This document shows, one piece after another, positions 1 to 64,000 of a DNA stretch of 64,000 nucleotides. The notes under the pieces were generated by a model. The model searched no databases and was not told the DNA's origin. It saw nothing but the letters and a program-made list of their open reading frames with translations. Source of the stretch: an uncultured Gammaproteobacteria bacterium (GTDB taxonomy: Bacteria; Patescibacteriota; Patescibacteriia; Magasanikbacterales; GWA2-37-8); NCBI GenBank assembly GCA_964355175.1, contig CAYHBZ010000002.1, positions 28,426 to 92,425 of the forward strand. The letters are read 5' to 3'. A program made the translations under genes and the position numbers. Numbering within the stretch: the first letter of the stretch is position 1; each line of letters opens with the position of its first letter.

Positions 1-197
1 ATAATTCTGAAGTGGTGGCTGAAATTAAAGGTGATGATAACAGAATCACTTTAAACCACCGTTATGTTTTGGATGGATTGAATAACCTAAAATCCGAAAG
101 TGCTATCTTTAAAATTATCAACGCCGATAGCCCTTGTGTGGTGACTCCTATCAATGAAAATAGCTTTTTATATATAATCATGCCTATTCGTCAGTAA
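1..197 (+). CDS. dnaN: DNA polymerase III beta sliding clamp, C-terminal fragment (gene starts upstream of window)
   Basis: Frame is open from the window edge. C-terminal sequence ...LNHRYVLDGLNNL...LYIIMPIRQ matches the conserved DnaN C-terminus (...YLLDAL.......MPMR). Confidence 0.55.
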   Translation, partial: NSEVVAEIKGDDNRITLNHRYVLDGLNNLKSESAIFKIINADSPCVVTPINENSFLYIIMPIRQ

Positions 198-200
198 TTT

Positions 201-776
201 ATGTTTACTGGAATTATTACTCATACTGCCAAATTGCATTCTGCTAAGCAGGGTGTTTTTGGGGTGGTGGCTGATTCCAGCTTTGTTTCCAAAACAAAAA
301 TTGGCGATAGTATCTCTGTAAACGGAGTTTGTCTGACCGTGGAAAAAAAAGAAAAAGATAAATTGTTATTTTCTGTAGTACTGGAAACACTAAAAAGAAC
401 TAATTTAGGTGCTTTGAAAATTGGAAACACTCTTAATTTGGAGCAGTCAGTGACAATGCAGACATTTTTATCCGGTCATTTGGTGCAGGGTCATATAGAT
501 GGGGTGGGAAAGGTCAAAGAAATAAAAAAGCTGGGAAATAGTCGTGAGGTTGAAATTGAAGCTCAAGCGAATATTTTAAATTTTTTGGTGGAAAAAGGAT
601 CGGTAGCTCTAAACGGAATATCTCTGACGATAGCCAGGCTAAAAAAGAAAAGTTTTGTGGTGTCGGTTATTCCTCATACCTGGGAAGTTACCAATTTAAA
701 AGATGTTAAATCTGGGGATAATATTAATATCGAAATTGATATTATTGCCAAATATATTAAAAAGTTTTTAAAATAA
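201..776 (+). CDS. ribE: riboflavin synthase alpha subunit
   Basis: Starts with the hallmark MFTGII motif. Has the internally duplicated lumazine-binding half-domains (GDSISVNGVCLTV ... GSVALNGISLTI). Confidence 0.85.
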   Translation: MFTGIITHTAKLHSAKQGVFGVVADSSFVSKTKIGDSISVNGVCLTVEKKEKDKLLFSVVLETLKRTNLGALKIGNTLNLEQSVTMQTFLSGHLVQGHIDGVGKVKEIKKLGNSREVEIEAQANILNFLVEKGSVALNGISLTIARLKKKSFVVSVIPHTWEVTNLKDVKSGDNINIEIDIIAKYIKKFLK

Positions 777-786
777 CTTATTTTTT

Positions 787-1230
787 ATGAAGCCAGCCAG
801 TGAAATAAAAATAGCTATTGTCAGTGGTGCGTTTTGGGAAGAAATAGTGGCTAATTTAGAAAAACATTGTGTCGCAGCCCTGCAAAAGAAAGGGGTGAAA
901 AAAGAAAATATTAAGATTGTTCGGGTGCCGGGCAGTTTTGAGATACCACTGCTTGTAAAAAAACTCGCTAAACAAAATAAATACGACGCGATAGTTACTT
1001 TTGGCGCGATCCATAAGGGAAAAACCTATCATTTTGAATTGATTGCCAATGAGTGCGCTCGCGCCTGTATGAATTTGGCGGTGGAGTTTGAGGTGCCGGT
1101 AATCTTTGAAGTGTTGGCGGTGTATAACATTCGGGATGCTTATGACAGATCCACTCAAGTAAAAGATAATCGTGGTGTGGAAGCGGCCGAAGCGGTTTGG
1201 CGGACTTTGGAATCTCTGAGTACAATATAG
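787..1230 (+). CDS. ribH: 6,7-dimethyl-8-ribityllumazine synthase
   Basis: KIAIVSGAFWEEI...VRVPGSFEIPL pattern is typical of lumazine synthase. Lies between ribE and ribA. Confidence 0.85.
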   Translation: MKPASEIKIAIVSGAFWEEIVANLEKHCVAALQKKGVKKENIKIVRVPGSFEIPLLVKKLAKQNKYDAIVTFGAIHKGKTYHFELIANECARACMNLAVEFEVPVIFEVLAVYNIRDAYDRSTQVKDNRGVEAAEAVWRTLESLSTI

Positions 1231-1249
1231 ATCAAAAAAATAGGAGAAT

Positions 1250-1846
1250 ATGAAAAAAATTGTAGTGGAAAAAACAGCGGAAGCGAATTTACCAACTAAG
1301 TATGGTGATTTTAAGATTTCTATTTTTAAATCTTCTGTCGATGATCGCCCACAGGTGATTTTGACCAAAGGGGTGATAAAAAAAGAACCGGTTTTAGTAC
1401 GAATACACTCCAAATGTCTTACTGGAGATGTGTTCATTTCTTTGAAGTGTGATTGTGGTCCTCAGTTAAATTTAAGTCTGAAAAAAATTGCCAAAGGTGG
1501 CGGTGTCTTGATTTATCTAAATCAAGAAGGTAGGGATATTGGATTGGAAAATAAAATTAAGGCCTATGCCCTGCAAGATCAAGGACAAGATACTTTTCAA
1601 GCCAACCGTTCGTTGGGTCTGCCGATAGATGGGCGTGATTATGCGATTGCGGTGGCGCTTTTGCGATATTTAAAAATAAATAAAATAAATTTACTTACCA
1701 ATAATCTGGATAAAGTCGGACAGCTGGAACAGTGTGGAATAAAAGTGGTAAAAAGATTGTCTTTGGAAACTAAGCCAAATAAATATAACAAACTTTATCT
1801 TCAAGCCAAAAAGAAAAAGATGGGTCATAAACTAAAGTTGGCTTAA
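1250..1846 (+). CDS. ribA: GTP cyclohydrolase II (monofunctional, no DHBP synthase domain)
   Basis: RIHSKCLTGDVFISLKCDCG zinc-binding motif of GTP cyclohydrolase II. Length 198 aa, so only the GCHII domain. Confidence 0.8.
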   Translation: MKKIVVEKTAEANLPTKYGDFKISIFKSSVDDRPQVILTKGVIKKEPVLVRIHSKCLTGDVFISLKCDCGPQLNLSLKKIAKGGGVLIYLNQEGRDIGLENKIKAYALQDQGQDTFQANRSLGLPIDGRDYAIAVALLRYLKINKINLLTNNLDKVGQLEQCGIKVVKRLSLETKPNKYNKLYLQAKKKKMGHKLKLA

Positions 1847-1847
1847 T

Positions 1848-2936
1848 ATGACAATTACCAAGCAAGATTTAAAATATTTACGAATAGCTCTAGATCTAGC
1901 GGCCAAGGGTCGTGGTAATACCAATCCAAATCCAATGGTGGGGGCAGTAGTGGTAAAAAATGGAAAAATAATTGGACAAGGTTACCATAAAAAATACAAA
2001 GGGCCTCACGCGGAAGTGGAGGCTTTTAAAAATACCAAACAAAATCTAGTTGGTGCCACACTATATGTAACTTTGGAACCGTGTTCGCATCTTTGGAAAA
2101 ATACACCACCCTGTGTGCCGGGCGTGATCGCCGCCGGAATTAAGCGGGTGGTTTGTTGTACAAAGGACCCAAACAAGCTAGTAACCGGCCGAGGAATAAA
2201 GCAATTAAAAGCGGCGGGTATAAAAGTGGAAGTTGGCGGTCTTGAAAAAGCGGCTAAGGAGCTAAATAAAGCATTTTTTTGCTTCCATCAGAAGCAACGC
2301 CCGTTTATCGCTATTAAATTTGCCTGCTCATTAGATGGTCGCACAACGACCTACAGCGGTGATTCCAAATGGATCACCAATGAGTCGGCCCGTAAATTTT
2401 CTCGTGATTTACGCTCTGAGTATCAGGCTATAATTGTGGGTACCAACACTGTTTTAAAAGATGATCCTCATTTAGGGGTAAGAAATAAAAATTACAAAGA
2501 TCCTCTAAGAGTAATATTGGACGCCAGTTTAAAAATAAAATTGACCTCCCAAGTTTATCGCGACAATAATGTTTTGGTCTTCGCTTCGCCAGCGTATGAT
2601 AAACAGAAAATGGCCCAACTGAAACAAAAAGGAATTGAGGTGGTAATAACCAAACAAAAACAAGTGCCAATAAAAACAATTTTACAAGAATTAACCAACA
2701 GAAAAGTAATTAGCCTATTTGTAGAAGGCGGGTCCGAGTTGCAAGGAAGTTTCTTGGATGCCAAATTGGCTGATAAATTTTATATATTTTACGCCCCCAT
2801 AATAATCGGCGGCAAAAAATCTCTCAGCACCATCGGCGGACAAGGTGTAAAAAAAGTAAGCGACGCACTAAAGCTAAAAAACATCTCCACAAAACATTTC
2901 GGCGACAACTGGATGATAGAAGGAGATAAAAAATAA
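1848..2936 (+). CDS. ribD: bifunctional diaminohydroxyphosphoribosylaminopyrimidine deaminase / 5-amino-6-(5-phosphoribosylamino)uracil reductase
   Basis: N-terminal CDA-fold zinc motif HAEVEAF...LEPCSH, followed by a RibD C-terminal reductase domain. Start overlaps the ribA stop, consistent with an operon. Confidence 0.85.
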   Translation: MTITKQDLKYLRIALDLAAKGRGNTNPNPMVGAVVVKNGKIIGQGYHKKYKGPHAEVEAFKNTKQNLVGATLYVTLEPCSHLWKNTPPCVPGVIAAGIKRVVCCTKDPNKLVTGRGIKQLKAAGIKVEVGGLEKAAKELNKAFFCFHQKQRPFIAIKFACSLDGRTTTYSGDSKWITNESARKFSRDLRSEYQAIIVGTNTVLKDDPHLGVRNKNYKDPLRVILDASLKIKLTSQVYRDNNVLVFASPAYDKQKMAQLKQKGIEVVITKQKQVPIKTILQELTNRKVISLFVEGGSELQGSFLDAKLADKFYIFYAPIIIGGKKSLSTIGGQGVKKVSDALKLKNISTKHFGDNWMIEGDKK

Positions 2937-3002
2937 GAATTCAGAAAACAAAAAAGACTGGTCGTATGGCCGGTCTTTTTTGTTTGATAGTCGTGAAATT
3001 TC

Positions 3003-5864
3003 TTATTTTATCTCCACATTTAGTTCCTTGCTTTCCGTCACCCCACCGCTGGTGGTCATTGTGCCTCGCAAAATATATTTTCCAACACCCGGAGAATTCT
3101 TCCAACTAAATTCCAAATTCCCTTGGTCGGTTAGTTCGTCTTCTTTATGGTTGAAGTCAAAAATATTTTTTACCACTTTGCTCGAATTAATGAGCTGTAT
3201 TTTGATATTTTTTATGTCGTCCCAGCGAACCGGTTTTACAGCCATGTTTCTAGGAAAATCAGTTTGATTGATTATTATCTCGGTGCCATCTACCCAAGAA
3301 AATGTCGGTTGATCAAATTCAGTATTGGTATAAAACACAATTTTGGATTCGCCGGCATTGCCCTGATCATCCATAGCCACCACTTTTAGAACATGTTGGT
3401 TGGAATAAAGTTTGGAGAAGTTGAATGAGAAATCAAAAGGAAATTGATCGCTGCTTCCCACGAACTGATCATTAATATAATAATCCACCTTTTTTACTCC
3501 GCGCGGCGCACTGGCCTTTATTTGAATGCTGATTTGTCGTCCGTCAATAGTTTCGTTTGGTTCGGGAGATAAAATTTCAATTGTCGGTATCAGTTCTGGA
3601 TTATAGGTAGCATCATCGTATTGGGTTGGCGGTTCTTCCAAAGTAATTTCGGTGCCAGATGTCTGTAATCTTTTGATCCACGCTTGTAAAGAATTTTCCC
3701 AATTTTGGTATTGAGGATCATCGTTTGGATTGGTTGGTGCCGGTCCACGCGGATCGTTTTTGTTTACATAATGTAAAATATCATGTGTTGGCAAGAAAGT
3801 TCGGGTCACAATTAATCCGGGCGGAGTGCTGGACGTGGCTATCCGTCCGCTTAGAGAATTGATTTGTAATTTTATACCGCCATCCCCTCCGCGCAGTACC
3901 GGCTTGGTGGCATTGTTTGGTGGTGGAGTAGGAAAAGCTTCCACCGGAGTATTTTTGGTAGAGGTAGTCATGAACTGATTCCAGATCAAACCGGCCAAGG
4001 TGTTGCCGCCACCTTTCATAGTGGAAGGAATGGTGTTTCCCACCCAGACACCAGTAACCAGCGATGGGGTGTAGCCTATTGTCCAAGCATCTTTGTAATC
4101 ATTAGTAGTACCGGTTTTGGCAGCCACTGGTCTGTCGCCCAAAGTGAGGGTGCTGCGACGACCAAAAATATAAGCGCGAGATGCGTCATCGGACAATACA
4201 TTGCTGATGGTGGCGGCGATTTCCGGAGTGACAGCCGCCGTACCATCGTTTGGTTTCCATTCGGTCAAAACAGTTCCTTTTGGATCAGTTACTTTTAATA
4301 TACTAACCGGCGTATGATAAACACCGTTGTCAGCCAGAGTGCCATAAGCGTTGGTATGTTCAAGTAAATTTACTTCCGCGCCACCAAGCACCAAGCTCAG
4401 CCCCGGATCACCGGTAAAGGTGGTGTAGCCAAAGCGTTTGGCAAAATCAATGGCATTTTGGGTGCCAACCAGGTATAAAGTTTTTACGGCTGGAATATTG
4501 AGAGATCCTTGTAGAGCTTTGCGGATGGTTACGAGCCCATGTTCTTTATTGTCATAGTTGTGAGGAGTGTAGTTTCCTCCCGCGCGCTGATCGAAATTGG
4601 TGATAGTGTCGTAGATTACGGTCTCAGGTGTAAAGCCTTTTTCAAAAGCGGCAGTGTAAACAAATGGTTTAAAAGATGAACCTGGTTGACGCTTGCCGAG
4701 AATAGCCACATTAAATTGGCCATTTATTTCTTCATTTTCAAAATCACGTGAGCCCACCATTGCTAGTATCTGGGCGGTCTTTGGATCCATCGCCACGAGA
4801 GCGGCGTTGTTAGCATTATATTGTTTGGCAAATTTATCGCCATTTATTTTCACTATTTGTTGAGCGGATTTTTGTTTGTCATAATCAATCGTAGTAATTA
4901 CTTTTAGTCCGCCGCTGTCTACCAATTTTTCACCAAATTGGTCGGCCAAAAGTTGTTTTATATATAACACAAAATGGGGCGCATCCATAATACTGCCATT
5001 TCGATAAATTCTCAGGGCCTCATTTTGACCCTGAGTTTTTTGTTCATCATTTATATACCCCTGTTCAAACATCAATCTGAGCACAGTGTCGCGACGACCG
5101 CGCAGAGAATCAATATTATTGAGATAGCGAGACGGTGCCTGAATCATGGCGGCTAGGGTGGCCGATTCGGCAATGCTCAGATCCGTGGCATCTTTATGAA
5201 AATAATCTTGAGCGGCCGACTGCACACCATAATTGGTAGAGCCCAAAGGAATTTCATTAAGATACATTTTTAAAATATCATCTTTAGAATATTTCTTTTC
5301 CAAACGCAAAGCCAAGATCGCCTCTTTTAATTTTCTAAAATATCCTTGAAACCCGCGGCGTTCATTGCCGACGATAGTATTTTTGATAAGTTGTTGAGTG
5401 ATGGTAGAGGCACCACCACCGCCGGTACGACGACCAATTAAGTTATTTACGCCGGCGCGGGCAATGCTGAGTATACTAATACCATTGTGTTGGTAGAAAT
5501 TTTTGTCTTCTATAGATATTACTGCTTTGCCAATATAAGGAGACATGTGTTCTGCGTCCACCAAAGTTCTTTTTTGGTTGCCGTAAATTTCGTACAGTAC
5601 ATGCTCTCCGGTGCGGTCATATATTTTGGTGCTCTGCGATACTTGGCGATCGTTTAGGTGGTTTGGATCAGGCAGTTCGTTGCTGATCAATAGTATTGCT
5701 ACCGTACCAATAGCAAATAAGGCCAGAGCACCGGTAACACCTAAAATAATTATATTTTTGGCAGGGAGTGTAGGGAATTTTTTGGATTGACGCGGTGCCG
5801 GTTGGTCATCTTCGTAGCCGTGAGTACGGCTGGCACGCTTGATTTTGAAAAAAGGTAAAGGCAT
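3003..5864 (-). CDS. class A penicillin-binding protein (transglycosylase + transpeptidase) with a C-terminal Ig-like extension
   Basis: N-terminal TM helix. GT51 motifs (GGASTITQQLIKN, RKLKEAILA). Transpeptidase SxxK (GSSFKP) and KTGT motifs. About 230 extra C-terminal residues. Confidence 0.85.
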   Translation of the reverse strand: MPLPFFKIKRASRTHGYEDDQPAPRQSKKFPTLPAKNIIILGVTGALALFAIGTVAILLISNELPDPNHLNDRQVSQSTKIYDRTGEHVLYEIYGNQKRTLVDAEHMSPYIGKAVISIEDKNFYQHNGISILSIARAGVNNLIGRRTGGGGASTITQQLIKNTIVGNERRGFQGYFRKLKEAILALRLEKKYSKDDILKMYLNEIPLGSTNYGVQSAAQDYFHKDATDLSIAESATLAAMIQAPSRYLNNIDSLRGRRDTVLRLMFEQGYINDEQKTQGQNEALRIYRNGSIMDAPHFVLYIKQLLADQFGEKLVDSGGLKVITTIDYDKQKSAQQIVKINGDKFAKQYNANNAALVAMDPKTAQILAMVGSRDFENEEINGQFNVAILGKRQPGSSFKPFVYTAAFEKGFTPETVIYDTITNFDQRAGGNYTPHNYDNKEHGLVTIRKALQGSLNIPAVKTLYLVGTQNAIDFAKRFGYTTFTGDPGLSLVLGGAEVNLLEHTNAYGTLADNGVYHTPVSILKVTDPKGTVLTEWKPNDGTAAVTPEIAATISNVLSDDASRAYIFGRRSTLTLGDRPVAAKTGTTNDYKDAWTIGYTPSLVTGVWVGNTIPSTMKGGGNTLAGLIWNQFMTTSTKNTPVEAFPTPPPNNATKPVLRGGDGGIKLQINSLSGRIATSSTPPGLIVTRTFLPTHDILHYVNKNDPRGPAPTNPNDDPQYQNWENSLQAWIKRLQTSGTEITLEEPPTQYDDATYNPELIPTIEILSPEPNETIDGRQISIQIKASAPRGVKKVDYYINDQFVGSSDQFPFDFSFNFSKLYSNQHVLKVVAMDDQGNAGESKIVFYTNTEFDQPTFSWVDGTEIIINQTDFPRNMAVKPVRWDDIKNIKIQLINSSKVVKNIFDFNHKEDELTDQGNLEFSWKNSPGVGKYILRGTMTTSGGVTESKELNVEIK

Positions 5865-5914
5865 GGGAATAGTTCGTTATTTTTTGTTTCTATTATACTA
5901 CTATTGGTCTACTA

Positions 5915-5943
5915 TTGACAAATAAGGCATTTTGTGGTATTAT
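5915..5943 (+). promoter_or_regulatory. candidate sigma70 promoter for the 3D-domain gene (TTGACA, 17 bp spacer, TGnTATTAT extended -10)
   Basis: TTGACA at 5915-5920 and TATTAT at 5938-5943 with TG at -15/-14. About 80 bp upstream of the ATG at 6025. Confidence 0.35.
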
Positions 5944-6024
5944 AAGACGTTGTCAAGCAGGGATATCTTATATAGGTATCCTTTTTGATTAACAGAAAGT
6001 GGCTAATATTAGCCAAAAAAACAA

Positions 6025-6546
6025 ATGAACAAGCTAAAAAACAACCTAATTTCGCTTATCTTAGCGGTTTTAGCCTTGAATATGGCTACTCCAGTTATGG
6101 TTTCAGCCGCTCAGATGGGTTCTTTGCCTGCCGGTGATGCAAAAGACCTTACATTGGTAGAGAGTGTAGACGGTAAATTGTTCCACTTTTCTGATGTTAA
6201 GGTAAAGCCTCACAGGGTAGTAAACATGGTTTTGACCGCTTATTCCTCTACTCCTGGTCAAACTGACGAGGATCCTTTTACAGCCGCTTCTGGTAAGCGT
6301 GTATATGATGGGATGGTAGCGGTAAATGGCCTTCCTTTTGGTACCAAGATCAAAATCCCGGCTTTGTACGGTGAAAAGGTCTTTACTGTGGATGATCGTA
6401 TGAATGCCCGTTATGGGATTACTCGTATGGATATCTGGATGAATGCCCCTATCAAGCAGGTTCGCGCCTTTGGTGTGAAGCGTGCGGTAGTAGAAATCTA
6501 TTTACCAGAATCTCGTATCAAAGTGGCGAAGTCCGACCGTATTTAA
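6025..6546 (+). CDS. secreted 3D-domain (MltA/YabE-like, double-psi beta-barrel) protein, likely cell-wall binding/lytic
   Basis: Signal peptide. C-terminal region TAYS...GxxDEDPFTAASGKRV..G.VAV....PFGTKIKIP..YG...FTVDDRMNARY...RMDIWM matches the 3D-domain pattern with its three conserved Asp. Confidence 0.6.
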   Translation: MNKLKNNLISLILAVLALNMATPVMVSAAQMGSLPAGDAKDLTLVESVDGKLFHFSDVKVKPHRVVNMVLTAYSSTPGQTDEDPFTAASGKRVYDGMVAVNGLPFGTKIKIPALYGEKVFTVDDRMNARYGITRMDIWMNAPIKQVRAFGVKRAVVEIYLPESRIKVAKSDRI

Positions 6547-6557
6547 AGTTTAAATCA

Positions 6558-6588
6558 AAAACCACCTTTTAACCGAGGTGGTTTTTTT
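6558..6588 (+). terminator. rho-independent terminator
   Basis: AACCACCT-ttaaccg-AGGTGGTT hairpin followed by T7. Confidence 0.6.
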
Positions 6589-6611
6589 ATTATACAAATT
6601 TTGTGCTAAGC

Positions 6612-6808
6612 GGCGGCCGGACATGCATCCCCACTCTCTCACCTATGAAAACCCTCGGATAATTTGCAACCCGCCAAGGCTCTGGCCCTGAACTCGTCGC
6701 TTGACGCTCCTCAAACAGCAGGGCCAGCCACGCCTTGTCGGCTCACAAATTATTTCCGAGGGTTTTCAGCGGTTCGTTCGGGGGATGTATGTCCGGCCTT
6801 TTTCTTTT
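6612..6808 (+). ncRNA. candidate structured ncRNA, extended irregular hairpin of ~190 nt (6S RNA-like architecture; SRP/other not excluded)
   Basis: GC-rich island in an AT-rich intergenic region. The 18-nt 5' end GGCCGGACAUGCAUCCCC pairs with the 3' end GGGGAUGUAUGUCCGGCC. Inside are an asymmetric bubble, a ~20 bp stem (GAAAACCCUCGGAUAAUUUG / CAAAUUAUUUCCGAGGGUUUUC), further nested stems, and a U-run at the end. Confidence 0.4.
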
Positions 6809-8315
6809 AGTTTTTAATTCGGAATTGTAGAGCCTCGGCGAGGTGATTGATTGAAATATTTTCAGATTTATCCAGGTCGGCAATGGTGCGAGAAATTTTT
6901 ATAATACGATTATAACTGCGAGCGGATAAATGCATTTTTTCTACAGCGCCGCGTAATAAATTTAAGGACTCTTGACCCAGAGCACAATATTTTTTTAATT
7001 CACCATTACCCATTTCGGCGTTGGTAAAAATATTTGTGCCAGCAAAACGCATTTGTTGAATTTTGCGCGCGCCAATTACTCTCTGTCGTATGGTTTCAGA
7101 GCTTTCGCTATTTTTTGTATTTGATAATTTATCAAAACTAAGTCGTGGCACTTCTACATGTAGATCAATTCTATCGAGTATTGGCCCACTGATTTTTTTC
7201 TGATATTTGGTCAGGACAGACTGCAAACAAATACAAGTTTTCTGCGGATCGTTGGCATAGCCGCAGGGGCAAGGATTTTGAGAAGCGACCAAAATAAAAC
7301 GAGCGGGAAATTCTAGACTGGCGCGAGCGCGGGAGATGGTGATAGTGCCGTCTTCTAGTGGTTGGCGCAGAGTCTCTATGACCTCACGACTAAATTCTGG
7401 AAATTCATCCAGGAATAAAACGCCGCGATGGGCCAGAGAAATTTCTCCCGGTCGCGGATATTTACCTCCGCCCACCAAAGCCACGTTTGATATAGTGTGG
7501 TGTGGACTGCGAAATGGTCGATGGCGAATTAATCCATGACGCAGTAGTCCGGCAATAGAATATATTTTGGTAATTTCAAGCATCTCCTCTTTGGTCAGCG
7601 GTGGCAAAATAGTGGGTAAAGTTTTTGTTAGTAAGGTTTTTCCTGATCCTGGCGGTCCGGACAACATAATATTATGTCCGCCCGAGGCCGCTACCTCTAG
7701 GGCGCGTTTGGCGAATTCTTGGCCTTTGATTTGGGACATGTCAAAGATATTGTCCAGAAAGTCGGCGTACTCCAAAGGTGTCTTTTGTGCCGGTATTATA
7801 GGCTCTTTATTTAGTAGATGTTCTACGACCTGTTTTAGATTTTTTGCCGGGAAAATATTAATATCATCAATTAGACTGGCTTCGGCCAGGTTTTCAGTCG
7901 GTAGTATTATATTTTTTATACCATTCTCTTTGGCAAACATTACCATTGGTAAAGTTCCACTTACCGGACGCAAACTGCCGTCGAGTGCCAGCTCACCAAA
8001 AATTAAAGTGTCATCAATTATTAAATTATCTTCGCTTTGAGCCAAGACTATACCTACCGCCATCGGCAAATCATAAGCGGTGCCTTCTTTATGTACATTG
8101 GCTGGCGCTAGATTTATCAGAATACGAAAATTAAACGGATAATTATATCCGGAATTTTTTATGGCCGAGTGGATTCTGTCTTTTGCCTCCTGAATCGAAG
8201 TATCGGTGAGTCCGACTATGCTCAAGTTGGTCTGGCCTTTGTTTATGTCAACTTCCACCTCCACGCTTTGGCAACTGATCCCAAGTGGTGTTGCGCAAGC
8301 AAGTTTGACAAACAT
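6807..8315 (-). CDS. comM: YifB/ComM family Mg-chelatase-like AAA+ ATPase
   Basis: Lon-SSD-like N-terminus. Walker A in LSGPPGSGKTLL, and the whole-length organisation is typical of the YifB family. Confidence 0.85.
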   Translation of the reverse strand: MFVKLACATPLGISCQSVEVEVDINKGQTNLSIVGLTDTSIQEAKDRIHSAIKNSGYNYPFNFRILINLAPANVHKEGTAYDLPMAVGIVLAQSEDNLIIDDTLIFGELALDGSLRPVSGTLPMVMFAKENGIKNIILPTENLAEASLIDDINIFPAKNLKQVVEHLLNKEPIIPAQKTPLEYADFLDNIFDMSQIKGQEFAKRALEVAASGGHNIMLSGPPGSGKTLLTKTLPTILPPLTKEEMLEITKIYSIAGLLRHGLIRHRPFRSPHHTISNVALVGGGKYPRPGEISLAHRGVLFLDEFPEFSREVIETLRQPLEDGTITISRARASLEFPARFILVASQNPCPCGYANDPQKTCICLQSVLTKYQKKISGPILDRIDLHVEVPRLSFDKLSNTKNSESSETIRQRVIGARKIQQMRFAGTNIFTNAEMGNGELKKYCALGQESLNLLRGAVEKMHLSARSYNRIIKISRTIADLDKSENISINHLAEALQFRIKN

Positions 8316-8317
8316 AT

Positions 8318-8764
8318 TTAGCTTTTAAAAAATTTTGAGGGTAATAGAATTATTATTAATCCGGAAATTATAAGTAGATCGGATAGATTTATTAAGCCGG
8401 TACCAATCAACCAGTAGTCGAGAGTGCTTTGAAAAAATATTCTATCAAGCAAATTGGAAAGCGCTCCCCAAAAAACAACACTCAGGCCGATAAACACCGG
8501 CAAATTATTTTGATCTTTATAAAATTTTATTAAAAGAAAAATAATTATCAATAAAATTGGTACGGTCAAAGTAATAGACAGCCAATTTGGTAAAGGTAAA
8601 TTAAAGGCAATGCCGGGATTGCGGTAGGGATGCCAGCCAAAAAAATTTAAGAATACTTTCTGATCTGTAAAAATATTTTCTGAAAAAAATTTAAGCAATC
8701 GATCGATTGAGAATAAAAAAAACCCGCCAATAAATATTATAAATTGGCGGGTAAGCTGGAGCAT
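8318..8764 (-). CDS. lspA: lipoprotein signal peptidase II
   Basis: Four TM segments. NPGIAFN, GALSNLLDR and FNLSD motifs correspond to the LspA NTGAAF/GNLxDR/FNxAD boxes. Confidence 0.7.
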   Translation of the reverse strand: MLQLTRQFIIFIGGFFLFSIDRLLKFFSENIFTDQKVFLNFFGWHPYRNPGIAFNLPLPNWLSITLTVPILLIIIFLLIKFYKDQNNLPVFIGLSVVFWGALSNLLDRIFFQSTLDYWLIGTGLINLSDLLIISGLIIILLPSKFFKS

Positions 8765-8767
8765 AGT

Positions 8768-9154
8768 TTAGAGTTCCTGAGTGATGGCTTTTTTGCAGGA
8801 TACACAGGCACTACTGGTCGGACGAGCCAAGAGGCGTTTTTCTTCGATTGGTTTCTTACAATATTTGCAGATACCGTATTTTCCTTCTTCCAAACGAGAC
8901 AGAGAGATGGTAATATCGCGTAAAGTTTTTTCAAAGCTTTCTTCGAGTGGCACTTCAGCGGCATATTCGGCCACTTCAGCGGCATTTTCATCTTCTTTAT
9001 CGCCGTATTCCGGGAAGGTGCTGTCGTAGCTATCACTTGAATGAGCGTTGCGTTTGGAAAATTTGCCCAGTTCTTTTTCTAAACGATCTTTTTCCTCTAG
9101 GAGGGTGACTTTGATTTGGTCTAGAAATTCTTTGTTGAAAGTAGATGTTGCCAT
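8768..9154 (-). CDS. DksA/TraR family C4-type zinc-finger protein
   Basis: C-terminal CKYCKKPI...ACVSCK four-Cys finger after a coiled-coil N-terminus. Confidence 0.7.
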   Translation of the reverse strand: MATSTFNKEFLDQIKVTLLEEKDRLEKELGKFSKRNAHSSDSYDSTFPEYGDKEDENAAEVAEYAAEVPLEESFEKTLRDITISLSRLEEGKYGICKYCKKPIEEKRLLARPTSSACVSCKKAITQEL

Positions 9155-9674
9155 ATTTGGTAATTAAAAACTCCACACAAGGAGTCTGTAAATATTATAC
9201 TCCTCTGTTTGGAGTATAGTCAAGTAAATTTTGAGAAAAAAATAAGGGCCTAGTAGCCCGATAAAAATAATTTTAAGGCTCTGGCCCTTGAAATGCCGTA
9301 AAGCGAGATGGGATCATCTTGCGATGAAGCCGTCAATCACTGATACAGCGAATTCCCCGACCGCTTGAAGGTATTACCTCGGGCGGCAATAAGGCACAAA
9401 AGGCCAGATCGACGCAAAGATGAGGTTACCGGACAAGAAGAACGGATTCACCACTGCTTTTATTATGTATATTAGCGGTTGTGAATCTACTTCTCAGACT
9501 AAGCAGAACGTGGGTTTGCGTCCACTAGTAAGTGGACAAACGTAAATTGTTGTAAAGAACAACAAATATAGTATAACATACTTTTACACTTTTGTCAATA
9601 GTTGACAGTTTTAGGCACTTTTTGGCTAAAACTAAACAAAAAATGGTTTAAAATAGGCTATTTTTATCAAAATA

Positions 9675-9698
9675 TTTGTATACACTAGTCTATACAAA
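9675..9698. repeat. 24-bp near-palindrome TTTGTATACACTAGTCTATACAAA (copy 1)
   Basis: Exact reverse complement of the copy at 9799-9822. Same orientation as the copy at 47746-47769. Confidence 0.8.
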
Positions 9699-9798
9699 TA
9701 AAATTTATCTTAAGTTAGCTAAAATAATGACCGGTTGGTAATGAATTTATTGATAGTTGTACACAGTAGTGTGCACTTTCCCACATAGTTATCCACAA

Positions 9799-9822
9799 TT
9801 TGTATAGACTAGTGTATACAAA
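9799..9822. repeat. 24-bp near-palindrome TTTGTATAGACTAGTGTATACAAA (copy 2, inverted relative to copy 1)
   Basis: Seen directly: lies 124 bp from copy 1 and is its exact reverse complement. Confidence 0.8.
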
Positions 9823-9923
9823 CATAAAATTCACATAGAACAAATAAAAAAATCCCTCGACTTGGTCGAAGGATTTTAGTTTGTTTTGAATATTCCTTGT
9901 TTACGCTTAGAATGACAAGTCTT

Positions 9924-11999
9924 TTATTTTTGTTTACCAGTAATAATATTTTGAGCTACATTACCTGGTACATCAGCGTAGTGGCTAAATTCCATAGAGG
10001 AACTAGCACGACCCTGAGACATGGAGCGAAGAGATGTGACATAGCCAAACATACTGGCCAAAGGAACAATAGCTTTTACTACCTTCATTTGACTACGGTC
10101 AGTCATTTCTTGGATCTGACCACGTTTGGAATTCAAATCACCAATACAGTCACCCATGAACTGTTCTGGGGTAACTACTTCAATTTTCATGATAGGTTCC
10201 ATGATCACTGGGTTGGCTTTTTTACAAGCCGCCTGGAAAGCCATCGAGCCGGCCATTTTGAAAGACATTTCTGAGGAATCCACTTCGTGGTAGGAGCCGT
10301 CAGTCACAGTGACTTTGATATCTACTACTGGATATCCAGCCTGGATACCGCGAGTGAGAGATTCTTTGACACCTTTTTCAATTGCAGGAATAAATTCACG
10401 AGGAATTACACCACCGCGAACTTCATCCACAAATTCAAAACCTTTGCCTGGTTCTTGTGGTTCGACAGTCAAATAACAATGACCGTATTGACCCTTACCA
10501 CCAGACTGTTTTACATATTTGCCTTCAGCTTCAGCTTTGGTACGAATAGTTTCTTTGTAAGCTACTTGAGGAGCACCTACATTGGCTTCTACCTTGAATT
10601 CGCGTTTCATGCGATCCACGATAATATCCAAGTGCAACTCACCCATACCGGAGATGATAGTCTGCAAAGTTTCTTCATCAGTCTTGATGCGGAAAGTTGG
10701 ATCTTCTTCAGCGAGCTTCTGCATAGCCATACCAATTTTTTCTTGGTCAGCTTTGGTTTTAGGCTCGATAGCCACAGAGATAACTGGTTCTGGGAAGATA
10801 ATTTTTTCGAGAACAATTGGGTGATCTTCGTCACACAGTGTATCCCCGGTAGTGATATCTTTTAGACCAATAGCGGCCGCAATTTCACCAGAGTATACAT
10901 CAGTTACATCTTCACGGTGGTTGGCGTGCATACGCACGATACGACCGAGACGGCTGCGTTCACCAGTGGTGGAATTGTATAGGTAGCTACCAGCGGAAAC
11001 ATGACCGGAGTATACGCGGAAGAAAACTAATTTACCTACAAATGGATCAGTCATGATTTTGAAAGCCAAAGCAGAGAAAGGTTCTTCATCGGTAGCGTGG
11101 CGAATTTCTTCAGCATCAGTGTCTGGGTTGGTACCTTTGATATCAGCCAAATCAGTAGGAGCTGGCAAATAGCGAATAACCGCGTCCAACATGAATTGAA
11201 CACCAACATTGGCTAAAGCGGATCCACAGATTACTGGGTAGATAGCATTTTTGAGTACCATGCTACGAATCGCTTTATAAATTTCATCAGTAGTGAAAGC
11301 TTCGTTATTGAGAAATTTAGCCATCATGTCATCGTTGGCTTCAGCTACTTTTTCCACCAAGATAGCGCGATGTTTTTCGACATCACCTTTCATATCTTCT
11401 GGAATTGGTACTTCAATAATATTTTCACCACTCTTACCTTCAAAGTGATAAGCTTTTTGTTCGATCAAATCTACCAAGCCAGCAAAAGTAGAATCAGCAC
11501 CAATAGGTAATTGAATTGCTACAGCGTGTTTGGACAAGCGTTCTTGGATAGAAGCCAAGCTCATGAAAAAATCTGCGCCAAGTTTATCCATTTTATTTAC
11601 AAATGGTACACGAGGTACGTTATATTTATCAGCTTGGTGCCAAACAGTTTCGGACTGTGGCTCTACACCCTGAGATCCATCAAATACGGCGACCGCACCA
11701 TCAAGTACGCGCAAAGAGCGCTCTACTTCTACAGTAAAGTCTACGTGTCCAGGAGTATCAATAATATTAATGCGATGATCTTTCCAGAAACAAGTGGTAG
11801 CGGCGGAAGTAATAGTAATACCACGTTCTTTTTCTTGTTCCATCCAGTCCATTTCGGCAGCACCTTCGTGCACTTCACCGATTTTGTGTTTTTTTCCGGT
11901 ATAGAATAATACGCGTTCGGTAGTAGTTGTTTTACCGGCGTCAATATGAGCTGCAATGCCGATGTTACGTGTTTTGTCTAGTGAAAATTCACGAGGCAT
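9924..11999 (-). CDS. fusA: translation elongation factor G
   Basis: [13 protein letters not shown]1 motif, [12 protein letters not shown]. 691 aa. Immediately downstream of rpsG. Confidence 0.95.
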
Positions 12000-12025
12000 A
12001 GATTTTTAAATTTAATTTTTTATAA

Positions 12026-12502
12026 TTATTTTGCAAATCTAGCAAAATGGGCAAAAGCTTTATTAGCTTCAGCCATTCTGTGCACATCGTCACGTTTCTT
12101 TACAGCATCACCAGTGTTGTTGTGGGCGTCGGTCAAAACAGTAGCCAATTTTAAATGCATTGGCTGACCTTTTTTAGCGCGAGCGGCGCCGATGATCCAG
12201 CGGAAAGCCAAAGCGTTCTGACGTTCACCGCGTACTGGCAAAGGTACCTGATAGTTGGCACCACCAACACGACGGGAGCGTACTTCCACCTGAGGGCGGA
12301 TAAGGTTGATTGCTTCTTCAAAAACTTTCATCGCATCTTTTTTTGTATCAGCTACGATTTTGTCCATCGCTTTGTAGAAAATACCTTGAGCAGTGGTTTT
12401 TTTACCACCTTCCATCAAAAAGTTGATGAATTTAGCGGCCAAGACGCTGCCATATTTCGGGTCAGCGCTGATAACACGTTGTTTTGATTGTTTACCTCTC
12501 AT
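12026..12502 (-). CDS. rpsG: 30S ribosomal protein S7
   Basis: Sequence typical of uS7. Sits in the str operon between rpsL and fusA. Confidence 0.95.
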   Translation of the reverse strand: MRGKQSKQRVISADPKYGSVLAAKFINFLMEGGKKTTAQGIFYKAMDKIVADTKKDAMKVFEEAINLIRPQVEVRSRRVGGANYQVPLPVRGERQNALAFRWIIGAARAKKGQPMHLKLATVLTDAHNNTGDAVKKRDDVHRMAEANKAFAHFARFAK

Positions 12503-12520
12503 AAGATTCAGTCATTAAAA

Positions 12521-12949
12521 TTATTTCTTGGCAGCTTTAGGACGCTTGGTACCATACAAACTGCGACCGCGACGGCGTTTTTCGATACCCTGAGTATCAT
12601 AAACACCACGCACAATGTGGTAACGAACACCAGGAAGATCTTTTACACGACCACCACGAATCAAAACGATTGAGTGTTCCTGCAAGTTGTGACCTTCACC
12701 TGGAATATAGGCAATAACTTCCATACCGTTGGAAAGGCGAATTTTCGCTACTTTACGCAACGCGGAGTTTGGTTTTTTAGGAGTAGTGGTATAAACCTTG
12801 GTACAAACGCCACGTTTAAAGGCGCAACCTTTGGCAAATACGGTTTTGCGGCGGTGCAAGTTATCAATTGTAAACTGCAATGCCGGCACTTTGGTTTTGC
12901 GTACTTTGTCAGTACGGCTTTTGCGAATCAGTTGATTTACTGTAGGCAT
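12521..12949 (-). CDS. rpsL: 30S ribosomal protein S12
   Basis: [12 protein letters not shown]...[11 protein letters not shown] signature of uS12. Confidence 0.95.
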
Positions 12950-13132
12950 AGTGTGAGTTAATTTGGCTAATCCTAGCGGATTTTGCCGATTTTTTTAATA
13001 ACAAAAAACTGACCATATATAATCAGCCACGATTTTTCTGGTCCGCCCAAGATCAAAATATCAGATAAATACTGTGATTTTTGGACTAGTTCTGACCAAA
13101 TAATACTATATATATAAGGCTTTGTCAAGAGT

Positions 13133-15151
13133 TTAAAGATCGTCGACACTTCTCAGAAAGCTGCCTGGCTTGATTTTTATGGGCCGGTCATCGTCTTCGG
13201 AGATGTATTGGATCTCGTCGTCATTAAAAATTGAGCTGCCGGAGCGTAATATTGAGTGATCATCGAGTAAATCCTGACTAATTTCGGAGAGGAAAATGCT
13301 TGGTCCGGCACCAGAGCCCCAACTATCGGCCTGCATCGGGAAAGTGAGATAGAGATTTTCTTTAGCGCGGGTAACAGCAACATAAAATAGGCGGCGTTCT
13401 TCTTCCAGACCATTTTCTTCGCGTAGGGCACGCGCGTTTGGAAATCCTTCGTTGACTAAATTTATAATAAAAACATTTTTCCATTCCAAACCCTTGGCCT
13501 GATGAATCGTCGACAAAACAATTCTACCTTCTTTTAATTTTTGTTGGTCGGTAGGGTGAGCAAAAGATTCTTGGAGTGAAGCCTCAGCCAAAAAGTCGGA
13601 AAGGTCTTTTTGTTTTTTGGAAATTTCTGCTAATTGTTTTAAATCTTTTTTTCGATCATCGCTGTCCAGAAATTCTGCGTCCAAATAGTCGGTATACGAT
13701 GACTCTAGTAGGGCAGAAATTAATTCACCGGTATTATTGTCTGGCTCAGCCGATCTTTGTAAAAGTTTTTCAAATATTTTGAAAAAATTATTCCAACCGG
13801 TCCAGGCTTTGCCAGTAAGATTGTCGCCAATATTTTTTAGTTGATCAATATTTTCTAATTTTTGTACTTGAGAAATTATTTTTTGCGCGGCCGCCGGACC
13901 AATACCTTCTTCGTGTTGTAATATTCGCATCCAGGCGGCAGTGTCGGCGAGGTTATTAAAGATTCTGAGATAACTTAAAATATCTTTCACATGAGCGCGT
14001 TCAAAAAAGCGTAGACCGCCGCGATAATCATAGAGAATTCCGGCGCGAGCCAAAGCGATTTCCAACGCCTGAGAATGATGGGTGGCTCTGAATAAAATAG
14101 CGATTTGATTGGGGTTTATGCCCATATCTAGTGCCTCCACAATCTTTTTTACAATAAAATTTGCTTCAGATTCTTGGTCAATCTGCGGGTGTAAAGCGGG
14201 TTTTGGCAAACCGCTCTTTAAGGCGCGTAATTTTTTGGCGTATTGTTTTGAATTGTTGCTAATAATATTATTAGCCAGATTTAGAATTTCTTCACTGGAG
14301 CGATAATTGGTTTCCAGGCGAAATATTTTTGCGTCCGGATATTTTTCTTCGAAGTTTAAAATATTACGAATATCGGCCGCGCGAAAAGAGTAAATACTCT
14401 GAGCGTCATCTCCTACCACTAAAATATTTTTGTGAACGGTTGCTAGTTTATCTATTATAGCCGCCTGAATTTTGTTGGTATCCTGGTATTCATCAACCAA
14501 TATATATTGAAATTGAGTGGCAAAATAATGTTGAACAGCCGGTAGATTAAATAAAGCGGAAAGATTTACCAATAGGTCGTCAAAATCCATCGCGTTGGCT
14601 TCTTTTTTCTTGAGAGCGTAGCGGCTAGCAATATCGGCAAAAGTGTCGGACAGTGGCCAGTAGCCAGGATATTTTTTATCAATAACTTCGCCAACCGTTT
14701 GGTCGGCATTGCGAGCATAGGAAATAATATTGCCGATAATTTTGGCGGAAGGAAATTTTTCACCGGTTTTAAATTCTTTTACGACCAGCTTTAAAAGCGC
14801 CTGGGCATCGTCGGCATCGAGTACGGTAAAATTATTTTTATATCCCAGGTGAGCGGCGTATTTACGTAAAATCTTATTGCCAATGTGGTGAAATGTGCCG
14901 GACCAAGGCAAACGGCTTTCCAGGCCGGTAATTTTTTGCACACGCTCAATCATTTCATTGGCCGCTTTGTTGGTAAAAGTAACCAGTAAAATATTTTCTG
15001 GATTAAGGCCTCTTTCTAAGAGATAGGCGACACGGTAGGTGATGGTGCGAGTCTTGCCAGATCCGGCGCCAGCCAACACCAAACAAGAACCGTCGCCATT
15101 TTGGACGACATCCAGCTGTTCTTTGTTTAATTCTTGTTCAAAATTTATCAT
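13133..15151 (-). CDS. UvrD/PcrA-type ATP-dependent DNA helicase
   Basis: Walker A AGAGSGKTRTITYRVAYLL. Helicase motifs DEYQDTN, LETNYRS and VTRAK. Confidence 0.85.
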   Translation of the reverse strand: MINFEQELNKEQLDVVQNGDGSCLVLAGAGSGKTRTITYRVAYLLERGLNPENILLVTFTNKAANEMIERVQKITGLESRLPWSGTFHHIGNKILRKYAAHLGYKNNFTVLDADDAQALLKLVVKEFKTGEKFPSAKIIGNIISYARNADQTVGEVIDKKYPGYWPLSDTFADIASRYALKKKEANAMDFDDLLVNLSALFNLPAVQHYFATQFQYILVDEYQDTNKIQAAIIDKLATVHKNILVVGDDAQSIYSFRAADIRNILNFEEKYPDAKIFRLETNYRSSEEILNLANNIISNNSKQYAKKLRALKSGLPKPALHPQIDQESEANFIVKKIVEALDMGINPNQIAILFRATHHSQALEIALARAGILYDYRGGLRFFERAHVKDILSYLRIFNNLADTAAWMRILQHEEGIGPAAAQKIISQVQKLENIDQLKNIGDNLTGKAWTGWNNFFKIFEKLLQRSAEPDNNTGELISALLESSYTDYLDAEFLDSDDRKKDLKQLAEISKKQKDLSDFLAEASLQESFAHPTDQQKLKEGRIVLSTIHQAKGLEWKNVFIINLVNEGFPNARALREENGLEEERRLFYVAVTRAKENLYLTFPMQADSWGSGAGPSIFLSEISQDLLDDHSILRSGSSIFNDDEIQYISEDDDRPIKIKPGSFLRSVDDL

Positions 15152-15222
15152 ATGAGTTTACATTTTAACACACCTTGATTTTTTGAGCAAAATAGCGTAA
15201 AGTTGGCATAAATATAATACTT

Positions 15223-16380
15223 ATGTCATTTTTTGAACTTATTCACGAAGACAAAAATACCGGTGCGCGCGTTGGTATCATGCATACCGATCACGGTGAT
15301 ATTCCTACGCCAGTTTTTATGCCGGTTGGCACCCAGGCTTCGGTCAAGACATTGGATCAGACTGATCTACTTACTTTGGATCCAAAAATTATTTTGGGCA
15401 ATAATTACCATTTACATTTGCGCCCGGGCGAAGATTTGATTGTTAGCGCTGGTGGACTTCATAAATTTATGAATTGGGACAGGCCGATCTTGACTGATTC
15501 CGGTGGTTTTCAGGTATTTTCACTTGGTATCCAAAAAGAACAAAAAGGCCAACAAGGAAAATTGGTAAAAATTGATGAGAACGGTGTGAAATTCCGTTCA
15601 CATATTGATGGCTCTGAACATCGCTTCACTCCGGAATCAGCGATTGAATGCCAGCACAAAATTGGCGCGGATATTATCATGGCTTTTGATGAGTGCACTC
15701 CGGATAATGCCGACTACATATATACCAAAGCCGCGATGGAGCGTACTCATCGTTGGGCAGAGCGCTGTGTGACAGAACATAAAAAAAATACTTCTTATCA
15801 TGGTTATCACCAATTCTTATTTGGTATTATTCAAGGCGCCAATCATGAAGAGTTGCGTCAAGAGTCCGCGAAATTTATCACTGGTTTGGATTTTGATGGT
15901 ATTGCGATTGGTGGTGAGAGTATTGGTTATAATATGGAAGCCACGGAAAATATTTTGCGTTGGGTAATGCCTTTTATACCAAAAGATAAACCGCGCTATA
16001 CTATGGGTGTGGGGCTGGATCCAGTGGATTTGCTCAAAGTAGTGGCAGGAGGAGCTGATATGTTTGATTGTGTGGCGCCGACTAGATTGGCGCGTCATGG
16101 CATGCTCTTTGTAAATACGGTGGAGGATCCAAGACGCCGTTTGAATATTACTAATGCCTCTTTTGTCAAAGATTTTTTTCCAATTAGCGCCGACTGTACT
16201 TGTCTAACTTGTAAAAATTATTCTCGTGCTTATTTGCACCACCTATTTAACGCCCAGGAACTATCGGCAATGCGTTTGGCGACCATTCATAACATTCATT
16301 TCATGCTTGATTTGATGCGAAAAGCGCGTGAAGCTATATTGGAAGATAGATATAAGGAATTTATGACTATTTGGGAATAA
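15223..16380 (+). CDS. tgt: queuine tRNA-ribosyltransferase
   Basis: LTDSGGFQVFSL catalytic motif. CxCxxC...H zinc site (CTCLTCKNYSRAYLHHL). Confidence 0.9.
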   Translation: MSFFELIHEDKNTGARVGIMHTDHGDIPTPVFMPVGTQASVKTLDQTDLLTLDPKIILGNNYHLHLRPGEDLIVSAGGLHKFMNWDRPILTDSGGFQVFSLGIQKEQKGQQGKLVKIDENGVKFRSHIDGSEHRFTPESAIECQHKIGADIIMAFDECTPDNADYIYTKAAMERTHRWAERCVTEHKKNTSYHGYHQFLFGIIQGANHEELRQESAKFITGLDFDGIAIGGESIGYNMEATENILRWVMPFIPKDKPRYTMGVGLDPVDLLKVVAGGADMFDCVAPTRLARHGMLFVNTVEDPRRRLNITNASFVKDFFPISADCTCLTCKNYSRAYLHHLFNAQELSAMRLATIHNIHFMLDLMRKAREAILEDRYKEFMTIWE

Positions 16381-16422
16381 AAAACAATCCATATTAATGA
16401 ATTGTTTCGAGGTTTGTGTAAA

Positions 16423-16785
16423 TTAGTGAATTGTGGTGTATATGCCAAAAATGTTCATTTCTCCTCGGTAATTAGGGTTCTCATCTTTGCCAGCACAATG
16501 AATGGCCCAATATTCTTCCTCGGTGATCATCTCTCGATCAAACAAATCTTTCACACTTCCGCCGGGTACATTGCTTTTGTCACTAATGTAGAATTTTTGA
16601 AATCTATAGTTATTCCAGTCAACTATTACCGCATTGCCTCCTGGATTATCTAAAAATTTTACCATATCTTGCACAGGACCAACTTGTGCCCAGTGTCCAT
16701 CAATTTGAACGATGTCTAGTAAACGTGGTTTCGGCACTTCTTGCTTTATTTCTGGCAGCCTACCGCCACCTTCTCTGTCTGACAT
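16423..16785 (-). CDS. hypothetical protein
   Basis: Clean 120-aa ORF with no recognisable motif. Confidence 0.35.
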   Translation of the reverse strand: MSDREGGGRLPEIKQEVPKPRLLDIVQIDGHWAQVGPVQDMVKFLDNPGGNAVIVDWNNYRFQKFYISDKSNVPGGSVKDLFDREMITEEEYWAIHCAGKDENPNYRGEMNIFGIYTTIH

Positions 16786-16851
16786 ATATTTTTTATAATA
16801 AAAATTTATTAAACTAATTATATTATACCAAGCTTATTTGGTCAATAAAAT

Positions 16852-17331
16852 ATGCTAAATATAAAAGTTATTTGTCTAGGAAAACTCAAAGAAAAGTATT
16901 GGCAGGCGGCTGAGGTCGAGTATCTAAAACGTTTGTCATCTTTTGTTAAGATAGAAGTAGTAGAGCTAAAAGAAGAATCTTTTGACAACAAAATTCCGAG
17001 TGCTTTGATAAAAGAAAAGGAAGCGCAGTTATTAAAAAACGCCTTGAATAAATTTCAAGACGCTTTTTTGGTGGTGCTCGATGAACACGGTAAGCAATTT
17101 TCTTCGGTGGAGTTTTCTAAAAAAATATCTGATTTAGCTTTGCAAGGAAATAGCCAATTAGTTTTTGTAATTGGTGGACCTTTGGGATTGGATGATTCTA
17201 TTTTAAAGATGGCCAAATTAAAATTATCTTTTTCTTCTTTTACTTTTACTCATCAAATGATCAGAGTATTCTTGTTGGAACAAATTTATAGGGCAATGAT
17301 GATTGAGGGTGGAAGGCAGTACCATTATTAG
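16852..17331 (+). CDS. rlmH: 23S rRNA (pseudouridine1915-N3)-methyltransferase, SPOUT family
   Basis: N-terminus and glycine-rich SAM loop (VFVIGGPLG) are typical of RlmH/YbeA. 159 aa. Confidence 0.8.
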   Translation: MLNIKVICLGKLKEKYWQAAEVEYLKRLSSFVKIEVVELKEESFDNKIPSALIKEKEAQLLKNALNKFQDAFLVVLDEHGKQFSSVEFSKKISDLALQGNSQLVFVIGGPLGLDDSILKMAKLKLSFSSFTFTHQMIRVFLLEQIYRAMMIEGGRQYHY

Positions 17332-17708
17332 TTTATATCATCCGTTGGTTCAGCAATAATTGTTTTTCCTTCAAAATCTTCTTTGCTTATTTCTCCTAAG
17401 AAAACTGGTTTTTTTGGCAATTCCGGTGCCGCGAAGTCGCTGTTGATTCCGATCGTCAAAATCTGCTTTAGGGCGTTGCTATCCGGACAGGTAATATCAT
17501 TGGTAATCTCTGGAAGGAATTGTTCGATTATTTGTTTGGGGGTTTGGTAAGGATTTTCTTCCCAGCGCTTTTTAAATTGTTTTTGTAATTCTTCCTTGGA
17601 AGATGCCTGTAGGCCAAAGAAATCATCAGGTATCTGATCCAAAAAACCATTAAATTTTCTAATGCCCCCCCTCATTATTTCCAAGATTTGTGTTTCTTGT
17701 TCACTCAT
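17328..17708 (-). CDS. hypothetical protein
   Basis: 126-aa ORF. Co-oriented with the upstream hypothetical, 15 bp gap. Confidence 0.35.
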   Translation of the reverse strand: MSEQETQILEIMRGGIRKFNGFLDQIPDDFFGLQASSKEELQKQFKKRWEENPYQTPKQIIEQFLPEITNDITCPDSNALKQILTIGINSDFAAPELPKKPVFLGEISKEDFEGKTIIAEPTDDIN

Positions 17709-17722
17709 AAAATTATTAAAAA

Positions 17723-18259
17723 TTAATTAGGTTTATTTTCTTCCTTCTTGTCTCTATCCGCACGCGCTTCTTCCAAAGCATCTTCGGGTGTTTGTATATA
17801 TTTTGTAAAATTTGCACTTCGGTCTCTGATTAAATTTTCGTTTACTTCTCCTGAAGCCGCTGTGGGTGCTTTTAAATCTTTTGATTTTTTGGATTCGCCG
17901 CCGGATTTTTGAGTACTGCCAGAAAATAAAAATTCTTTGGTTTTAAAATTATCTTTGGCACCGAAAGCTAATTTTAGGCGCAGTGTCGCCAGGCTTTGAA
18001 AGTTTTCATCTCTTTCTTTGTCGCTCATCTGGGATATTAGTATGTTGCAGACCGTGTCCAAGATCCAGTGTTGGTCTTTTGTTGGATCATTGTTATAAAC
18101 TTCAAAGAAAAGGTTTTTAACTCTTTCTTTGGTAAAAAATTTTTTATCAAATAAGCTTTCTTCCATCTCGTCGATAAATTGAGCGAATTGGGCGTAGTTA
18201 AATTGTTCTTTGGCGCTGAGATTCATAAACCCTCTCTCCGGTTCCATTCCTTCACGCAT
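17723..18259 (-). CDS. hypothetical protein
   Basis: 178-aa ORF divergent from trpS. No recognisable motif. Confidence 0.35.
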   Translation of the reverse strand: MREGMEPERGFMNLSAKEQFNYAQFAQFIDEMEESLFDKKFFTKERVKNLFFEVYNNDPTKDQHWILDTVCNILISQMSDKERDENFQSLATLRLKLAFGAKDNFKTKEFLFSGSTQKSGGESKKSKDLKAPTAASGEVNENLIRDRSANFTKYIQTPEDALEEARADRDKKEENKPN

Positions 18260-18320
18260 ATGGTTTACAATTTGTTATAAATTAGCTAAACTATAGGTAG
18301 TTTAGCACTTAATATTTTTT

Positions 18321-19301
18321 ATGTCCAAACCCGTAATTGTGTCCGGTATTCAGCCTACTGGCAATCTCCATATTGGTAATTATTTAGGAGCAGTAAAGAA
18401 TTTTGTCGCTCTGCAAAATAGTGGTAAATATGAGCTTTATATTTTTATTGCCGATCTTCATTCTTTGACCGGTAAAAAGCCGGAGAGAAAATTGCGTGAT
18501 ATGGTGCGTGAAACAGCCGCCGAATTCATTGCCGCCGGTATCGATCCTAAGAAAGTTACATTTTTTGCCCAGTCTGATGTGATTGGACATACTGAATTGG
18601 CTTGGATTTTTAGTTGTGTGACATCGATGGGTGAATTAGAGCATATGACACAGTATAAAGACAAAACCGCTCAATTTCAGCAGGCAACCGCCGGACTATT
18701 TACCTATCCGGTGTTGCAATCAGCGGATATTCTTATATACAAAGGTCAGATAGTGCCAGTAGGCCAAGATCAGGTACAACATGTAGAGCTTACTCGTGAT
18801 GTGGCTCGTTCGTTCAACAATAAGTATGGGGAATTTTTCCCAGAAGCCAAGCATCTTTTGACCCAGGTGCCAAAAGTAATGAGTTTGCTTGAACCAGAAA
18901 AGAAGATGAGTAAAAGTTTGGGTGTTGGGCATGTGGTAGAATTGCGGGAATCTCCAGAAGAGATAGAAAATAAGCTTAAAAAAGCTGTTACTGCCACTAC
19001 CGGAGGTGTGCAAGCACCGGGTGTAGTTAATTTACTTGGATTGCTTAAAGAATTTGGTGATAAGAAAATCTATAATGATTTTGTGGAAGCTGAAAAAGAC
19101 GGCAGTATCCGCTATGGGGATCTAAAAAAAGCGTTGGCTGAGGCAATCGCCAATCATTTTGCCGAGTTTAGGACAAAGCGTGAAAAACTCTTAAAAGATC
19201 CAAAAAAATTGGATAAAATTTTAGCCGGTGGTGCCGCCAAAGCCCAGAAAGTCGCCACTAAAAATATGGTTGAAGTTCGTAAATTGGTAGGTTTAAAATA
19301 A
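18321..19301 (+). CDS. trpS: tryptophan--tRNA ligase
   Basis: Class I HIGH (TGNLHIGN) and KMSKS motifs. Size and sequence typical of TrpRS. Confidence 0.9.
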   Translation: MSKPVIVSGIQPTGNLHIGNYLGAVKNFVALQNSGKYELYIFIADLHSLTGKKPERKLRDMVRETAAEFIAAGIDPKKVTFFAQSDVIGHTELAWIFSCVTSMGELEHMTQYKDKTAQFQQATAGLFTYPVLQSADILIYKGQIVPVGQDQVQHVELTRDVARSFNNKYGEFFPEAKHLLTQVPKVMSLLEPEKKMSKSLGVGHVVELRESPEEIENKLKKAVTATTGGVQAPGVVNLLGLLKEFGDKKIYNDFVEAEKDGSIRYGDLKKALAEAIANHFAEFRTKREKLLKDPKKLDKILAGGAAKAQKVATKNMVEVRKLVGLK

Positions 19302-19322
19302 TTTATTTTTAATTTAAAATAT

Positions 19323-20279
19323 ATGGAAAATACATCGACTTTGCGCAGTGGCCCAAAAGATGTTTTTCTGCATCTTTTTAATATCATTACTTTTTATCTG
19401 ACGGTAATCGGGTTTATTACATTATATATTCAATATATTAATGCCGCTTTTCCGGATGCATTAAATTATTATTTTGTATCAATTTCCGGGTCGGTTCGCA
19501 TGGCTTCTTCAATTTTATTTATATCGGTGCCGGTCTATCTTTTGAGCTCGTGGTTGTTGGCGAAAGATTTGAAGGATGTTCCAGAAAAAAGAGATTTCAA
19601 ATTGCGTAAGTGGCTGTTATATTTTACGCTTTTTATTTCAGCCATAATTATTATTGTAGATTTGATTACTTTTATATACAATTTTTTGAGCGGTGAACTA
19701 ACTATACAATTCTTTTTGAAGATTTTGGTTGTCTTGGTGATCGCCGCAGCGGTGTTTGGGTATTATATCTGGGAATTGAAGAGAGAAGATATGTCTTCTA
19801 AAGTTCCAAAAATTTTAGCAATAATTTTGGCGGTAGTGACTATTCTCAGTGTCGGTGCCGGCTTCTTTATAATTGGTTCGCCAGCCACTCAGCGTAACCG
19901 CAGATTTGATGAACAAAGGGTAAACCATTTACAAATATTGCAGGGCCAGGTGGTGAGTTATTGGACCCAAAAAGGCGCTATTCCTGAGAAGCTCGGTGAT
20001 TTGCAGGATAGTATCTCTGGTTTTGTTGTGCCAGTCGATCCGGAAACAGGCGCTTCTTATGAATATAGCGCAACGGATAAATTAAAATTTGAACTGTGCG
20101 CGAATTTTAAAACAGTTGGTCCGGCGGATTCTTACAATCAGCCTAGAAGCTTGATCTATGCTCCACACGATCCTTATAGCCAGAATTGGGCACATAAAGC
20201 TGAAAGGACTTGCTTTAGCAGGACGATCGATCCGGAATTATATAAAGTACAACCACCAATTTTGAAAGGACAATTGTAA
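19323..20279 (+). CDS. membrane protein with N-terminal multi-TM region and C-terminal extracytoplasmic domain (DUF5671-like)
   Basis: Four predicted TM helices in the first ~170 aa, followed by a soluble domain. This architecture is common in CPR genomes. Confidence 0.45.
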   Translation: MENTSTLRSGPKDVFLHLFNIITFYLTVIGFITLYIQYINAAFPDALNYYFVSISGSVRMASSILFISVPVYLLSSWLLAKDLKDVPEKRDFKLRKWLLYFTLFISAIIIIVDLITFIYNFLSGELTIQFFLKILVVLVIAAAVFGYYIWELKREDMSSKVPKILAIILAVVTILSVGAGFFIIGSPATQRNRRFDEQRVNHLQILQGQVVSYWTQKGAIPEKLGDLQDSISGFVVPVDPETGASYEYSATDKLKFELCANFKTVGPADSYNQPRSLIYAPHDPYSQNWAHKAERTCFSRTIDPELYKVQPPILKGQL

Positions 20280-20423
20280 TTTGACAAGCCCAAAAAAGCC
20301 TGATAGTATAATTATATGAAAAAGATTTTTTTCACAAATAATAACAATAATAATCCTGCCTAAGTGGGTGAGTTGTTATTGAAAGAAAATAAACAAACTT
20401 CCTCACTTGAGGGAGTTTTTAAT

Positions 20424-20495
20424 TCCGGGATAGTTGAGCGGTACAACGCCACGCTGTTAACGTGGATTTCGTAGGTTCGAGTCCTACTCCCGGAG
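20424..20495 (+). tRNA. tRNA-Asn (anticodon GTT)
   Basis: Cloverleaf: acceptor TCCGGGA/TCCCGGA. Anticodon loop CTGTTAA. T-loop GTTCGAGTC. No encoded CCA. Confidence 0.85.
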
Positions 20496-20557
20496 CACAG
20501 AATGAGCAAGCTCGAAAGAGTTTGTTTTTTAAGAAGAATAATGTAAAATAAAAAAGT

Positions 20558-21205
20558 ATGATGGATACGAAAAATTTGGAAGTAAAAACACAAACACTCT
20601 TTGGTCGATGGTCAAAATATTATGACAACAGGCTAAATCGTCTAGTATTTTTTGAACCAACATATCGACAGATTATCCGTTTGCTGAAAAATCGAGACGG
20701 GGAGCGTCTTGCACCTAGTGCCCAATTTTTAGATATCGCCTGCGGTACGGGTGAGATTATTGCTCGCTTGGCAACCGATTTTCCAAGCGTTAAATTTGTC
20801 GGAGTAGATTTTACCGCAGCTATGTTACAGAAAGCTAAAGAAAAAACGATTGCTCTAAAAAACGTCCAGTGGCAAGAAGCCGACGTCGCTAAGCTTCCGT
20901 TTGAAGACAATGTATTCGACATTATTCTTTGTTCAGATGCTTTTCACCACTTCTTTAATCCCAAACAAGTCTTGAGTGAAATTTGTCGTGTTCTAAAAAC
21001 CGGAGGATTATTTCTGTTAGTTGACCCCGCCATTAATAATCCAATTCTACATTTTTTTGCTAATACGGTTCTTAAAAAATTCGAGAATGCGGAGCATTAT
21101 TATTCTCAAAGTGAGTTAGAAAAATTGTTAGTTGCCAAAGGGTTTGCGGTGGATATGATATCAAAACACTATTTTAATAACTATTTTATTTGTTTTAAAA
21201 AATAA
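20558..21205 (+). CDS. class I SAM-dependent methyltransferase (UbiE/COQ5-like)
   Basis: LDIACGTGE motif I. Methyltransf_11-like fold. Confidence 0.7.
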   Translation: MMDTKNLEVKTQTLFGRWSKYYDNRLNRLVFFEPTYRQIIRLLKNRDGERLAPSAQFLDIACGTGEIIARLATDFPSVKFVGVDFTAAMLQKAKEKTIALKNVQWQEADVAKLPFEDNVFDIILCSDAFHHFFNPKQVLSEICRVLKTGGLFLLVDPAINNPILHFFANTVLKKFENAEHYYSQSELEKLLVAKGFAVDMISKHYFNNYFICFKK

Positions 21206-21266
21206 CTTTTTACATATAACCCTGAGATTTTTTCTACATTACCTACTACACTTTCTTTTTCCAGCA

Positions 21267-21527
21267 TTGATTGCCTATGCATTTTTTCGGCCATATTGGA
21301 AAAAGGCATGGGGAATAATAATAGCTACCATGCTGGTTGACCTCGACCATTTGTTTGCAAATCCGCTATATGATCCAAATAGATGTAGCATAGGTTTTCA
21401 TCCTTTGCATTCGTACCTTGCCATAGTTATTTATGGCTTGTGTATATTTTTTCCAAAAACTCGTGTTGTTGCTTTGGGTTTGTTGCTCCATATGGCAACA
21501 GACTATTTGGATTGTTTTTGGATATGA
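21267..21527 (+). CDS. small hypothetical membrane protein
   Basis: 86 aa, two hydrophobic segments. Conserved-looking DLDHL and H..TD positions. Confidence 0.35.
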   Translation: MIAYAFFRPYWKKAWGIIIATMLVDLDHLFANPLYDPNRCSIGFHPLHSYLAIVIYGLCIFFPKTRVVALGLLLHMATDYLDCFWI

Positions 21528-23137
21528 CTTTCTAGGTACTCTTTGGTGGCATCGGTTTTTTTGTGAGGGTTGAAAATATTTAGAGGATCAAAAATTTGTT
21601 TTACTTGTTTGAATAGGTCAAAGATCTTGTCTCCATACATCTGTTGCAGATAGGGGCCACGGATCAAGCCATCGTTGTGCTCGGCCGTAATTGAGCCTTT
21701 GTATTCCAAGACCAAATCATACACTTCTTTGGAAAGAGCTGGTATTATTGCCCGCTCTTTTTCTTTGCTCAAATCCATCAAAGGAATAATGTGAAAATTG
21801 GCATCACCCGCATGGCCGGCAATAGTGTAAACTAGCGATTGATATTTAGAAAATATTTGATTTAGACGTGGTAAAAATTCTGGTAAATCATGTGGATGAA
21901 CAATAAAATCATCAATAAAAGGTGCGGTGTGAAGATTTTTTACCTTTTCTCTAAGAAGATTGAAACTTTCATGACGGAAAGCCCAATATTTTTCCGATTC
22001 AGCGGTATTTTTAGTAATATGAGTTTTTAGTCCGTATTGTTTTTTTATGACTACCTCAGCGTCGCTAGCTAGTTTGGATAGTTCTTTTTCGCTGTCGCCG
22101 GTAAACTCAGCGATGATGAGTAATTTTGGCACGCCATGAGTAAGAGTCATGAAAATTTCCGGTAAAAATTTCCATCCTAAAGTAAAAATATTACCTTTCA
22201 TCTTTTTGATCATGGCAGGTAGGAATTTGATAGCCAGTTTGAAAGTATTATCATCAAAAGTTTCTAAAGTTTCGGGATGAAATTGCATTAGAGTATTTAT
22301 CAAGTCGCCCAATGGCCTGAGGTCTTTGAGAAATATTATTAGCATCTTGGAATGAGCGGTGGTTTTTACCAATTTGAATTTTCCTTTGGTGAATAACCCT
22401 AGGGTGCCTTGGGAGCCGACTAATAATTTGGTTAAATCGAAAGTGGTTTTATCCCAAACATTCCAGAGATAATATCCGGCTGAATTTTTGGTGACGGTTG
22501 GTTTGGCTTTTTGAATAGCCGTATAGTTATTATGGATAAGCGCAAACATTTTGCGATAGATTTCACCTTCAAAATTTAGTAGCGCCATTTTTTCTTGCAA
22601 CTCTTGTTCGTTGAGTGGTTTAAAATGATATTCATTACCATCGGATAGCACCGCCCACACTTCTTCTAAATATTTTTCCGTCTTACCGTAGGAAAGAGAT
22701 TTTTCACCACCGGAGTTATTGGCCATGATACCGCCCATAGCACATAGAGATTTGGAAGCGGGAAAAGAGGGCATGATCAGGTTTTTTTCCAAGGTCGCTT
22801 TTTCAAAATCTCGATAATATACACCTGGTTGAGTGATGGCAAAATCGCCGCCAATTTCTATAATGTGGTTAAAATATTTGGTGAAGTCTAAAATGATAGA
22901 ATCATTGATGGCGCCCCCAGTCATATCTGTGCCGGCACTGCGAGCGGTAAGGGATAAAGTCGATCCTGCGCTTTTGTTTTCAGTAACAAAATTTACAATA
23001 GTTTTGAGGTCGTTTTTGTCTTTTGGATACATTATAGCTTCGGGGGTAATGTCAAAAACACTAGCGTCGCGGCTGTATTTTTTTAAGGTTTCATTATCTT
23101 GTAAAATTTCGCCCCTTATTATGTCTTTTGGGAACAT
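21503..23137 (-). CDS. FAD-binding oxidoreductase (GlcD / D-lactate dehydrogenase-like FAD-linked oxidase)
   Basis: FAD_binding_4 domain followed by FAD-oxidase_C domain. 544 aa. Confidence 0.75.
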   Translation of the reverse strand: MFPKDIIRGEILQDNETLKKYSRDASVFDITPEAIMYPKDKNDLKTIVNFVTENKSAGSTLSLTARSAGTDMTGGAINDSIILDFTKYFNHIIEIGGDFAITQPGVYYRDFEKATLEKNLIMPSFPASKSLCAMGGIMANNSGGEKSLSYGKTEKYLEEVWAVLSDGNEYHFKPLNEQELQEKMALLNFEGEIYRKMFALIHNNYTAIQKAKPTVTKNSAGYYLWNVWDKTTFDLTKLLVGSQGTLGLFTKGKFKLVKTTAHSKMLIIFLKDLRPLGDLINTLMQFHPETLETFDDNTFKLAIKFLPAMIKKMKGNIFTLGWKFLPEIFMTLTHGVPKLLIIAEFTGDSEKELSKLASDAEVVIKKQYGLKTHITKNTAESEKYWAFRHESFNLLREKVKNLHTAPFIDDFIVHPHDLPEFLPRLNQIFSKYQSLVYTIAGHAGDANFHIIPLMDLSKEKERAIIPALSKEVYDLVLEYKGSITAEHNDGLIRGPYLQQMYGDKIFDLFKQVKQIFDPLNIFNPHKKTDATKEYLESHIQKQSK

Positions 23138-23255
23138 ATATTATCGTTTTAAAAAAGTGCCTTAATTATATCCCGCCAGCTATTTTAAAGCAATTATTTT
23201 ACTTTTTAAAATCTTGTGATATAATAAATTTATTCATATTTAATTTGGAGGGGAT

Positions 23256-25802
23256 ATGAAACATTTATTATTTTTGGCTGTCTTTGTTTTTGGCAGTTTT
23301 TTTATTGCTCAAAAATTATTGGCGGCCAATACGGATATAGTCATCAACGAAATTGGTGCCTTTGCCACCAGCACCCATGAGTGGATAGAGGTGTGGAATA
23401 AAGGTAGCAGTGATATAGATATTAGTAGTTGGAAATTTTGGGAAAATAATATCAACCATGGTCTCAAAGCGGTGACCACTACCGATAGTATTATATCGCC
23501 AGGGGAATGGGCGGTAATTACCCAAGATAGCGATGTTTTTCTGGGGGATTATCCCAATTTCATTGGTTCGGTCCTGGATTCTGCCTGGAGTAGTCTCAGT
23601 GAAAGCGGTGAAGAAATAGGACTAAAAGATGAGAGTGGTAATTTTATAGAGAGGTTTACCTATATACCCACCAGCCGTTTCGCGCTTGAGCGTAAAGATC
23701 CTTCGGTGAATGACTATGCGTCGGCCAATTGGCAAGAACATATATCTGGCAATACTGTCGGTGCTCAAAATAGTAATTTTGTGGTTTTTAATCAAAATAG
23801 TTCATCGTCTGTTTCTACATCGACAGCCACCTCGACAATTCAAAATACGACTACCTCTACTACCAGTACTGAAAATTTAACAACTACTTCTACGCCCAGT
23901 GTAGCGTCTTTGGTATTTGATTGGGCATTTATTAAATTAAATGAAATTTTTTCCGATCCAAGTGAGGGTAATGAAATGGTGGAATTATATAATAATAGCT
24001 CCAGTTCAGCTGAGATTTATTCAGGCAGTATTTGTGATTCGATCGGGACAAGTTGCAAATCATTTTCCGGAACTATCTTTGGACACGATTGGTTGGTAGT
24101 GGATCTGTTAACCGATAGATATTTAAATAATGTTGGTGACGCGGTAGTATTAAAAGATGAAAATAATAATACTGTGGACACGGTTATCTATGGTAGTAAT
24201 AGTCTGCCCGCGTCCCAAAAAGCCCAATCTATCATCCGTAAATCAGATGGTGTTGATACCGATAGTGACAGTGATTGGGCAATAACAACACAATTAACTT
24301 TGGACGCGGCTAATCAACTGGTGATGCCGATAATAAATTCCAATAATGAAAATGCGAGTGATAATTCGAGCGGCTCAAATAGTATTGGGGGCTCTGTCGG
24401 TAGTGCGGTTGCTACCACCAAAACAATTAAAACAAGTACTACCACTATTAAAAATGTTATTGATCCGGTGAAGATTGGCTGGAATCTGGATTGGCCTTAT
24501 GGTCTGGATGTAGGTGAGGCGGGAGTTTTTAGCGCGTATGGTACGGCGGATCCGCGCGGTGGAAATATTAGCTTAGTCTGGAATTTTGGTGATAATACCA
24601 CCAGCACTGGTGTTATTGTTTCTCATAGTTATACTACTTCTGGTATATATTTGGTATCGGTGTCTGGCGCGAGTACTGCTAGCACCACCGGCAGAAAAGA
24701 TTTTAAAATTTATGTTGGAGCTGAATTCTCTATCGTGCAAACTCAGATAAAGGTTGGTAGTTATTTGGTCAGTGCCACCAGCAGTGATGATGAATTTATA
24801 GAGTTAATAAATTTTTCCACTACTTCTCGTAATATTTCTAACTGGAAGATAAAAAATAGAAGCGGCAAAGAATATGAGATTCCGGAAAATACCAATATTA
24901 CGGCTTCCGGTAGTTTGAAATTTTTTCGTAGCATTACGCGTTTGAGTTTTGATAAAGATGGCGATGAAATTCGTCTGACTTCGCCCAATGATAAGGAGAT
25001 AGATAAAATAATTCTACTAAGTACCAAGGTAATAAAAAAAGAAGCAGATAAGGTGGACAAGAAAGAAACAAAAAAAGTAAAAATTGTGAGTACTGGCAAT
25101 TGGCGTTCCGTACAAGGGGTAGTGACGGTTTTGCCGGGAAATTTTGGATCACAATATTTTTATATTTTTGATGGTGAAAAAGGTTACCAGGTTTATCAAT
25201 ATAAAAAAGATTTTCCGGATTTAAAGATCGGCGACAAAATAGCGGTACGCGGGGAAATGTCGGAAGTTCCAGGAGTAAATCGTATCAAGATATCCAGTAG
25301 AAATAGTATAAGTATTTTGGGCAAAGATCAAAATTTTGTGCCTGCCAATTTGGAGGATTTAGACACTGATATAGTTGGCGCTTTGGTAAAAATTACTGGC
25401 GATGTCACCTCTATAAAAAGTAATTATTTGTATATTGATGATGGTAATAGCGAAACGATGATTTATCTTCGCTCCGGGGCCAAGATAAATAAGCAGGATT
25501 TGAAGCTGGGCGATAAATTAGAGGTGGTAGGAATTCTAGAGCAAACCAAAAATGGCTTGCGCGTGTCACCACGCGATGATAAAGATGTTAAGGTGGTGGA
25601 ATATTCCGAGGAATTTTTGTCACAACAAATTGAGGCGGATAAAATTAATCAGGATGATACGCAAGAAAAGTATTTAACCGCCACGGCCGGTGGGCTTACC
25701 ACTTTAATTTTGGGTTTTTTGGCTAGGAATCGCGGTGCCATCATAGTGGGTGGCGCGAAGAGGATAGTCAGTGTGGCTAGTAGGATAATCAGACGGGGTT
25801 GA
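23256..25802 (+). CDS. secreted/anchored surface protein with lamin-tail domains, PKD-like domain and C-terminal OB-fold plus TM anchor
   Basis: Signal peptide. Three LTD-like segments (VINEIGAF...WIEVWNKG, LNEIFSDPSEGNEMVELYN, FIELINFSTT). PKD-like GDNTTSTG...YTTSGIY. Ser/Thr-rich linkers. C-terminal TM helix. Confidence 0.65.
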   Translation: MKHLLFLAVFVFGSFFIAQKLLAANTDIVINEIGAFATSTHEWIEVWNKGSSDIDISSWKFWENNINHGLKAVTTTDSIISPGEWAVITQDSDVFLGDYPNFIGSVLDSAWSSLSESGEEIGLKDESGNFIERFTYIPTSRFALERKDPSVNDYASANWQEHISGNTVGAQNSNFVVFNQNSSSSVSTSTATSTIQNTTTSTTSTENLTTTSTPSVASLVFDWAFIKLNEIFSDPSEGNEMVELYNNSSSSAEIYSGSICDSIGTSCKSFSGTIFGHDWLVVDLLTDRYLNNVGDAVVLKDENNNTVDTVIYGSNSLPASQKAQSIIRKSDGVDTDSDSDWAITTQLTLDAANQLVMPIINSNNENASDNSSGSNSIGGSVGSAVATTKTIKTSTTTIKNVIDPVKIGWNLDWPYGLDVGEAGVFSAYGTADPRGGNISLVWNFGDNTTSTGVIVSHSYTTSGIYLVSVSGASTASTTGRKDFKIYVGAEFSIVQTQIKVGSYLVSATSSDDEFIELINFSTTSRNISNWKIKNRSGKEYEIPENTNITASGSLKFFRSITRLSFDKDGDEIRLTSPNDKEIDKIILLSTKVIKKEADKVDKKETKKVKIVSTGNWRSVQGVVTVLPGNFGSQYFYIFDGEKGYQVYQYKKDFPDLKIGDKIAVRGEMSEVPGVNRIKISSRNSISILGKDQNFVPANLEDLDTDIVGALVKITGDVTSIKSNYLYIDDGNSETMIYLRSGAKINKQDLKLGDKLEVVGILEQTKNGLRVSPRDDKDVKVVEYSEEFLSQQIEADKINQDDTQEKYLTATAGGLTTLILGFLARNRGAIIVGGAKRIVSVASRIIRRG

Positions 25803-25846
25803 TTATTATATCAATATATGATAATTTAGGGGTGCTAAAAGCACCT

Positions 25847-25931
25847 GGAGAGGTGGCCGAGCGGTTTAAGGCAATAGTCTTGAAAACTATCGTATCGAAA
25901 GGTACCGTGAGTTCGAATCTCACCCTCTCCG
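25847..25931 (+). tRNA. tRNA-Ser (anticodon TGA)
   Basis: GGAGAGG acceptor. Anticodon loop CTTGAAA. Long variable arm. T-loop GTTCGAATC. Confidence 0.85.
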
Positions 25932-25971
25932 CACTTTTATGAAAATAGTTTATTAAAAATAACTTCCGCTA

Positions 25972-26397
25972 TTGTTATTGTATTTAGATTTAAAAATTAT
26001 GGAAAATTCATTGCTAGTACAATTGAGAAAGAAAAATGTTTGGTACGGTAAAATAGAAAATAAAGAAGAAGCTCTAAAAGTAATTAAACTTTCTTCAAAT
26101 AGTTTTTATTTTTTGGCGGTTTTTCAGGGTGTCATCGGGTATTTTATTATGGGAATCGATGCCATTATCAACGGTGTATTATTTGCAGTTTGTGCCTTTT
26201 TACTTCAAAAATTTGGTAGTAGAGTTGCGGCGGTTATTTTGTTTTTATTATCAAGTGGCGCTTTGTTTTATACTGTGATAAGTAAATTCGGTGGTGGTAC
26301 TGGTGGTAGAAATGTAATTCTGGCGGTAATTGTTTTTTGGGTTAGTGTTCGTGCCACACAGGCAACCTTTGTATTGAGAAAACTTAAAAAAGTTTAG
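25972..26397 (+). CDS. hypothetical membrane protein
   Basis: Three predicted TM helices. True start may be the internal Met (MENSLL...). Confidence 0.35.
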   Translation: MLLYLDLKIMENSLLVQLRKKNVWYGKIENKEEALKVIKLSSNSFYFLAVFQGVIGYFIMGIDAIINGVLFAVCAFLLQKFGSRVAAVILFLLSSGALFYTVISKFGGGTGGRNVILAVIVFWVSVRATQATFVLRKLKKV

Positions 26398-26686
26398 GTA
26401 TGCGCATCATACCGGTATTTCTTTTGGTATAGTGATTATGTCAGAAGGATCAATCCAGTTCGGAGATTGTTTATTTATCCCCGCGCTGATAAAAAATCGC
26501 TTTTATCTTGTATTTCAAAGAGCCATATTATATGGCTCTTTGAATGTAAAATTAGCGATTTTTTTGTTTTTCACGCTTGCGTTCCAAAGTGTTTTTTAAC
26601 AATCTTTTCTGGGTGGTAAGTGTTTGAATTTTGTTTGACTGAAGGCCTAATAAAGCCTATACTTTAGATTGTAACAATAGCTTATT

Positions 26687-27463
26687 TTGTTTATGAAAAA
26701 AGAAATTATCCATAATAGAAATGGCCAAAAAGTAGTTGTTTTATTAGATGAAATTACCAACCAAAAGGGTCTTACTTTTGTTATGCACGGACTTGGTGGT
26801 TTTAAAGAGCAAAAACATTTACAGGCAATAGCCGACGCATTTTTAGAAAATAATTACATGGTAGTTAGGTTTGATACCACAAATACATTAGGCGAAAGCG
26901 ACGGCGATTATGCTGACGCTACGGTTACAAATTATTATGCTGATTTGGAAGATGTGATTGAGTGGGCGAAACAGCAAACGTGGTATCAAGAGCCGTTTGT
27001 GCTTGTTGGCCATAGTCTTGGTGCTATGTCCGTCGCTCTCTATGCTGAAAATTATCCTGAAAAAGTAAAAGCCCTTGCTCCTATTTCAGCGGTAGTATCG
27101 GGCGCATTAAGTATGCAAACTAAAAAAGATTCTGGCGAGCTTGATGAATGGCAAAAATCGGGGTGGAGGATCTCAAAAAGTGAATCAAAACCAGGAGCCA
27201 TAAAGCGTTTAAAGTGGTCGCACATGGAAGATAGGCTAAAATATGATTTATTGCCAAAAGCAGATAAATTAACAATGCCAACGTTATTGATTGTTGGCGA
27301 TTTAGACGATTCAACTTTACCAGAACAACAACAAACCTTATTTGCTCACTTGCCTGGCAAAAAAGAAATTCACATTATTGAAGGTGCTCCGCATACATTC
27401 AAAGAGGTACAGCACATTGAGGAAATAAAGAGTATTTTTAAAGATTGGGTTCTTAAAATATGA
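26687..27463 (+). CDS. alpha/beta hydrolase (serine esterase/peptidase fold)
   Basis: GHSLGA nucleophile elbow. D and H of the triad spaced as in the dienelactone-hydrolase/esterase family. Confidence 0.7.
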   Translation: MFMKKEIIHNRNGQKVVVLLDEITNQKGLTFVMHGLGGFKEQKHLQAIADAFLENNYMVVRFDTTNTLGESDGDYADATVTNYYADLEDVIEWAKQQTWYQEPFVLVGHSLGAMSVALYAENYPEKVKALAPISAVVSGALSMQTKKDSGELDEWQKSGWRISKSESKPGAIKRLKWSHMEDRLKYDLLPKADKLTMPTLLIVGDLDDSTLPEQQQTLFAHLPGKKEIHIIEGAPHTFKEVQHIEEIKSIFKDWVLKI

Positions 27464-27891
27464 CAACCGAACAAGAGCAAAAACTTATTTTAGCCGTTCA
27501 AGAGGGTATAAAGAACGCTTACACAAAAAATGATAATAATGCAGATTCCCGTTTTGGGGCAAGTGTGCTTACCGACAAGGGCAATATCTATTCCTCTGGT
27601 CATTATACGTCTGATACTGGATCGTTAACTTTACACGCCGAGCAAGTCGTTCTTGCACATGCGGCCTCTCATGGTGAATATGGTATTGTGGCGATGGCCA
27701 TATCTGGTAACGAGAAAGCCTTATCTAAAAATCACAATCATTTTATTTATCCCTGTCATATGTGTAAACAGTTGATTTGGGAAAGCTGTTTAAGATCGGG
27801 AATAAATATAGAAATTTTACTTGTTCAAAATGGTCAAATTGTAGAGAAAATATTTATCAAAGATATAATGAATTATGCTTGGCCAAAATAA
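27460..27891 (+). CDS. cdd: cytidine deaminase-like zinc-dependent deaminase
   Basis: HAEQ...PCHMCKQ zinc ligand pattern of the CDA fold. 143 aa. 4-bp overlap with the upstream hydrolase. Confidence 0.6.
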   Translation: MTTEQEQKLILAVQEGIKNAYTKNDNNADSRFGASVLTDKGNIYSSGHYTSDTGSLTLHAEQVVLAHAASHGEYGIVAMAISGNEKALSKNHNHFIYPCHMCKQLIWESCLRSGINIEILLVQNGQIVEKIFIKDIMNYAWPK

Positions 27892-27964
27892 TATGAATTT
27901 ATCAAATGCGGAGTTATTATAAATATCCTTATAAAATAAATTATGAACATGATTATTCTTCTTT

Positions 27965-28720
27965 ATGAAAGATAAATCAATGCAAAATCGTAATCGTTTT
28001 GGTCTACTCGTCAAAGACTATGTAGCCCATCGACGCGGCTATCCCGATAAAGTCTATATGATAATTCGTGAGCACCTGCCAAATCTAGAAATAAATGCTC
28101 TTGATGTTGGCTGTGGAACGGGTATTATGACATATGTCTTAGCAACTTTTTGTCATTCAGTGATAGGTGTAGATAAAGAGGAAGAAATGGTAGAAACCGC
28201 TAAGGAAAATGCGTCCGGCAATTGCAGTTTTAAAGTCTCACCAGCCGAAATATTGTCATTCCCTGATGCTTCATTTGATCTAATTACTGTTGCCCAAGCT
28301 TTCCACTGGTTTGATCATGATAAAGCTATCAAAGAGTTTCGTCGGGTAATCCGCCCTAATGGTCTTGTTGTTATTTTGCGTAAACGAGGCAAGGATGGTA
28401 ATAAAATTTTGGCTGATTTTGTTTGGCCGGTGCTTGGCAAATATGTTGACCTTACGAGCCTGCCTAGCCAACAAAATGACTTCAGTAAGTTGAGGGACGC
28501 CGGTTTTGTTTCTTGCGAGGTGGTTGATGTGCCTTATGAAGAGCTGTATACGCCGGATGAATATATAGGATTTCTTCGCTCACATTCGGTATTTAATCTT
28601 GTGCCGCATGATCAACGTGAAGCATATTTGAATGATATAAGGTTAGAGATGGTTAAGCACCTTGAAAATGGTTTTGTAGTAATTCGTGGTATCGTGGAAA
28701 TGTGGCTATTACGCTCATAA
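27965..28720 (+). CDS. class I SAM-dependent methyltransferase
   Basis: LDVGCGTGIMT motif I, acidic motif II and post-I region. Confidence 0.7.
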   Translation: MKDKSMQNRNRFGLLVKDYVAHRRGYPDKVYMIIREHLPNLEINALDVGCGTGIMTYVLATFCHSVIGVDKEEEMVETAKENASGNCSFKVSPAEILSFPDASFDLITVAQAFHWFDHDKAIKEFRRVIRPNGLVVILRKRGKDGNKILADFVWPVLGKYVDLTSLPSQQNDFSKLRDAGFVSCEVVDVPYEELYTPDEYIGFLRSHSVFNLVPHDQREAYLNDIRLEMVKHLENGFVVIRGIVEMWLLRS

Positions 28721-28842
28721 ATTGTTATAGTACTAAAAAATACTAGTTCGGATACCGTTGACGACACACCGCATAGCGCACAAACATCCAAAACTCATTT
28801 AAACAAAGGTAAATTTTTGGTTAATTAATTTTTTTTCTCACT

Positions 28843-29226
28843 ATGTCAGAACAAGGATTTCATCCTCCAGAAGCGGAGATCCAAGAACAACACGAAATTA
28901 CGAAAAGACCCGAATACGCTCAGGCATGTAAAAATACTAAACATAGTGGCGACCTGATTAGGGAGCTTCTAAAATTAGGTGTACCAAAAACAGAAGTTGA
29001 AATATTTGCACTTGCTCGATTGGAAAAAAATATTAGAGCAGGTTATGGTCTGAGCACTGTGCATAGCCTAGCTAAGCAAGGAGGCGCTATAGCCGAAACA
29101 GAAGTTGACAAGCTCTTCGAAGAAGTAAAAGCCAAAATGTTGACGGAGACACCTGCCGAAACCGAAGAGGAAAAAGCGCAGAGAGAGGCTAAAGAGCTAG
29201 AAGAGATGCTAAAATTATATGAATAA
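28843..29226 (+). CDS. hypothetical acidic protein
   Basis: 127-aa ORF, Glu-rich C-terminus. No known motif. Confidence 0.35.
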   Translation: MSEQGFHPPEAEIQEQHEITKRPEYAQACKNTKHSGDLIRELLKLGVPKTEVEIFALARLEKNIRAGYGLSTVHSLAKQGGAIAETEVDKLFEEVKAKMLTETPAETEEEKAQREAKELEEMLKLYE

Positions 29227-29240
29227 AAAATAATTAAGTT

Positions 29241-29277
29241 ACAAAAAAATTCCTTAAAATAAAGGAATTTTTTTGTA
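29241..29277. terminator. bidirectional intrinsic terminator between convergent genes
   Basis: A-run, then AATTCCTT-aaaata-AAGGAATT hairpin, then T-run. Confidence 0.5.
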
Positions 29278-29292
29278 TATATTAAGTTGTTT

Positions 29293-29775
29293 TTATTTTC
29301 TTTTTAAATCAATGCCGATTTTAATTGGTATTGATGCAATCTCTTCAAAAACATCATCTTTGTTTTGTCTGGTCAATACTGAATAAGTGTATTCTCCAGG
29401 TTTGGTTAATGGGATTCCGTTGATGGAAATCACAGTTCTGAGCCTCTCTTTTCCTTCTTGAAAAAGGAAGTTGTTTGAAATCTCTTGCAGTATTTTTTCG
29501 TTTGGATCTTTGAAAATGATTTTTACAGGAAATTCAAAATTTTCATTTTTGCTTAAATTTTTCCACAAAATAACTAATTGGGATGAAAAGGGTAATGTTA
29601 TTGGTTTTGTTGGGTCAAATTTTGGATTATTTTTTAGTTTATCGAGTTCTTCCATGTTCAGCCCAAATGTTATTTCTTCTAAAATTTTAAACAAACTTAC
29701 ATTGTTTGTGCCCGCATCAACAGAAGATTCTTGGCATAAAATGGCCCAAATTGATTTAACGTTGGTCTGTTTCAT
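29293..29775 (-). CDS. hypothetical protein, co-transcribed downstream of the HigA-like gene
   Basis: 160-aa ORF whose start overlaps the antitoxin stop by ~20 bp. No recognisable domain. Confidence 0.4.
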   Translation of the reverse strand: MKQTNVKSIWAILCQESSVDAGTNNVSLFKILEEITFGLNMEELDKLKNNPKFDPTKPITLPFSSQLVILWKNLSKNENFEFPVKIIFKDPNEKILQEISNNFLFQEGKERLRTVISINGIPLTKPGEYTYSVLTRQNKDDVFEEIASIPIKIGIDLKRK

Positions 29776-30208
29776 ATGTAAAATAATTTAATGTAAGATA
29801 TCTTTTTGGTTTGTATTGAGGTGCATATACTAGTTCTGCATTGGCAGTATTATTTTGTAGTGAAAATACATAATTGCTTTCAAATATACTTCCTAGATCA
29901 TTATTCGAAAAACCTAGACCATCGACCAGCCTTTTTAACAAATCAATACCAATATTTACATCACCATTTTCTATGTTTGAGATTACTTTTTGAGTTGTGC
30001 CAATTTTTTTTGCCAAATCAATTTGGCTCAAGCCATTTTGTTTTCTTTTTTCGTACACCTCAACCGCCAGTCTTACTGACACCCGTGCTGATTTAGAATG
30101 CAAAGAAAAACTATTATTTTTCCTAGCTTCCGCTATTGGATCAATCATCAATTGTTTTTTATTTGTAACTTTCATAGCAACTTGGATTTCTTTTAAAATT
30201 TTCGACAT
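29756..30208 (-). CDS. XRE-family HTH protein, HigA-like antitoxin
   Basis: HTH_3 signature LSQIDLAKKIGTTQKVISNIENG. Directly downstream of and overlapping a Gp49/HigB-like gene. True start may be an internal Met. Confidence 0.6.
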   Translation of the reverse strand: MSKILKEIQVAMKVTNKKQLMIDPIAEARKNNSFSLHSKSARVSVRLAVEVYEKRKQNGLSQIDLAKKIGTTQKVISNIENGDVNIGIDLLKRLVDGLGFSNNDLGSIFESNYVFSLQNNTANAELVYAPQYKPKRYLTLNYFTYETDQR

Positions 30209-30581
30209 ATACGTCGGTAATTAGATAGTATTTTTCTACTTCCTTTTTCGCTTTGTTAGTATCGTATTTATTAGATTTTTCAAAGGCGTTTAAAAGAACA
30301 ATTTTTTTATTATAGATAATGTACAGGATTCTTATTACTGTATTTTTATCTTTTCCACTTTTTATTTCAATGAAATTATGATTATGAAGTGTGCTTAAAA
30401 ATGATGCCTGTCTACCTGGATTTTCTTTTACAAATTGAATCTTCTGATCAATGGTTGCGAGTATACGATTCTTTCGGTCCGTTGTTTTTGAGGTGTCAAA
30501 TTTATTTGGTAAAAAACATTCAAGGTATTTTTTGACCGGACATATATTTAAGTCACTATCAAGATAATAAGTGACCTCCAT
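30159..30581 (-). CDS. RelE/ParE-superfamily toxin, Gp49/HigB-like
   Basis: C-terminal pattern ...HNHNFIEIKSGKDKNTVIRILYIIYNKKIVLLNAFEKSNKY...KKEVEKY resembles phage Gp49-type (HigB-like) killer proteins, which pair with XRE antitoxins in toxin-first order. Confidence 0.5.
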   Translation of the reverse strand: MEVTYYLDSDLNICPVKKYLECFLPNKFDTSKTTDRKNRILATIDQKIQFVKENPGRQASFLSTLHNHNFIEIKSGKDKNTVIRILYIIYNKKIVLLNAFEKSNKYDTNKAKKEVEKYYLITDVYVENFKRNPSCYESYK

Positions 30582-30624
30582 ATGTTGTTGACTGTGTAAA
30601 GTGAATAAATTGGATCTTATTTAA

Positions 30625-30653
30625 ATTATACCCAATTGGATATAATTTGTCAA
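30625..30653 (-). promoter_or_regulatory. consensus sigma70 promoter (TTGACA-17-TATAAT) overlapping a CCAATTGG-centred palindrome, likely the autoregulated TA promoter/operator
   Basis: Minus strand reads TTGACAaattatatccaattgggTATAAT. The -10 lies 44 bp upstream of the toxin ATG. Palindrome ATACCCAATTGGATAT spans the spacer and -10. Confidence 0.5.
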
Positions 30654-30855
30654 TATTGTCTATGCACATCCGAATTATGATACTGTAGTTCTGATAACGT
30701 CAATCATACACCGCCAAGAATCACATTTCGAAAAATCAGCCGTAGTAGATTTTATTTTTCAGCATGTACTGATAAAAGGTATTCCACGCGTGTTCGGATT
30801 TGTTGGATTGTAAGATGATGCCGAGTATCAAAAGGTTTTTTTGGCGCCAAATTTT

Positions 30856-32079
30856 CTAATGTCCTTGTGCGCCGTCTTCTGTACTGCCGTCAAATACTTT
30901 TGTATTTTTGTCTCCAGCCACCTCAAGGATTCCCCATGCGCCGCGATCTAGTCTCGAAAGGGCGTGGTCTACAAGAATATATTTACCCGGCACCTCCAGT
31001 TTGAAATCAACAATAGCCGCGCCACCCGCTGGCACCAGTGTGGTTTGGACATTCTTAAACAACGCGCCTCCGATGGAGGCTTCCGGATAAACAGTATCAA
31101 AAATTTCGCCGATAACGTGAAACGACGAGATAAAATTAACTCCGCCGTTGCCAATAAATATTCTTACGGATTCACCGACATTCGCTTTCATATTGCCGAC
31201 CAACCCTTTCGTTTTGCCATTGAAAACAACATATTTGGGACGTCCGTCAAGCATTTTTTGAGCGTCGAATATTTGCAAGCCCTTTTTGCCTAAACCTCCG
31301 GTGCTATAAAACTCTCCCTGCATGACGTAAAACTCTCGGTCAACTTTGGGTAACCCCTCTTTCGGTTCCACTAAAATCAAGCCGTACATACCGTGAGCGT
31401 CGTGGGTAGCGACATTGGGGTGAGCGCAGTGATAGACATAGAGGCCAGGATTCAGTGCTTTGAACGTCATGGTTTTTGATTCTCCCGGAGCGATATTCGT
31501 AAGTACTGCCCCGCCACCCGGGCCAGTGACTGCATGGAGGTCAATGTTGTGGCTATGAATGCTGGAAGGATCGTTTTTCAGCATCAACTCAACTGTATCT
31601 CCCTCACGAACGCGGATGAATGGCCCCGGCACCGTGCCGTTGAATGTCCAGTAGTTAAAAGTCACGCCGGGAGCCATTTCGGCGATAACTTCCTTGGTCT
31701 CCAGCTCTACTTTGATATTTTCAGAATGGTTGCGATTTATTGGTGGCGGGATATCATTAGGATCGCGAGCGATGGAAGCAACTCGTTCCATATTCCCAGA
31801 TTTTGCAAAAAAGGTAACAACGTTTTTAAATGGGAGACCAGGTCCGTCAGCGGGTCCGAATGTTTTTAAGAAGAACGGATATTGCAATCGTTCCGGAAAC
31901 GCATACGGCATGAAAAGAAAAAACGATATTCCAACAAGAATGACCGAAAAAACGGCGGCAATTTTCCACGAATGAAACTTGCGGATAATCCAGAAAATAA
32001 AGAGTCCGGCGGCAACAAAAGAAATTGCCAGACCAAAAACTTGAATGAGTACGAACTTGAAGAGTGAGAGACTTTCCAT
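30856..32079 (-). CDS. nirK: copper-containing nitrite reductase, membrane-anchored
   Basis: Two N-terminal TM helices. Type-2/type-1 Cu ligand block HNIDLHAVTGPGGG. Type-1 Cu site YHCAHPNVATHDAHGMYG (Cys...His...Met). Two cupredoxin domains. Confidence 0.8.
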   Translation of the reverse strand: MESLSLFKFVLIQVFGLAISFVAAGLFIFWIIRKFHSWKIAAVFSVILVGISFFLFMPYAFPERLQYPFFLKTFGPADGPGLPFKNVVTFFAKSGNMERVASIARDPNDIPPPINRNHSENIKVELETKEVIAEMAPGVTFNYWTFNGTVPGPFIRVREGDTVELMLKNDPSSIHSHNIDLHAVTGPGGGAVLTNIAPGESKTMTFKALNPGLYVYHCAHPNVATHDAHGMYGLILVEPKEGLPKVDREFYVMQGEFYSTGGLGKKGLQIFDAQKMLDGRPKYVVFNGKTKGLVGNMKANVGESVRIFIGNGGVNFISSFHVIGEIFDTVYPEASIGGALFKNVQTTLVPAGGAAIVDFKLEVPGKYILVDHALSRLDRGAWGILEVAGDKNTKVFDGSTEDGAQGH

Positions 32080-32168
32080 AAATTGATTAATGTTATTTTA
32101 ACAGATTTTCCATCGGAGCACCTAATACCGTGGCGATTTTTGCCACCGTACCCGATTTCATATCCCTA

Positions 32169-32420
32169 TTAATTTAAATCTTTCTTCTTCTCCTCAAATT
32201 CTTTTTTATCAATCTCGCCTTTTGCGTAGCGTTCTTTCAGGATTTCAAGCGGGGACTTGTCTTTTCCGTGCGCGGCATCAGCATGATCATGTCCACACCC
32301 GTGACCATTTCCAGAACCGCCTCTGACCAAGGCGACAATCGCCCAGATTACGAGACCCCAAAAGACGACCATAAATATCCAACCGAATCCGCCCATAGTT
32401 CCAAATCCAAAGTTCATCAT
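32169..32420 (-). CDS. SHOCT-domain small membrane protein
   Basis: N-terminal TM helix, His/Gly-rich linker, C-terminal LEILKERYAKGEIDKKEFEEKKKDL SHOCT motif. Confidence 0.55.
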   Translation of the reverse strand: MMNFGFGTMGGFGWIFMVVFWGLVIWAIVALVRGGSGNGHGCGHDHADAAHGKDKSPLEILKERYAKGEIDKKEFEEKKKDLN

Positions 32421-32446
32421 AAAATTGTTTGATTAGTTAATAATAT

Positions 32447-34036
32447 TTACTCCTCGACCGTAAATGTAAACATCATACCAGCTTCGATGTGTTCGAGAAT
32501 ATGACAATGAGCCATCCACACTCCCGGATTGGACATATCGATCAAAACATCCAAATATTCACCTGCTGGTACGTTGACGGTGTCCTTCCACACCAGATTA
32601 GTCTCTGGCGCGCCATTTTTATTCAGCACCAAGAAACGCTGGCCATGAAAATGTATGGGGTGTTGCATAGGGTGTGCGGAGTTGCCGTCGTTGGTAATCC
32701 GTATCTTCATCTTTTCCCCAACCTTAAACTTCCAATCAATGTCCATATTTGCATTACCGGAGTCCTGATCGATTATCTTCCACGTCACCATGTCTGTATT
32801 TGACATCGCGTTCATCCCAGCGTTGTCCGAATCATCCCATTCAATACCGCCTTTCGGCACAGTACCCATCATTTGGCCTCCGCCCATGCGAGACGGCATC
32901 CCATGAGTACCGTTACCCATCATACCGGTGTTGCCACCCAGCATATCAAGCGAGAGTTTTATGCGCTTGTCAGTCTCTTTGGCAAAAAAGGGACGAAAAG
33001 GATCAATGATCTTAATGGCCTCGACGTTATCGCGGAGAGTCTTAAATATATTCGCGTTCGAGGAGACAAGCGACTCATCTGAAACGATAATTTTTCCAAG
33101 ACGTGTTGTTGTATCGGGAGTCTTGTTTTGGATTTCGTATTCACCCGGTGCGTCAAAGCGAGTTTCAACTACGGCGCGCTCGGAAGGAGTGATGAGTACC
33201 GCATCTTTCCATTCCTCATGTTCATATGCGCCGTTATCTCCGCCGACAAGCTTCAACTTCGCTCCCTTGATGGCAAGATTAAACGGCCGGACACTCGCGC
33301 TGTTGGTGAAGTAGAAACGAATCACCTCGCCACTCTTAACCGAGAGAGTGTAGTCGGTCTCGCCATTTACGAGCATGACATTTCCAAATCGTCCCATAAG
33401 AGCGCGATCCGATCCGTCTTTGTAGAATGGCGCGATTTTCCCGTTCTCAATCAAAATGTCATCGAGGAAAACGGCAACTTCGCGGTCAACCGTGTTCCAA
33501 TAGGTCGGGCTTTCTGAAGTTACTAAGAAATTTCCATAAAGGCCGAGCTCAATGGCATAGTCATCGCGCATATGCGGGTGATACCAATACACACCGGTGT
33601 CAGGGAATGTGAGTGTGTAGGTAAACGAGTCGCCGGGCTGAACCACCTTTTGCGTCACATCAGGAACGCCGTCAAAGGCATTGGCCATGCGCACACCATG
33701 CGAATGAATAGTATTCTCCACGTCCGTATCGTTTTTAAAATTAACGGTCACCGTGGCTCCTTGTGGGATTTTCAAAGTCGGTCCCGGGATAGAGCCATTG
33801 TAGGCGAGCATTCGTACTTGGTTCCCATTGATATTCTTTTTTACAAAACTCGCTGTGAGGTCAAACGTGTCTCCATCTTTGAGTTCTATTACCTGTGTCT
33901 TCTCTGCAGATGGCAATCCCTTGATACTTGTTGAAAATGTCTGACCAGAAACAATGCCGTTATTTGATACAAAAATACCTCCGACAATTGCTACTGATAT
34001 CGCGAGTATACCAATGAGTAATGGTTTATTTTTCAT
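32447..34036 (-). CDS. three-domain multicopper oxidase (CueO/CopA-like, with Met-rich segment)
   Basis: Signal peptide. Cu-ligand motifs HSHG, WYHPH, HPIHFHG and HCHILEHIEAGMM. Met/Gly-rich insert GMMGNGTHGMPSRMGGGQMMG typical of Cu(I)-handling MCOs. Confidence 0.85.
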   Translation of the reverse strand: MKNKPLLIGILAISVAIVGGIFVSNNGIVSGQTFSTSIKGLPSAEKTQVIELKDGDTFDLTASFVKKNINGNQVRMLAYNGSIPGPTLKIPQGATVTVNFKNDTDVENTIHSHGVRMANAFDGVPDVTQKVVQPGDSFTYTLTFPDTGVYWYHPHMRDDYAIELGLYGNFLVTSESPTYWNTVDREVAVFLDDILIENGKIAPFYKDGSDRALMGRFGNVMLVNGETDYTLSVKSGEVIRFYFTNSASVRPFNLAIKGAKLKLVGGDNGAYEHEEWKDAVLITPSERAVVETRFDAPGEYEIQNKTPDTTTRLGKIIVSDESLVSSNANIFKTLRDNVEAIKIIDPFRPFFAKETDKRIKLSLDMLGGNTGMMGNGTHGMPSRMGGGQMMGTVPKGGIEWDDSDNAGMNAMSNTDMVTWKIIDQDSGNANMDIDWKFKVGEKMKIRITNDGNSAHPMQHPIHFHGQRFLVLNKNGAPETNLVWKDTVNVPAGEYLDVLIDMSNPGVWMAHCHILEHIEAGMMFTFTVEE

Positions 34037-34039
34037 AGG

Positions 34040-34423
34040 TTATTTTGCATTATTGATAATGGTTTGAATGATTTGGTCGATTTCTTTTGGTCTTTCGCCC
34101 AAATCGGCTTGCGGAAAAAACTGCGGCAGAATAATCGGGCGCATGCCGGAAATAACCGTCTGCCCATCTTTCGTATAGATGTTTATCTTGCATGGCAGGC
34201 AAAGACCGATCTTGATATCAATATTCAAAAACTCATTGGCAAACTTTGCGTTGCAAAACTCCACAATCTTAAACGGCTCTCGCTTGAAACCTTTCTCGGC
34301 CAATGTTGCTTCCACATCATGAGTATACAAAACCCGCATACCGGCTTTGGCAATTTCGTCTTGCACGCTCAAAACCGCCTCGTCAAAAACTTTTGTTGTG
34401 GTTGTAGTGTAATCGAATTCCAT
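34040..34423 (-). CDS. DUF302-domain protein
   Basis: Length and sequence pattern match the DUF302 family, which is frequently encoded in metal-resistance loci. Confidence 0.5.
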   Translation of the reverse strand: MEFDYTTTTTKVFDEAVLSVQDEIAKAGMRVLYTHDVEATLAEKGFKREPFKIVEFCNAKFANEFLNIDIKIGLCLPCKINIYTKDGQTVISGMRPIILPQFFPQADLGERPKEIDQIIQTIINNAK

Positions 34424-34428
34424 AAATG

Positions 34429-34701
34429 TTACTTATTTGATAAATTATAGATTCTGATTAATTCTTTGACAGCCTTCTCGTCCTCGCCTTTACTCTGCAT
34501 TTGATGTTTTACATGGGAACGGAGGTGGTTTTCCAAAAGAAAGCTGTCAAGACTTTTGAGCGACCTTTGAATAGAGAGTGATTGCTCCAGCAGGGTAGGG
34601 CAATACTCCTCTTTCTCAATAGCCTTGATAAGTCCGTCAAATTGACCTTTGAGGATCTTCGCTCTATGAAGAGCGCGGTTTTTTAATTTTTGGTCAACCA
34701 T
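34429..34701 (-). CDS. csoR: CsoR/RcnR-family metal-sensing transcriptional repressor
   Basis: 90 aa, all-helical. Conserved Cys (YCPT) and His/Cys positions (HLRSHVKH) of the CsoR W-X-Y-Z fingerprint. Heads the Cu operon. Confidence 0.65.
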   Translation of the reverse strand: MVDQKLKNRALHRAKILKGQFDGLIKAIEKEEYCPTLLEQSLSIQRSLKSLDSFLLENHLRSHVKHQMQSKGEDEKAVKELIRIYNLSNK

Positions 34702-35259
34702 AGTTTTTGGGTAATTAATAATAGATGTCCACCTACATATATAGTATATACCCCTATATCCTATAAATCAATTACTTTACCCTTGTTGCCATAAAGTTTT
34801 TGACAAAGATATATTTATGTATTATAATTATCAACGCTAAAGACTCAGATATTTCTATGCAAAAGTGGCTATTCAAATCTATTAAACTTCTCACATTAGT
34901 CATTTTTATTTTTGGCACTTTTTCGCTTTGTATTGCGCATACAACTACTGAACCTGTGGAACAGACTATCGCTATATCTGCGCTGGATACCAATGATAAT
35001 CACTGCTGTGGGGGTAAAAAATTGTCGGAAAAACGAACTCTTCTTAATAAAACAAGAATCAGTCAATTACATAATGAAAAGACAGAAAAGTTACCATTAG
35101 CTATATTACCACAACGCCTTATTCCTTCCGTACGGTTGAGTGAATGGCCTGGACCACAGAGAGAGCAATACCACTCTCTTAAAACACAACAACAATTATC
35201 AATGGTCATGCGCTCGTAAATTTTGTTTAAAACAATAATCTTTTGGTTATTGTTTTTTT

Positions 35260-36198
35260 TTGTTTTTAAAAATAATTTTTATTATGAAAAAATTTATATT
35301 TATTATCGCCGCTCTTATGCTCGTTGGGGCAGGATGCGCCTCGCAAAAAACGCCCGCTAACGAAGCCGTCCCTACAGCTGATCAAGGAAGCGCTGTAAAT
35401 AGTGGTGCTAACTCAGACAAAGAACATGCTAAGGCCGGACATTTATCTACAGTAGCAGGCAGTCGTATTGAATTAGACAATCAAAATAGTTTTAAACCAG
35501 GCGAAGTAACATTTAGTTTTAAGCTGTACGGATTAGACGGTCACGAATTTGGGCCAAACGATTTAAAAGTTGAACACGAAAAGAAAATGCATTTCTTAAT
35601 GGTGCGGGATGATATGACAGGTTTCCAGCACACTCATCCAGAATATGCTAACGGAAAGTGGTCGGTAAAAACTGCCTCAATAGAACAAGGTGAGTACCAG
35701 CTCTATGTTGATATTGCCCCTGAGGAAGAGAAGGCTATTGTGCTACGCGTTCCCGTAACTATCGGTGGACAAACGGTAACTAAAAATTTTCCAACCCCAA
35801 ATACTGATCTTTCAGCTCAAGATAGTGCTTACCGCGCTGTTCTAACAACAGATGGTATCTTAAAAACCAACGAACACAACACGCTTACTTTCTCCGTAAC
35901 CAGCAATGGCCAACCAATAAAAAATATTGATCCTTACTTGGGTGCCTATGGCCATGTGGTTTTACTTCGTCATAATGATCCAGACGATTTTTTTCACGTT
36001 CATCCTATTACCGAAAACAAACCAGTTGACGGTAAAGTTCAGTTTGAAGCTCAGTTCCCGGTTAAGGGCCGTTATACGCTGTATGCTCAGTTTAATATTG
36101 GCGGCTCAGTAAAGACATTTCCAATCACTCTTGATGTTAACGAACAAGGTCAGGACAGTGATACTTCTCATGGACATGACACCAAGGCAAAAGAATAA
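35260..36198 (+). CDS. lipoprotein with two tandem ~120-aa domains each carrying an HxHP motif (candidate periplasmic metal-binding protein)
   Basis: Lipobox LVGAGCAS. Internal repeat, domain 1 ...MHFLMVRDDMTGFQHTHPEYANGKW..., domain 2 ...GHVVLLRHNDPDDFFHVHPITENKP.... Confidence 0.45.
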   Translation: MFLKIIFIMKKFIFIIAALMLVGAGCASQKTPANEAVPTADQGSAVNSGANSDKEHAKAGHLSTVAGSRIELDNQNSFKPGEVTFSFKLYGLDGHEFGPNDLKVEHEKKMHFLMVRDDMTGFQHTHPEYANGKWSVKTASIEQGEYQLYVDIAPEEEKAIVLRVPVTIGGQTVTKNFPTPNTDLSAQDSAYRAVLTTDGILKTNEHNTLTFSVTSNGQPIKNIDPYLGAYGHVVLLRHNDPDDFFHVHPITENKPVDGKVQFEAQFPVKGRYTLYAQFNIGGSVKTFPITLDVNEQGQDSDTSHGHDTKAKE

Positions 36199-36206
36199 CT
36201 AACAAT

Positions 36207-37997
36207 ATGAAACAATTTTTAACACTGAAAGTGTTTGGATTAGGCGCTCTGGTTATAGTTGTTTTGGGGGTAGCCGGTAGCCGTCTTTTTGCCGCACAAT
36301 CAAATAGTGAGGAGGAAAATATGCAGAAAAAATCGAAGGTTGTTGCTTTAAACGTGCCCGTAGAAACCGCAGCAGATAGTAACGCAGCAACCGTTGGAGC
36401 TTCGACCATATCCTGGCCAGGTGAAATACTTTCTACTGCTGATGTACAAATCTATCCGGCTCGAGAAGGACAAATTGCTGAATGGCGAGTACGATTAGGT
36501 AGTCCTGTTAGACAAGGTCAGGTGATTGGCAGATTAACTGCTGGTCCCGTAAGTACTGAACTGATAGCTCTTCTTGCTGATCGTCAGAAAGCTATTACTC
36601 AAGCTCGGGCTAACGTCGAAGCGACCGCGAATTATATTCAAACTTCTAAACAGAATCTTCAAGAGCTGAAGTTATCACTTGATCTAGCACGCGATGCGGC
36701 GGTAAAAGCCGCTGAGAATAATCTAGAAACATTAGTAGGTTCTGCTCCAGAGATAACATCAAGTACGACGTCTGCTTCGTCAACCCAGGGAATCTTGGCA
36801 AATAAACGGGATAAGGTGCGTGCACAAGCTCGTAAAATTCAAAACTATTATATTAATGCGATGAGTTTGAATTTTATAACTCTTAAGACCGATCAGTTAT
36901 ACGGAACATACAGTCTTAGAAAATACATCGGCATTCTAGATGCCAATACTATGAGTAACTTTGACAATACCGTTATAGCGCTGGGAAATGATCTCAAAAA
37001 TTCGGCTACCGTTCCTGATGCGTCTGTCTTTAATTTCCTTAAAGCAGCGCAAAGATTACTCCTGTCTACTCTAGCAACTGATGACGGATACGGCATTGCC
37101 GCTAGTAAGTTAGATGGCTTAAGAAACGATATCGGTACTGACCAAACTGAATTTCTTGACGTGCTTAATGAGTACAAAGAAGCTAAGGCATCTGTTGAGA
37201 ATGCCAAAGGTGTAAAAAATATTACTGTAGCTGATGCTGATGCTGTGTATGCTGAGAAAAAATCAGAACTTAATCAAAAAATTGCTGAGCTGGATCGAGA
37301 ACTCGCCTTAGCTCAGTCAGAGGTCGGCGCTGCCGAATCAGCCTACGGTTCCATCGCTTCTGGTATAGCGGGACAAAACATTGTGGCACCTAAAAGCGGT
37401 GTTGTATCAGTTGTCTTTAAGAATGTAGGTGACCAAGTATCACCGGATAGTCCATTAGCTGGTATTAGTAGTGCCCAAGCAACAGGCAGGTTTATTCGTT
37501 TCCGAATCCCGAGTGATATGCGCACGCCTATTACTGGTCAAGAAATTAAAGTCGAACGCCCTGGCTTCCCACTTGAAGGGAAAAAAGCAAAAATTGTAGG
37601 TGTTGGCTTGGCGCTAGATAGTAATGGAGCCTATGTAGCTGACGCTGAATTTTTGGAAAAGATCGATTGGCCAGTACATGCCTCAGTACGCGTCATCTCA
37701 GAAATGACTACACGATCCGTACTTGTTCCTTTTGCAGCGGTTTGGTGGAATGAAAAAGGTGAAGCGAATGTATGGTTGGTAATGGAAAATAATGTTATTC
37801 GTCCACGTGTGGTACATGTAGGAAGAGCTATTGGTGATCGTATAGAAATTGAAGAAGGGTTAGATGCGGGAGAGCGGTATGTCGCTAAAGCTATTCCAAC
37901 CTTAAAAACGGGACAGTCGATCACTGAACTTACGACGGTTAAAAAAGAAACCACTGAACCAGCTGGAGATGGTCATGGACATTCACATGGCGAATAA
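36207..37997 (+). CDS. efflux RND periplasmic adaptor (membrane fusion protein, CusB/HlyD-like) with long coiled-coil insert and His-rich C-terminus
   Basis: N-terminal TM. Lipoyl/beta-barrel segments (AREGQIAEWRVRLGSPVRQGQVIGRL...). About 250-aa alpha-helical hairpin. C-terminal GDGHGHSHGE. Confidence 0.65.
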   Translation: MKQFLTLKVFGLGALVIVVLGVAGSRLFAAQSNSEEENMQKKSKVVALNVPVETAADSNAATVGASTISWPGEILSTADVQIYPAREGQIAEWRVRLGSPVRQGQVIGRLTAGPVSTELIALLADRQKAITQARANVEATANYIQTSKQNLQELKLSLDLARDAAVKAAENNLETLVGSAPEITSSTTSASSTQGILANKRDKVRAQARKIQNYYINAMSLNFITLKTDQLYGTYSLRKYIGILDANTMSNFDNTVIALGNDLKNSATVPDASVFNFLKAAQRLLLSTLATDDGYGIAASKLDGLRNDIGTDQTEFLDVLNEYKEAKASVENAKGVKNITVADADAVYAEKKSELNQKIAELDRELALAQSEVGAAESAYGSIASGIAGQNIVAPKSGVVSVVFKNVGDQVSPDSPLAGISSAQATGRFIRFRIPSDMRTPITGQEIKVERPGFPLEGKKAKIVGVGLALDSNGAYVADAEFLEKIDWPVHASVRVISEMTTRSVLVPFAAVWWNEKGEANVWLVMENNVIRPRVVHVGRAIGDRIEIEEGLDAGERYVAKAIPTLKTGQSITELTTVKKETTEPAGDGHGHSHGE

Positions 37998-38006
37998 TCC
38001 ATTATT

Positions 38007-41000
38007 ATGCTCAATAAAATTATTCTATGGGCGATTAATCATCGCTGGTTTACCGTCATTCTTTCAGTCGGTGTTGCTTTAGTTGGAACCTGGAGTTTGT
38101 CCACGATGCGAGTAGATGTGCTTCCCGATGTGAATAAACCAACAGTAGCTATATTTGCTGAAGGGGAAGGGCTTGCACCGGAAGAGATTGAACGTCTTAT
38201 CTTAATCCCTATTGAGGCAGCTGTAGCGGGTGCGCCTGGTGTAGAACGCGTGCGCGGCACCGCTTCCTTTGGTTTGTCTATCGTGCAGGTTGAATTTGAG
38301 TGGGGATCAGATGTGTATCGTAATCGACAAATTATCCAGGAACGCCTAGCACAGCTTAACTTACCAAGCGATGTAAAGCCAGTGCTTGGGCCTGTAGCCT
38401 CAGTAATGGGTGAGATCATGTGGGCTGGTTTATCAGCCAATAACCCAAAGATTGATGGAATGCAACTCCGCACACTTGCTGATTGGACTATTCGACCTGC
38501 GCTCCTTCGCGTTCCTGGTGTTTCCGATGTCATTATATTAGGCGGTGATGTACGGGAGTGGCAGATTAATCTCAATGCCGAGCGAATGCGGCGCTATAAT
38601 ATTACGATTGATCAGGTGGTAGAGCACGTGGCGGGTGCGCTTAAAAATCGAGGTGGTGGTATTTTGGTGCAAGGACAGCAGGAATATCCTATTCGGATTT
38701 TAGTTGCACCAAGTAACATCAATGAAATTAAAGAAATTGGTATTGGTAAACTTGATGAAAAACCGGTACGGTTGGCAGATATTGCCCAAGTGGTTGAGGG
38801 CGCAAGCCCTGTTCGTGGTAGTGCGACTATAGATGGCAAGCCCGGAGTTATCCTGCGTATTGTTAAGCAGCCAGAGGCTGAAACATTGACCGTTACTAAA
38901 GCTGTAGATGAGGCCTTAATCACCTTGCAAAAAACCTTGCCGGAAGGAACTGAACTAAAAAATGATCTTTTCCGACAGGAATGGTTTATACATGCTGGCT
39001 TGAGTAACGTAATGGAAGCGTTGCGTGATGGCACAATTCTTGTAATTATCATTCTGGCTCTCTTCTTGATGAACGTGCGTACGACCGTGATTACCTTGAC
39101 GGCCATTCCGATGAGTATCTTGGTTACCGCAATAGTCTTCAAATCGTTTGGATTTTCGGTGAACGTCATGACGCTTGGTGGCATTGCGGTAGCAATTGGC
39201 GAACTGGTTGACGACGCAATTGTGGATGTGGAAAATGTGTTCCACCGTATGAAAGATTGGATAAAGAATGGTCGGAAAGAACCATTCAAGGATGTGGTTT
39301 TTCGCGCTTCGAGTGAAGTGCGAAATTCAATTGTCTATGCTACTATTTTGGTTGCGATTGTTTTCCTTCCTGTCTTTTTCATACCTGGAGTAGAAGGACG
39401 ACTGCTTGCTCCACTTGGACTTGCATACCTTATCTCACTGGTTGCTTCACTGGCCGTGTCCTTAACCTTAACGCCCGCTCTCTGTACTATTCTCCTCGGA
39501 AAAACTACAGCAGGAAAAGACGAAGATACTCGTTTGGTGCAGTGGATTAAACGGCGTATGACCCCGGGCATTCGATGGAGTATTGCCAATCCAAAGCTTA
39601 TGATGGCGGGTGTCGCAGTGAGCTTAATCATCGCGGGTGGCCTCTACTCCTTTGCTGGCAAAGAGGGTATTCCGCCGTTTAATGAGGGCGCTGTTACTAT
39701 CGGGGTCGTCATGCCGGTTGGCACTGATCTTGAAACCTCTAATGCTTTTGCTTCAAAAGTTGAAGATGCTATTGGCAAAATTTCTGGAGTACAACGTGTG
39801 AGCCACTCAACCGGCCGTGCTGGTGCCGATCCGCACGATAGCGGAGCTAATACCAGTGAAATCCAAGTTGCCTTTAAGCCAGGGCTTGAAAAAGAGCGAA
39901 AGCGTCTCTTTGCCGATATCCAAAAAGTACTTGATAGCTATACCGATGCTGATTTTGGCTTAGGGCAACCAATTACTCACAAACTTGAAGAATTACTCTC
40001 TGGCGTTCGTGCCCCCATAGTGGTTAAAGTCTTTGGAGATGATTTGGTTTCTTTACGGCTTGCTGCAGCACAAGTGAGAGATGAGTTAGCGAAACAGGCA
40101 GGAGTTACCAATGCTCAAGTACAACGTGAAGTAATGGTTCCTGAATTCCGTATTTATCCCAATCGCAACCGATTAGCACAACTTGGTCTTTCAAGTGGTG
40201 AAACAGCGGAAGTGCTGGAAAAAGGTTTGCTTGGTGCGCAAGTTGGTCAAGTGCAACTTGGATCATCCCGTGTTGATGTGGTAGCTCGTTTTGATATTAC
40301 TTCACGCGGTAATGCTTCTGCCCTCCGCGATTTGGCATTGCCTGTAGAAGGCATTGAGTCGCTTGGCGAAGCAGCTGACATACGTTTGGAAGCTGGTCGT
40401 AATCGTTTAAGTCATGAAGGCGGGAGACGTGTATTAGTGGTAAGCGCCAATTACCAAGGAAAAGATATTGTGGGAGCGGTCGAAAATGCAAAACAATCAC
40501 TCGAATCACAACAACTGCCTTCCGATGTTTCGCTCTCATATGAAGGAACTTACAAAAGCCAAAAAGAAAACAGCCAACGCCTCATCATCCTATTTATTAT
40601 TGGGCTTGGCCTTATCTTCGGCGTGCTCTACCACGCCTTCCGCTCAACACCGATTATCTTACAGATCATGATCAATATTCCTACGGCATTTATTGGCGGT
40701 ATGATTGGAGTATGGCTTACGGGTGGTGTGGTAAGTTTGGCACATATGATCGGTTTTATCTCGTTAGCAGGTATTGTTTCACGCAACGGTATTATGCTTA
40801 TAACACACTGTTTACACTTGGTGAAGCAAGAAAAACTACCGTTTGTGCCAGATACTATTATTAAAGGGACACTTGATCGTGTAGTGCCCGTACTCATGAC
40901 TGCGCTCACTGCGCTCTTAGCACTCATTCCTTTCTTGCTAGCTGGTGAAGACCCCGGTAAAGAGATGTTGCATCCATTAGCAGTAGTTATTTTTGGTGGA

Positions 41001-41096
41001 TTAACTTCTTCAACAATCATTTCACTGTTCTTGACCCCATCGTTGTTCTATCGGTTTGGTAAGAATGTAGTTAGTGCTGATTCTGAAGTAATATAA
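38007..41096 (+). CDS. cusA: heavy-metal efflux RND transporter, CusA/CzcA family
   Basis: 1029 aa, 12 TM. HME-RND signature AIGELVDDAIVDVENV in TM4. Two large periplasmic loops. Follows the adaptor with a 9-bp gap. Confidence 0.9.
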   Translation: MLNKIILWAINHRWFTVILSVGVALVGTWSLSTMRVDVLPDVNKPTVAIFAEGEGLAPEEIERLILIPIEAAVAGAPGVERVRGTASFGLSIVQVEFEWGSDVYRNRQIIQERLAQLNLPSDVKPVLGPVASVMGEIMWAGLSANNPKIDGMQLRTLADWTIRPALLRVPGVSDVIILGGDVREWQINLNAERMRRYNITIDQVVEHVAGALKNRGGGILVQGQQEYPIRILVAPSNINEIKEIGIGKLDEKPVRLADIAQVVEGASPVRGSATIDGKPGVILRIVKQPEAETLTVTKAVDEALITLQKTLPEGTELKNDLFRQEWFIHAGLSNVMEALRDGTILVIIILALFLMNVRTTVITLTAIPMSILVTAIVFKSFGFSVNVMTLGGIAVAIGELVDDAIVDVENVFHRMKDWIKNGRKEPFKDVVFRASSEVRNSIVYATILVAIVFLPVFFIPGVEGRLLAPLGLAYLISLVASLAVSLTLTPALCTILLGKTTAGKDEDTRLVQWIKRRMTPGIRWSIANPKLMMAGVAVSLIIAGGLYSFAGKEGIPPFNEGAVTIGVVMPVGTDLETSNAFASKVEDAIGKISGVQRVSHSTGRAGADPHDSGANTSEIQVAFKPGLEKERKRLFADIQKVLDSYTDADFGLGQPITHKLEELLSGVRAPIVVKVFGDDLVSLRLAAAQVRDELAKQAGVTNAQVQREVMVPEFRIYPNRNRLAQLGLSSGETAEVLEKGLLGAQVGQVQLGSSRVDVVARFDITSRGNASALRDLALPVEGIESLGEAADIRLEAGRNRLSHEGGRRVLVVSANYQGKDIVGAVENAKQSLESQQLPSDVSLSYEGTYKSQKENSQRLIILFIIGLGLIFGVLYHAFRSTPIILQIMINIPTAFIGGMIGVWLTGGVVSLAHMIGFISLAGIVSRNGIMLITHCLHLVKQEKLPFVPDTIIKGTLDRVVPVLMTALTALLALIPFLLAGEDPGKEMLHPLAVVIFGGLTSSTIISLFLTPSLFYRFGKNVVSADSEVI

Positions 41097-41256
41097 TTAA
41101 GTATGAATAGTCCCCGGTGGAATAACCCCGGGGACTTTTCTATGCAAATTGACAAATGCCTTAAAATAAGGCAATCTCGGTGCGAACTTGGTCTACGACA
41201 CACCGCATTAAAATTACCTTGAAAATTGAAGGTAATTTTGTTATATTACTGCTATT

Positions 41257-42288
41257 ATGTCTATAATAAATAAAATTGAGATGCGGGAGGTACTGTCAGT
41301 TCTAGTCCTTTATGGACTTAATTTAGATAATTTAAAAATTGTCAGGGATACCAATGGTTTTGTAAACAAAATATATTTTATTACTATCGGGAAAACAAAA
41401 TTGGTTTTGCGTAAATCCAATCCAACCACTTCTTTGGCACATATTAAATTGGAAGTGAAACTGTTGGAGTACCTAGCTTCCCATCATTTTGCCGCCACCC
41501 CTCAAATCGTTCGCAACTTAAATGGAGAAGATATAACTGTGTATAACAAAGTTTTTTTTACGGTGCAAACTTTTATGCCCGGTAGCATCAAGGCTAGTTG
41601 GAATAATCTAAAAGGTTTTACTCCTAAGAGAATTGAGAATTTTTTTAAAACAATTGCGTCTTTTGGCATAGCGGTGGAAAAATTTTCTCGTTTAAATAGT
41701 GTGGCCAATAAGCCCTTATGGTATTTTGTAAAAAATGGGCCAACCTTACTTCGTAAATTATACAAAAGTTTGCCGGAATCGACCGCTAAAAAATTAATTT
41801 TAAAAAATTATCAAGATATTTTAAGATTTATTGCGCAGACACGTAAAGAATTCATACAAACAGATTATGACTCCTTGCCAAAACAATTAGTGCATTTTGA
41901 TTTTCACCCCGGTAATGTGAATTATGTTAATAATAAAGTAGTAGCTCTATTTGATTTTGATTGGGCGCGCCATGACTCTCGGTTTAGTGATTTGGCTTCT
42001 GGAATTGGGCAATCGTGCTATTATTATGGCGGTAAACTAGGAGGTCAATTTAGAAAAGATAGGATAAAGCTTGCTTTAAGTAGTTATCAAAAGGCATATG
42101 GTGAAAGCCCTTTTAGCGTTAAAAAAGAGAATGAGTATATCAAAGTGGCATTAAGAGGATATGCGATCTATATATTTTTTTGGGCTGTAGAGCTGTATGA
42201 AGAAAATCCAACTGGAGAAAATTTCTTGGTGTTGGATCATTTTCTTAAAATATTGCTCTTGAATGATTATGATCGATTGTTTAACTAG
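41257..42288 (+). CDS. APH/choline-kinase-family phosphotransferase
   Basis: Brenner motif HFDFHPGNV and DFDWA (DFG-like). About 340 aa. Confidence 0.65.
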   Translation: MSIINKIEMREVLSVLVLYGLNLDNLKIVRDTNGFVNKIYFITIGKTKLVLRKSNPTTSLAHIKLEVKLLEYLASHHFAATPQIVRNLNGEDITVYNKVFFTVQTFMPGSIKASWNNLKGFTPKRIENFFKTIASFGIAVEKFSRLNSVANKPLWYFVKNGPTLLRKLYKSLPESTAKKLILKNYQDILRFIAQTRKEFIQTDYDSLPKQLVHFDFHPGNVNYVNNKVVALFDFDWARHDSRFSDLASGIGQSCYYYGGKLGGQFRKDRIKLALSSYQKAYGESPFSVKKENEYIKVALRGYAIYIFFWAVELYEENPTGENFLVLDHFLKILLLNDYDRLFN

Positions 42289-42395
42289 AAAAAATTATTT
42301 TTAAATCTCTTCATTTTCTGCATACAGTTCCATCTACCTAAACTTGCCAATACTGTGGACAAATCCAGGTTTTTTATATATGATGTCCTTATCTT

Positions 42396-42495
42396 GGAGA
42401 GGTGTCTGAGTGGTTGAAAGTGCCGCTCTCGAAAAGCGGTAGGCCAGCGATGGTCTCGTGGGTTCGACTCCCACCCTCTCCGCCAAGCCAAAAAC
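42396..42495 (+). tRNA. tRNA-Ser (anticodon CGA), CCA encoded
   Basis: GGAGAGG acceptor. Anticodon loop CTCGAAA. Long variable arm. T-loop GTTCGACTC. 3' CCA present. Confidence 0.85.
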
Positions 42496-42638
42496 TCCTT
42501 TTTAATTAAGGAGTTTTTTTGTTTTAGTTTTTGTGGTATAATTAAATTATTAATTTAATTAATATATTCATATGGCCAAAGGAAACAATTCCCAAAAGAA
42601 AGAAAAAAAGAAACCAAAAAAGAACAAAAAATAATTTT

Positions 42639-42669
42639 GCAAAGTCCACCTTCAGGGGTGGATTTTTGT
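42639..42669 (+). terminator. rho-independent terminator
   Basis: TCCACC-ttcagg-GGTGGA hairpin followed by TTTTTGTTTTT. Confidence 0.5.
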
Positions 42670-42722
42670 TTTTAGTTGTTTTAGGCTTTTTTATGTTATA
42701 ATAATAAAAATAATATTTCATT

Positions 42723-43202
42723 ATGTTTAAATTTATCAAAGCAATATTTGGTCTAATCTTAATTTTGTTAGTAGTTTCTTTTTTGAGAACCTGGCAGGTG
42801 GAACATTCGGCCAACCAGGCGATATTTTTTGCGGGCCAATCGCCGAAGCTTGCTCCGGATGGATTGTATAAAGGGACGGTGGATGGTCGCAAGGTTTCCT
42901 GGCAAGGAAAAAAGTTTAATGCTACCAATCACTCCGGTATAAATATTTTTGAAAACGCGCAAGGCAATGAAGTCGAAAAATATCCGTTTGTTACGGCCTA
43001 TGGCCCTGGTTTGCGTGACAAAAATTTGGAAGTTTTTAAAATTGATTATGATATCGCCGGTAATCCTTTTTGGTTACGCTCTATCTTGGATGAAATTGTG
43101 CAAATAAGCCCGACTGAGTATCTGGGCAAAGTCCATGTGCGGATAATACCAGGACTGCCATTTACCTATGGGTTTTTTAAATTGTCTTCGCCGAATAAAT
43201 AG
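42723..43202 (+). CDS. hypothetical protein with N-terminal TM/signal anchor
   Basis: 159-aa ORF. Hydrophobic N-terminus, then a soluble domain. Confidence 0.4.
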   Translation: MFKFIKAIFGLILILLVVSFLRTWQVEHSANQAIFFAGQSPKLAPDGLYKGTVDGRKVSWQGKKFNATNHSGINIFENAQGNEVEKYPFVTAYGPGLRDKNLEVFKIDYDIAGNPFWLRSILDEIVQISPTEYLGKVHVRIIPGLPFTYGFFKLSSPNK

Positions 43203-43281
43203 TGTTCAATCATAAAAAACAGCCTGTTCAAAGGGCTGTTTTTATTATATAATAAATTGGATTAAATCCTTTATTTACCGT

Positions 43282-43722
43282 ATGACTATACAGTCCATAG
43301 ATGTTAAATTTATTAATTTTGCCAAGGAGATTTCAATGCCGTTCGCGCGCTTTTCTATATTTATAGTATTTTTTTGGTTTGGAATTTTGAAGGTCTTGGG
43401 ATTTAGCCCGGCTTCCGGTTTGGTGAAGGATTTATTGTCGCGCACTATTCCATTTGTCCAACCTGATCAGTTTGTGGTAGGGTTTGGTTTTTTTGAAATG
43501 ATTATTGGTGTATTATTTCTTATCAAGGGACTGGAAAGATTGGTAATCCCGATGCTTTTGGCGCATATGATGACTACTGTGATGCCGTTATTTTTATTAT
43601 CGTCTCAGACCTGGTCGCAATTTTTGGTGCCAACCTTGGAGGGGCAATATATTATAAAAAATATGGTAATTATTGCTGTCTCAATTGGTATCGCCGCCCA
43701 CCTGCACCCATTGAAAAAATAA
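43282..43722 (+). CDS. hypothetical integral membrane protein
   Basis: Four predicted TM helices. Small (146 aa). Confidence 0.4.
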   Translation: MTIQSIDVKFINFAKEISMPFARFSIFIVFFWFGILKVLGFSPASGLVKDLLSRTIPFVQPDQFVVGFGFFEMIIGVLFLIKGLERLVIPMLLAHMMTTVMPLFLLSSQTWSQFLVPTLEGQYIIKNMVIIAVSIGIAAHLHPLKK

Positions 43723-43732
43723 TTTTTCGATT

Positions 43733-44623
43733 ATGTCTTGGATATTTTTAGTGCTGGCTTCTCATTTTTCTTGGGCGATAGAAAATGTTTATACGAAAGT
43801 AGTGATTGGATCAAAAGTAAAAAATCCTTATGTTTTTCTGATCTTAATAATGGTTTTGAGTGTGATATCTCTTCCGTTTATCCCTCATCGTTATATTTTT
43901 ATACCTACTACTCCACTCATAGGGTGGCTGTTGTTGGCCAGCGCGCTTTATACTCTAGGGACACTTCCTTATATTAAGGCTATGAAAATAGAAGAAGTGA
44001 CGCGTCTTAATATATTATGGAACACGATTCCAATTTTTACTTTAATATTGGGATGGCTTTTAATTGGGGACAAGATTTCCGGACGAGAGCTAGTGGCAAT
44101 GTTGTTTTTGATCAGTGGTGCGGTGGTAGCATCGTTAAAAAATGAAGCCTCCTCTTTTAAATTGTCCAAAGCTTTTTGGCTCATGATTGTCGCTTGTATT
44201 TTGTATTCTGCTTATGCAGTGGTAATCCGTTTTCTTACCAAAGAATTAAGTTTTTATTCGATTTTTTTCTGGGTAACATTACTGAATGCTCTGATGGTAT
44301 TGGTTTGTTTGGGTTATCGCGAGGTGCGTAATGATTTGGTGAAAGATGTTAAGAATGGTTCCGTAAAGTTTTTTTTGATATTTTTGGCAGTGGTGGCTAT
44401 AACCAATGTCGGCACTTTATTCAACCAATGGGCGCTATCCCTAAAACCAGGGTCACTGGTTTATTCATTTGAAGGTTTTCAAGTGTTGTTTGTATTCCTT
44501 TTATCGCTTGTAGCCGCCAAAATATTTCCTGGATTTATTGCCGAATCTTTGGATAAGAAAAATTTGATTATAAAATTGACCGCTTTTTTGATAGTGATGG
44601 TTGGTTTAATTTTGTTGACATAG
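43733..44623 (+). CDS. EamA/DMT-family transporter
   Basis: Ten TM helices arranged as two EamA repeats. Confidence 0.65.
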   Translation: MSWIFLVLASHFSWAIENVYTKVVIGSKVKNPYVFLILIMVLSVISLPFIPHRYIFIPTTPLIGWLLLASALYTLGTLPYIKAMKIEEVTRLNILWNTIPIFTLILGWLLIGDKISGRELVAMLFLISGAVVASLKNEASSFKLSKAFWLMIVACILYSAYAVVIRFLTKELSFYSIFFWVTLLNALMVLVCLGYREVRNDLVKDVKNGSVKFFLIFLAVVAITNVGTLFNQWALSLKPGSLVYSFEGFQVLFVFLLSLVAAKIFPGFIAESLDKKNLIIKLTAFLIVMVGLILLT

Positions 44624-44627
44624 TTGT

Positions 44628-45179
44628 GTGCAGATAGTTATTGATAATTACAAAATAGATTATACTTTTAAGCGTTTGCGTCGGTCGCGTTCTTTGCGCA
44701 TCTCCGTGAGAAGAGATGGTAAGGTTGCTGTGACCGCCCCGCTGTTTGTTTCGGCCAAGCAAGCGGAAAAGTTTTTATCGCATAATGCGAATTGGGTTTT
44801 GGAAAAATTGAGACAACATGCAGATAAAGCTGAGAAAAGTATTTTTCCTTCTGGCAATAAAGATTTTTTGCTCAATAAAAGTAAGGCTTTGCATTTGGTG
44901 CGCGATAAAATCGCCGAGCTCAACGCCGTGTATGGTTTTAAACACGGCAAGGTAAGTATAAAAAATATGAGCAGTCGCTGGGGCAGTTGTTCCAAACAGG
45001 GAAATTTGAATTTTAATTATAAAATGATATACTTGTCCAATGAGTTGGCGGAGTATATTGTGGCGCATGAGCTGTCACATTTATCCCAGATGAATCACGG
45101 CCGGAATTTTTGGAAATTGGTGGCGCGTACGATTCCGCATTGGCAAATTTTAAGAAAACAATTAAAAAATATTAATTAA
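44628..45179 (+). CDS. YgjP-like (DUF45/M48-like) zinc metallohydrolase
   Basis: HELSHL zinc motif in YIVAHELSHLSQMNHGRNF. Overall family pattern. Confidence 0.7.
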   Translation: MQIVIDNYKIDYTFKRLRRSRSLRISVRRDGKVAVTAPLFVSAKQAEKFLSHNANWVLEKLRQHADKAEKSIFPSGNKDFLLNKSKALHLVRDKIAELNAVYGFKHGKVSIKNMSSRWGSCSKQGNLNFNYKMIYLSNELAEYIVAHELSHLSQMNHGRNFWKLVARTIPHWQILRKQLKNIN

Positions 45180-45185
45180 TTTTTT

Positions 45186-45899
45186 ATGGAAAAGAAATTT
45201 TTGATAATACCGGTAATGTTGTTGGTGTCACCTTTTTTGGCCGGCTGTGGCGCCAAAATAGAAACAAAAAATCCAGATAAACCGGAGCAGAGCCAGGTCT
45301 TGAATTATGCTACGAGTACTGGTAATATGCTAGAAGCCAACACTGGCCAGGCAGTAGCTAATAAAACTATTACTTCCACTAATAATTTAAATAAGAAAAA
45401 AACTATGGAAAATTTTGATGAGAAAAAGCAATATTTGGCCGAGGTCCACACTAGTAACGGTGACTTTACCATTACTTTTAATTTAGGTCAGACACCAAAG
45501 ACAGTAGAAAATTTTGTTACTTTGGCGCGTAAAGGATTTTATGACAAGACTGTTTTTCATCGTGTGATTAAGGGTTTTATGATCCAAGGCGGCGATCCAT
45601 TGGGTAATGGCACTGGTGGCCCGGGATACAAATTTGCCGATGAAAAATTTGATGGAGAATATACTCGCGGTACAGTAGCGATGGCAAATTCCGGTCCAAA
45701 CACCAACGGCAGTCAATTCTTTGTTATGCATGCCGATTATCCCCTGCCTCCAAACTATGTAATTTTTGGAAAAGTCACTAGCGGTATGGATGCGGTAGAT
45801 AAAATTGCTGAAAGTCAGGTAAAACCAGGAATGTTTGGAGAAGCCTCTACACCGGTGAATCCAACTGTGATAATGTCTGTTGAAATTAAGGAAGAATAA
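45186..45899 (+). CDS. ppiB: cyclophilin-type peptidyl-prolyl cis-trans isomerase, lipoprotein
   Basis: Lipobox LAGCGA. Cyclophilin core FHRVIKGFMIQGGDP...GTVAMANSGPNTNGSQFF. Confidence 0.85.
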   Translation: MEKKFLIIPVMLLVSPFLAGCGAKIETKNPDKPEQSQVLNYATSTGNMLEANTGQAVANKTITSTNNLNKKKTMENFDEKKQYLAEVHTSNGDFTITFNLGQTPKTVENFVTLARKGFYDKTVFHRVIKGFMIQGGDPLGNGTGGPGYKFADEKFDGEYTRGTVAMANSGPNTNGSQFFVMHADYPLPPNYVIFGKVTSGMDAVDKIAESQVKPGMFGEASTPVNPTVIMSVEIKEE

Positions 45900-46097
45900 A
45901 AATAATTAAAAACAAAAACACCCTATAATTTTTACCTGATAAAAGTTCGCATAATTGGCTATAAATTTTCGTTATGGCCCTAAGGGTAGGGCCATTGTCC
46001 CGACTCTGTCGGGACACCACTCAAATTTACTTACGCCAATTAGGGGCTCACTTTTATGTGGTAAAAATTATAGGGTGTTTTTGTTTTTAATTATTTT
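45899..46097. repeat. structured ~195-bp palindrome-flanked element, copy A (core identical to copy B at 62105-62298)
   Basis: Outer perfect inverted repeat ttaaaaacaaaaacaccctataattttt / aaaattatagggtgtttttgtttttaa. It encloses a ~140-nt core with internal hairpins (GGCCCT-aagggt-AGGGCC; GTCCCGAC-tct-GTCGGGAC). Lies between convergent ppiB and rmuC. Confidence 0.75.
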
Positions 46098-46108
46098 GTA
46101 ACTACCAA

Positions 46109-47182
46109 TTATTCTTCTAAAACAGGTTTCTCTATATAGAGAGGTTCAATTTTTTTCTCGGCACCTACTATTCTCACTACATCTTTATCAATCTTATTAA
46201 ATTCTTTGTAGACAGTGTTGTAGCTATTTACCGTGGTAGATAAATTAGCGCCAAGTTTTTTTAGGTATTCATCATAAGCCAGTAAATGTTTGTTGAGCTC
46301 CTCTACTCTCTGTCGAATTTCTTTGGCCGACTCCTCTATTTGCATAGCGCGCAAGCCTTGAAGCACTGTTTGTAGGTAGGCCAAGAAAGAAGTTGGTGAA
46401 ACAATTACCACGTGTTTTTCTTTAAAAGCGTATTCAATCAGATCTTGAGTGTTGGTTTTGAGCGTGCCGACTTGATTCACCAAGAGATCATAATAAATTC
46501 CTTCGGAAGGTATAAACATGAAGGCGAAGTCCATAGTGCCTTCTTTTGGTTTGATATATTTACTGGTTTCATTGATGCGATTTTTTAGATCCGCTTTAAA
46601 TAGCGCCTCTAGTTCCAATTTTCTTTGTGGATCTTTTTCGCTCACGGCACGGTTGTAATTTTCTAAACTAAACTTGGAGTCAATTGGTATGACTTTCTCT
46701 TTTACAAAAACTACAGCGTCCACGATATCTCCATTTTCAAATTTATATTGCATTTGGTAGCTGCCTGGAGGTAAAACATTTTTTAAAACATTTTCCAGAT
46801 AGTACTCCCCTAGTATGCCACGGTGTTTTGGATTCTGTAAGATATTTTCCAGATCCTGAAGTTGGTCGGCAAATCCCATGATTTGTTTGTTAGTTTCATC
46901 CAGCTTGGTAAGTTTTTCCGTCACTTCGGCAATTATCTTGGCGCTCTGACCAAATTGTCCTTGGATGGCCTGGTGCATGTTGGTCTGATGGACGTTCATT
47001 GCCTGATGATTGTCACCTATTTTCTTTTCCATCTGACGGCCAAGATCCTGAATTTGGCTCTGGAGCAAAACAAACAGGTTTTCATCCCCTTTTGGTTTCT
47101 GTAATTCTTTTAGCTTATTATATAGGAAGAGCAAGGCGGTAAATAAGGCCATTGCGACGATGATTAATATAATATTTGTCAT
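46109..47182 (-). CDS. rmuC: DNA recombination protein RmuC
   Basis: N-terminal TM, long coiled coil, C-terminal RmuC nuclease-like domain. Confidence 0.75.
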   Translation of the reverse strand: MTNIILIIVAMALFTALLFLYNKLKELQKPKGDENLFVLLQSQIQDLGRQMEKKIGDNHQAMNVHQTNMHQAIQGQFGQSAKIIAEVTEKLTKLDETNKQIMGFADQLQDLENILQNPKHRGILGEYYLENVLKNVLPPGSYQMQYKFENGDIVDAVVFVKEKVIPIDSKFSLENYNRAVSEKDPQRKLELEALFKADLKNRINETSKYIKPKEGTMDFAFMFIPSEGIYYDLLVNQVGTLKTNTQDLIEYAFKEKHVVIVSPTSFLAYLQTVLQGLRAMQIEESAKEIRQRVEELNKHLLAYDEYLKKLGANLSTTVNSYNTVYKEFNKIDKDVVRIVGAEKKIEPLYIEKPVLEE

Positions 47183-47281
47183 ATCATTTATTTAGTGGTG
47201 GTATAGTAGCATTATTATAATACTTTGTCATTATTCTTGCCAAAACCCAAAAGGTGCTGTAGAATAAGCCTATTATTTCTC

Positions 47282-47353
47282 GCCCCCATAGTTCAATGGA
47301 TAGAACAGGCCCGTCCTAAGGGCAAAATGTGTGTTCGATTCATGCTGGGGGCA
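47282..47353 (+). tRNA. tRNA-Arg (anticodon CCT)
   Basis: Acceptor GCCCCCA/TGGGGGC. Anticodon loop GTCCTAA. T-loop TTCGATT. No CCA. Confidence 0.7.
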
Positions 47354-47529
47354 CAAAAGTGGTCCCAGCATGAATCGAACAAAGGGGTGGTGGGGAAAGT
47401 ATTTCCCCACATTGCTGAGGAAAGCCCATGAAAACCAGAAGGTTTTCATGAAAGGAGTGCAACGACGCGTGACATTCTGCTGGGGGCACAATTAAGGAGC
47501 GAAGCGAGGGTGATATGGCGTATATAAAT

Positions 47530-47605
47530 GGGCCTGTAGCTCATTTGGTAGAGCGCAGCATTCGCATTGCTGAGGTAAGGGGTTCGATTCCCCTCAGGTC
47601 CACCA
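47530..47605 (+). tRNA. tRNA-Ala (anticodon CGC), CCA encoded
   Basis: GGGCCTG acceptor with G3:U70 identity pair. Anticodon loop TTCGCAT. T-loop GTTCGATTC. CCA present. Confidence 0.85.
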
Positions 47606-47677
47606 ATCAGGATTGGAGAGTCCCGTAGGGTAATGGTAGTTTAAAGGTTTTCTACAAAGACCAATTTGTTTGTAGTG

Positions 47678-47709
47678 AAAATAGGGTCATTAACCCTATT
47701 TTTTGTTTT
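47678..47709 (+). terminator. rho-independent terminator downstream of tRNA-Ala
   Basis: ATAGGGT-catta-ACCCTAT hairpin followed by a T-run. Confidence 0.5.
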
Positions 47710-47745
47710 TGTGGATAAAAAAGGGGATAACTTTGAGTAAAAGTG

Positions 47746-47769
47746 GATTTGTATACACTAGTCTATACA
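47746..47769. repeat. 24-bp near-palindrome TTTGTATACACTAGTCTATACAAA (copy 3)
   Basis: Identical to the 9675-9698 copy. Lies in the long AT-rich region upstream of the O-antigen-ligase-like gene. Confidence 0.8.
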
Positions 47770-48250
47770 AATTTATAATATGTAGTTGATTTATTGATTA
47801 TTTTCAGTGTTTTACGTGAAACATTCGATATCTCTGTAATTATTGTTTGGAAACAGCTAAAAGAGTTATTGGAAATGCTGGGACTGTTATAATTGCTTAA
47901 ATCCATATAATATTCCCTTAAAAAAGTTTTACGTGAAACAATTATTTTTAATGTGTGGAAGAATTATTAACCTATATTAAAGGTGCTAAAATAAAAGATA
48001 ACTATTTGATTATAAAAGCATAAGTAAAGAGTTTAAAAATCATGCCCAGGTTCTAACTAATAAGATCGCTGGATTGTTATTGTGCTCAGTTAGAATTTTA
48101 TAATCATTTTTTCCATTTATTTTAAACAAAATATTTTCTAAATAAAAAGGTATATAAATTTATGTAACTTTTTATTTATTAACATACCAAAATAAGGTCC
48201 AGTATGGTATAATATTAGTATTGAAAATATTTTTAAGAGTATTATTTTTT

Positions 48251-50569
48251 ATGTTAATCCAACCGCGTGCTGCCAAGGTCATCGACCTGCTGTCCTATAT
48301 TTTTTTAGCCTTAAATGTTTTGGTTGTGCCGCTTTTTTTGGATAGAAATTTAAGTAATTTTTATATCATACCAAAACAGTATGTGTTTGGTGGTTTGGTG
48401 CTCATAAATGTTATTTTATTGATATTAAAATTTGTCTTGACTAAAAAATTTAATTTTCATAAAACTGTTTTGGATAAGCCGTTGTTAATTATTTTGGCTA
48501 TTGGTCTATTGTCAGCGGTGTTTTCAATCAATACCTATGATAGTTTTTTTGGTCGATCCGATTTTTTCTCTTTAAGCTATATTTCTTTATTTTTTGGTAT
48601 AGTTTTTTATTATTTGATTATAAATTTTGTTAGAACTGAGAAATTATGGCGTGGTTTGGTAGATGTATTTTTGGCAGCGGGGTTTTTATCCATGATATTT
48701 TTTATTCTCAAGTCAGTTTTAAAATTAAATTTTTTAAATACTTGGTTTGGGTCCGTATTTAATACTGTAGATGTTTTAAATAGTCTGTTTGGCTTATTTG
48801 TGATAATGGTTTTTATTTTATCGTTTGGTCAGTTGATTAAAAAAGAATTACCTATTAATAGATCAATAATTTATGCTGTGATTGGGCTAATGGCTTTGGC
48901 GGTGTTAGTAATTTTAAATTTCAAAATTCTCTGGTGGATTCTGTTGGCTTCCTTGGTTTTACTCTTGATGCTGGGAGTAAGCTTTTTGCGAGAAACCCGT
49001 CTTTCCTGGCTATCAGTTTTGTTTAGTTGTTTAGTTTTGACGATTATAGTCATAATTTTTGGTGTGCCAAAAATTATGCAAGTTAATATTCCGGCCGAAG
49101 TAGCCTTGGGATTTAAATCCTCTTGGTCGGTGACCTATGATACTTTATTATCTGGCATAAAACCATTTTTACTCGGAACCGGATCGGGTTCTTTTGGAGT
49201 GGATTTTTCCAAATTTCGTGATGTAATATTTAATTCCGATAGCGTTGCTTGGTCCTTGCGTTTTTCTCAGCCGTATAACACTGTGTTGGGATTGGTGGCA
49301 GAAAATGGTTTGTTGTTACCAATCGTTTTTATCTTTTTAATATTATTATTTTTTGGACATGCTTTGACCGCATGGAATAAAGTTAGAGCCGCTTCGAATC
49401 GAAATATTAGGTTTAAAACCAGTGATGTATTGTTTGAAAATTTTTTAGTAGTAATAGCTTTAATAGTTTTGAGTGGTAGTGCTTTATTTATTTTTTATAA
49501 TCAGGTGATTTGGGTATTATTGTTTTTATTGTTAGCTTTGGGTATGTCTGGCTTTTCATTTTACCATCGTAATTTTGTCACGGCCTATGATTGGGAGCTT
49601 GAAGATACACCGCAGTATAGTTTGTCTTTTTCTTTCGGTCTGATTGTGGCAATCACTGCCTTGATAATGATAAGTATTTGGGGAGTTCGTCTATATTGGG
49701 GTGAGATCGCTTATGCCAAAGGTTTGCGTGCAAGTGATCCTTTTGTGGCGGAACAATATCTTAAAGAGGCGGTTGATAAGCGATCAAATTCCGATGTGTA
49801 TCATGCGGCTTTAGCTCAAATATATCTTAATGAAGCGGTAGAAGAGACAAAAAATTCCAAACCAGATGTACAAAAGGTGAGCGCTTTGATGGCTCAAGCC
49901 GTAAATGAAGCCAAAATAGCAACTGATTTATCACCTCAGTCCGTAAGTCTGTGGGAAAATTTAGCCACTATGTATGAAAATGTTGCCGCTTTAGTACCAG
50001 AAGCGCGAGATTGGGCTATAAAAACTTTGCAGCAAGTAATTATTTTGGAGCCTACTAATCCGGTTCACTATTGGCGTTTGGGCAATAGTTATGTAGCTCA
50101 ATCCAAATGGGAAGATGCTTTGAAAAGTTATCAAAAGGCGGTTGATCTAAAAGTTGATTATTATAGCGCGTATGTGGGTTTGGCTAATGCTTACGAACAG
50201 ACACAAAAAAATAGCCAGGCAATAGAACTCTACGAAAAATTAATTAATAATAAACAAGCAAATCCTGAGATTTTATATAACTATGGTCGTTTACTATATA
50301 ATCGTAACGGGCAAGGCGATAGGGATCAAGCTCAAAAAATTTGGTTGGCGGTAATTGAGGCACAGCCAAATTATTCCAACGCTCTTTATAGTTTAGGTTT
50401 ATGGTATGAATTGCGCGGTGATAAGACTTTAGCTTTACAGTATTACTATCGAGTGCGTGATCTTAATCCTGGTAATCAAGATATTTCTAAAAAAATTCAA
50501 AGTTTGATTGGCGCGACTGTCATTGATCCAGACCAAGCCGAAAGCGGAAAAATAAATAAGAAAAAATAA
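48251..50569 (+). CDS. O-antigen ligase (Wzy_C)-like polytopic membrane protein with C-terminal TPR repeats
   Basis: About 12 TM helices, a large extracytoplasmic loop, and a ~300-aa TPR C-terminus. The ATG at 48251 is preferred over the TTG at 48221. Confidence 0.65.
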   Translation: MLIQPRAAKVIDLLSYIFLALNVLVVPLFLDRNLSNFYIIPKQYVFGGLVLINVILLILKFVLTKKFNFHKTVLDKPLLIILAIGLLSAVFSINTYDSFFGRSDFFSLSYISLFFGIVFYYLIINFVRTEKLWRGLVDVFLAAGFLSMIFFILKSVLKLNFLNTWFGSVFNTVDVLNSLFGLFVIMVFILSFGQLIKKELPINRSIIYAVIGLMALAVLVILNFKILWWILLASLVLLLMLGVSFLRETRLSWLSVLFSCLVLTIIVIIFGVPKIMQVNIPAEVALGFKSSWSVTYDTLLSGIKPFLLGTGSGSFGVDFSKFRDVIFNSDSVAWSLRFSQPYNTVLGLVAENGLLLPIVFIFLILLFFGHALTAWNKVRAASNRNIRFKTSDVLFENFLVVIALIVLSGSALFIFYNQVIWVLLFLLLALGMSGFSFYHRNFVTAYDWELEDTPQYSLSFSFGLIVAITALIMISIWGVRLYWGEIAYAKGLRASDPFVAEQYLKEAVDKRSNSDVYHAALAQIYLNEAVEETKNSKPDVQKVSALMAQAVNEAKIATDLSPQSVSLWENLATMYENVAALVPEARDWAIKTLQQVIILEPTNPVHYWRLGNSYVAQSKWEDALKSYQKAVDLKVDYYSAYVGLANAYEQTQKNSQAIELYEKLINNKQANPEILYNYGRLLYNRNGQGDRDQAQKIWLAVIEAQPNYSNALYSLGLWYELRGDKTLALQYYYRVRDLNPGNQDISKKIQSLIGATVIDPDQAESGKINKKK

Positions 50570-50573
50570 AATT

Positions 50574-51203
50574 ATGCGTTTTTTTAAAACGTTAGTGGTA
50601 GTTTCATTAATTATTTTTTTGCCTAATATTGTGGAAGCGGCAATGTCTTCTACTAATTATTATATTTATGCCGATTCTTTGGATTATGGGGGTGGGTTGG
50701 CTAGTAGCACTAGTTTTAATTTGCAAGATAGTATCGGTGGTGAAGTGGCCATCGGAAGTAGTACTAGTACTAGCTATCAAGTGAAGGCTGGGTATGAAGG
50801 AATGGATAGCGGAACGCTTACTTTGAGTCTAGATTCTTCGAGTATTGATTTTGGACAACTGGCCGTTGGAGCAGTGGCTAGCCAGAATTTGGTGGCTGTT
50901 ATTGCGGCCAATTCAGATACTGGTTATACTTTTTCAATTTCCGGAGTAAGTGGTAGTTCGCTAACGGCTGTGACGGATGGAGCGGTAGATGGAGTTGGAA
51001 GCGTGGAAGAATACGGTTTGGCCGTGAGCGGATCTCATGCTGCTTATGTAACTGACGCGGCCGTAGTAAATGGGTTGGTGCTGTCATCTTTCTCTGCTCC
51101 TGCCAACGATCAAACCACCCTGACTTTTAAAGCGATTCGTTCGTCCAATACTACGGTCCAAACTTACTCACAAGATATAGTTGTAACCTTGGCAGCCAAT
51201 TAA
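50574..51203 (+). CDS. hypothetical secreted Ser/Gly/Thr-rich beta protein
   Basis: Signal peptide. Low-complexity beta-strand-like sequence. 5 bp after the upstream stop. Confidence 0.4.
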   Translation: MRFFKTLVVVSLIIFLPNIVEAAMSSTNYYIYADSLDYGGGLASSTSFNLQDSIGGEVAIGSSTSTSYQVKAGYEGMDSGTLTLSLDSSSIDFGQLAVGAVASQNLVAVIAANSDTGYTFSISGVSGSSLTAVTDGAVDGVGSVEEYGLAVSGSHAAYVTDAAVVNGLVLSSFSAPANDQTTLTFKAIRSSNTTVQTYSQDIVVTLAAN

Positions 51204-51204
51204 T

Positions 51205-52056
51205 ATGATAAAAAAATCTTTGGTAATTTTGTTTTTTTTGTGGGGTATATTTGGTTACTCATTTTTTGCTCAGGCTTTTTCCGTTAGTCCTTTAAAATAT
51301 ACCGCTACTCTGGCGCCCGGTGATAATAAGAGTTGGGAAGTGAGAATAAAAAATGATTCTACGCGGAGCGGTATTTTTGTACCGGTTATATTGGGATTAA
51401 GACAAGATCAGTTAGGTAGAACAGTTTTTGATAATAATATTGATATAGCCGAAAATTGGTTTGAACCAACGGTAAATAGTGTGGTTTTATCGGGCGGAGA
51501 AACCGCATTGGTAATTTTTAGTGCCAGTGTTCCGCTTAATACTCCTCCGGGCGCTCATTATTTAGGTTTGGGGGTCAGACAAAAAGATGGAAAGTCTGTG
51601 TCCGCTCAGTTGGTAACTATTTTAAATCTACAAGTAGCCGGCACGGCTCAAGAAAATTTATCAATAGAAAATTTTTCTCCTGTAAAGAAAATTTTTTTTG
51701 ATAAAAAATGGTTTTCTGAGTTTTTGGTTAGAAATAGAGGTAATATTGGTTTAGATTTAAAAAGCAATGAAGATTTATTTTATTTTGGACAATATCGCGG
51801 TAAAAAAGTTTTTAGTATGGGCAATGCTTTGTTGGCCCAATCCGATCGTACTGCCAATTTAAATTTATCAATAGAAAATAATTTTATTTTACCTGGATTT
51901 TATCGTGCCGATATTCAAATTGTCTATGGACTTACTCATCAGACAGTAAATGCCAGTGTTAATTTTTGGTATTTACCGGTATGGTTTATAGTTGGTTTAT
52001 TTATTTTGTTATTATTATTTTTTGTTATTAAGAAAAAGAAAAATGTCGTGGCGTAA
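51205..52056 (+). CDS. hypothetical cell-surface protein (signal peptide, Ig/chaperone-like domain, C-terminal TM anchor plus KKKK)
   Basis: The architecture resembles DUF916/DUF3324-type surface-complex proteins (family assignment from memory, not verified). Translationally coupled to neighbours. Confidence 0.4.
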   Translation: MIKKSLVILFFLWGIFGYSFFAQAFSVSPLKYTATLAPGDNKSWEVRIKNDSTRSGIFVPVILGLRQDQLGRTVFDNNIDIAENWFEPTVNSVVLSGGETALVIFSASVPLNTPPGAHYLGLGVRQKDGKSVSAQLVTILNLQVAGTAQENLSIENFSPVKKIFFDKKWFSEFLVRNRGNIGLDLKSNEDLFYFGQYRGKKVFSMGNALLAQSDRTANLNLSIENNFILPGFYRADIQIVYGLTHQTVNASVNFWYLPVWFIVGLFILLLLFFVIKKKKNVVA

Positions 52057-55000
52057 TAAACAACTAATTTTTTTATCAATCAGTTTATTTTTAGTAGGCT
52101 TATTTTTTGGTGGCGGTAAAGCTTTCGCTGAAGATCAAGGAGTGAATGTGAGGGTAGTGGTACCGGCAAGCAGCGGTTGTGTTGGTAATTGTAATCCGCC
52201 TCCAACTGACAACGCTCCTAGTATCAGTAGTGCTAGTAGTACGGCTACAAATAATTCAGCTATTGTAAGTTGGTCGGCCAGCGACGATCATTCTATATCT
52301 AGCGCCAGTTTTGTATATGGTTTGAATACTTCATATGGTCAAACCGGCACGGTAAATGGAACCTATGGTGTTAATTTGAGTGGTCTTTCTAGTAGTACAG
52401 TTTATTTTTATAAAATTACGGTTGTTGATAGTGCCGCTCAGAGTACTAACTATACCGGCAGTTTTCAAACTTTGGCTGGTGCGGCAGGAGATAATGTGGC
52501 ACCAAATATTTCCAGTATTTCAATTAATTCTGCTCAAAATACAGCCGTAATAAATTTTAATACCAATGAAAATACTACCGTACAAATAAATTATGGCCTA
52601 ACAACCGGATTTGGAAGCGGTGCTTCAGATGGTGGTAGTGCTAAGATCGCCCACGCCGTAACTTTGCTGGGTTTATCACCCAGCACTACTTATTTTTTTA
52701 AAATTATTGCCACCGACAGCTTTTTAAATAGTACCAGCTCAATTATTTTAAATTTTAAAACTTCAAAAGATAGTGTACCGCCACCCGATGTTTCTGGTTT
52801 GAGTATTGCTACCGGTACCAGTTATTTGGCGCTCAGTTGGACAAATCCTTCCTTATCTTTTACTCCTGATTTTATTGGTGTAAAAGTTTTGCGTAAAATC
52901 AATTCACAGGCTGTCACGCCCAACGATAGTGGGGCCACGACTGTATATAATGGGGGATCAATAAGTTATAGTGATACTGCTGTATCGGCCAATACTACTT
53001 ATTATTATACGATTTTTTCGTATGATGAATCGGGTAATTATAGTCCCGGTGTTTTTGTTTCAGGCAAATTGGCTCAAGTCATACCGGAAATTTGTACCAA
53101 TGGTATTGATGATAACAGTGATGGTAAAATAGATTGTTCTGATCAGGGATGTGCCAATTATCAGAGTTGTAAGGTTGTCAAAGCAGAAATTTGTAACAAT
53201 AATATTGATGATGATGAAAATACTAAAATAGATTGTGCCGATACTGCTTGTATAAACGATCAGAATTGTGAAGTAAAAGTTCCGACTTCTACCAGTAAAA
53301 TTGGGGCCGCAGCAGCCTGTGGTGATGGTATTGATAATGATAGTGATGGAGTGATCGATTTTCCATCCGATGCCGGCTGTAGTAGTGTCAGTGATTCCGA
53401 TGAATATAGTCCCCCTAAAGATACATTGCCTGGTATCCAGCAGCTAGTTTTAAATAAAGTCAGATTTTTTGCCGGCAGCCATCAAATTGAGCTTTTGCCG
53501 GATGGTAATATAATATCTGGTCTAGCGGGAAGTAATTTAAGTTTACATATTCGCAAGAGCGCTTTGGTAGGAGTTCCGACAAGTTTTATTTTGCGAATTG
53601 GCGATAGTGAAAAACACCAGTTTGTTTTAAATGCTAGTGGTGATACTTATTTTGCTGATAGTTTATTTCCACTTAGCGGTAGTAAACAAGCCTTTGTAGA
53701 AATAAATTACGGTACTACTCAGTTTGATTCTTTGGGAATAAATTTACAGTCGGTAGCGCTAGGTCAAATTCAAGACGGCGATGGTAAAAAAGTTTCCGGG
53801 GCAGATATTGTTCTCTACAAAGAGAATAGCGAGGTATTTCCAGCTTCTATTTTTGGTCAGTCTAATCCAATCATATCCAATGATTCCGCTCAAGCCGGTT
53901 GGATGGTGCCAAACGGCCGGTTTTATCTGGTGGTCAGAAAGAATGGTTTTTATGAATATAAAAGTCCTGATTTTTCCATAAATAATAATATTATTAATCA
54001 GTCGGTTACTTTGGTTAAAATTCCCGAGAAATTAATTGATGTGATTGATCCCAATGCACCGTTGGGGAAAAATGTGGCTAATGTAGTCAATAATTTGACT
54101 GCTAAAACCAAAGCTTCAGCTGTCAGGGCAGTGCAAAAAATTGGTGATGCGGCCAAAGTGGTGCAAGAAGTGGCCGCTGATCCGGCTGTAAAAGAAGCGG
54201 CTACGAAAGTGGCTCCTTCGGCGGTAGGTGTAGCCGCCGTTAGTACCGCCACCATAATTTCCTGGGCAGATATCTTACCGCTGTTTAGATTTTTATTCTT
54301 ACAACCGGTTTTGCTTCTGGGACGAGGTAAAAGAGAAAAATGGGGCACAGTTTATAATTCTTTGAGTAAATTGCCGGTAGATTTGGCAATAATACGTTTA
54401 ATTAATCTTGAAACCGGGAAAATTTTTCAAACCAAAGTTACTAGTTCCGATGGCCGCTATTTTTTTGTGGTAAATACCGGTAAATATCGTTTGGAAGTTA
54501 AGAAGGGCAACTTTTTATTTCCTTCAAATTTGCTAAAGGATTTTCAAGTAGATGGTCAAAAATCAGATATTTATCATGGTGAAGAAATAGTAGTAAACGA
54601 AGCGGCGACCGTAATTACTGCCAATATTCCGCTAGATCCAGCTGGTCAAGAAATAAAAACTCCAAGAAAACTGATTTTAATCAAAGCTATGCGCCACATT
54701 CAAGCGGTAGTTTCGTGGCTGGGTTTAATAGTTACAGCCGTGGCTTTATATATATCTCCTACTTGGTATATGTGGGTATTGCTTGGTGTTCATTTGGGTA
54801 TGACTTTTGTCTTTAAACGTCTTTCAAAGGCACCCGCAGCCAAAGGTTGGGGTATTGTCTATGATGATGGCAATAAAAAACCTTTAGGCAACGTGGTGGC
54901 ACGCCTGTTTGATTCTAAATTCAACAAATTAGTGGCTACGGAAATCACCAGCGCTGATGGAAAATATTATTTTGTTGCTGGTGAAAATCAATATTATATT

Positions 55001-55105
55001 TCTTATGATCGAGACGGTTATCAGCCGCAAAAAACCGAGGTTATCGACCTGAAAGGTAAAGAAGTAGAGACGGTGGCAGAAGATATTGGTTTACAGAAAA
55101 AATAA
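52043..55105 (+). CDS. large surface protein with FN3 domains, three Cys-rich CxxGxDDDxDGxIDC (MopE-like metal-binding) repeats, three CarboxypepD_reg-like repeats and C-terminal TM helices
   Basis: Signal/TM at N-terminus. FN3-like ...VSWSASDDHSIS...YFYKI.... Repeats EICTNGIDDNSDGKIDCSDQGC, EICNNNIDDDENTKIDCADTAC and CGDGIDNDSDGVIDFPSDAGC. SADGKYYF-type beta-sandwich repeats. Confidence 0.6.
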   Translation: MSWRNKQLIFLSISLFLVGLFFGGGKAFAEDQGVNVRVVVPASSGCVGNCNPPPTDNAPSISSASSTATNNSAIVSWSASDDHSISSASFVYGLNTSYGQTGTVNGTYGVNLSGLSSSTVYFYKITVVDSAAQSTNYTGSFQTLAGAAGDNVAPNISSISINSAQNTAVINFNTNENTTVQINYGLTTGFGSGASDGGSAKIAHAVTLLGLSPSTTYFFKIIATDSFLNSTSSIILNFKTSKDSVPPPDVSGLSIATGTSYLALSWTNPSLSFTPDFIGVKVLRKINSQAVTPNDSGATTVYNGGSISYSDTAVSANTTYYYTIFSYDESGNYSPGVFVSGKLAQVIPEICTNGIDDNSDGKIDCSDQGCANYQSCKVVKAEICNNNIDDDENTKIDCADTACINDQNCEVKVPTSTSKIGAAAACGDGIDNDSDGVIDFPSDAGCSSVSDSDEYSPPKDTLPGIQQLVLNKVRFFAGSHQIELLPDGNIISGLAGSNLSLHIRKSALVGVPTSFILRIGDSEKHQFVLNASGDTYFADSLFPLSGSKQAFVEINYGTTQFDSLGINLQSVALGQIQDGDGKKVSGADIVLYKENSEVFPASIFGQSNPIISNDSAQAGWMVPNGRFYLVVRKNGFYEYKSPDFSINNNIINQSVTLVKIPEKLIDVIDPNAPLGKNVANVVNNLTAKTKASAVRAVQKIGDAAKVVQEVAADPAVKEAATKVAPSAVGVAAVSTATIISWADILPLFRFLFLQPVLLLGRGKREKWGTVYNSLSKLPVDLAIIRLINLETGKIFQTKVTSSDGRYFFVVNTGKYRLEVKKGNFLFPSNLLKDFQVDGQKSDIYHGEEIVVNEAATVITANIPLDPAGQEIKTPRKLILIKAMRHIQAVVSWLGLIVTAVALYISPTWYMWVLLGVHLGMTFVFKRLSKAPAAKGWGIVYDDGNKKPLGNVVARLFDSKFNKLVATEITSADGKYYFVAGENQYYISYDRDGYQPQKTEVIDLKGKEVETVAEDIGLQKK

Positions 55106-55175
55106 AGATAAAGTTATGCACATTTTTGATTCTAAAATTACAAAAAAAGTTGTATAATAGAGGAGATAATTTTTT

Positions 55176-58100
55176 ATGGATGAGAAGGTAGCGAAAATAA
55201 AACAGGGGGAAAGAAACCGTAATTTTTGGTATACGGCTGTCTTTTTGTTTTTGTTCTCTTTGTTGGCTTTTATTGGAAAAAATTTGGCCTTGGCCGCTGA
55301 TGCGCCGGCAGTAGTTACTTATCAGGGAAAATTATTAGTAAATGGTTCTACCGCTACTACCACCCAATCAATAAAATTTGTTTTATATGATGCTTTAACT
55401 TCTGGAACGGCTCTATATACCGCTTCCGGTACTATAGGCACCCCAACAGCAGTAAGCACTACGGTAAGCAATGGCTTCTTTACGATTAATTTAGGGGATA
55501 CTGGCACCAACTCTTTGGATCCCGCGGTATTTAAAAATAACTCATCGGTTTATTTGGAAGTAATTATTGGCTCAGAAACCTTGTCTCCACGTAAACGTTT
55601 GACGGCTGCTCCTTATGCCTTTAATGCCAAATACTTAGATGGTATTAGCGCTACCGCAACACCACAAACATTTGCTTATATTCCCGTAGCCGATGCTAGT
55701 GGTAATTTAAATTTTAAAAATGTTACCTCTACTGCTCTAGTGGTGACGGGAGAATCAAATTTGGCCACTACTACTCTGTCTACTCTAAATTCTACCGATG
55801 TTAATGGCACAAATTTAAATTTTATTAATGGTAGAATTTTGTTTTTAACCTCCTCAGGAACTGCCACCTTAACCGATTTAACAGTGCTCGGCAGTGGCGT
55901 ATTAGCTACTACGACTATTGCAAGTTCAACTATCGGGCATTTAAATGTTACAAATACCACTACTATTGGCGGTATGCTGCGTATAACTGGCAATTCTTAT
56001 TTTGGCACAGTCGCTTCCGGCACTTGGAATGGTACAGCTGTATCTAGCGTGTATGGAGGTACAGGCCAGAATTCATCTGGTTGGACTGGGTTTATAAAAT
56101 TAACGGCTGGGGTTTGGTCAACCAGTACAATTAGCACAAATGATTTGTCCAATTCTTCAACTTTGGCTTTTTTGGCCGGCAATCAAACTTTTACCGGTAA
56201 TAATACTTTTTCTGCTACCAGTACTTTTGCAACTGCCACTTTTAGTGGATATCTAGGTATAGGTACCACTACTCCGGAAGAAAGATTGCATATTTATAAT
56301 GGTAATTTGAGAATAGATGGTCCGGTTAATCCTACGGCGGTTGGGTCTTATAATACTAGCGGCAACGCATTGAACATAAAAGTTTCTGGAAAATACGCTT
56401 ATGTAGCGGATGGCGCTAGTGGACTAGAAATTTTTGATATGTCTTTTCCTCTTTCTCCCGCCTTAGTTAGTACTTATGATACTTTTGGTATCGCTTATGA
56501 TGTAGAGATAGTTGGTCGGTATGCTTATGTGGCAGATGATACTAGTGGTCTATTGATAATAGATATAGAAAATCCAGGTATTCCAAGGTTGGTGGGCAGT
56601 TATGACACTTCGGGGAATTCGGTCTCAGTGTATGTTTCGGGTAAATACGCTTATGTGGCAGATCAAACTGGTGGTATCAGAATAATTGATGTGTCCAATC
56701 CTTATAATCCAATTTTAGTTTCTACTATTAGCGCTACCTCAGCTGACGATATATATATCCGTGGTAAATACGCTTATGTGGCAGATTATGGCGGAGGATT
56801 TAAAGTAGTTGATATTAGTGATCCGGTAAACCCTTTTATAGTTACTTCCACTGGTTCGGGGTTAGCCAATAGTGTCCATGTAATTGGGCGTTATGCTTAT
56901 GTATCTTTCAATACTTCTACCAATAATATTATTGCTTATAATATTTCTAATCCTACTTCCACTGTTCAAACCGATACTTTTTCTACCACAAATGCGGCCC
57001 AAGGTGTTTTCTTCTCAGGTAATTATTTGTATGCGATTGACACCACCACTTTTTATATTTTTAATCCCGGCTCTTTTTCTATAGTGGGAAGCTATGCTCT
57101 AAATGAAACCAAGTCATTAACCATAGTAGGAAAATATGCTTATATTTCCAATGGTAGTTCAGGTATTAGTATTTTAGATATAAAGGGCGCCGATATAACA
57201 GCGGCTAATATTGGAAGTGTGTCGACCAATAATTTGACAGTTTGGGAAAATGTTGAAATAGGAAATAATATATCGGTACGCAGTGGTTTAAATGTTGGTT
57301 TAGGTGGAATTTTATCCAACGGTCCTTTATCCATAAATTTTTCTTCCTACACCACAACTTCTTTATTTAGTATTTCCGCTTCCTCTTCTCCGGTAGTAGA
57401 TATTTTGGGGGACGGAAAAGTAGGAATTGGTACCAGCACTCCACAGCAAAAGTTGCATTTGTATGATGGCACTTTATTGGTAGATACACCAGCTAATCCT
57501 ACTTTGGTTGGATCTTTGATCTTTGATAGTACGCCGGCGGCCAGATCAGTTTATGTGGCTGGGAAATATGCCTATGTACTTACAAATAATGGTTTGGTAA
57601 GTATAAATGTAGATAATAAGGCTAATCCGACTGCAATAAGTTATTTAAGTATTAGTGGAACAACTGGGGCATTTGATAGATCGTTGGTAGTGGCTGGGAA
57701 ATATGCCTATGTTGTTGCCAATAGTGCAAATACTTTAAATGTAGTAGATATTTCCAATCCAAAATTGATGTCGATTGTTGGTACAGTCACTAGTGATAGC
57801 GTCTTAACGAACCCGGCGTCGATGTATGTATCCGGACAATATGCTTATATTGCTAGCAATGGAACAAGTACAGTGGCAGTCGTGGATATAGCCAATCCTG
57901 CTAGCCCAAGAGTTGTTGGAAGTGTGAGAGATACTAACAAGCTATCTTCAGTCAAAGGAATTTATGTAAGAGGAAAATATGCTTATGCCGTTAGTAGTGA
58001 CAATAATTATTTGGTAGTTATTGATGTTTCTACTCCGACAGCGCCTACAATTGTAGGGTCAATTGCTGATTCAACAAATATGAATGGAGCTTATTCAGTA

Positions 58101-60857
58101 TATGTTTCCGGGAATTATGCTTATGTGGCGAGCTTTTTTTCTAAGTCATTGGCAGTAGTGGATATTTCAGATCCGACTACACCGGTGGTATCAGCTGGTT
58201 TGATAGATGCTGTAAATTTAGATGATTCTAAAAGCGTATATGTTTCTGGAAAATATGCTTATGTAGCTTCAAATAATGGTGACAGGATCTCTATTGTGGA
58301 TATTTCTACTACTAGTACTTTAAGGGTGGTGGGGAGTTACAGTAGTAGTATGACAAACGGTCCTTTGTCAGTTTTTATTTCTGGAAAATATGCTTATGTA
58401 GCTTCCGTAAATTCGACTAATCTGGCCATCTTAGATATTAAGGGAGCTGATATAAGCTCCGCCAGTATAGGAAATATCAATTCCAACGACCTGACTGTTT
58501 GGGAGAATGTTGATGTTGGAAATAATTTATTTGTGAATAGCGCCATAAATGTCGGCGGAGGTTTGAACAGTAATGGTCCTATATCAATTAATACAAATTT
58601 AACTGGAGGAGCACTTTTTCAAATTTCTTCCAGTACCAACTCCTCAATCTTTACTATTTTGTCCAATGGTAACGTCAGCATCAATACCACTTCTTTTGGT
58701 GGCACTTCTTATAAATTAAGAATAGATGCTGGCGATATAGCTAATGGAGCTATTGGTACCAATGGGTTTATAAGAGCCACTTCCTATATAACTGCTAGCA
58801 CTACCTTAGACTTGGCTGAAACATATCCTATTAATGGTTCCTGTTCTGATAATGGCAGTTGTCCAACCGACGGTGATGTAGTTTGTAGTGATTCAACGGT
58901 GCTAGAAGGTGTAAAAAAGTGTACTTTAAATGATTTGCATCATATTATTGGTATAATTTCTACTAATCCTGGTTTCTTATTGGGTGGAGGAGATTTTTCC
59001 AACCCAACTCAAAATCTAGGTAGAGTCAAAGTGGCGTTAGCCGGTCGTGTTCCAGTAAAAGTTTCTTCTTTAAATGGCCCGATTGTTGCCGGTGATAAAT
59101 TAACTTTGTCCGATGTTGATGGTGTAGCGACCAAAGCTGTTGGCGAGGGTCCGGTAGTGGGCATAGCGATGGAGTCTTATTCAGGAAATACGCAAGGAAG
59201 TATTATCGTTTTTGTAAATTTAGGTTGGCAAAATCAACTTTATAAAGTTTTATCTTTAAAAACCGATATTGCAACTTTAGAATTAGGCAGTAGTGAGGTG
59301 CCTTATAATTTGTCTTTAAGTGGTGACTTGGTAATGTCTAATAATCTTTTAAATAAACTTTCATTTGGAGGGTCAGCTTTATTTGAAACTCAAACTTCGG
59401 CGGCTAATGCCTTTATATTTAATGCTTCAAATTATTCTACTTCTAGTAACCAATATTTATTATCATTGCGTTCCAATAATGATCCGCGTTTTTCAGTAAT
59501 GTCGAACGGAGACACTCATACTGTTGGAAATATTTATGCTGCCGGCGCTATTTTTGGCACATCCACTAATCCTGGTGATTTGGCTGAAAGAGTAGATCTC
59601 GCTTCTGATGACGCGGTAGAGCCTGGTGATGTTCTGGTGGTGGATATACAGAATCCTGACACCTATCGTCGCAGTAGTAACGCTAACGAACAAGCAGTGG
59701 CCGGAGTAGTGTCTACCAATCCTAGTATTATAGTGGGAAATGGCAAGACTTCGTATACTACCGTAATGGCCATGGTTGGCCGAGTTCCTTTAAAAGTTTC
59801 CAATGAAAATGGAGAAATCAAAAGAGGTGATTTATTGGTGAGTGCTTCTACGGTCGGTTATGCTATGAAATATAATTCACAAGTAGATACAAATGAGAAA
59901 GTGGTTGGAATTATCGGTGTGGCATTAGAACCATTTTCCGGAGAAAGCGGCAAAATCATGGCATTAATTCGTACCGGTTGGATCAGTAATAATACATCAG
60001 CCTTGTCGGTGGTAAAAAGTGATTTGCAAAAATTGGCAGACGCACAAGGAATGGCTTTGGGATCAAAACAAAATTTAAGTATTCAAAATGTTGGAGGCGC
60101 TCTAGCTTATAGTAGTGGAGATTTAAATTTACAAGGAAATAAATTATTAAATGTAGCCGCTATTTTTGGTAGAAATAATCGTTGGTCAATTGATGAACAG
60201 GGAAGGTTTATTACCCGTGTTTCCACCTCACAAGGAGAAAAGGATATGTACGCGATGCAGTCAGCAAATTCCGAATTTGTTTTTTCTAGTTCTTCACAAT
60301 TGATTGCTGGGGAGGTAAAAATTATATTTGACCAGTATGTTCAAGAGATAATAGATCAACAGCAACCAATAAAAATTAATATTACTTTGACTTCTGGTGA
60401 AGCCAAAGGTATTTATGTTAGCGAAAAAAATCCTCAAGGGTTTATTGTAAAAGAATTAGGCGATGGCAATAGCAGTGCAAGTTTTGATTGGATAGTGGTA
60501 GCTCGAAGCAAGGAGATAGAACAATCGCCAAGCGCTGACTTGATAAATAATTTAATTAACATTAATTCGGATAATTCTATTCCCGGAATTGATCCTGCTA
60601 CGGCAAGTGCCGATAATTCTGTTTTATCTCCGGTAGAAATATTAGATTCACTCTCACAAACAGGTTCTTCAAGTCCAATTTTAACTTCAGAATCCAATAA
60701 TGTTGAGCCAACTACTACTAATCCTGCGCCCTCTGTGGAAATTAGCTCTCCAGTTATAGCTCCGCCGGCTGAAGTTGTTTCTCCTGTTTCCGTCCCCGCT
60801 GCCGAACCTGATCCAGCCACGGTAGTCGAACAAGTTCCAACTCCGGCTACCCCCTAA
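55176..60857 (+). CDS. giant (1893 aa) LVIVD-repeat beta-propeller surface protein with tandem C-terminal modules and Pro-rich tail
   Basis: N-terminal TM. At least 14 repeats of the form GKYAYVAD...G..I.DIS.P (LVIVD repeat). Duplicated ~170-aa module (...GVVSTNP.I..G...VAL.GRVPVKVS..NG.I..GD.L...). C-terminal PAPSVEISSPVIAPPAEVV tail. Confidence 0.65.
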   Translation: MDEKVAKIKQGERNRNFWYTAVFLFLFSLLAFIGKNLALAADAPAVVTYQGKLLVNGSTATTTQSIKFVLYDALTSGTALYTASGTIGTPTAVSTTVSNGFFTINLGDTGTNSLDPAVFKNNSSVYLEVIIGSETLSPRKRLTAAPYAFNAKYLDGISATATPQTFAYIPVADASGNLNFKNVTSTALVVTGESNLATTTLSTLNSTDVNGTNLNFINGRILFLTSSGTATLTDLTVLGSGVLATTTIASSTIGHLNVTNTTTIGGMLRITGNSYFGTVASGTWNGTAVSSVYGGTGQNSSGWTGFIKLTAGVWSTSTISTNDLSNSSTLAFLAGNQTFTGNNTFSATSTFATATFSGYLGIGTTTPEERLHIYNGNLRIDGPVNPTAVGSYNTSGNALNIKVSGKYAYVADGASGLEIFDMSFPLSPALVSTYDTFGIAYDVEIVGRYAYVADDTSGLLIIDIENPGIPRLVGSYDTSGNSVSVYVSGKYAYVADQTGGIRIIDVSNPYNPILVSTISATSADDIYIRGKYAYVADYGGGFKVVDISDPVNPFIVTSTGSGLANSVHVIGRYAYVSFNTSTNNIIAYNISNPTSTVQTDTFSTTNAAQGVFFSGNYLYAIDTTTFYIFNPGSFSIVGSYALNETKSLTIVGKYAYISNGSSGISILDIKGADITAANIGSVSTNNLTVWENVEIGNNISVRSGLNVGLGGILSNGPLSINFSSYTTTSLFSISASSSPVVDILGDGKVGIGTSTPQQKLHLYDGTLLVDTPANPTLVGSLIFDSTPAARSVYVAGKYAYVLTNNGLVSINVDNKANPTAISYLSISGTTGAFDRSLVVAGKYAYVVANSANTLNVVDISNPKLMSIVGTVTSDSVLTNPASMYVSGQYAYIASNGTSTVAVVDIANPASPRVVGSVRDTNKLSSVKGIYVRGKYAYAVSSDNNYLVVIDVSTPTAPTIVGSIADSTNMNGAYSVYVSGNYAYVASFFSKSLAVVDISDPTTPVVSAGLIDAVNLDDSKSVYVSGKYAYVASNNGDRISIVDISTTSTLRVVGSYSSSMTNGPLSVFISGKYAYVASVNSTNLAILDIKGADISSASIGNINSNDLTVWENVDVGNNLFVNSAINVGGGLNSNGPISINTNLTGGALFQISSSTNSSIFTILSNGNVSINTTSFGGTSYKLRIDAGDIANGAIGTNGFIRATSYITASTTLDLAETYPINGSCSDNGSCPTDGDVVCSDSTVLEGVKKCTLNDLHHIIGIISTNPGFLLGGGDFSNPTQNLGRVKVALAGRVPVKVSSLNGPIVAGDKLTLSDVDGVATKAVGEGPVVGIAMESYSGNTQGSIIVFVNLGWQNQLYKVLSLKTDIATLELGSSEVPYNLSLSGDLVMSNNLLNKLSFGGSALFETQTSAANAFIFNASNYSTSSNQYLLSLRSNNDPRFSVMSNGDTHTVGNIYAAGAIFGTSTNPGDLAERVDLASDDAVEPGDVLVVDIQNPDTYRRSSNANEQAVAGVVSTNPSIIVGNGKTSYTTVMAMVGRVPLKVSNENGEIKRGDLLVSASTVGYAMKYNSQVDTNEKVVGIIGVALEPFSGESGKIMALIRTGWISNNTSALSVVKSDLQKLADAQGMALGSKQNLSIQNVGGALAYSSGDLNLQGNKLLNVAAIFGRNNRWSIDEQGRFITRVSTSQGEKDMYAMQSANSEFVFSSSSQLIAGEVKIIFDQYVQEIIDQQQPIKINITLTSGEAKGIYVSEKNPQGFIVKELGDGNSSASFDWIVVARSKEIEQSPSADLINNLININSDNSIPGIDPATASADNSVLSPVEILDSLSQTGSSSPILTSESNNVEPTTTNPAPSVEISSPVIAPPAEVVSPVSVPAAEPDPATVVEQVPTPATP

Positions 60858-60901
60858 GGTATTGAAATTTTTTTAAGTTATGTTATAATGGAAAACGTTG
60901 C

Positions 60902-60978
60902 GGGCCTTTAGCTCAGCTGGCTAGAGCGCTTCCATGGCATGGAAGAGGTCAAGGGTTCAAATCCCTTAAGGTCCACCA
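60902..60978 (+). tRNA. tRNA-Ala (anticodon GGC), CCA encoded
   Basis: GGGCCTT acceptor with G3:U70. Anticodon loop ATGGCAT. T-loop GTTCAAATC. CCA present. Confidence 0.85.
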
Positions 60979-61020
60979 ATTAAAAAAAGCGGCTTAATAA
61001 CCGTTTTTTATATATCAAAT

Positions 61021-62094
61021 ATGTCATTTTCAATTGGAATTGTCGGACTGCCAAATGTTGGTAAGTCTACACTATTTAACGCTTTGACTCGCAGTAAGCA
61101 AGCCCAAGCGCAAAACTATCCTTTTTGTACCATCGACCCAAATGTCGGTGTGGTAGAAGTGCCTGATAATCGTTTGGCTCAGTTGAGTAAATCTTCCGAA
61201 TCAAAAAAAATTATACCAACAGTGATTGAATTTGTGGATATTGCTGGCCTGGTGAAGGGCGCTTCCGAAGGTCAGGGTCTAGGTAATAAATTTTTGTCTC
61301 ATATCCGTGAAGTAGACGCTATTGCTCAGGTGGTGCGTGCTTTTAGCGACAGCAATGTGATTCATGTAAATAATAAAGTGGATCCAAAAGATGATGCCGA
61401 TGTTATTAATTTGGAATTGGCTTTGGCTGATTTGCAGACCGTAAGTAAAAGATTGGATAATGCTAAAAAAGCCGCCAAAGGAGTCGCCGCTAAAGATTTT
61501 GCCAAACAAATTGAATTATTGGAAAAAGTTAATGCTCAATTGCAACAAGGAAAACCGGCGCGTGAATTGGAATATGATGAAGAAGAAATGGAAATAATGC
61601 GTGAATTGCAATTGCTCACCATGAAGCCAATGTTGTATGTGGTAAATATAGATGAAAGTCAAAATAATGAAAATAAATTTGTTCCCCCAGCAGGTACCGA
61701 GATGATTGAAATTAGTGCCAAGCTTGAAGCCGAATTGGCCGAGCTCAGCGTAGAAGAAGCGGCTGAATATTTACAATCACTGGGAATGTCTCAGACTGGT
61801 TTGGATAAATTAGTAACCGCTAGTTATAAATTATTGGAATTAGTAACTTATTTTACTTCCGGTGAAGTGGAAACACGCGCCTGGACCGTAAAGAAAAATA
61901 CCAAGGCCCCTAATGCCGCCGGTGTAATTCACACGGATTTTGTAAAAGGTTTTATCAAAGCCGATGTCTGCGATTGGAAAGATTTTGTAGAATTTGGCGG
62001 ATGGAGCGGAATAAAAACTAGTGGCAAATTGCGCTTGGAAGGAAAAGATTATATTGTGAAAGACGGTGATACGGTATATTTTCACATAGCGTAA
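61021..62094 (+). CDS. ychF: ribosome-binding ATPase YchF (Obg-family GTPase fold with TGS domain)
   Basis: GIVGLPNVGKSTLFNALT P-loop. DIAGLVKGAS. C-terminal TGS domain. Confidence 0.9.
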   Translation: MSFSIGIVGLPNVGKSTLFNALTRSKQAQAQNYPFCTIDPNVGVVEVPDNRLAQLSKSSESKKIIPTVIEFVDIAGLVKGASEGQGLGNKFLSHIREVDAIAQVVRAFSDSNVIHVNNKVDPKDDADVINLELALADLQTVSKRLDNAKKAAKGVAAKDFAKQIELLEKVNAQLQQGKPARELEYDEEEMEIMRELQLLTMKPMLYVVNIDESQNNENKFVPPAGTEMIEISAKLEAELAELSVEEAAEYLQSLGMSQTGLDKLVTASYKLLELVTYFTSGEVETRAWTVKKNTKAPNAAGVIHTDFVKGFIKADVCDWKDFVEFGGWSGIKTSGKLRLEGKDYIVKDGDTVYFHIA

Positions 62095-62104
62095 TTAGGA
62101 GTAC

Positions 62105-62298
62105 TTAAATTTAAAAACAAAACACCTCCTATTTTTTACCTGATAAAAGTTCGCATAATTGGCTATAAATTTTCGTTATGGCCCTAAGGGTAGGGCCATT
62201 GTCCCGACTAAGTCGGGACACCACTCAAATTTACTTACGCCAATTAGGGGCTCACTTTTATGCGGTAAAAAATAGGAGGTGTTTTGTTTTTAAATTTA
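62105..62298. repeat. structured ~195-bp palindrome-flanked element, copy B
   Basis: Outer perfect inverted repeat aaatttaaaaacaaaacacctcctatttttt / aaaaaataggaggtgttttgtttttaaattt. Core differs from copy A at 3 positions (2 in a hairpin loop, 1 in an internal 2x2 mismatch). Lies between convergent ychF and a methyltransferase gene. Confidence 0.75.
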
Positions 62299-63462
62299 AA
62301 CTTTCTTAAATCTCCAAATTTCACGGCCTAAATGTTGGGTTTCGCGCCAGTATAGCAGGTGTTTTTCTTCTTCTATTATACAATCATTTTCAAATCCAAG
62401 GTCTTCGATTTCTTCCTCACAGTCGATAGTTACCCAGCCATCGCGAGTTTTAAATCTAGGGATGATAAATACTACTACGCCATCATCCTTTAGTACTTTA
62501 TGAAATTGGGTGAAAGATTCTAAGTATAATCTTTTCAACTCAAGAGCCTGTTGTTCTAATACTAAAGCACTCTCGCTACCGCGCAATGGTTTTCCTAAGT
62601 AAGGCTCGGTAATAATTGCGTCCACTGAGTCGGATTTTATTTTTTGAGAAATTCTTGTAACATCTCCCACAAAAATTTTAATATCGTCAGTATTATTTTT
62701 TATTTGAAAATTGGTTTTTAGCCATTGCAGATTGAGGATAGTGTCGTTGATAGCCTTATCGGAAATATCCACGGCGATAATTTTTTTATAGCCCATTAAG
62801 ACCGCTTCACTAATTACAGTGCCTGAACCGCAAGAGGGATCAAAAATAGTTTTATCGGTTTTGGTAGTGGCAAGATTAATCATCATCATGGCCAATTTGG
62901 GCGGCAACATACCACTTTCATCGTCGCGTCCTGGTCGGCCGAAATCACGTTTGGAAAAGTCGTCTATTGCTTGAATGGCCGCGGTCATGAAAAGTTCATC
63001 CTGGTAGATTTCAATATCGGCTCCGGATTTAATCAGATTATTATAAATTACAGTGGCGGAATTTTTGGCTTCCACATAGCGGGCGGAGCGGCCCATATGT
63101 TTGAGCATTTTTTTTGTTTCAATACCAAGCGACACGGAACCGTTTATAGAAAATTCAATTTTTCCTTCAGTAATATGCTCGTTTAAAAATTTAGCCAGCT
63201 GAGAGGGGTTTTTTATTTTTCCGATAGAATAGGCAATTTTGATAGTGCCTCCTAATTTTTTTATTAGGTCGTTGGCGTTTGGAAAATGAGCGGCACTAAT
63301 AATTAGCTTATTTTCTTGATTATGAACAATCTCATAATCAATCTTATTTAATAAAAATAAAGCCTTGATTTCGACAAAAGACAGGACAGTTTCGCGTCCC
63401 AAAATAAATAGCCATTTATTTTTTACCGGAGATTGAGCTGGTAGGGGTGTTTTCGTTGCCAT
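62296..63462 (-). CDS. THUMP-domain class I SAM-dependent RNA (tRNA/rRNA guanine-N2-like) methyltransferase
   Basis: N-terminal THUMP-like region. DPSCGSGTV motif I typical of Trm14/RlmL-type enzymes. NPPY-like catalytic region. Confidence 0.65.
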   Translation of the reverse strand: MATKTPLPAQSPVKNKWLFILGRETVLSFVEIKALFLLNKIDYEIVHNQENKLIISAAHFPNANDLIKKLGGTIKIAYSIGKIKNPSQLAKFLNEHITEGKIEFSINGSVSLGIETKKMLKHMGRSARYVEAKNSATVIYNNLIKSGADIEIYQDELFMTAAIQAIDDFSKRDFGRPGRDDESGMLPPKLAMMMINLATTKTDKTIFDPSCGSGTVISEAVLMGYKKIIAVDISDKAINDTILNLQWLKTNFQIKNNTDDIKIFVGDVTRISQKIKSDSVDAIITEPYLGKPLRGSESALVLEQQALELKRLYLESFTQFHKVLKDDGVVVFIIPRFKTRDGWVTIDCEEEIEDLGFENDCIIEEEKHLLYWRETQHLGREIWRFKKV

Positions 63463-63766
63463 AGTAGAATATATTTTTTATTTTGTTATCAATAGTGGGT
63501 AAACCCTTTTTTAGCTTGATGGCGGCTTGGGCGCTCTCAAATGAGCGTGCGTCAATCGCGTCAATATTTGCTCCGGAGTTCAGTATAACAATTGCTTGGG
63601 CATTGTCCAGGGTGATATAGGTATATAAATATAGAAAATTGACGGTCCACATGATGCTTCCTATCAATAATCCTATAACAACCAGCTCAAAAATCTTCCA
63701 GGCGGTATATTTACCCGGTTTTTTGAATAGATTGAGTGATTTAGTTAGATTAGCGTTTAGCGGCAT
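63416..63766 (-). CDS. hypothetical membrane protein
   Basis: ORF with one TM helix. The ATG at 63766 is preferred over the TTG at 63775 listed in the ORF track. Confidence 0.35.
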   Translation of the reverse strand: MPLNANLTKSLNLFKKPGKYTAWKIFELVVIGLLIGSIMWTVNFLYLYTYITLDNAQAIVILNSGANIDAIDARSFESAQAAIKLKKGLPTIDNKIKNIFYYGNENTPTSSISGKK

Positions 63767-64000
63767 ATAATACAAGATCCAAATTTAAGATAGCGGCTTG
63801 GGGGTTGTCGGCAGGGGTAGAGAATCCAGGTGAAAAATGGACGGTTTTTACTTGTAAAAAATAAATTTGTTTTTCCAATGCCAGCAGATATTGTAATAAA
63901 TTTTGATAATTTCCTGTCACAGTCAGCGAAATATGAAGGGTATTTCCAGGTTTATCCAGATCAGTGTTATTTATTTTTTGATTTACTTGGTAGGTGTCCG
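63750..64000 (-). CDS. type IV pilus assembly protein PilO/PilN-like, C-terminal fragment (gene continues beyond window)
   Basis: Open frame running off the window edge. C-terminal sequence ...LHISLTVTGNYQNLLQYLLALEKQIYFLQVKTVHFS... resembles the conserved PilO C-terminal region (isL.v.G.Y..l..Fl..le...r.v.v.sl.l). Confidence 0.35.
   Translation of the reverse strand, partial: DTYQVNQKINNTDLDKPGNTLHISLTVTGNYQNLLQYLLALEKQIYFLQVKTVHFSPGFSTPADNPQAAILNLDLVLYAAKR

Follow-up and report, generated by a model that had tools for sequence, protein, structure and literature searches.

What brought copper-handling genes, a copper nitrite reductase and an efflux operon together at positions 30856-41096 of the window (the whole stretch of 64,000 nucleotides that was analysed), and what would they do in a CPR bacterium? 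An earlier note had read this block as one horizontally acquired island. The gene content and coordinates that it gave are borne out by profile matches (Table 1), its reading of a functionally coherent gene set, here for metal handling, stands, and the Met-rich multicopper oxidase (MCO), HxHP lipoprotein, His-tailed adaptor and membrane-anchored NirK all hold in the sequences. An assembly artefact is ruled out, because an independent assembly (Logan SRR24858484: L002, L088) contains both block junctions and the block's proteins sit on contigs of 464 kb and 954 kb. The block is a real metal-handling cluster of an ultra-small (CPR) bacterium, made of three modules inherited separately from other CPR bacteria. 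The host is best placed as Magasanikbacteria-like, a hint drawn from one member of the UvrD cluster and from the RND and lipoprotein matches. Our verdict is a copper/metal homeostasis locus, assembled in part by lateral transfer among CPR; we consider it probable that this Patescibacteria/CPR locus serves metal homeostasis, with copper the likeliest metal, and that its three modules were inherited independently within CPR. Its new elements are only a lineage-specific efflux variant and a circulating cassette.

Table 1. Features of the block, in window coordinates
Feature	Position	Strand	Basis or remark
Module 1, nirK unit	30776..32142	-	Homology limits against Yanofskybacteria GCA_001795855.1
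nirK, copper nitrite reductase, 407 aa	30856-32079	-	TIGR02376, 329.9 bits (cutoff 296.3)
SHOCT small membrane protein, last gene of module 2	32169-32420	-	Pfam SHOCT, E = 2.9e-10
Module 2, csoR-DUF302-MCO-SHOCT cassette, 2.6 kb	32174-34775	-	Homology limits among CPR genomes
Three-domain multicopper oxidase	32447-34036	-	Pfam Cu-oxidase_3, Cu-oxidase, Cu-oxidase_2
DUF302 protein	34040-34423	-	Pfam DUF302, E = 5.9e-18
CsoR-family gene, CsoR/RcnR-family metal-sensing repressor	34429-34701	-	PF02583, E = 1.8e-15
Candidate CsoR operator ATAGGATATAGGGGTATATACTAT	34741..34764	-	Degenerate copy of 10-4-10 palindrome ATAGGGTATA-GGGG-TATACCCTAT
csoR promoter	-35 TTGATT 34771-34766, -10 TATACT 34748-34743	-	-35 and -10 hexamers
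Module 3, orf120-lipoprotein-adaptor-RND operon	34799-41177	+	Homology limits against L095 (left) and L094 (right)
Plus-strand operon promoter TTGACA-17-TATAAT	34800..34828	+	12/12 match to sigma-70 consensus; left border of module 3
orf120, small protein, first gene of module 3	34857-35219	+	Conserved equivalents in L089, L094, L095
Lipoprotein, two Ig-like beta-sandwich domains	35284-36198	+	Lipobox LVGAGC; HTHP/HVHP motifs
RND adaptor (MFP), membrane-anchored, 596 aa	36207-37997	+	TIGR01730, 96.4 bits (cutoff 94.9)
RND permease of CPR-wide clade	38007-41096	+	ACR_tran, 782 bits
Terminator-like hairpin GTCCCCGG...CCGGGGAC then TTTT, after RND gene	41112..41140	+	Read from sequence; missed by consensus scan, probably due to its 9-nt loop

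Lateral sharing and module borders

The block is compositionally distinct, as had been noticed, with 44.0% GC against 38.2% outside and a tetranucleotide distance to the flanks of z = +3.1 to +4.3 at 31.2-35 kb and 36.2-41.2 kb; the 48-52% GC estimated by eye was overstated, and the block dips in its middle. Per-kilobase GC peaks at 0.45-0.47 and has a low of 0.38-0.42 at 34-37 kb, the tetranucleotide z is only 0.27 at 33.75-36.25 kb, and housekeeping stretches at 3-8 and 10-16 kb themselves reach 0.41-0.45. Atypical third codon positions within the block are confined to the minus strand, where GC3 is 0.45-0.52 (z +2.0 to +3.3) and every one of the five genes exceeds the highest value among 45 background genes. 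On the plus strand, the four genes are host-like (GC3 0.30-0.38, z -0.8 to +0.7); the GC excess of the RND operon stems from codon positions 1 and 2, and the tetranucleotide profile of its region deviates too (z about 4). As the earlier note had reported for the edges, no integrase or convincing flanking repeats were found when sought at the block. A tRNA-Ser lies 1.3 kb to its right, and plasmid and phage collections gave no match except a 60-nt SHOCT fragment.

Homology borders delimit three units with different histories (modules 1 to 3 in Table 1), so that horizontal acquisition stands for part of the block and fails for the whole as one foreign unit. Module 1 is 82.6% identical in nucleotides and 91% in amino acids to its Yanofskybacteria counterpart, where nirK lies in a different context. 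Module 2 recurs at 82-92% nucleotide identity in 10 other species-representative CPR genomes, which carry labels of different candidate phyla, with the caveat that taxon labels of metagenome-assembled genomes can err and contigs can be mis-binned. Its surroundings differ in all 10, the flanks share nothing with the window, and its SHOCT-side homology stops at about 32174-32176; its GC is steady at 44-49% in host flanks of 39-50%. Among clusters at 90% identity, that of NirK has 117 members and that of CsoR 80, Yanofskybacteria included, and the EF-G cluster is a singleton. Module 2 is probably a self-contained cassette, recently exchanged among CPR lineages.

Module 3 is probably an older resident of the lineage. 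In a congener (L094), the RND operon is 83% identical in nucleotides and occupies the same chromosomal site, with the window's right flank of tRNA-Ser, EamA, PPIase and RmuC (71-99% amino acid identity); homology stops at 41177. Conserved synteny in a related genome is found for the RND operon, and the cassette always stands in other surroundings. A further copy (L095), 94% identical in amino acids and homologous from 34799 onward, lies in a different context beside TraC/TraG-like genes, which, together with the tetranucleotide deviation, suggests that module 3 has also been mobile on a longer timescale.

The csoR cassette and nirK

The repressor of module 2 does belong to the CsoR/RcnR family, as had been proposed for a copper sensor of CsoR type, but its ligand set is x-C34-H59-H63 (C-H-H) and not the canonical C-H-C, His63 aligning to C65 of M. 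tuberculosis CsoR; T. thermophilus CsoR (3AAI) has the same C-H-H set. Since low metal selectivity has been reported for C-H-H CsoR (PMC5057107), copper is no more than the probable signal. The candidate operator sits between the -35 and -10 elements of the csoR promoter and shares TATACCC/GGGTATA half-site words with published CsoR boxes (PMC5057107). The palindrome occurs once in the window (0 expected by chance) and is kept ahead of csoR orthologues that are 60-99% identical, the remaining flanks being unalignable; across 2.19 Mb of loci the core TATRGGGGTATA turns up 12 times, in 11 cases at 35-80 nt upstream of a csoR. Judged by sequence, this putative operator is a conserved element peculiar to the regions upstream of csoR. 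We propose that the C-H-H CsoR binds the 10-4-10 palindrome in its own promoter and releases it on metal binding, which would derepress module 2.

The MCO, 85-94% identical in amino acids in 10 other species, resembles the CueO/CopA cuprous oxidases. It carries the motifs HSHG111, WYHPH151, HPIHFHG459 and HCHILEHIEAGM510, a Met/Gly-rich insert with 10 Met within residues 356-425, and a hydrophobic N-terminal signal or anchor, with no twin-arginine motif. Once exported, this Met-rich enzyme would act outside the membrane and oxidise Cu(I) to Cu(II), which is less toxic. Derepression would also express the DUF302 protein, which has no hydrophobic segment and co-travels with the cassette at 77-94% amino acid identity, and the SHOCT membrane protein, which carries its SHOCT domain at the C-terminus and has a His-rich linker (GHGCGHDHADAAHG).

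The nirK gene lies 89 nt downstream of module 2 with no terminator between, and is probably transcribed by read-through from the csoR promoter; NirK would consequently be made when copper is available, and would reduce nitrite to NO outside the cell. The protein joins an N-terminal two-helix membrane anchor (hydrophobic segments at residues 3-35 and 35-62) to an AniA/RpNiR-like catalytic core whose copper ligands and catalytic residues are complete (H177/C218/H226/M231, H182/H217/H372, D180, H321). Nearest homologues outside CPR had been anticipated for the block; instead, the top named NirK matches (63-92% identity) all come from Patescibacteria/CPR, as do all the top named RND matches and nearly all MCO matches with reliable-looking labels. 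Nor is NirK unusual cargo for such organisms: its presence in CPR was described in 2017, and it is widespread among Parcubacteria, with a clade to itself in the published tree (PMC5581439). Its adjacency to copper genes here may reflect an accessory-gene hotspot.

The RND operon

By sequence comparison, the pump is closest to heavy-metal exporters, ZneA (384 bits) and then CusA (362), ahead of MdtB (243) and AcrB (169). It is nevertheless not of CusA type, as the earlier note had it: its TIGR00914 score of 660 bits lies below the cutoff of 701 (multidrug model 506), and the Met triad of CusA (M573/M623/M672) aligns to G/T/E. The exact metal-binding place of ZneA and CusA is occupied by a D/H/E cluster, in which D608, H610 and H658 are invariant and E618, E661 and E662 occur in 115-120 of 121 family members. 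TM4 (AIGELVDDAIVDVEN, conserved across the 121 members) has a DD pair of the AcrB type (AIGELVDDAIV..VEN) and not the CusA/CzcA motif. The clade has at least 8000 candidate matches, and among the best 120, at 63-94% identity, every named one is CPR, so the pump, too, is ordinary cargo. Nor is a tripartite arrangement seen: neither the scanned ORFs of the window nor the genes tabulated for six related RND loci include an outer-membrane factor.

What are the partners of this pump? The lipoprotein has one His cluster per domain (H99/H104/H117/H119 and H225/H239/H241), invariant in 48 homologues and kept in at least 131 of 144 distant representatives. Its AF2 model (pLDDT 85.6) shows two beta-sandwiches, and matches in the PDB are only to generic tandem Ig/FnIII folds. 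There are weak matches to YtkA-like proteins; YtkA/CtaK is a CuA-assembly lipoprotein in Bacillus. In one protein (P0503) the tandem-His domain pair is joined to an HMA-P1B ATPase, and large surface proteins bearing Fn3, FG-GAP and CBM96 domains contain the tandem-His domain as well. We regard the lipoprotein as a candidate partner of the pump that would bind metal outside the cytoplasm. In the adaptor, an insertion of about 280 residues separates the two lipoyl half-motifs (residues 88-110 and 392-411), and the C-terminal tail is His-rich (GDGHGHSHGE); matches to adaptors in the PDB are confined to residues ~485-594, and a single-sequence AF2 model, unusable at pLDDT 38, shows just a mostly helical stretch at 117-387. 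The orf120 product combines a hydrophobic segment near its N-terminus with a CC(S/G)G motif and has no Pfam or NCBIfam match; in L089, L094 and L095 an equivalent gene encoding 119-121 aa stands before that of the lipoprotein, and the family keeps Cys25, the CC motif and a C-terminal LSxVxRS.

Taken together, module 3 would be a two-part RND system that works without an outer-membrane factor, in which the pump, the very long adaptor, the tandem-His lipoprotein and the small Cys-motif protein may clear metal cations from the membrane/wall space. Both the direction and the substrate of transport, like the metal specificity of the locus as a whole, are what we infer; the His/carboxylate ligand chemistry would be a poorer fit to Cu(I) than to Cu(II), Zn(II) or Ni(II).

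Competing accounts of history and function

Could the block have arrived as one recent island from a non-CPR donor, supplying a reduced CPR genome with copper resistance, NirK and a tripartite CusCBA-like pump? The raised GC and tetranucleotide signal over most of the block, its coherent gene content and the nearby tRNA-Ser would fit, yet we hold this to be highly improbable. It is already contradicted by the CPR homologues (63-94% identity), by the three homology units and by the host-like GC3 of an RND operon whose chromosomal position is kept in the congener; the best non-CPR pump relative among solved structures, ZneA, is far more distant, and neither integrase, direct repeats or outer-membrane factor nor more than the SHOCT fragment in the mobile-element collections came to light. 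Wholly vertical descent, with composition reflecting the amino-acid and codon bias of membrane and metalloprotein genes, is very unlikely, if less so. It would account for the codon-position pattern and conserved site of the RND operon and for the separate clade of CPR NirK, and in one genome pair (L007) NirK and EF-G are equally diverged (65% and 63%). It sits poorly, however, with the GC3 of the five minus-strand genes, with a cassette so similar across candidate phyla labels, unrelated neighbourhoods and flanks of differing GC, with an MCO 87% identical where RmuC is only 55% identical in the same genome pair (window and L013), and with a NirK that is 91% identical to that of Yanofskybacteria where EF-G has no relative at 90% or above.

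As to function, the RND operon might export lipids, envelope components or host-derived toxic organics, its copper neighbours being incidental. The AcrB-type DD pair, the TIGR00914 score below cutoff, a module 3 promoter with no CsoR operator and the tandem-His domain on surface proteins all lend this some credit, as does the lack of nearby copper genes at three of the seven RND-module loci examined, the window counted (L094, L177, L178). We nonetheless judge it unlikely, given the ZneA and CusA scores, the preference for the heavy-metal over the multidrug model, the nearly invariant D/H/E cluster, the His-rich adaptor tail and lipoprotein clusters, the fusion to a P1B ATPase, and the copper genes (CopA, YHS, DUF305, DUF411, CsoR, cupredoxin) that adjoin the module in L089, L095 and L176, as copper genes do in the window. 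Less probable still, in our estimate, is a locus devoted mainly to copper supply and maturation of NirK (and MCO), with the lipoprotein, SHOCT and DUF302 proteins as chaperones and a pump that delivers metal. NirK and MCO are both extracytoplasmic, the lipoprotein has its YtkA-like matches, the cassette-SHOCT-nirK order recurs in L009 with a very different NirK (48% identical), and several CPR nirK genes adjoin copper genes such as CopA, DUF411 or YHS (linkage in L004, L007/L101, L100, L122 and L134). Such linkage is found in a minority of the CPR nirK loci examined, however, most copies of the cassette and the RND module come without nirK, and a Met-rich MCO under CsoR repression classically marks a stress response.

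Modular structure and origin of the block

Gene calls and profile searches returned all nine genes of the copper/nitrite block at the positions and in the families assigned to them in the earlier note, and the translations bore out the Met-rich multicopper oxidase (MCO), the HTHP and HVHP motifs of the lipoprotein, the adaptor's His-rich tail and the pair of helices at the N-terminus of NirK. The functional coherence of the locus likewise holds. The proposal that the block is one horizontally acquired island does not: sharp borders in BLASTN comparisons of the window with fetched related loci split it into three modules, namely a nirK unit (module 1), a csoR-DUF302-MCO-SHOCT cassette (module 2), and an operon encoding orf120, the lipoprotein, the adaptor and the RND pump (module 3).

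Features of the block, its surroundings and related loci (positions in the window unless a locus is named; L-numbers are related loci from other genomes or metagenomes)
Feature	Position	Strand	Content	Basis or remark
Riboflavin-synthesis operon	201-2936	+	riboflavin synthase, lumazine synthase, GTP cyclohydrolase II, RibD	
FAD-linked oxidase	21503-23137	-	FAD_binding_4, FAD-oxidase_C; D-lactate/glycolate dehydrogenase-like	7.7 kb from nirK
Hairpin, left copy	29247-29268		AAATTCCTTAAAATAAAGGAAT	22 nt
AT-rich trio	29293-30581	-	DUF6941, Xre-type HTH, Gp49/HigB-like toxin	GC 0.28-0.31; adjoins left block edge
Trio promoter	30653-30625		TTGACA-17-TATAAT	perfect
Module 1	30776-32142	-	nirK with flanks of about 80 nt (downstream) and 63 nt (upstream)	BLASTN homology border against a Yanofskybacteria genome
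Module 2	32174-34775	-	SHOCT-MCO-DUF302-csoR and csoR promoter	BLASTN homology borders
Candidate CsoR operator	34741-34764		10-4-10 palindrome, window copy with three mismatches	unique in 64 kb, zero matches expected
Module 3	34799-41177	+	orf120-lipoprotein-adaptor-RND	starts exactly at a perfect TTGACA-17-TATAAT, ends after terminator hairpin
Hairpin, right copy	41154-41175		AAATGCCTTAAAATAAGGCAAT	22 nt; 86% identity to left copy
APH-family phosphotransferase	41257-42288	+		GC 0.336
tRNA-Ser(CGA)	42396-42485			
LVIVD-repeat protein	55176-60857	+	1893 aa	tetranucleotide z up to 3.3
73-aa membrane protein	L009 11623-11844; L004 9754-9975; L008 9360-9581			
Genes beside the L095 RND copy	L095 1-1067 and 13179-23078		TraC-like/TraG P-loop (type IV secretion) genes; CopA-DUF305-YHS-cupredoxin cluster	

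The block is compositionally distinct, as had been claimed, but the contrast was overstated: its GC content is 44.0% against 38.2% in the rest of the window, per-kilobase values reach a maximum of 45-47% and drop to 38-42% mid-block, and housekeeping stretches elsewhere in the window rise to 41-45%. Tetranucleotide distances from the flanks are high on both sides (z = +3.1 to +4.3 at 31.2-35 kb and 36.2-41.2 kb) but only 0.27 at 33.75-36.25 kb. Third-position GC (GC3) deviates in the five minus-strand genes only, whose values of 0.45-0.52 all lie above the background maximum of 0.435 (45 genes, mean 0.343, sd 0.053). On the plus strand the four values are ordinary (0.30-0.38). The region of the LVIVD-repeat protein is a tetranucleotide outlier comparable to the block, which shows how little weight composition by itself carries as a sign of an island here.

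An assembly chimera was considered and rejected, since both block junctions recur in an independent Logan assembly; contigs of 464 kb (ENA) and 954 kb (NCBI) carry the block proteins. No integrase and no flanking direct repeats mark the block edges, in agreement with the earlier note, and no transposase was found. A search for flanking direct and inverted repeats and for att-like copies of the end of the tRNA-Ser gene, which lies 1.3 kb beyond the right edge behind the APH gene, yielded short, low-identity pairs only. A pair of similar hairpins brackets the stretch from the toxin-antitoxin genes to the RND terminator; these are probably two independent terminators, and a relic boundary is the less likely reading.

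From where did the modules come? An import of NirK and the pump from outside the CPR (Patescibacteria-type ultra-small bacteria) is an attractive story, but it is wrong. The named best NirK matches all belong to the CPR (Doudna-, Zambryski-, Kaiser-, Yonath- and Yanofskybacteria, Paceibacterota), at 63-92% identity over the full length including the membrane anchor, and the named best RND matches are all Patescibacteria or Magasanikbacteria (63-94% identity). The nearest relatives of the window's NirK are of Hainich groundwater origin. In a scan with one genome per species the relatives of the MCO are mostly Patescibacteria MAGs, with a minority labelled 'Gammaproteobacteria', archaeal or Desulfobulbaceae, some of whose titles look like placeholders. 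Nor is the cargo unusual for such organisms, given that NirK is known to be widespread in Parcubacteria (PMC5581439); NirK and the pump belong to the CPR accessory gene pool.

What survives of the proposed lateral acquisition is a probable movement of nirK and the cassette within the CPR. Module 1 matches a Yanofskybacteria genome at 82.6% nucleotide and 91% amino acid identity, where nirK is followed by DsrE and SHOCT genes with no MCO nearby. The cassette is 82-92% identical in nucleotide sequence in ten species-representative genomes (L008-L016, L018) labelled Paceibacteria, 'Patescibacteria group' and Peribacteria, none of which shares a flank gene with the window; its GC content is 44-49% throughout these carriers against 39-50% in their flanks. 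For the one genome pair with a comparable housekeeping gene, the MCO is 87% identical and RmuC 55%. Clusters at 90% identity hold 117 members for NirK and 80 for CsoR, while that of EF-G contains itself alone. Taken together with the GC3 signal, this evidence supports the view that CPR lineages have recently exchanged modules 1 and 2 laterally. A cassette common to MAGs labelled as different candidate phyla offers a clean, datable case of recent gene exchange in organisms for which the routes by which genes move are little understood. Plasmid and phage collections searched with the cassette and the whole block returned a 60-nt SHOCT fragment on Manganitrophus plasmids only, and nothing from phages.

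Module 3 has a different history. In the congener L094 the same operon (83% nucleotide identity) occupies the same site, followed by the same tRNA-Ser, two hypothetical genes, and genes for EamA, a YgjP-like protein, PPIase and RmuC (71-99% amino acid identity), which argues that module 3 is resident here; the L094 contig ends before the nirK/cassette half. It has also moved, on a longer timescale, as indicated by a copy in locus L095 (RND 94% identical in amino acids) in an unrelated context. The L095 copy lies beside TraC/TraG-like genes and a copper gene cluster, a hint that metal genes in the CPR may travel on an element of conjugative type.

The CsoR-oxidase cassette and its link to nirK

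The cassette's repressor has the PF02583 fold (57.6 bits against a cutoff of 22.8), with Mycobacterium tuberculosis CsoR as its best PDB match (E = 6.8e-9). Its designation as a CsoR copper sensor holds for the fold but not for the canonical x-C-H-C ligand set, since the ligands are C34-H59-H63, with His63 in place of M. tuberculosis C65. This Cys-His-His set is identical to that of Thermus thermophilus CsoR (3AAI), whose extra N-terminal His the window protein lacks. CsoR of the T. thermophilus type is reported to be less metal-selective and to respond to several metals (PMC5057107, citing Sakamoto 2010).

Upstream of csoR, sequences from eleven loci with orthologues of 60-99% amino acid identity cannot be aligned except for one element, TTGACA followed by ATAGGGTATA-GGGG-TATACCCTAT leading into the -10. 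Of 12 occurrences of the 12-nt core of this candidate operator in the 2.19 Mb of fetched loci, 11 lie 35-80 nt upstream of csoR; a second operator, sought at the RND and nirK promoters, was not found there. Published CsoR boxes are built from the words TATACCC and GGGTATA (PMC5057107), and the window operator contains the same words arranged differently, as 10-4-10 half-sites (GGGTATA...TATACCC) rather than the TATACCC-n-GGGTATA of Gram-positive and Thermus systems. We infer that the csoR promoter, with its predicted operator, is autoregulated and derepressed by metal. As in the cso operon of M. tuberculosis, copZA of Bacillus subtilis and copZ-csoR-copA of T. thermophilus, a small four-helix repressor would thus sit in the operon that it controls, with a palindromic, G/C-centred operator overlapping the promoter. 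Unlike in those operons, the cargo is an MCO, a DUF302 protein, a SHOCT protein and probably NirK, with no CopA/CopZ pair.

The MCO consists of three cupredoxin domains (Cu-oxidase_3, Cu-oxidase and Cu-oxidase_2) with four His-rich copper motifs (HSHG, WYHPH, HPIHFHG and HCHILEHIEAGM) and a Met-rich segment of 10 Met and 13 Gly in residues 356-425. It scores below the subfamily cutoffs of CueO (NF008205, 156.7 against 525 bits) and CopA (TIGR01480, 142.8 against 479 bits) and, judged by these profiles, is a distant relative of both and an orthologue of neither. A conserved 73-aa two-helix membrane protein (MKLSK...IW.Q.AT.HHM.LEK) without family assignment recurs in CPR copper loci, with 73-aa ORFs also in L095 and L176; it is missing from the window's copy of the cassette.

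Within the cassette the genes are separated by 5, 3 and 26 nt. The gap between SHOCT and nirK measures 89 nt and holds a weak hairpin only, with no T-tract, so that read-through from the cassette into nirK is plausible. In locus L009 the order is csoR-DUF302-MCO-(73-aa ORF)-SHOCT-nirK, with nirK 42 nt after SHOCT; because the NirK encoded there is only 48% identical, the shared order argues that the linkage is selected. The link is recurrent, not general, as copper genes lie near only a handful of 80 metagenome nirK loci. That CPR NirK might be an intrinsic part of copper homeostasis was considered and dropped, since only about four CPR-type loci of that scan show the linkage.

The nitrite reductase itself scores above the equivalog cutoff (TIGR02376, 329.9 against 296.3 bits) and carries all type 1 (H177, C218, H226, M231) and type 2 (H182, H217, H372) copper ligands as well as the catalytic D180 and H321; its core aligns with Ralstonia pickettii NiR at about 60% identity with the ligands matched. 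It is a true member of the CPR clade of NirK that is already known. In Danczak et al. 2017 (PMC5581439), the Parcubacteria NirK proteins make up a clade of their own that keeps every copper ligand; their role in the cell is described there as unclear. The window protein belongs to the same family, retains both ligand sets and likewise occurs in an organism without the rest of denitrification. That study argued against recent transfer into the CPR, whereas the 91%-identical copy in another candidate phylum and the atypical GC3 indicate recent transfer of the window's NirK within the CPR; a later proposal has NirK laterally transferred and then evolving within the CPR (PMC7304191). The placement of nirK directly behind a CsoR-MCO cassette is not described in PMC5581439.

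No cupredoxin or cytochrome that could donate electrons for the predicted reduction of nitrite to NO is encoded in the block. The window contains an FAD-linked oxidase gene. In eight metagenome loci (L120, L122, L123, L124, L126, L127, L130 and L131) a homologue (49-53% amino acid identity) follows nirK immediately and in the same orientation. The enzyme may be an electron-donor partner of CPR NirK, which we note as a lead only. In Nitrosomonas europaea, not a classical denitrifier, the ncgABC-nirK cluster also places an MCO gene upstream of nirK in one transcriptional direction. Its MCO has two domains, cytochromes c are encoded between MCO and nirK, and the regulator is NsrR, whereas in the block the MCO is Met-rich with three domains, cytochromes are absent and the regulator is of the CsoR type. 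Regulation in uncultured CPR bacteria can be put to a direct test through the operator-repressor pair, which also leads to the hypothesis that the puzzling CPR NirK is made when copper is available.

A putative RND efflux operon with no outer-membrane factor gene nearby

The pump is a full-length 12-TM permease (ACR_tran, 782 bits over residues 8-1016). It had been described as CusA-type, a label that it does not keep: its TIGR00914 score of 660.2 bits lies below the cutoff of 701.45, and the Met triad is absent, the Cu(I) ligands M573/M623/M672 of CusA corresponding to G566/T616/E661 in the HMMER alignment. D608, H610 and H658 are invariant among 121 family members, and E618, E661 and E662 nearly so (115-120 of 121). 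The description as tripartite fares no better, as the scanned window ORFs and the gene tables for six related loci (L089, L094, L095, L176, L177 and L178) contain no OEP-family outer-membrane factor (OMF) gene. The cell envelope is probably monoderm-like.

We read this system as an HME-related, OMF-less metal exporter; by its ligand chemistry, Cu(I) would be a less suitable substrate than Cu(II), Zn(II) or Ni(II). The alternative is a substrate other than a metal. Among solved structures the pump scores highest against ZneA (384 bits) and CusA (362 bits), followed by MdtB (243 bits) and AcrB (169 bits), and its carboxylate and His residues stand at positions aligned with the proximal-site region of ZneA. 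TM4 reads AIGELVDDAIVDVEN across the 121 family members; it resembles CusA at AIG and AcrB in its DD pair, with two further acidic residues. The HME signatures are AIG-x3-DAA-x3-IEN in CusA and DFG-x3-DGA-x3-VEN in CzcA. Copper genes are neighbours of the RND module in three of the six related loci (L089, L095 and L176) and are missing around it in the other three (L094, L177 and L178). On balance we regard a non-metal substrate as unlikely. A 1.3-Mb CPR genome from Hainich groundwater (L176, 1,301,131 bp) encodes two paralogues of the pump (P0153 and P0156), one of which has a 640-aa adaptor, no lipoprotein, and a position about 3 kb from a CsoR-YHS-CopA operon.

The window's adaptor has 596 residues, about 280 of them between the lipoyl half-motifs, and a C-terminal tail GDGHGHSHGE; a single-sequence structure model of it was unusable (pLDDT 38). 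The lipoprotein was modeled (pLDDT 85.6) as two Ig-like sandwiches, each carrying invariant His residues, which are kept in at least 131 of 144 representatives. A profile search with this domain pair retrieved 3144 cluster representatives at E <= 1e-10, rising to 5149 at E <= 1e-3 (family proteins P0392-P0534). The family is large and without functional annotation, and no Pfam model scores above its cutoff on it. The tandem-His pair is also fused to the C-terminus of an HMA-P1B ATPase (P0503) and of Fn3, FG-GAP and CBM96 surface proteins.

By analogy, the locus would combine the workings of a Gram-positive/Thermus CsoR operon with the CueO plus Cus logic of Escherichia coli. With CueO and CusCFBA it shares a Met-rich three-domain MCO, an RND pump with CusA among its closest solved relatives, an adaptor and a small extracytoplasmic metal-binding partner. 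Unlike the E. coli systems, it has no CusC-type OMF, a G/T/E triad with an invariant His/Asp/Glu cluster nearby in place of the Met triad, an adaptor with an insert of about 280 residues, a tandem-His lipoprotein unrelated to CusF, an MCO without a Tat signal, and control by CsoR rather than CueR or CusRS. ZneCAB and CzcCBA of Cupriavidus provide, in ZneA, the best match by sequence among solved structures; the window's system differs from them in its TM4, which lacks the DFG-DGA-VEN signature, in its TIGR00914 score below cutoff, in having no OMF, and in a cell envelope that is probably monoderm-like. The locus lacks features that define CusA and a canonical CsoR, and it lies below the CueO and CopA orthology cutoffs.

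We tentatively propose, as a possibility that we hold to be less than probable, a CPR-specific OMF-less metal-efflux machine (an RND pump in which a His/Asp/Glu site is invariant, a roughly 600-residue adaptor, a tandem-His lipoprotein and a small Cys-motif protein), together with a 2.6-kb CsoR-MCO cassette that circulates between CPR phyla and places NirK under copper control. It is conceivable that the long helical insert of the adaptor forms an exit duct through the wall, and that the tandem-His lipoprotein, from a family of over 3000 cluster representatives, is part of this machine. The circulating cassette would tie the CPR nitrite reductase to copper availability. Literature searches on copper loci or RND pumps in the CPR, and on DUF302 with copper, found nothing specific. 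Two elements are genuinely new: the cassette that circulates together with its operator, and the lineage-specific variant of efflux, an undescribed RND/adaptor/tandem-His lipoprotein operon in a cell that probably has no outer membrane.

Host and flanking genes

The genes around the block are typical of CPR/Patescibacteria, with a class A PBP, and giant lamin-tail-domain and LVIVD-repeat surface proteins; metabolic genes are few among them. At 90% identity the window's UvrD shares a cluster with a protein named from a Candidatus Magasanikbacteria MAG, and named relatives of the RND pump and the lipoprotein carry the same label; Magasanikbacteria is the best taxonomic hint for the host, short of a phylogenetic placement. 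The riboflavin-synthesis operon would not be expected among the biosynthetic capacities of a CPR genome.

A PADLOC scan of the flanking small genes gave generic HTH matches only. The AT-rich trio at the left block edge, which has its own promoter, is probably a toxin-antitoxin module. At the right edge, the APH gene lies between the RND terminator and the tRNA-Ser gene; it is absent from the congener L094, where a 114-aa ORF takes its place, which points to a small variable spot beside the tRNA.

Follow-up and report, generated by a model that had tools for sequence, protein, structure and literature searches.

The window, by which we mean the whole 64-kb stretch of DNA analysed, holds two copies of a strongly folded intergenic repeat. 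Copy A lies between a PPIase gene and rmuC, and copy B lies between ychF and a methyltransferase gene. Both gene pairs are convergent, as an earlier sequence-only reading had proposed, and Pfam families bear out the gene assignments. The features of the two loci are listed below by window position and strand; the outer arms carry no strand.

45186–45899, + strand: PPIase (peptidyl-prolyl isomerase) gene (PF00160, ORF list)
45899–45928: left outer arm of copy A (A-rich run plus CACCCTATAA), a putative host terminator half and the perfect complement of 46068–46097
45929–45936, + strand: left terminal inverted repeat of copy A, TTTTTACC
45937–46059, + strand: core of copy A, an imperfect rod ending in a three-way junction
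45974–45995, + strand: hairpin 1 of copy A (AUGGCCCUA-AGGG-UAGGGCCAU)
45996–46016, + strand: hairpin 2 of copy A (UGUCCCGAC-UCU-GUCGGGACA), a hypervariable arm
46060–46067, + strand: right terminal inverted repeat of copy A, GGTAAAAA
46068–46097: right outer arm of copy A (TTATAGGGTG plus T-rich run), a putative host terminator half
46109–47182, − strand: rmuC (PF02646; homologues named RmuC), convergent with the PPIase gene
61021–62094, + strand: ychF (PF06071, PF01926)
62105–62131: left outer arm of copy B, a putative host terminator half
62132–62272, + strand: element proper of copy B (TTTTTTACC, core, GGTAAAAAA)
62178–62199 and 62200–62220, + strand: hairpins 1 and 2 of copy B
62273–62299: right outer arm of copy B, overlapping the methyltransferase stop codon
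62296–63462, − strand: methyltransferase gene (UPF0020/N6_Mtase), convergent with ychF

The PPIase stop codon abuts the left arm of copy A and overlaps the first base of that arm. Copy A (45899–46097) lies where it was first described, and copy B (62105–62299) does as well except that it is one base longer, ending at 62299 rather than 62298. The near identity of the cores was seen correctly: 45929–46067 and 62133–62271 are 97.8% identical over 139 nt (BLAST E = 1e-69), and a 29-nt core word occurs exactly twice in the 64-kb window compared with zero occurrences expected in shuffles. Only three core differences separate the copies. Two are in the loop of hairpin 2 (TCT vs. TAA) and the third is a T/C difference in a 2 × 2 internal loop (46059 vs. 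62263), which agrees with the earlier placing of the differences in a hairpin loop or an internal mismatch. Each copy is enclosed by an inverted repeat that is indeed perfect, but longer than the 25–30 bp originally given: 38 bp in copy A (45899–45936/46060–46097) and 36 bp in copy B (62105–62140/62264–62299). Every difference between the arms of A and B is mirrored on the partner arm, as had been noticed, and this extends to a 1-nt indel in the A-run. Folding, proposed as a check, gave minimum free energies of −96 to −102 kcal/mol on either strand, with a z-score of about −15 and none of 200 shuffles folding equally well. The copies are not GC-rich, contrary to the first description. Their GC content is 0.38–0.41 compared with 0.39 for the whole window, and only the two apical hairpins are rich in GC.

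The element proper is about 140 nt long and consists of TTTTTACC, a 123-nt core and GGTAAAAA; lengths among the copies range from 127 to 139 nt. Six long-form copies were aligned: the two in the window and those at the loci L017, L026, L025 and L031 of relatives. The terminal inverted repeats TTTTTACC/GGTAAAAA are present in all of these except L031, with T/A runs of 3 to 7. The left end TTTTTACC is kept in four of the five copies in which it is readable, and the T-run is shorter in L025 (TTTACC). L031 is a partial copy whose left end was not assembled, and it falls outside this count; its ends are of the form ..CC/GG.. with a longer run. The rod is made of three helices, AUAAAAGU/ACUUUUAU, UAAUUGGC/GCCAAUUA and UAUAAAUUU/AAAUUUA, with conserved asymmetric internal loops between them. 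It is closed by a three-way junction that reads UC-GU-U, hairpin 1, hairpin 2, CC-AC-UC in the six-copy alignment. The 32 rod pairs carry only two substitutions over the six copies. The mismatches and internal loops of the rod are conserved and have not been perfected; having escaped perfecting by template switching, these imperfections would seem to be selected.

The apical hairpins behave differently from the rod. Hairpin 1 keeps its AGGG loop in all six copies and has two pairs that are changed on both sides, dividing the copies into a window/L031 type and an L017/L026/L025 type. Hairpin 2 keeps its base (UGYCC...GGRCA), and its apical stem and loop are replaced, giving five stem/loop versions in six copies (loops UCU/UAA, GUGA, UGAC, UUC and UCAC), all of them paired. 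Four pairs in the alignment have double changes, and 98.9% of the cells are paired compared with 31–47% after a shift of the structure by one to three columns. One change from C-G to U-G retains pairing on the + strand only. The covariance model R1 gives copy A 163 bits on the + strand and 77 bits on the − strand. A short relative, F2 (L028, 6395–6510), is without the middle helices. F2 retains ACC...GGU, the AUAAGU/ACUUAU helix, the UUUUCG...CUCAAA junction and the two hairpins, one of which has a GCGA loop. Its junction motif, UUUUCG-Y-U...[H1][H2]...R-CUCAAA, contains a 2-bp helix that covaries (GU:AC vs. GC:GC). The covariation evidence thus comes from seven family members, six of the long form (one partial) and one of the short form, and comprises few events. 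The core is under structural constraint and is far better conserved than neutral sites, and hairpins 1 and 2 change only in compensated ways. The sequence-only reading had proposed selection on the folded structure. Its evidence was the arms, which do not bear this out; the claim holds for the core hairpins, which are compensated across the six copies. The constraint on the core is invisible from the two near-identical window copies alone.

The 47-codon ORF of copy A was rejected as coding, since its ATG is lost in L017, L026 and L025, and none of the approximately 45 ORFs in the window, all housekeeping, is a transposase or recombinase. Independent transcription from the inward TATAAT/CATAAT words of the arms was also rejected: there is no −35 element and no scanner call, and the word is degenerate in copy B, L031 and L025. 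The claim that no known RNA family is represented agrees with Rfam 15, in which only tRNAs in the window pass the gathering threshold. At E ≤ 10 the element matched only long-hairpin plant miRNA precursors of a generic kind, with scores well under threshold (41.6 vs. 211 bits, others similar). Retrons, Y RNA, 6S RNA, hammerhead and other ribozymes, integron attC sites and dif-like Xer sites were also weighed, and the defining motifs or neighboring genes of each were lacking. An IS608-like reading, with a TTAC target and a TCAA 8 nt after hairpin 2, was dropped because the conserved sequence runs about 45 nt past TCAA at all sites.

Homologues of RmuC and YchF assign the window to Candidatus Magasanikbacteria (Patescibacteria/CPR). 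We compared orthologous regions in relatives that share 83–99% RmuC or 93–95% YchF amino acid identity with the window, and these yielded further copies. At site A (PPIase/rmuC), the window and L017 carry the element. L022, L015, L020 and L023 are empty there and have an ordinary terminator with a short loop, and L021 has the right arm alone, which makes half a palindrome. At site B (ychF/methyltransferase), the element is present in the window and, with its core inverted, in L031. In L028 the shorter relative F2 occupies this site, in L030 a plain hairpin; in L026 the two genes overlap through TTAGCTAA and leave no intergenic region. L026 carries the element at site C (efp/63-aa ORF), and L028 is empty there. 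The sixth long-form copy, L025, came from a JGI metagenome scan with a conserved 21-mer and also lies between convergent 3′ ends, as do all four independent sites. The stem of the L022 terminator (TCCCGA/TCGGGA) resembles hairpin 2 and was at first read as a remnant; an unrelated terminator (L017, 15461) has the same stem, and we gave this reading less weight on that account.

Third-codon identity to the window, measured in rmuC and ychF, is 80% for L021 and 55–63% for the other relatives measured, so neutral sites are near saturation except in L021. Core identity between genomes is 84–90%. The window and the L017/L026 genome have two copies each, and these within-genome pairs are 97.8 and 93.3% identical. 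Site states vary among relatives and copies within a genome are closer than orthologous copies. The element is thus mobile, or often gained and lost. It was found in a few genomes of a small clade of Candidatus Magasanikbacteria (CPR). Other searches added nothing: the R1 search of 205 kb of related loci found no further copies, blastn against phage and plasmid collections found no match, and an IMG/VR scan with three core words returned chance 16-mers only. A GTDB genome scan with a 20-mer gave one chance match (Woeseia), and says little about distribution because the 20-mer spans the boundary of hairpins 1 and 2, which varies between copies. All Logan contigs break off some 30 nt inside an arm, which leaves the family under-assembled in public data.

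The outer arms tell a different story from the core. At orthologous sites without the core there is an ordinary A-run/GC-stem/T-run terminator palindrome whose arms are orthologous to the outer stems. At site A, the left arm of copy A is homologous to terminator arms in the coreless L015, L020 and L021; AAAAACACCCT is common to the window and L015, and AATAAACAAA(A)TAAAAAA(A)C is common to the filled L017 and the empty L020. At site B, the GC stems of copy B (CACCTCCTA), L031 (CACCCAGGA) and the empty L030 (TACCTGGTA) are homologous, and the left flank ACTTAAATTTAAAAACAAAA is common to copy B, the inverted L031 and L030. At site C, the arms are nearly identical on both sides in the filled L026 (AATTTAAAAATAAAAAA...) and the empty L028 (AATTTAAAATAAAAAA...). 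When TTTTTACC, the core and GGTAAAAA are removed, a perfect palindrome is left in every complete copy, with zero mismatches in about 126 bp of arms over five copies; on its own, this palindrome would form a terminator hairpin. In unrelated terminators, too, interruptions of the A/T runs are commonly mirrored. Because the coreless orthologous sites carry homologous palindromic arms, the outer arms are, for the most part, the halves of the host terminator palindrome at each locus, and not covarying positions of the element. The proposal that the outer-stem differences represent covariation for the fold of the element itself fails for the same reason.

The earlier suggestion of a bidirectional terminator suits both the position and the architecture of the copies, which by sequence is A-run/CACCCT.../...AGGGTG/T-run on both strands, and such a candidate function can be assigned to them. 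A simple terminator scanner calls nothing at the copies, as the loop exceeds 8 nt, and there is no other terminator-like hairpin or promoter-like site in either intergenic region of the window. Ordinary terminators in these genomes have arms of 12–17 nt compared with 36–38 bp around the element. Perfect arms of at least 24 nt occur only with the core or with an apex of the form GGTA-loop-TACC; the coreless terminators with perfect arms are those of L020 (27 nt) and L028 (24 nt). The GGTA-loop-TACC apex is found in L020, L028 site C and L030, and imperfectly in L015. It occurs solely at sites that are filled elsewhere and in none of eight unrelated terminators, and it is built of the same 4-mers as the element ends, swapped. 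The apex may be a target motif or an excision scar. The loops read TTGAT/TCAAT. All apparently empty sites could be secondary (scars), with the true pre-insertion site perhaps not observed.

On balance, we consider it probable, by a modest measure, that the element is a non-autonomous, non-coding, MITE-like mobile element that sits at the dyad center of bidirectional intrinsic terminators in a clade of Candidatus Magasanikbacteria. No direct target duplication is found; in each of the five complete copies, one flank is the exact reverse complement of the other. An enzyme encoded elsewhere would recognize the folded asymmetric rod and three-way junction and insert the element into the single-stranded loop of a terminator hairpin, either extruded or transcribed; such recognition would explain the constraint on the whole core. 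The insert being rod-shaped, the host stem would still close right before the U-tract on both strands. Termination and 3′-end protection of both convergent mRNAs would thereby be kept, and the insertion would be tolerated or even useful. Insertion sequences that target REP hairpins are known (PMC1525189, PMC12288879), and MITEs serving as terminators or RNase III substrates are documented (reviewed in PMC10969869).

The symmetry of the long arms would be kept at the DNA level, by template switching within hairpins together with selection from both directions of transcription, and is not likely to be upheld by selection on the RNA fold of the element. Bidirectional intrinsic terminators require Watson–Crick symmetry, both strands being transcribed, and exact Watson–Crick symmetry of the arms would be expected for this reason. 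Mirrored indels far out in the A/T runs would be better explained by template switching in hairpins. Quasipalindrome mutagenesis by this route is known (PMC7202029).

The element would be lost by slippage between short direct repeats, with a "scar" hairpin or half a palindrome left behind. Deleting the stretch between two TTACC direct repeats from a filled ancestor with L030-type arms gives L030 exactly, and L021 is closely approximated by a deletion between the TAAAAAT repeats at 45897 and 46062. Either recombination between the inverted arms or a separate insertion event would account for the inverted copy of L031. Some observations sit poorly with a MITE-like mobile element. The lack of a target-site duplication removes a classical MITE hallmark, conservation of the whole core would be expected of a functional RNA more than of a transposase substrate, and the pattern of arms of at least 24 nt hints that arms become longer or more perfect where the element is or once was present. 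Such an effect is not predicted by a pure model of insertion into a pre-existing hairpin.

An alternative that we hold to be unlikely is that the core is a functional structured RNA, either a 3′-UTR module or a small RNA from the convergent transcripts, and that its patchiness is due to recombination between similar A/T-rich arms and not to transposition. Release could occur, for example, by RNase III cutting of the perfect 36–38-bp stem, and conservation would reflect function. The core has stayed 84–90% identical despite nearly saturated synonymous sites, and its asymmetric internal loops show no variation; the changes in hairpins 1 and 2 are compensated, and hairpin 2 uses stable loops such as GUGA. 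The pairing of the C-G to U-G change on the + strand only and the advantage of that strand under R1, roughly 90 bits, also speak for an RNA, and F2 keeps the junction motif and the covarying 2-bp helix. Against this, there is no promoter-like site in or beside the element, every site is without the element in some close relative, and no Rfam family matches. The core of L031 at site B is inverted relative to the window, so the sense of the core relative to either gene need not be fixed, and mirroring at the DNA level could also yield compensated changes in the hairpins. The constrained fold may act as RNA or as single-stranded DNA. A + strand RNA is favored by the one U-G pair, and an RNA of fixed sense is countered by the inverted orthologous copy.

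The element is repeated, strongly folded and non-coding, and its description as a foldback mini-element was nearly right. We have kept the arm-copying idea attached to it as a decidedly improbable alternative. The element would insert beside a single flank, and the end of the rod would prime back-synthesis, or replication would switch template, producing an inverted copy of the flank so that the arms are born with each insertion. L021, with an RmuC 99% identical to that of the window, has the right-arm sequence only, without a partner. The right arm of copy B mirrors the left perfectly for 36 nt, and the right flank of L030 diverges after 15 nt. Arms reach 24 nt or more only where the core or the GGTA..TACC apex is present (12–17 nt in ordinary terminators), and the roughly 126 bp of arms in five copies contain zero mismatches. 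However, both arms are present at site A in L020 and at the empty sites B and C, and on each side they are homologous to the arm of the filled site. The TAAAAAT-repeat deletion explains L021 equally well, and L021, differing from the window at 20% of third-codon positions, is not a clean before-and-after pair. The empty sites may be secondary, which leaves some probability to arm copying.

It is similarly doubtful, in our view, that the rod and junction form a new functional module, namely an RNA or single-stranded DNA that guides or is recognized by a recombinase, or a CPR-specific class of 3′-end RNA. In the recombinase version, insertion without duplication could occur into the apexes of GGTA-loop-TACC hairpins, by analogy with bridge RNA or folded single-stranded DNA Xer substrates. 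In either version, the mechanism itself would extend and perfect the terminator palindromes. Lastly, the main proposal of the sequence-only reading, that the outer stems are part of the RNA of the element and that their compensatory differences reflect selection for the fold, draws on the mirrored differences between A and B and on the likeness of inner arm segments within a genome (CACC..TAT in the window; C..CATAA in L017/L026), but is very improbable given that the arms are orthologous to coreless terminators at the same sites, that selection of this kind would tolerate G-U pairs and bulges in a 38-bp helix where none occur, and that mirrored 1-nt indels of A/T runs far from the core have no structural value.

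The element adds a repeat family from the poorly studied CPR bacteria. Its habit is unusual, insertion exactly at the symmetry center of bidirectional terminators without target duplication, and its interior is conserved as though it were a functional structured molecule. It also illustrates a trap: "compensatory" differences between repeat copies can be merely different host palindromes. Assemblies with k = 31 break 30 nt into the arms, and unitig-based metagenome collections therefore systematically fragment these elements together with the gene pairs that flank them.

The closest likeness is to MITE-like palindromic intergenic repeats, i.e., Correia elements of Neisseria, ERIC/IRU of enterobacteria and RUP/BOX of pneumococcus (PMC10969869, PMC3184786, PMC3049150). 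Like these, the element falls among non-coding repeats of 100–200 nt with terminal inverted repeats that form long hairpins when transcribed, occur in intergenic 3′ regions and are polymorphic among strains. Some repeats of this type act as terminators or RNase III substrates (PMC10969869, PMC3184786, PMC3049150). By the usual features of MITEs, it has conserved terminal inverted repeats, is small, non-coding and present in several copies, and shows presence-absence polymorphism, with three orthologous sites both filled and empty; it has no direct target-site duplication, unlike Correia elements, which duplicate TA. It further differs from the Correia/ERIC/RUP/BOX repeats in its very low copy number (2 per 64 kb), in its position at the dyad of a pre-existing palindrome in a CPR lineage, and in that its whole interior, with the asymmetric rod and three-way junction, is conserved beyond the ends.

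The choice of a hairpin-forming extragenic palindrome as target, in place of a plain sequence, recalls IS1397/ISKpn1 and the IS110-family ISPpu9 (PMC1525189, PMC12288879). IS110-type elements also lack a classical duplication and carry a structured non-coding RNA, and ISPpu9 has an associated small RNA, stand-alone copies of whose gene exist (PMC1525189, PMC12288879). REP-targeting insertion sequences are 1–1.5 kb long and encode a transposase, whereas the element has no ORF and the window no transposase gene. REP/BIME/REPIN sequences, mobilized by RAYT (Y1 HUH), are likewise non-autonomous extragenic palindromes with hairpin-forming single strands, often between convergent genes (PMC3116915, PMC3333891). 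REPs are palindromes of 20–40 nt (REPINs about 100 nt) in tens to hundreds of copies with a GTAG-type head; the element lies outside this class in size and copy number, with 140 nt and few copies, and has another architecture. PATEs derived from IS200/IS605 carry a similar hairpin just inside each end, insert 3′ of a set tetra- or pentanucleotide and are without terminal inverted repeats. In the element, TTAC precedes the conserved core in five of six copies; the two hairpins are adjacent, unlike each other and central, not subterminal, and the ends are inverted repeats. The element belongs to no Rfam 15 family at the gathering threshold.

The copies share with bidirectional intrinsic terminators the order of A-run, paired stem and T-run between convergent genes. 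They depart from ordinary ones in that the "loop" is a structured insert of 140 nt and the arms are 36–38 bp compared with 12–17 bp. The element is thus set apart from classical MITEs by the missing target duplication, and from MITE-like repeats, REP-targeting insertion sequences and REP/REPIN sequences by its very low copy number, its position at the dyad center and its fully conserved, structured interior.

A shorter relative of the element, which we call F2, is found at the orthologous site B, between ychF and the methyltransferase gene, in a related genome:

L028 6395-6510 (GCA_026396535.1): F2

F2 is enclosed by perfect 24-nt arms and shares a junction motif with the element. Its two hairpins differ from those of the element and have the loops GCGA and AUUG. 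R1, the covariance model of the element, scored F2 at 30.6 bits on the + strand. At site B of the genome represented by L017 and L026, the entire palindromic intergenic region is missing, and the two genes have a 4-nt overlap at the palindrome TTAGCTAA (L026 11071-11074).

Terminators with a common GGTA-loop-TACC apex were found in three fetched sequences, at sites that are filled by the element in other genomes:

L020 7383-7441: terminator, perfect arms of 27 nt
L028 15881-15933: terminator, perfect arms of 24 nt
L030 1189-1221: terminator, perfect arms of 15 nt

Perfect arms of these lengths are unusually long. This apex may represent a target motif, or else a scar left by excision. The stem TCCCGA/TCGGGA of hairpin 2 in the window copies (window 45999-46014) also occurs in two otherwise unrelated terminators (L017 15461-15499; L022 1933-1965). 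A terminator upstream of rmuC (L023 9484-9549) has GC-rich 15-nt arms around a nested hairpin (CTACATAA...TTATGTAG) and includes CATAATTAGCCA, which is similar to CATAATTGGCTA of the element. This may be another apex insert, or it may be due to chance.

The Logan contigs L002, L004-L006, L018, L019, L027, L029, and L032 all stop ~30 nt inside an arm of the element or F2, as would be expected if assemblies at k=31 break where an inverted repeat is long and perfect.

The window contains other inverted repeats. A 25-nt repeat at 9675-9822 (perfect arms, TTTGTATACACTAGTCTATACAAAT, 98 nt apart, containing the sub-palindromes GTATAC and ACTAGT) is intergenic between fusA (9924-11999, -) and a dksA/traR-type zinc-finger gene (8768-9154, -). 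Just 4 nt past tRNA-Arg(CCT) (47282-47354) is an inverted copy of the tRNA's 3′ half (23 nt, 91% complementary), and the 3′ end of the tRNA is thus part of a hairpin with its own inverted copy (47332-47381).

A GC-rich structure was also found in the window:

6612-6801: rod-like structure, 190 nt, between an ORF (6025-6546, +) and a ComM/Mg-chelatase-like gene (6807-8315, -)

It is immediately preceded by a terminator (6548-6595) and has no Rfam match. The minimum free energy of its predicted fold is -107 kcal/mol on the + strand and -113 kcal/mol on the - strand (z about -12). The structure is a candidate non-coding RNA, 6S-like in size and shape.

Follow-up and report, generated by a model that had tools for sequence, protein, structure and literature searches.

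The locus between tRNA-Arg and tRNA-Ala

The window (the whole stretch of DNA that was analyzed, 64,000 nucleotides) contains two neighbouring tRNA genes on the plus strand, tRNA-Arg(CCT) at 47282-47354, in which CCA is not encoded, and its downstream partner tRNA-Ala(CGC) at 47530-47605. ARAGORN and Rfam agreed on both calls. An RmuC gene on the minus strand (46109-47182) flanks the locus, and the homologues of its product point to Candidatus Magasanikbacteria (Patescibacteria/CPR). The gene order RmuC–tRNA-Arg–tRNA-Ala–TPR protein is kept across related Ca. Magasanikbacteria. A promoter-like site on the plus strand (TTGCCA-17-TAGAAT, 47237-47265) lies 5' of tRNA-Arg and is kept in all orthologous loci; the sole terminator-like site that a terminator scan returned at the locus, an intrinsic-terminator-like hairpin with a T run on the plus strand (47677-47703), closes the tRNA operon. 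Since these two sites flank both tRNAs, tRNA-Arg, the element described below, and tRNA-Ala would belong to one transcription unit.

Between the two genes lies a unit of about 133 nt (47359-47491), whose parts are all given on the plus strand. It begins 4 nt (AAAA) after tRNA-Arg with A' (47359-47381), in which the T-loop and the 3' strands of the T-stem and acceptor of this tRNA are copied in inverted orientation. The source of A', and of the direct copy A2 at the other end, is the segment running from the tRNA-Arg T-loop to the 3' end (A1, 47332-47356). As the preliminary description had stated, an 18-nt inverted copy stands 3' of tRNA-Arg: CCCAGCATGAATCGAACA (47364-47381) is the exact reverse complement of 47332-47349, and the match extends to 23 nt at 91% (21/23 nt; 47332-47354 against 47359-47381). 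The near-invariant core (47382-47424) consists of AAAGGGGTG, hairpin 1, and ATTGCTGAGGAAAG, and its columns are invariant in 13 aligned elements. Both perfect hairpins reported earlier were recovered. Hairpin 1 (47390-47410) pairs GTGGGGAAA with TTTCCCCAC (47390-47398 and 47402-47410) around a 3-nt loop, and hairpin 2 (47427-47450) pairs CATGAAAACC with GGTTTTCATG (47427-47436 and 47441-47450) in a 10-bp stem with a 4-nt loop. The family alignment then places a purine-rich AAAGGAG, a mini-hairpin 3 (GTGCAAC, GNA triloop), and a conserved right end, GACGCGTGAC, at 47451-47473. The last part, A2 (47474-47491; ATTC-TGCTGGGGGCACAA), repeats the 3' part of tRNA-Arg in direct orientation; the copied stretch starts near T-loop position 58, ends 2-3 nt past the discriminator, and carries a 1-nt deletion.

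The resulting direct repeat, TGCTGGGGGCACAA, measures 14 nt (47343-47356 and 47478-47491), with 121 nt between the two copies; their starts are 135 nt apart, against the 134 bp first given. In the sister strain L001, which is 99% related and has the same insert with about seven differences, the second repeat is ATTCATGCTGGGGGCAC (17 nt). Judging from this pair of sequences, the direct repeat was longer originally and the window has lost one A. A base-for-base identical sequence occurs in an independent 463-kb ENA contig, and the window insert is therefore not an assembly artefact. Behind A2, at 47494-47516 on the plus strand, there is a degenerate second right-end module, AAGGAGCGAAGCGAGGGTGATAT, matching about 20/25 positions of the right end of copy L041 (AGGAGCGAAGCGACGACGTGACAT). 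Strain L001 has it too. This module was probably left by an older insertion at the same tRNA whose left part was lost, which suggests repeated insertion.

Searches for known features inside the insert gave few matches. With Rfam 15 (including tRNA, pseudo-tRNA, ribozyme, and group I intron models), only the two tRNAs passed and the insert remained below every gathering threshold; its best match was Clostridiales-2 (RF02937) with 24.9 bits against a gathering threshold of 58.6. The proposed scan for pseudo-tRNAs, run with ARAGORN and the Rfam tRNA model, found none in the insert. The idea that the hairpins form a terminator module was discarded, because no T run follows hairpin 1 or hairpin 2 and the only terminator-like site is the one at 47677-47703. 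No conserved ORF was found in the element. One small frame is open in the window copy and in copy L030 and is broken in L028, so we treat the element as non-coding.

Other features were observed in the neighbouring intergenic DNA. A second insert of about 58 nt (47608-47665) lies directly 3' of tRNA-Ala(CGC), with 6-nt repeats ACCAAT at 47602-47607 and 47660-47665. Its first bases repeat the tRNA end in inverted form over a short distance (CCAATC-ag-GATTGG). L002, L004, L007, L009, and L052 lack this insert, which has AAGGTTTTC..AAAG in common with the main element around hairpin 2 (13/16 positions). It had no match to the covariance model of the element described below, and its structure was not significant (z = -0.87). 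The palindromic motif GTTT(T/C)NCGTGAAAC has two exact copies in the window, both in one intergenic region (47809-47822 and 47926-47939), and also occurs in the Arg–Ala spacers of L010, L013, L021, and L026; from its sequence it may be a candidate regulator binding site. The palindrome TTTGTATACACTAGTCTATACAAAT (47748-47772) is found downstream of tRNA-Ala in all related genomes, within an otherwise unalignable 1-kb intergenic region, and is adjoined by a perfect DnaA-box sequence, TGTGGATAA (47710-47718). An oriC in this region was rejected because DnaA boxes are not enriched in the window; the GC skew shows no switch across the window.

Insertion polymorphism at orthologous loci

The comparison of orthologous loci that the preliminary description had called for revealed clear differences in size, the opposite of the uniform arrangement that would have refuted an insertion. 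The Arg–Ala spacer is 175 nt in the window. It is 8 nt in L004/L008 (RmuC identity 92%), about 9 nt in L048/L019, 16 nt in L050, 22 nt in L002 (RmuC identity 93%), 44 nt in L007 (RmuC identity 89%), and 40-60 nt in L013, L021, L026, and L009, so that tRNA-Ala lies 8-60 nt from tRNA-Arg in element-free relatives. Full elements were present at this locus in the window, in L001, and in L010 (RmuC identity 83%), which has a homologous insert. L052/L053 retain A' and the first 15 nt of the core fused to the A2 end, a remnant that, by its sequence, looks like a microhomology deletion, and the spacers of L002 and L009 open with apparent A' leftovers. Because the orthologous spacers vary in size in this way, the window stretch is an insertion, which some close relatives carry intact, some in a decaying state, and some not at all. 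The alternative first proposed, a conserved processing module of the tRNA pair, does not agree with its lack in most close relatives.

In L010, A' (GTGACCGCAGTGGGAATCGAAC; 1506-1531, minus strand) fits its own tRNA-Arg in the T-loop only. The rest resembles the end of another tRNA, with T-stem CCCAC and acceptor TGCGGTC; no matching tRNA was found among the loci examined. Two short-read Logan contigs stop inside the Arg–Ala locus (L001 and L055; one in tRNA-Ala, one at the end of hairpin 1), and the repeats and palindromes of this locus appear to break assemblies.

A family behind seven tRNA species

We searched metagenome contigs with a 20-mer from the conserved centre of the element (CAAAGGGGTGGTGGGGAAAG) and obtained 21 contigs. 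Twelve had the full architecture and one was truncated; the others were chance or coding matches. Wherever neighbouring proteins are named, the host is Ca. Magasanikbacteria. The upstream neighbour is always a tRNA in the same orientation, of the species Arg-CCT, Arg-GCG, Lys-CTT, Lys-TTT, Met-CAT, Gly-TCC, or Ser-CGA. A covariance model built on 13 copies gave all of them 95-137 bits, with exactly one copy per locus, and detected no further copy in the 64-kb window.

Element size across the family is about 105-130 nt plus arms, and the order of the parts is constant: tRNA, spacer, A', core, hairpin 2, purine stretch with hairpin 3, right end, and A2. The spacer after the tRNA measures 0-45 nt and is usually a terminator-like hairpin (A-tract, stem, T-tract); the window lineage and L044 have none. 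A' copies the T-loop and the 3' strand of the T-stem in inverted orientation and ends in ...GAATCGAAC. The core, of about 45 nt, is near-invariant, reads AAAGGGGTG-GTGGGGAAAGNATTTCCCCAC-ATTGCNGAGGA, and contains hairpin 1. In hairpin 2 the apex AACC-NGAA-GGTT is conserved. After the purine-rich stretch, hairpin 3 is often a GNA-triloop mini-hairpin; its sequence is variable, yet most members have a hairpin there (GCGAAGC, GCGGAGC, GGCCGAAGGCC, CTCGCCTAGGCGAG). The right end is GACGACGT(GAC) or GACGACGTTCGC. A2 is a direct copy that starts near T-loop position 58, takes in the 3' strands of the T-stem and acceptor as well as the discriminator, and stops after 2-9 nt of trailer. The direct repeats, which measure 14 nt in the window and 17 nt in L001, are 9-22 nt long in the other members.

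Variations on this plan were seen in single copies. The truncated copy, L033, was inspected for a full-length parent element and gave none: the adjoining contig DNA contains neither the remainder of the core nor a second repeat. In L040 (about 1040-1075) an extra G+C-rich hairpin of about 33 nt sits at the apex of hairpin 2, so the apex tolerates cargo. In L038, the element at tRNA-Lys(CTT) is succeeded at about 4425-4520 by three ACGCTNAGCGT hairpins, and after at least two of these comes ..CCAC with an A-rich run, resembling a tRNA 3' end; by their sequence, these hairpins may be remnants of further insertion rounds. L028 has the same element as L038 with different DNA downstream of A2.

The arms match the target in each case. 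A' mirrors the T-loop variant of its own tRNA (TTCGAAT, TTCAATT, TTCGAGC, TTCGACT, TTCGATC, or TTCAAAT), and for tRNA-Arg, A' complements the 3' strand of the T-stem exactly (GCATG) and does not reproduce the wobble-paired 5' strand (GTGTG). A' enters the acceptor strand in L039 and in the tRNA-Arg(CCT) lineage but stops short of it in most copies. Within A2, the T-loop portion is of element type (GTGAC followed by ATTC, or GTTCGC), which places the right junction at about 57/58. Trailer bases are present in A2 and CCA is absent, and A2 was thus copied from DNA, not from mature tRNA. For the same reason, arms made from cDNA of mature tRNA were rejected. A primer-binding site was rejected as well, since A' usually misses the acceptor 3' end.

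Two pairs of copies were compared closely. The copies at tRNA-Met (L030) and tRNA-Lys-TTT (L039) are identical over about 77 nt of core plus hairpin 2, with tRNA-specific arms; from adjacent NCBI protein accessions, they probably belong to one MAG. L030 and L041 are orthologous, with the same PNP and RNase Y neighbours, and their upstream intergenic DNA is unalignable. Between these two, the tRNA T-stem pair 50:64 changes from G:C to A:T, and both arms follow it, A' with G to A and A2 with C to T; in the 96-nt interior, three positions differ.

The alignment was also informative on folding. The pairs of hairpin 1 are invariant. Hairpin 2, variable and covarying at its base, has compensatory changes in 6/10 pairs, and 97% of its cells are paired; none of 500 shuffles reached its covariation score, and pairing falls to 37-61% when the partners are slid by 1-3 columns. 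The tRNA-sense (+) strand folds better than its complement in 12/13 members. Read from the alignment, this covariation shows that the folded single strand matters. The window copy alone is predicted to fold into a four-way junction in which A2 pairs with A' to close the element (z = -5.5 as RNA and -5.95 as DNA). The A':A2 stem, or A':A1, has the form of the duplex target; at T-loop 55-58 it contains a conserved mismatch or bubble. In the predicted minimum-energy fold of the whole operon transcript, the 5' acceptor strand of the tRNA pairs with A2 and A1 pairs with A'. The window insert could therefore compete with the folding of tRNA-Arg, according to this model.

These results bear on how the locus was first described, as a litter of tRNA fragments, and the uniform, conserved family behind seven tRNA species refutes that view. 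The resemblance to a piece of the tRNA-Ala anticodon arm is real: CATTGCTGAGG at 47410 has a counterpart at 47565 in the anticodon and variable region of tRNA-Ala (15 nt, 93%). The piece is part of the family core and also occurs in copies far from any tRNA-Ala, and so it is not local tRNA debris. A related explanation is that the whole arrangement arose locally, with no element, from replication template switching or slippage at a highly transcribed tRNA gene. The inverted copy does abut the tRNA (4-nt loop), as fold-back synthesis predicts, and the second small insert after tRNA-Ala also opens with an inverted copy of that tRNA's end. Against this, the interior belongs to a family conserved at many other tRNAs, no pseudo-tRNA was detected in the insert, and chance accounts poorly for the repeats, with about 0.01 inverted copies (at most three mismatches) expected in the window and 0.8 direct repeats at loose stringency. 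On the alignment we consider local debris already largely refuted and extremely improbable.

The main reading first given was that of an attL/attR scar, left in tRNA-Arg by a once-large prophage or genomic island that had lost its interior. It is correct that the insertion is lineage-specific and bounded by a repeat of the tRNA 3' end which begins in the T-loop, as with tRNA-integrating elements, and the stretch is missing from orthologous loci. It is not an accidental scar: about a dozen independent copies, at seven tRNA species, form a uniform structured family with the same boundaries, order, and size, and independent deletions would differ. The hairpin covariation points to selection on the small unit itself, there is no integrase remnant nearby, and no phage, plasmid, or viral match was found. 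A decayed island is therefore very unlikely. The suggestion of a miniaturised element came close, as the repeat spans the T-loop to just past the tRNA end, like those of tRNA-integrating elements.

Possible mobility, rival readings, and known systems

Our preferred explanation, in which our confidence is about even, is that 47359-47491 is a non-autonomous mobile mini-element specific for tRNA 3' ends that acts as a folded single strand. The evidence for mobility is the uniform size and boundaries, the presence, absence, and decay among relatives, the second right-end module, and the near-identical interiors at tRNA-Met and tRNA-Lys-TTT. The element would enter at the segment from the T-loop to the 3' end of a tRNA gene, either by a recombinase crossover in the T-loop or by staggered cleavage and subsequent fill-in. 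An intact tRNA would be kept on the left, and the displaced or duplicated 3' segment on the right would give the direct repeat. The active form would be the folded top strand, as single-stranded DNA or as transcript, in which A' would pair with A2, or with the tRNA gene's own A1, to make a stem mimicking the duplex target over a four-way junction. Invariant hairpin 1 and the apex of hairpin 2 would be recognised by a putative trans-acting enzyme.

Two options exist for the matching of the arms. Each lineage could carry its own tRNA segment as a one-tRNA specialist, with interiors homogenised by gene conversion. Alternatively, the arms could be copied from the target at insertion, or A' could serve as a guide. 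We know of no transposition or integration chemistry that gives both inverted and direct target-derived arms. Further points weigh against mobility: near-identical cores at different tRNAs could result from gene conversion instead of transposition, the mirrored T-stem change of L030/L041 fits long-term constraint in place equally well, the 64-kb window has a single copy, and no recombinase gene was found near the copies. We also saw no excision product, and no species supplied an empty site that matched exactly.

Around eight of the copies, the genes out to 4 kb have housekeeping roles (PNP, RNase Y, RNase III, NusB, MurE-like, MgtC, TrmA-like); no integrase, transposase, HUH enzyme, or reverse transcriptase was found within about 4 kb. 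Phage and plasmid collections gave no match to the element. In a viral collection, four of six pattern scans were empty, and the right-end pattern returned five chance matches that the covariance model rejected. No autonomous relative was found in these three collections or near the copies. A literature search on the element, core sequence included, found nothing relevant, and the family of non-coding inserts behind tRNA 3' ends in Candidatus Magasanikbacteria is apparently undescribed.

In the principal rival reading, a tRNA-linked structured RNA (a small-RNA gene or an RNA module) would be kept for a host function, spread by duplication, and homogenised by gene conversion. At the window locus, RNase Z and RNase P would release it from the tRNA-Arg/tRNA-Ala precursor; its 5' arm would be antisense to the T-arm and its 3' arm would mimic the 3' strands of T-stem and acceptor in the neighbouring tRNA, which the RNA might, for instance, sense, sequester, or chaperone. 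Several results agree with this. The 45-nt core is almost invariant even though the surrounding intergenic DNA is unalignable (window against L010, and L030 against L041), on the tRNA-sense strand, which folds better in 12/13 members, hairpin 2 has compensatory as well as G-U changes, the T-stem change at the orthologous L030/L041 is echoed in both arms, and the promoter and terminator sites predict that the window element lies inside a transcription unit. There is also a weak, recurrent similarity to Clostridiales-2. On the other side, the element is dispensable, as it was lost from this locus, or never reached it, in most close relatives, and only remnants survive in several. A terminator-like hairpin precedes most copies, no consistent promoter was found before A', and no Rfam family reached threshold. 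The repeat reaching into the tRNA trailer and the tandem right-end remnant are signatures of insertion. We hold a host RNA of this kind to be possible but on balance doubtful.

The Clostridiales-2 similarity (RF02937, function unknown) arises from the core stretch 47382-47424 and gives 20.7-24.9 bits in four members. Shared features are AAAGGGGUG, a G-rich hairpin, a purine-rich ..AGGA.., and a second hairpin. The element scores far below 58.6, however, and its host belongs to a different phylum. The Clostridiales-2 motif is not known to be linked to tRNA genes.

Returning to the mobile mini-element, close parallels are tRNA-integrating elements and their derivatives without genes, the cis-mobilizable elements (CIMEs). 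The 3' ends of tRNA genes are classic landing sites of integrative elements, and P4-like and similar integrases cross over in the T-loop, leaving a repeat that begins in the T-loop and ends shortly after the tRNA. The element likewise has a repeat that starts in the T-loop and overshoots the tRNA by a little; the tRNA at its left is intact, and its distribution among close relatives is patchy. Like CIMEs, it has no recombinase of its own. As in a tRNA island, a direct repeat of the tRNA 3' end surrounds an insert that is absent from the orthologous site in related genomes, but integrase and cargo are not found between the repeats. The element also differs in having about 120 nt between repeats and one scaffold for seven tRNA species, in the additional inverted copy of the target, and in interior hairpins that covary instead of protein arm sites. 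No related full-size element was found for this family.

The folded recombination sites attC and CTX-phage attP(+) offer another comparison. At about 105-130 nt the element falls in the size range of attC, one strand folds better than the other, and the terminal stem, with ...AAC on the inner left and GTT.../GTG... on the inner right, is broken by a conserved mismatch or bubble and imitates a duplex target. Compared with the R''/R' consensus (RYYYAAC/GTTRRRY), ATCGAAC pairs with GTTCGAT or GTGACAT, so that AAC/GTT is present and the fourth position is off-consensus. Unlike attC and attP(+), the element targets the tRNA T-loop instead of attI or dif, and its outer stem is specific for each target. 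L boxes, the extrahelical-base pattern, a cassette array, and a nearby intI are lacking. Against an integron attC or cassette, there is no L-box stem, only a single copy per locus, and no recombinase gene near.

REPINs and IS200/IS605-derived palindrome-associated elements are mobilised in trans by Y1 HUH enzymes. They resemble the element in being tiny, non-coding, hairpin-based, and strand-dependent, with a mobilising enzyme encoded elsewhere. Those elements, in contrast, make no target duplication, are not tRNA-specific, and occur in tens to hundreds of copies; the hairpins are present here together with a long direct repeat, which is atypical for them, and no TnpA or RAYT gene is linked to the element. 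A MITE fits poorly on two points. The terminal inverted repeat A'/A2 is target-derived and different at every tRNA, not element-borne, and the duplication of 14-22 nt always lies over the tRNA 3' end, compared with the short 2-10 bp expected. As for copy number, the 64-kb window has a single copy, as does each locus, and one MAG probably has at least two.

A bolder explanation is a nucleic-acid-guided homing device, in which a scaffold would carry arms that pair with the two strands of the tRNA gene (A' antisense to the T-loop and T-stem, A2 sense to the T-stem and acceptor) and that are rewritten for each tRNA. We consider it unlikely. In a weaker form, the idea would amount to a new class of RNA that mimics the tRNA T-arm. 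By reasoning, a TnpB-type guide RNA (scaffold plus flanking guide) was discarded, since the intact tRNA copy would be a permanent self-target. If the homing device were true, it would represent a new way of programming insertion specificity with no linked protein gene.

The guest described here is a folded nucleic acid of about 130 nt that stands behind at least seven tRNA genes, with arms matched to each. If the preferred reading of a mobile mini-element is right, it would be, to our knowledge, the smallest tRNA-specific element, and it would offer a simple system for how target-matched arms arise, together with a covariance model to annotate this recurrent element in CPR genomes, whose mobile elements are poorly charted. 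If it is an RNA, it would be a new conserved class of tRNA-linked RNA in organisms with minimal genomes. For annotation, such inserts put repeats and long palindromes at tRNA genes, where they appear to break short-read assemblies.

Follow-up and report, generated by a model that had tools for sequence, protein, structure and literature searches.

What fills the gap between two converging genes when the whole of that gap is a palindrome? In the 64,000-nt stretch of DNA analysed here (the window), ychF, for the redox-regulated ATPase/GTPase YchF (61021-62094, plus strand; Pfam MMR_HSR1 and YchF-GTPase_C on an identical product, homologues being named YchF in Ca. Magasanikbacteria), runs towards a minus-strand open reading frame for a putative methyltransferase of the UPF0020 family (62296-63462; PF01170), and the DNA between them had been put forward as the second copy of a structured element. 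Such a second copy exists: a 195-nt near-palindrome at 62105-62299, here copy B, to which copy A, elsewhere in the window, is 91% identical over 189 nt. The original prediction set its start correctly, 10 nt past the ychF stop, as the open reading frame with its stop codon ends at 62094 and the linker ttaggagtac (homologous to ttaatagcac in locus L022 and tcagtagcac in L019) occupies 62095-62104; the end, put at 62298, needs moving by one base, since the arm extends to 62299. On the other side the 3' arm was said to abut the methyltransferase stop codon. Contact there is, but it goes beyond abutting, for the codon (62296-62298) sits within the arm, which overlaps it by 4 nt. That the element takes up the entire convergent spacer, as copy A does, was borne out, with ychF and the methyltransferase gene flanking copy B and genes for a cyclophilin and RmuC flanking copy A.

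Is so regular a structure real? A repeat search returns arms of 46 nt each (62105-62150 and 62254-62299), 96% complementary with 103 nt between them; over the outer 36 nt of each arm (62105-62140 and 62264-62299) pairing is perfect, and these outer arms enclose a 123-nt interior, the predicted fold being a rod with a Y-shaped tip made of two G+C-rich hairpins. Both strands fold about equally well, the plus strand as RNA at -98 kcal/mol (z -14.1) and the minus strand at -103.4 kcal/mol (z -16.0), shuffled sequences giving about -39 for either, and with DNA parameters the fold reaches -68 kcal/mol (z -14). A 26-nt arm probe matches the two arms of copy B only, and nothing in 100 shuffles; with the fold z-scores this places the pairing far above chance. 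Nor is copy B an artefact of assembly, since its arms recur in independent assemblies of three further samples, where the k=31 unitigs end 26-40 nt inside the arms as expected for a long inverted repeat. Copy B is real, and it is one member of a small family of hairpin-forming repeats of about 190 bases, here called F1.

From the outside inward the 5' arm of the outer stem P1 (62105-62140) consists of the A-rich TTAAATTTAAAAACAAAA, a G+C clamp CACCTCC and the inner arm TATTTTTTACC, so that the minus strand shows the clamp and then a T-tract; L019 and L022 have the same outer 18 nt at the orthologous junction. The 3' arm (62264-62299) answers with GGTAAAAAATA, the clamp GGAGGTG, the T-tract TTTTGTTTTT and then AAATTTAA. 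Within lies the conserved core, which a covariance model (R1) locates at 62136-62268 on the plus strand with 144 bits (E 1e-33), and whose first half is laid out as TTACC-TG-P2-TC-GC-A-P3-TA-P4-TC-GT-T-hairpin 1-hairpin 2 and second half as CC-AC-TC-P4'-...-P3'-GGG-GC-TC-P2'-GC-GGTAA. The 5' helix strands (62143-62176, plus strand, from the minimum-free-energy and consensus structures, and invariant in all copies) are P2 at 62143-62150, GC at 62153-62154, P3 at 62156-62163, P4 at 62166-62172 and GT at 62175-62176, with P2 pairing ATAAAAGT to ACTTTTAT, P3 pairing TAATTGGC to GCCAATTA and P4 pairing TAAATTT to AAATTTA. Conserved mismatch loops, TG/GC, TC/TC, A/GGG and TC/TC, separate the helices: P1 gives way through the 2x2 TG/GC mismatch to P2, then come the first TC/TC, two G-C pairs, the A/GGG loop, P3, a small loop, P4, the second TC/TC, two further pairs and the three-way junction from which hairpins 1 and 2 spring. 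The Y-tip is thus accompanied by a twice-repeated 'TC-2 bp...2 bp-TC' mismatch motif, and on the opposite strand both TC/TC mismatches are tandem G·A. As an aside, the topology of the three-way junction, unlike that of the P2/P3 loop, would permit a k-turn or k-junction role for these minus-sense tandem G·A. Hairpin 1 (62178-62199, plus strand) is ATGGCCCTA-AGGG-TAGGGCCAT, with an invariant loop region TAAGGGTA and, in L005 and L025, two compensated stem pairs (ACGGCTC...GAGCCGT); hairpin 2 (62200-62220, plus strand), TGTCCCGAC-TAA-GTCGGGACA, is the hypervariable part of the core. The 3' strands of the junction, P4', P3' and P2' complete it (62221-62263, plus strand), with unpaired CC, TC, GGG, TC and GC conserved. 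A 43-aa open reading frame at 62178-62309 was rejected as a small-peptide gene, being broken by hairpin-2 length changes that are not multiples of 3.

The base of the rod has the look of a terminator in both directions. In copy B the CACCTCC/GGAGGTG clamp stands between AAAAACAAAA and TTTTGTTTTT, giving a G+C stem followed by a T-tract on each strand, and this A-tract/clamp/T-tract base recurs in all seven full copies of the family while the clamp itself varies (CACCTCC, CACCC, ACCTC, GACTTTGG, ACGC and others). In position F1 is just what a bidirectional terminator would be, directly past the stop codons of the converging genes, and at F1 junctions there is no hairpin besides F1. It departs from an ordinary intrinsic terminator in its loop, which is not short, the stem enclosing instead the structured interior of 123 nt; a consensus terminator scan of 61900-62500 gives no site, a blank that is explained by its requirement for a 3-8-nt loop. 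Judging from layout and placement, F1 most likely serves as a two-way transcription stop for converging gene pairs. Not every such pair uses it, as of the approximately seven non-overlapping convergent junctions in the window two carry the element and most of the others have plain A-tract/stem/T-tract hairpins.

Copy A (45899-46097, plus strand) has its core in the same orientation as copy B and spans the convergent gap between a cyclophilin-type PPIase gene (45186-45899, plus strand) and rmuC (46109-47182, minus strand). The 123-nt interiors of the two copies differ only in the hairpin-2 loop and by one T/C, and their outer stems differ by compensated changes, each being self-complementary. 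Six further copies are found in related Ca. Magasanikbacteria, bringing the family to eight, seven full and one partial. Three of the full ones, L014 (6653-6836), L015 (546-709) and L018 (2020-2208), came from a scan with an 18-mer of hairpin 1 and lie on contigs of Ca. Magasanikbacteria Ike-150m-44; their flanking genes have no homologues in the window, so they represent different loci. The others come from loci fetched through neighbouring proteins: L005 (20609-20797) holds a full copy between efp and a small converging open reading frame, L025 (11075-11270) a full copy between rmuC and the PPIase gene, and L022 (3173-3318) a partial copy directly after ychF. The link with convergent junctions that had been read from the window extends to these other genomes, 5 of the 6 further copies lying between converging open reading frames and filling the spacer; for the sixth, L022, only the upstream gene ychF is visible, the contig ending inside the core. 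Counted over the family, every full copy (7/7) fills the gap between converging open reading frames, with stop codons that abut or overlap its arms. Copies span 164-199 bp, all of them bounded by TTACC...GGTAA, and at eight junctions in several genomes, six or more of these non-orthologous, the interior is identical.

How widely is F1 spread? Among 185,579 species representatives the hairpin-1 18-mer, which misses the ACGGCTC variant of that hairpin, finds the three Ike-150m-44 contigs and three unrelated chance matches. Model R1, run over about 250 kb (the window and the fetched loci), matches the eight family members and nothing else. JGI metagenomes yield no match either to a 21-mer spanning hairpins 1 and 2, of which hairpin 2 is variable, or to an invariant 22-mer; two scans of viral contigs, and blastn against phages and plasmids, are likewise blank for F1. 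At Rfam gathering thresholds only tRNAs pass in the window, and in E-value mode the strong matches at F1 are solely to plant miRNA-precursor models, which reward any long hairpin, and lie far below thresholds. As far as these searches go F1 is restricted to a few related Ca. Magasanikbacteria (Patescibacteria/CPR), and the searchable literature holds no earlier account of small dispersed repeats in that group. The YchF homologues that define the neighbourhood, at 83-95% identity, are annotated as Candidatus Magasanikbacteria; the ychF genes of these relatives are 80-87% identical in nucleotides to that of the window and to one another (74-77% for L020, the most distant) and 45-68% identical at third codon positions, and judged from sequence the relatives are distinct species-level lineages.

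Against that background the constancy of the core is striking. Its approximately 125 nt are 97-100% identical between genomes whose ychF third-codon identity is 55-68%, and so F1 appears far more conserved in its core than neighbouring synonymous sites are. A run of 43 nt, TTACCTGATAAAAGTTCGCATAATTGGCTATAAATTTTCGTTA, is identical in the seven full copies, and the 3' half is mostly invariant too. All 49 core pairs are Watson-Crick in every sequence holding both positions (the seven full copies and the truncated L022), 377 of 377 scored cells in the core alignment being paired; 34 of the 49 (the inner part of P1, P2, P3 and P4) are invariant, and the double-sided changes, two pairs in hairpin 1 and two in hairpin 2, have no one-sided counterpart. 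When full-length copies are aligned (69 pairs in six copies), 22 pairs are compensated, with one-sided changes and G·U pairs both at zero. Variation within the core is confined to hairpins 1 and 2 and is always compensated; the length, loop and stem of hairpin 2 differ in nearly every copy, taking the forms GTCCCGAC-TAA or -TCT, GTCCC-TTAC, GCCCC-TTC, GGCC-TTAC, GCCC-TGAC, GCCTC-GTGA and GCCCC-TCAC, with pairing kept throughout. The pattern, on the copies aligned, is one of an invariant interior with ends and tip that are free yet strictly paired. Such constancy argues for either purifying selection on each copy, through a host or RNA function, or very fast turnover, and decayed core copies with point mutations, which would be expected of a classical selfish repeat, were absent from the approximately 250 kb searched with R1. 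It may also be that the compensated changes without intermediates stem from hairpin-templated mutation and not from selection.

The same junction, followed through relatives, is anything but static. Between ychF and the methyltransferase gene the window has F1 in plus orientation. L022 (YchF 95% identical) has F1 with its asymmetric core inverted and the outer flank TTAAATTTAAAAACAAAA the same; L019 (94%) has the same flank and only a plain hairpin, ATACCTGG-TAATTTTTA-CCAGGTAT; L008 (94%) and L020 (83%) have a shorter Y-tipped element; L010 (90%) keeps the L008-type stem with the tip absent, a plain hairpin; and in L005 (93%) there is no spacer, the genes overlapping by 4 nt. The shorter element runs from a stem through TC(G/A)C, a hairpin 1 with a GCGA loop, GGA and a hairpin 2 to TAACCCGYTC; between L008 and L020 the hairpin stems differ almost throughout with pairing kept, and the GCGA loop and the TAACCCGYTC strand are conserved. 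It shares with F1 the Y-tip architecture and the 'TC-2 bp ... 2 bp-TC' motif, and R1 fails to detect it, so that it is at most a possible homologue of F1. At the efp junction F1 is present in L005, and plain hairpins are found in L008, in L010 and in the window's own genome (CACCTAGG-AATTTTTA-CCTAGGTG, L001 20843-20897, outside the window). At the rmuC/PPIase junction the window and L025 have F1, L026 (which shares an assembly accession with L022 and may derive from a different organism) has a plain hairpin, and L024, a strain of the same species with RmuC 99% identical to the window's, keeps the 3' arm gaaTAAAAAAAATTGTAGGGTGTTTTTGTTTTAATTATTTT alone, having lost the 5' arm and core in a deletion whose end-points lie in the A-rich repeat TAAAAAT. 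Across orthologous junctions the presence or absence of F1 thus appears independent of phylogeny.

What becomes of F1 when it goes? In L019 and L001 the hairpin loop reads AATTTTTA and then CC, just as the inner 5' arm of F1 does; as this 10-mer turns up only about five times per 128 kb of window sequence (both strands counted), coincidence is unlikely to have placed it in both. One short-repeat deletion from F1 yields each F1-less allele, between copies of TTACC (L019), CCT (L001) or TAAAAAT (L024), and the alleles of these three loci are read as deletion relics; relic-type loops of TTTTTACC or GGTAAAAA would be expected on that reading. L024, holding half a palindrome, is no pre-insertion target. 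Loss would then proceed by slippage-type deletion, often leaving a shorter hairpin still able to terminate. Gains, as the comparison implies, must occur too, since the same core stands at non-homologous junctions and sister lineages carry different elements at one junction, as do L008 and L022, sisters in the ychF tree, after ychF. Among the junctions compared none caught an insertion with clean boundaries or a target-site duplication; L005, the sole fully empty site, equally fits deletion between TAA repeats. The inverted core of L022 could have arisen when the arms recombined, or by a separate insertion. A scheme of apex insertion, with the core entering the loop of a pre-existing terminator at AATTTTTA|CC, was suggested by the F1-less alleles of L019 and L001, both of which have this loop and a shared outer flank. 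Still conceivable, it was dropped as the main reading because L024 has a 3' arm only, because each of the three F1-less alleles is one deletion away from F1, and because a near-identical outer stem accompanies the core at non-orthologous loci (copy A and L014).

Taken together, copy B is probably a member of a lineage-restricted family of dispersed palindromic repeats of about 165-200 bp that form bidirectional intrinsic terminators in a small Ca. Magasanikbacteria clade. Whichever of the two genes RNA polymerase comes from, it would transcribe the self-folding core first; the long helix would then be closed by the 3' arm as far as the clamp and U-tract, transcription should halt, and the mRNA 3' end would be capped by a very stable hairpin, F1 in this way serving both flanking genes as terminator and 3'-end cap. 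Because both strands must fold, only Watson-Crick pairs would be tolerated, a G·U pair being avoided since it would be an A·C mismatch in the transcript from the other side. Comparison shows the family copied between non-homologous convergent junctions, present in either orientation at one junction, and lost through deletions between short direct repeats that leave plain terminator hairpins or half-arms. As to the frozen core of about 125 nt, a more tentative and in itself rather doubtful suggestion is that it is a working nucleic-acid module, either as an RNA three-way junction that binds a protein or as the cis site of hairpin-directed copying. Our preferred guess is that it is a cis-acting site recognised by whatever mobilises or maintains F1; a candidate gene for mobilising it was not seen in the approximately 250 kb read.

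Could the core instead be a functional structured RNA, be it a 3'-UTR domain, a 3'-derived small RNA or a protein-binding three-way junction, selected at every locus? The outer stem would then be its terminator, and turnover the recruitment of a useful module rather than selfish spread. The degree of conservation of the core is roughly that of a structural RNA, next to synonymous sites that are almost saturated, core variation is limited to the two tip hairpins and compensated, mismatch loops are kept as mismatches, point-mutated decayed copies were not found, and an element of the same architecture stands at the ychF junction of L008 and L020. Yet two close relatives have the asymmetric core in opposite orientations at the same junction, so that no flanking gene's transcript always carries the same core strand, and the stable hairpin-2 tetraloops (GTGA, GTAA) are found on either strand in different copies. 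G·U pairs, usual in RNA helices and present in the conserved RNA candidate at 6646-6768, are lacking here; P2-P4 never covary, which points to constraint on sequence rather than shape; a promoter-like site and an Rfam family match were both looked for and not found; and the clade is very narrow, with the element dispensable at each locus. Such a function is accordingly conceivable and on balance unlikely. Better-known RNAs were rejected too: by eye the junction strands do not match a hammerhead core, and none of the Rfam models, those for self-cleaving ribozymes, 6S RNA, Y RNA and SRP RNA included, scores.

Alternatively, F1 might be a single-stranded DNA element, REPIN-like or of IS200/IS605 type, with folded hairpins recognised by a tyrosine (HUH) transposase or a structure-specific recombinase that is single-copy and encoded elsewhere in the genome, and with the frozen core as its binding and cleavage site. 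The fold stands out from chance as strongly for DNA as for RNA, pairing is strictly Watson-Crick, the core is constrained in sequence beyond shape, all copies share the TTACC...GGTAA boundaries, inversion and frequent deletion are what DNA palindromes typically undergo, and REP/REPIN families are likewise biased to convergent junctions (PMC3184786, PMC3337134). Against it, the gene tables of every locus read (about 250 kb) contain no transposase or RAYT-like gene; REPINs conserve their two ends and leave the middle free, the reverse of F1; GTAG/CGTC heads are absent; and though six of the eight copies are on the G-rich strand, strand bias relative to GC skew is not significant. This explanation seems somewhat less probable even than a selected RNA, and it overlaps with the terminator-repeat reading as a possible mechanism of its mobility. 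Improbable, too, is a classical cut-and-paste MITE, with the 36-48-bp arms acting as terminal inverted repeats for binding of an IS transposase, and insertion producing a target-site duplication. F1 is indeed a small (<300 bp), AT-rich, non-coding, multi-copy inverted repeat that is polymorphic between relatives, and relative to the spacer-less L005 allele TAA stands on both sides of the block, in AT-rich flanks; its termini, though, are the least conserved part and differ between copies around an invariant interior, the opposite of what a transposase-recognised repeat would show, any sign of a target-site duplication is ambiguous, a search of about 200-250 kb found no IS whose ends match (TTACCTGATAAAAGT or A-rich arms), and the outer 18 nt of the arm are common to the F1-less L019 allele. 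That an ordinary terminator simply grew in place by local duplication, with no repeat family behind it, would suit the terminator-like base and a site where a terminator is expected; it is refuted by the recurrence of one 123-nt interior at eight junctions, six or more of which are non-orthologous, and hardly merits belief. Partial, weak resemblances to an IS608-like insertion 3' of TTAC and to a Xer/dif-like or integron attC-like site were also set aside, with no enzyme gene nearby. The motif CGCATAA resembles the XerC arm of E. coli dif.

Where does a repeat family that forms bidirectional terminators stand among known systems? On our best reading SPRITE, bcr1 and ERIC would be the closest kinds and SPRITE the closest functional analogue; no sequence relation of F1 to these or to REP/REPIN was found, SPRITE being compared by its description. 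SPRITE of Streptococcus pneumoniae, small, AT-rich and dispersed, begins and ends in AAAA...TTTT, and its long duplex and U-rich tract have terminator-like properties; co-option as a terminator has been proposed for it. Its enrichment between convergent genes, near the 3' ends of coding sequences, is strong, and neither a matching IS nor a demonstrable target-site duplication is known (PMC3049150). F1 shares the A-run and T-run termini, the long duplex with U-rich tail and the placement at convergent 3' ends; SPRITE measures about 105 nt with an 18-bp duplex whereas F1 measures about 190 nt and is symmetric (bidirectional), and SPRITE is not known to have a counterpart to the Y-shaped conserved interior (PMC3049150). 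SPRITE is a Firmicute family, and F1 one of Ca. Magasanikbacteria with variable termini and an invariant core. The bcr1 repeats of the Bacillus cereus group, dispersed, mobile and about 155 nt long, resemble F1 in their stem-plus-two-hairpins topology (PMC3184786). They belong to an unrelated phylum and are unrelated in sequence. They have a defined target-site duplication, and to our knowledge bcr1 is not described as terminator-forming or as confined to convergent junctions.

ERIC (IRU, RU-1) of Enterobacteria is, like F1, an imperfect palindrome (127 bp) of transcribed intergenic DNA, with an interior unusually conserved across species and a patchy presence at orthologous sites (PMC2759123, PMC3184786), but it is not terminator-shaped, has no three-way junction and occupies many junction types over a far wider distribution. 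REP and REPIN sequences are likewise hairpin-forming extragenic palindromes with a convergent-junction bias and preserved pairing, for which roles in termination and mRNA stabilisation have been proposed (PMC3337134, PMC3733652); the two conserved terminal REP units, variable middle, GTAG/CGTC heads and RAYT gene of REPINs are not seen in F1. Ordinary bidirectional intrinsic terminators, too, place an A-tract, a G+C-containing stem and a T-tract between converging genes, and compensatory evolution of terminator stems is documented (PMC5381666). F1 differs from them in a stem of at least 36 bp and in carrying, instead of the loop, an insert of about 125-160 nt that is conserved and folds on itself.

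The genomes of Patescibacteria are tiny and closely packed. In these few lineages F1 shows the gaps between converging genes, the small amount of spacer that is kept, to be a zone of turnover, where a self-folding repeat can replace a terminator, flip, and decay to a plain terminator. There is a practical side, in that perfect arms of 36-48 bp break k-mer assemblies at these junctions, which matters for the completeness of metagenome-assembled genomes. A frozen interior with free ends is the reverse of the usual pattern, and the core is the part to test for a binding partner. F1 offers a testable route by which terminators might be born from selfish or semi-domesticated palindromes. Should the core turn out to be a working module, such mobile palindromes would renew the bidirectional terminators of streamlined CPR genomes, and plain terminators bearing remnants of F1 arms would be the fossils of mobile palindromes.

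At the convergent junction of ychF with a methyltransferase gene, more distant relatives carry a second, shorter Y-tipped terminator element (locus L008, 6393-6510; locus L020, 11083-11200, the latter the same as in L021). Between L008 and L020 the junction strands, TC(G/A)C ... GGA ... TAACCCGYTC, are conserved, as is the GCGA loop, while in the hairpin stems nearly all positions have changed with pairing kept; in a further locus, L010, the stem is present without the tip.

Logan short-read unitigs (L002-L004, L009, L023, L028 and L029) end 26-65 nt past stop codons, inside the arms of F1, a family of ~190-base palindromic repeats that probably form terminators at convergent junctions, and many of the YchF-bearing contigs of relatives are only ~1.2 kb in length; evidently the long perfect inverted repeats have broken k=31 assemblies at these junctions. 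The plus-strand ORF just upstream of ychF in the window (55176-60857; 1893 aa) has LVIVD repeats (PF08309). Its internal repeats are periodic at 123-138 nt, and its length varies widely among relatives, from 1465 to 1893 aa.

A candidate conserved non-coding RNA of the window is a hairpin-shaped, G+C-rich region of ~125 nt on the plus strand (6646-6768), adjoining a plain terminator at 6557-6586 and having a counterpart of 82% identity in the Ike-150m-44 genome (L014, 4428-4553). The consensus fold of the two has 42 pairs, with six compensated and two one-sided G·U changes, and an Rfam search of the region gave no match at E<=0.05. Another feature, at 9672-9825, consists of inverted arms of 25-28 nt, TTTGTATACACTAGTCTATACAAAT, spaced 98 nt apart, of which a repeat search found an identical third copy 38 kb off at 47747-47772. 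The motif, a small palindrome in its own right, could represent an operator or a further repeat.

When the window (1-64000) is divided into 16 bins of 4 kb, 15 have a positive GC skew on the plus strand and one, 32001-36000, a slightly negative skew, so the window probably lies within a single replichore. The plus orientation of F1 is on the G-rich strand in six of its eight copies, which is not significant.

At other junctions of the window, plain bidirectional terminator hairpins resemble F1 outer arms at non-orthologous loci. That at 29240-29277, TACAAAAAAATTCC, is similar to the F1 arm of L015, that at 41210-41239, AAAATTACC...GGTAATTTT, matches the TTACC/GGTAA ends of F1, and that at 2944-2985, AAAAAAGACTGGT, which contains G·T wobble pairs, is similar both to the F1 arm of L018 and to the hairpin beside efp in L008. 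The three hairpins may be older relics of F1.
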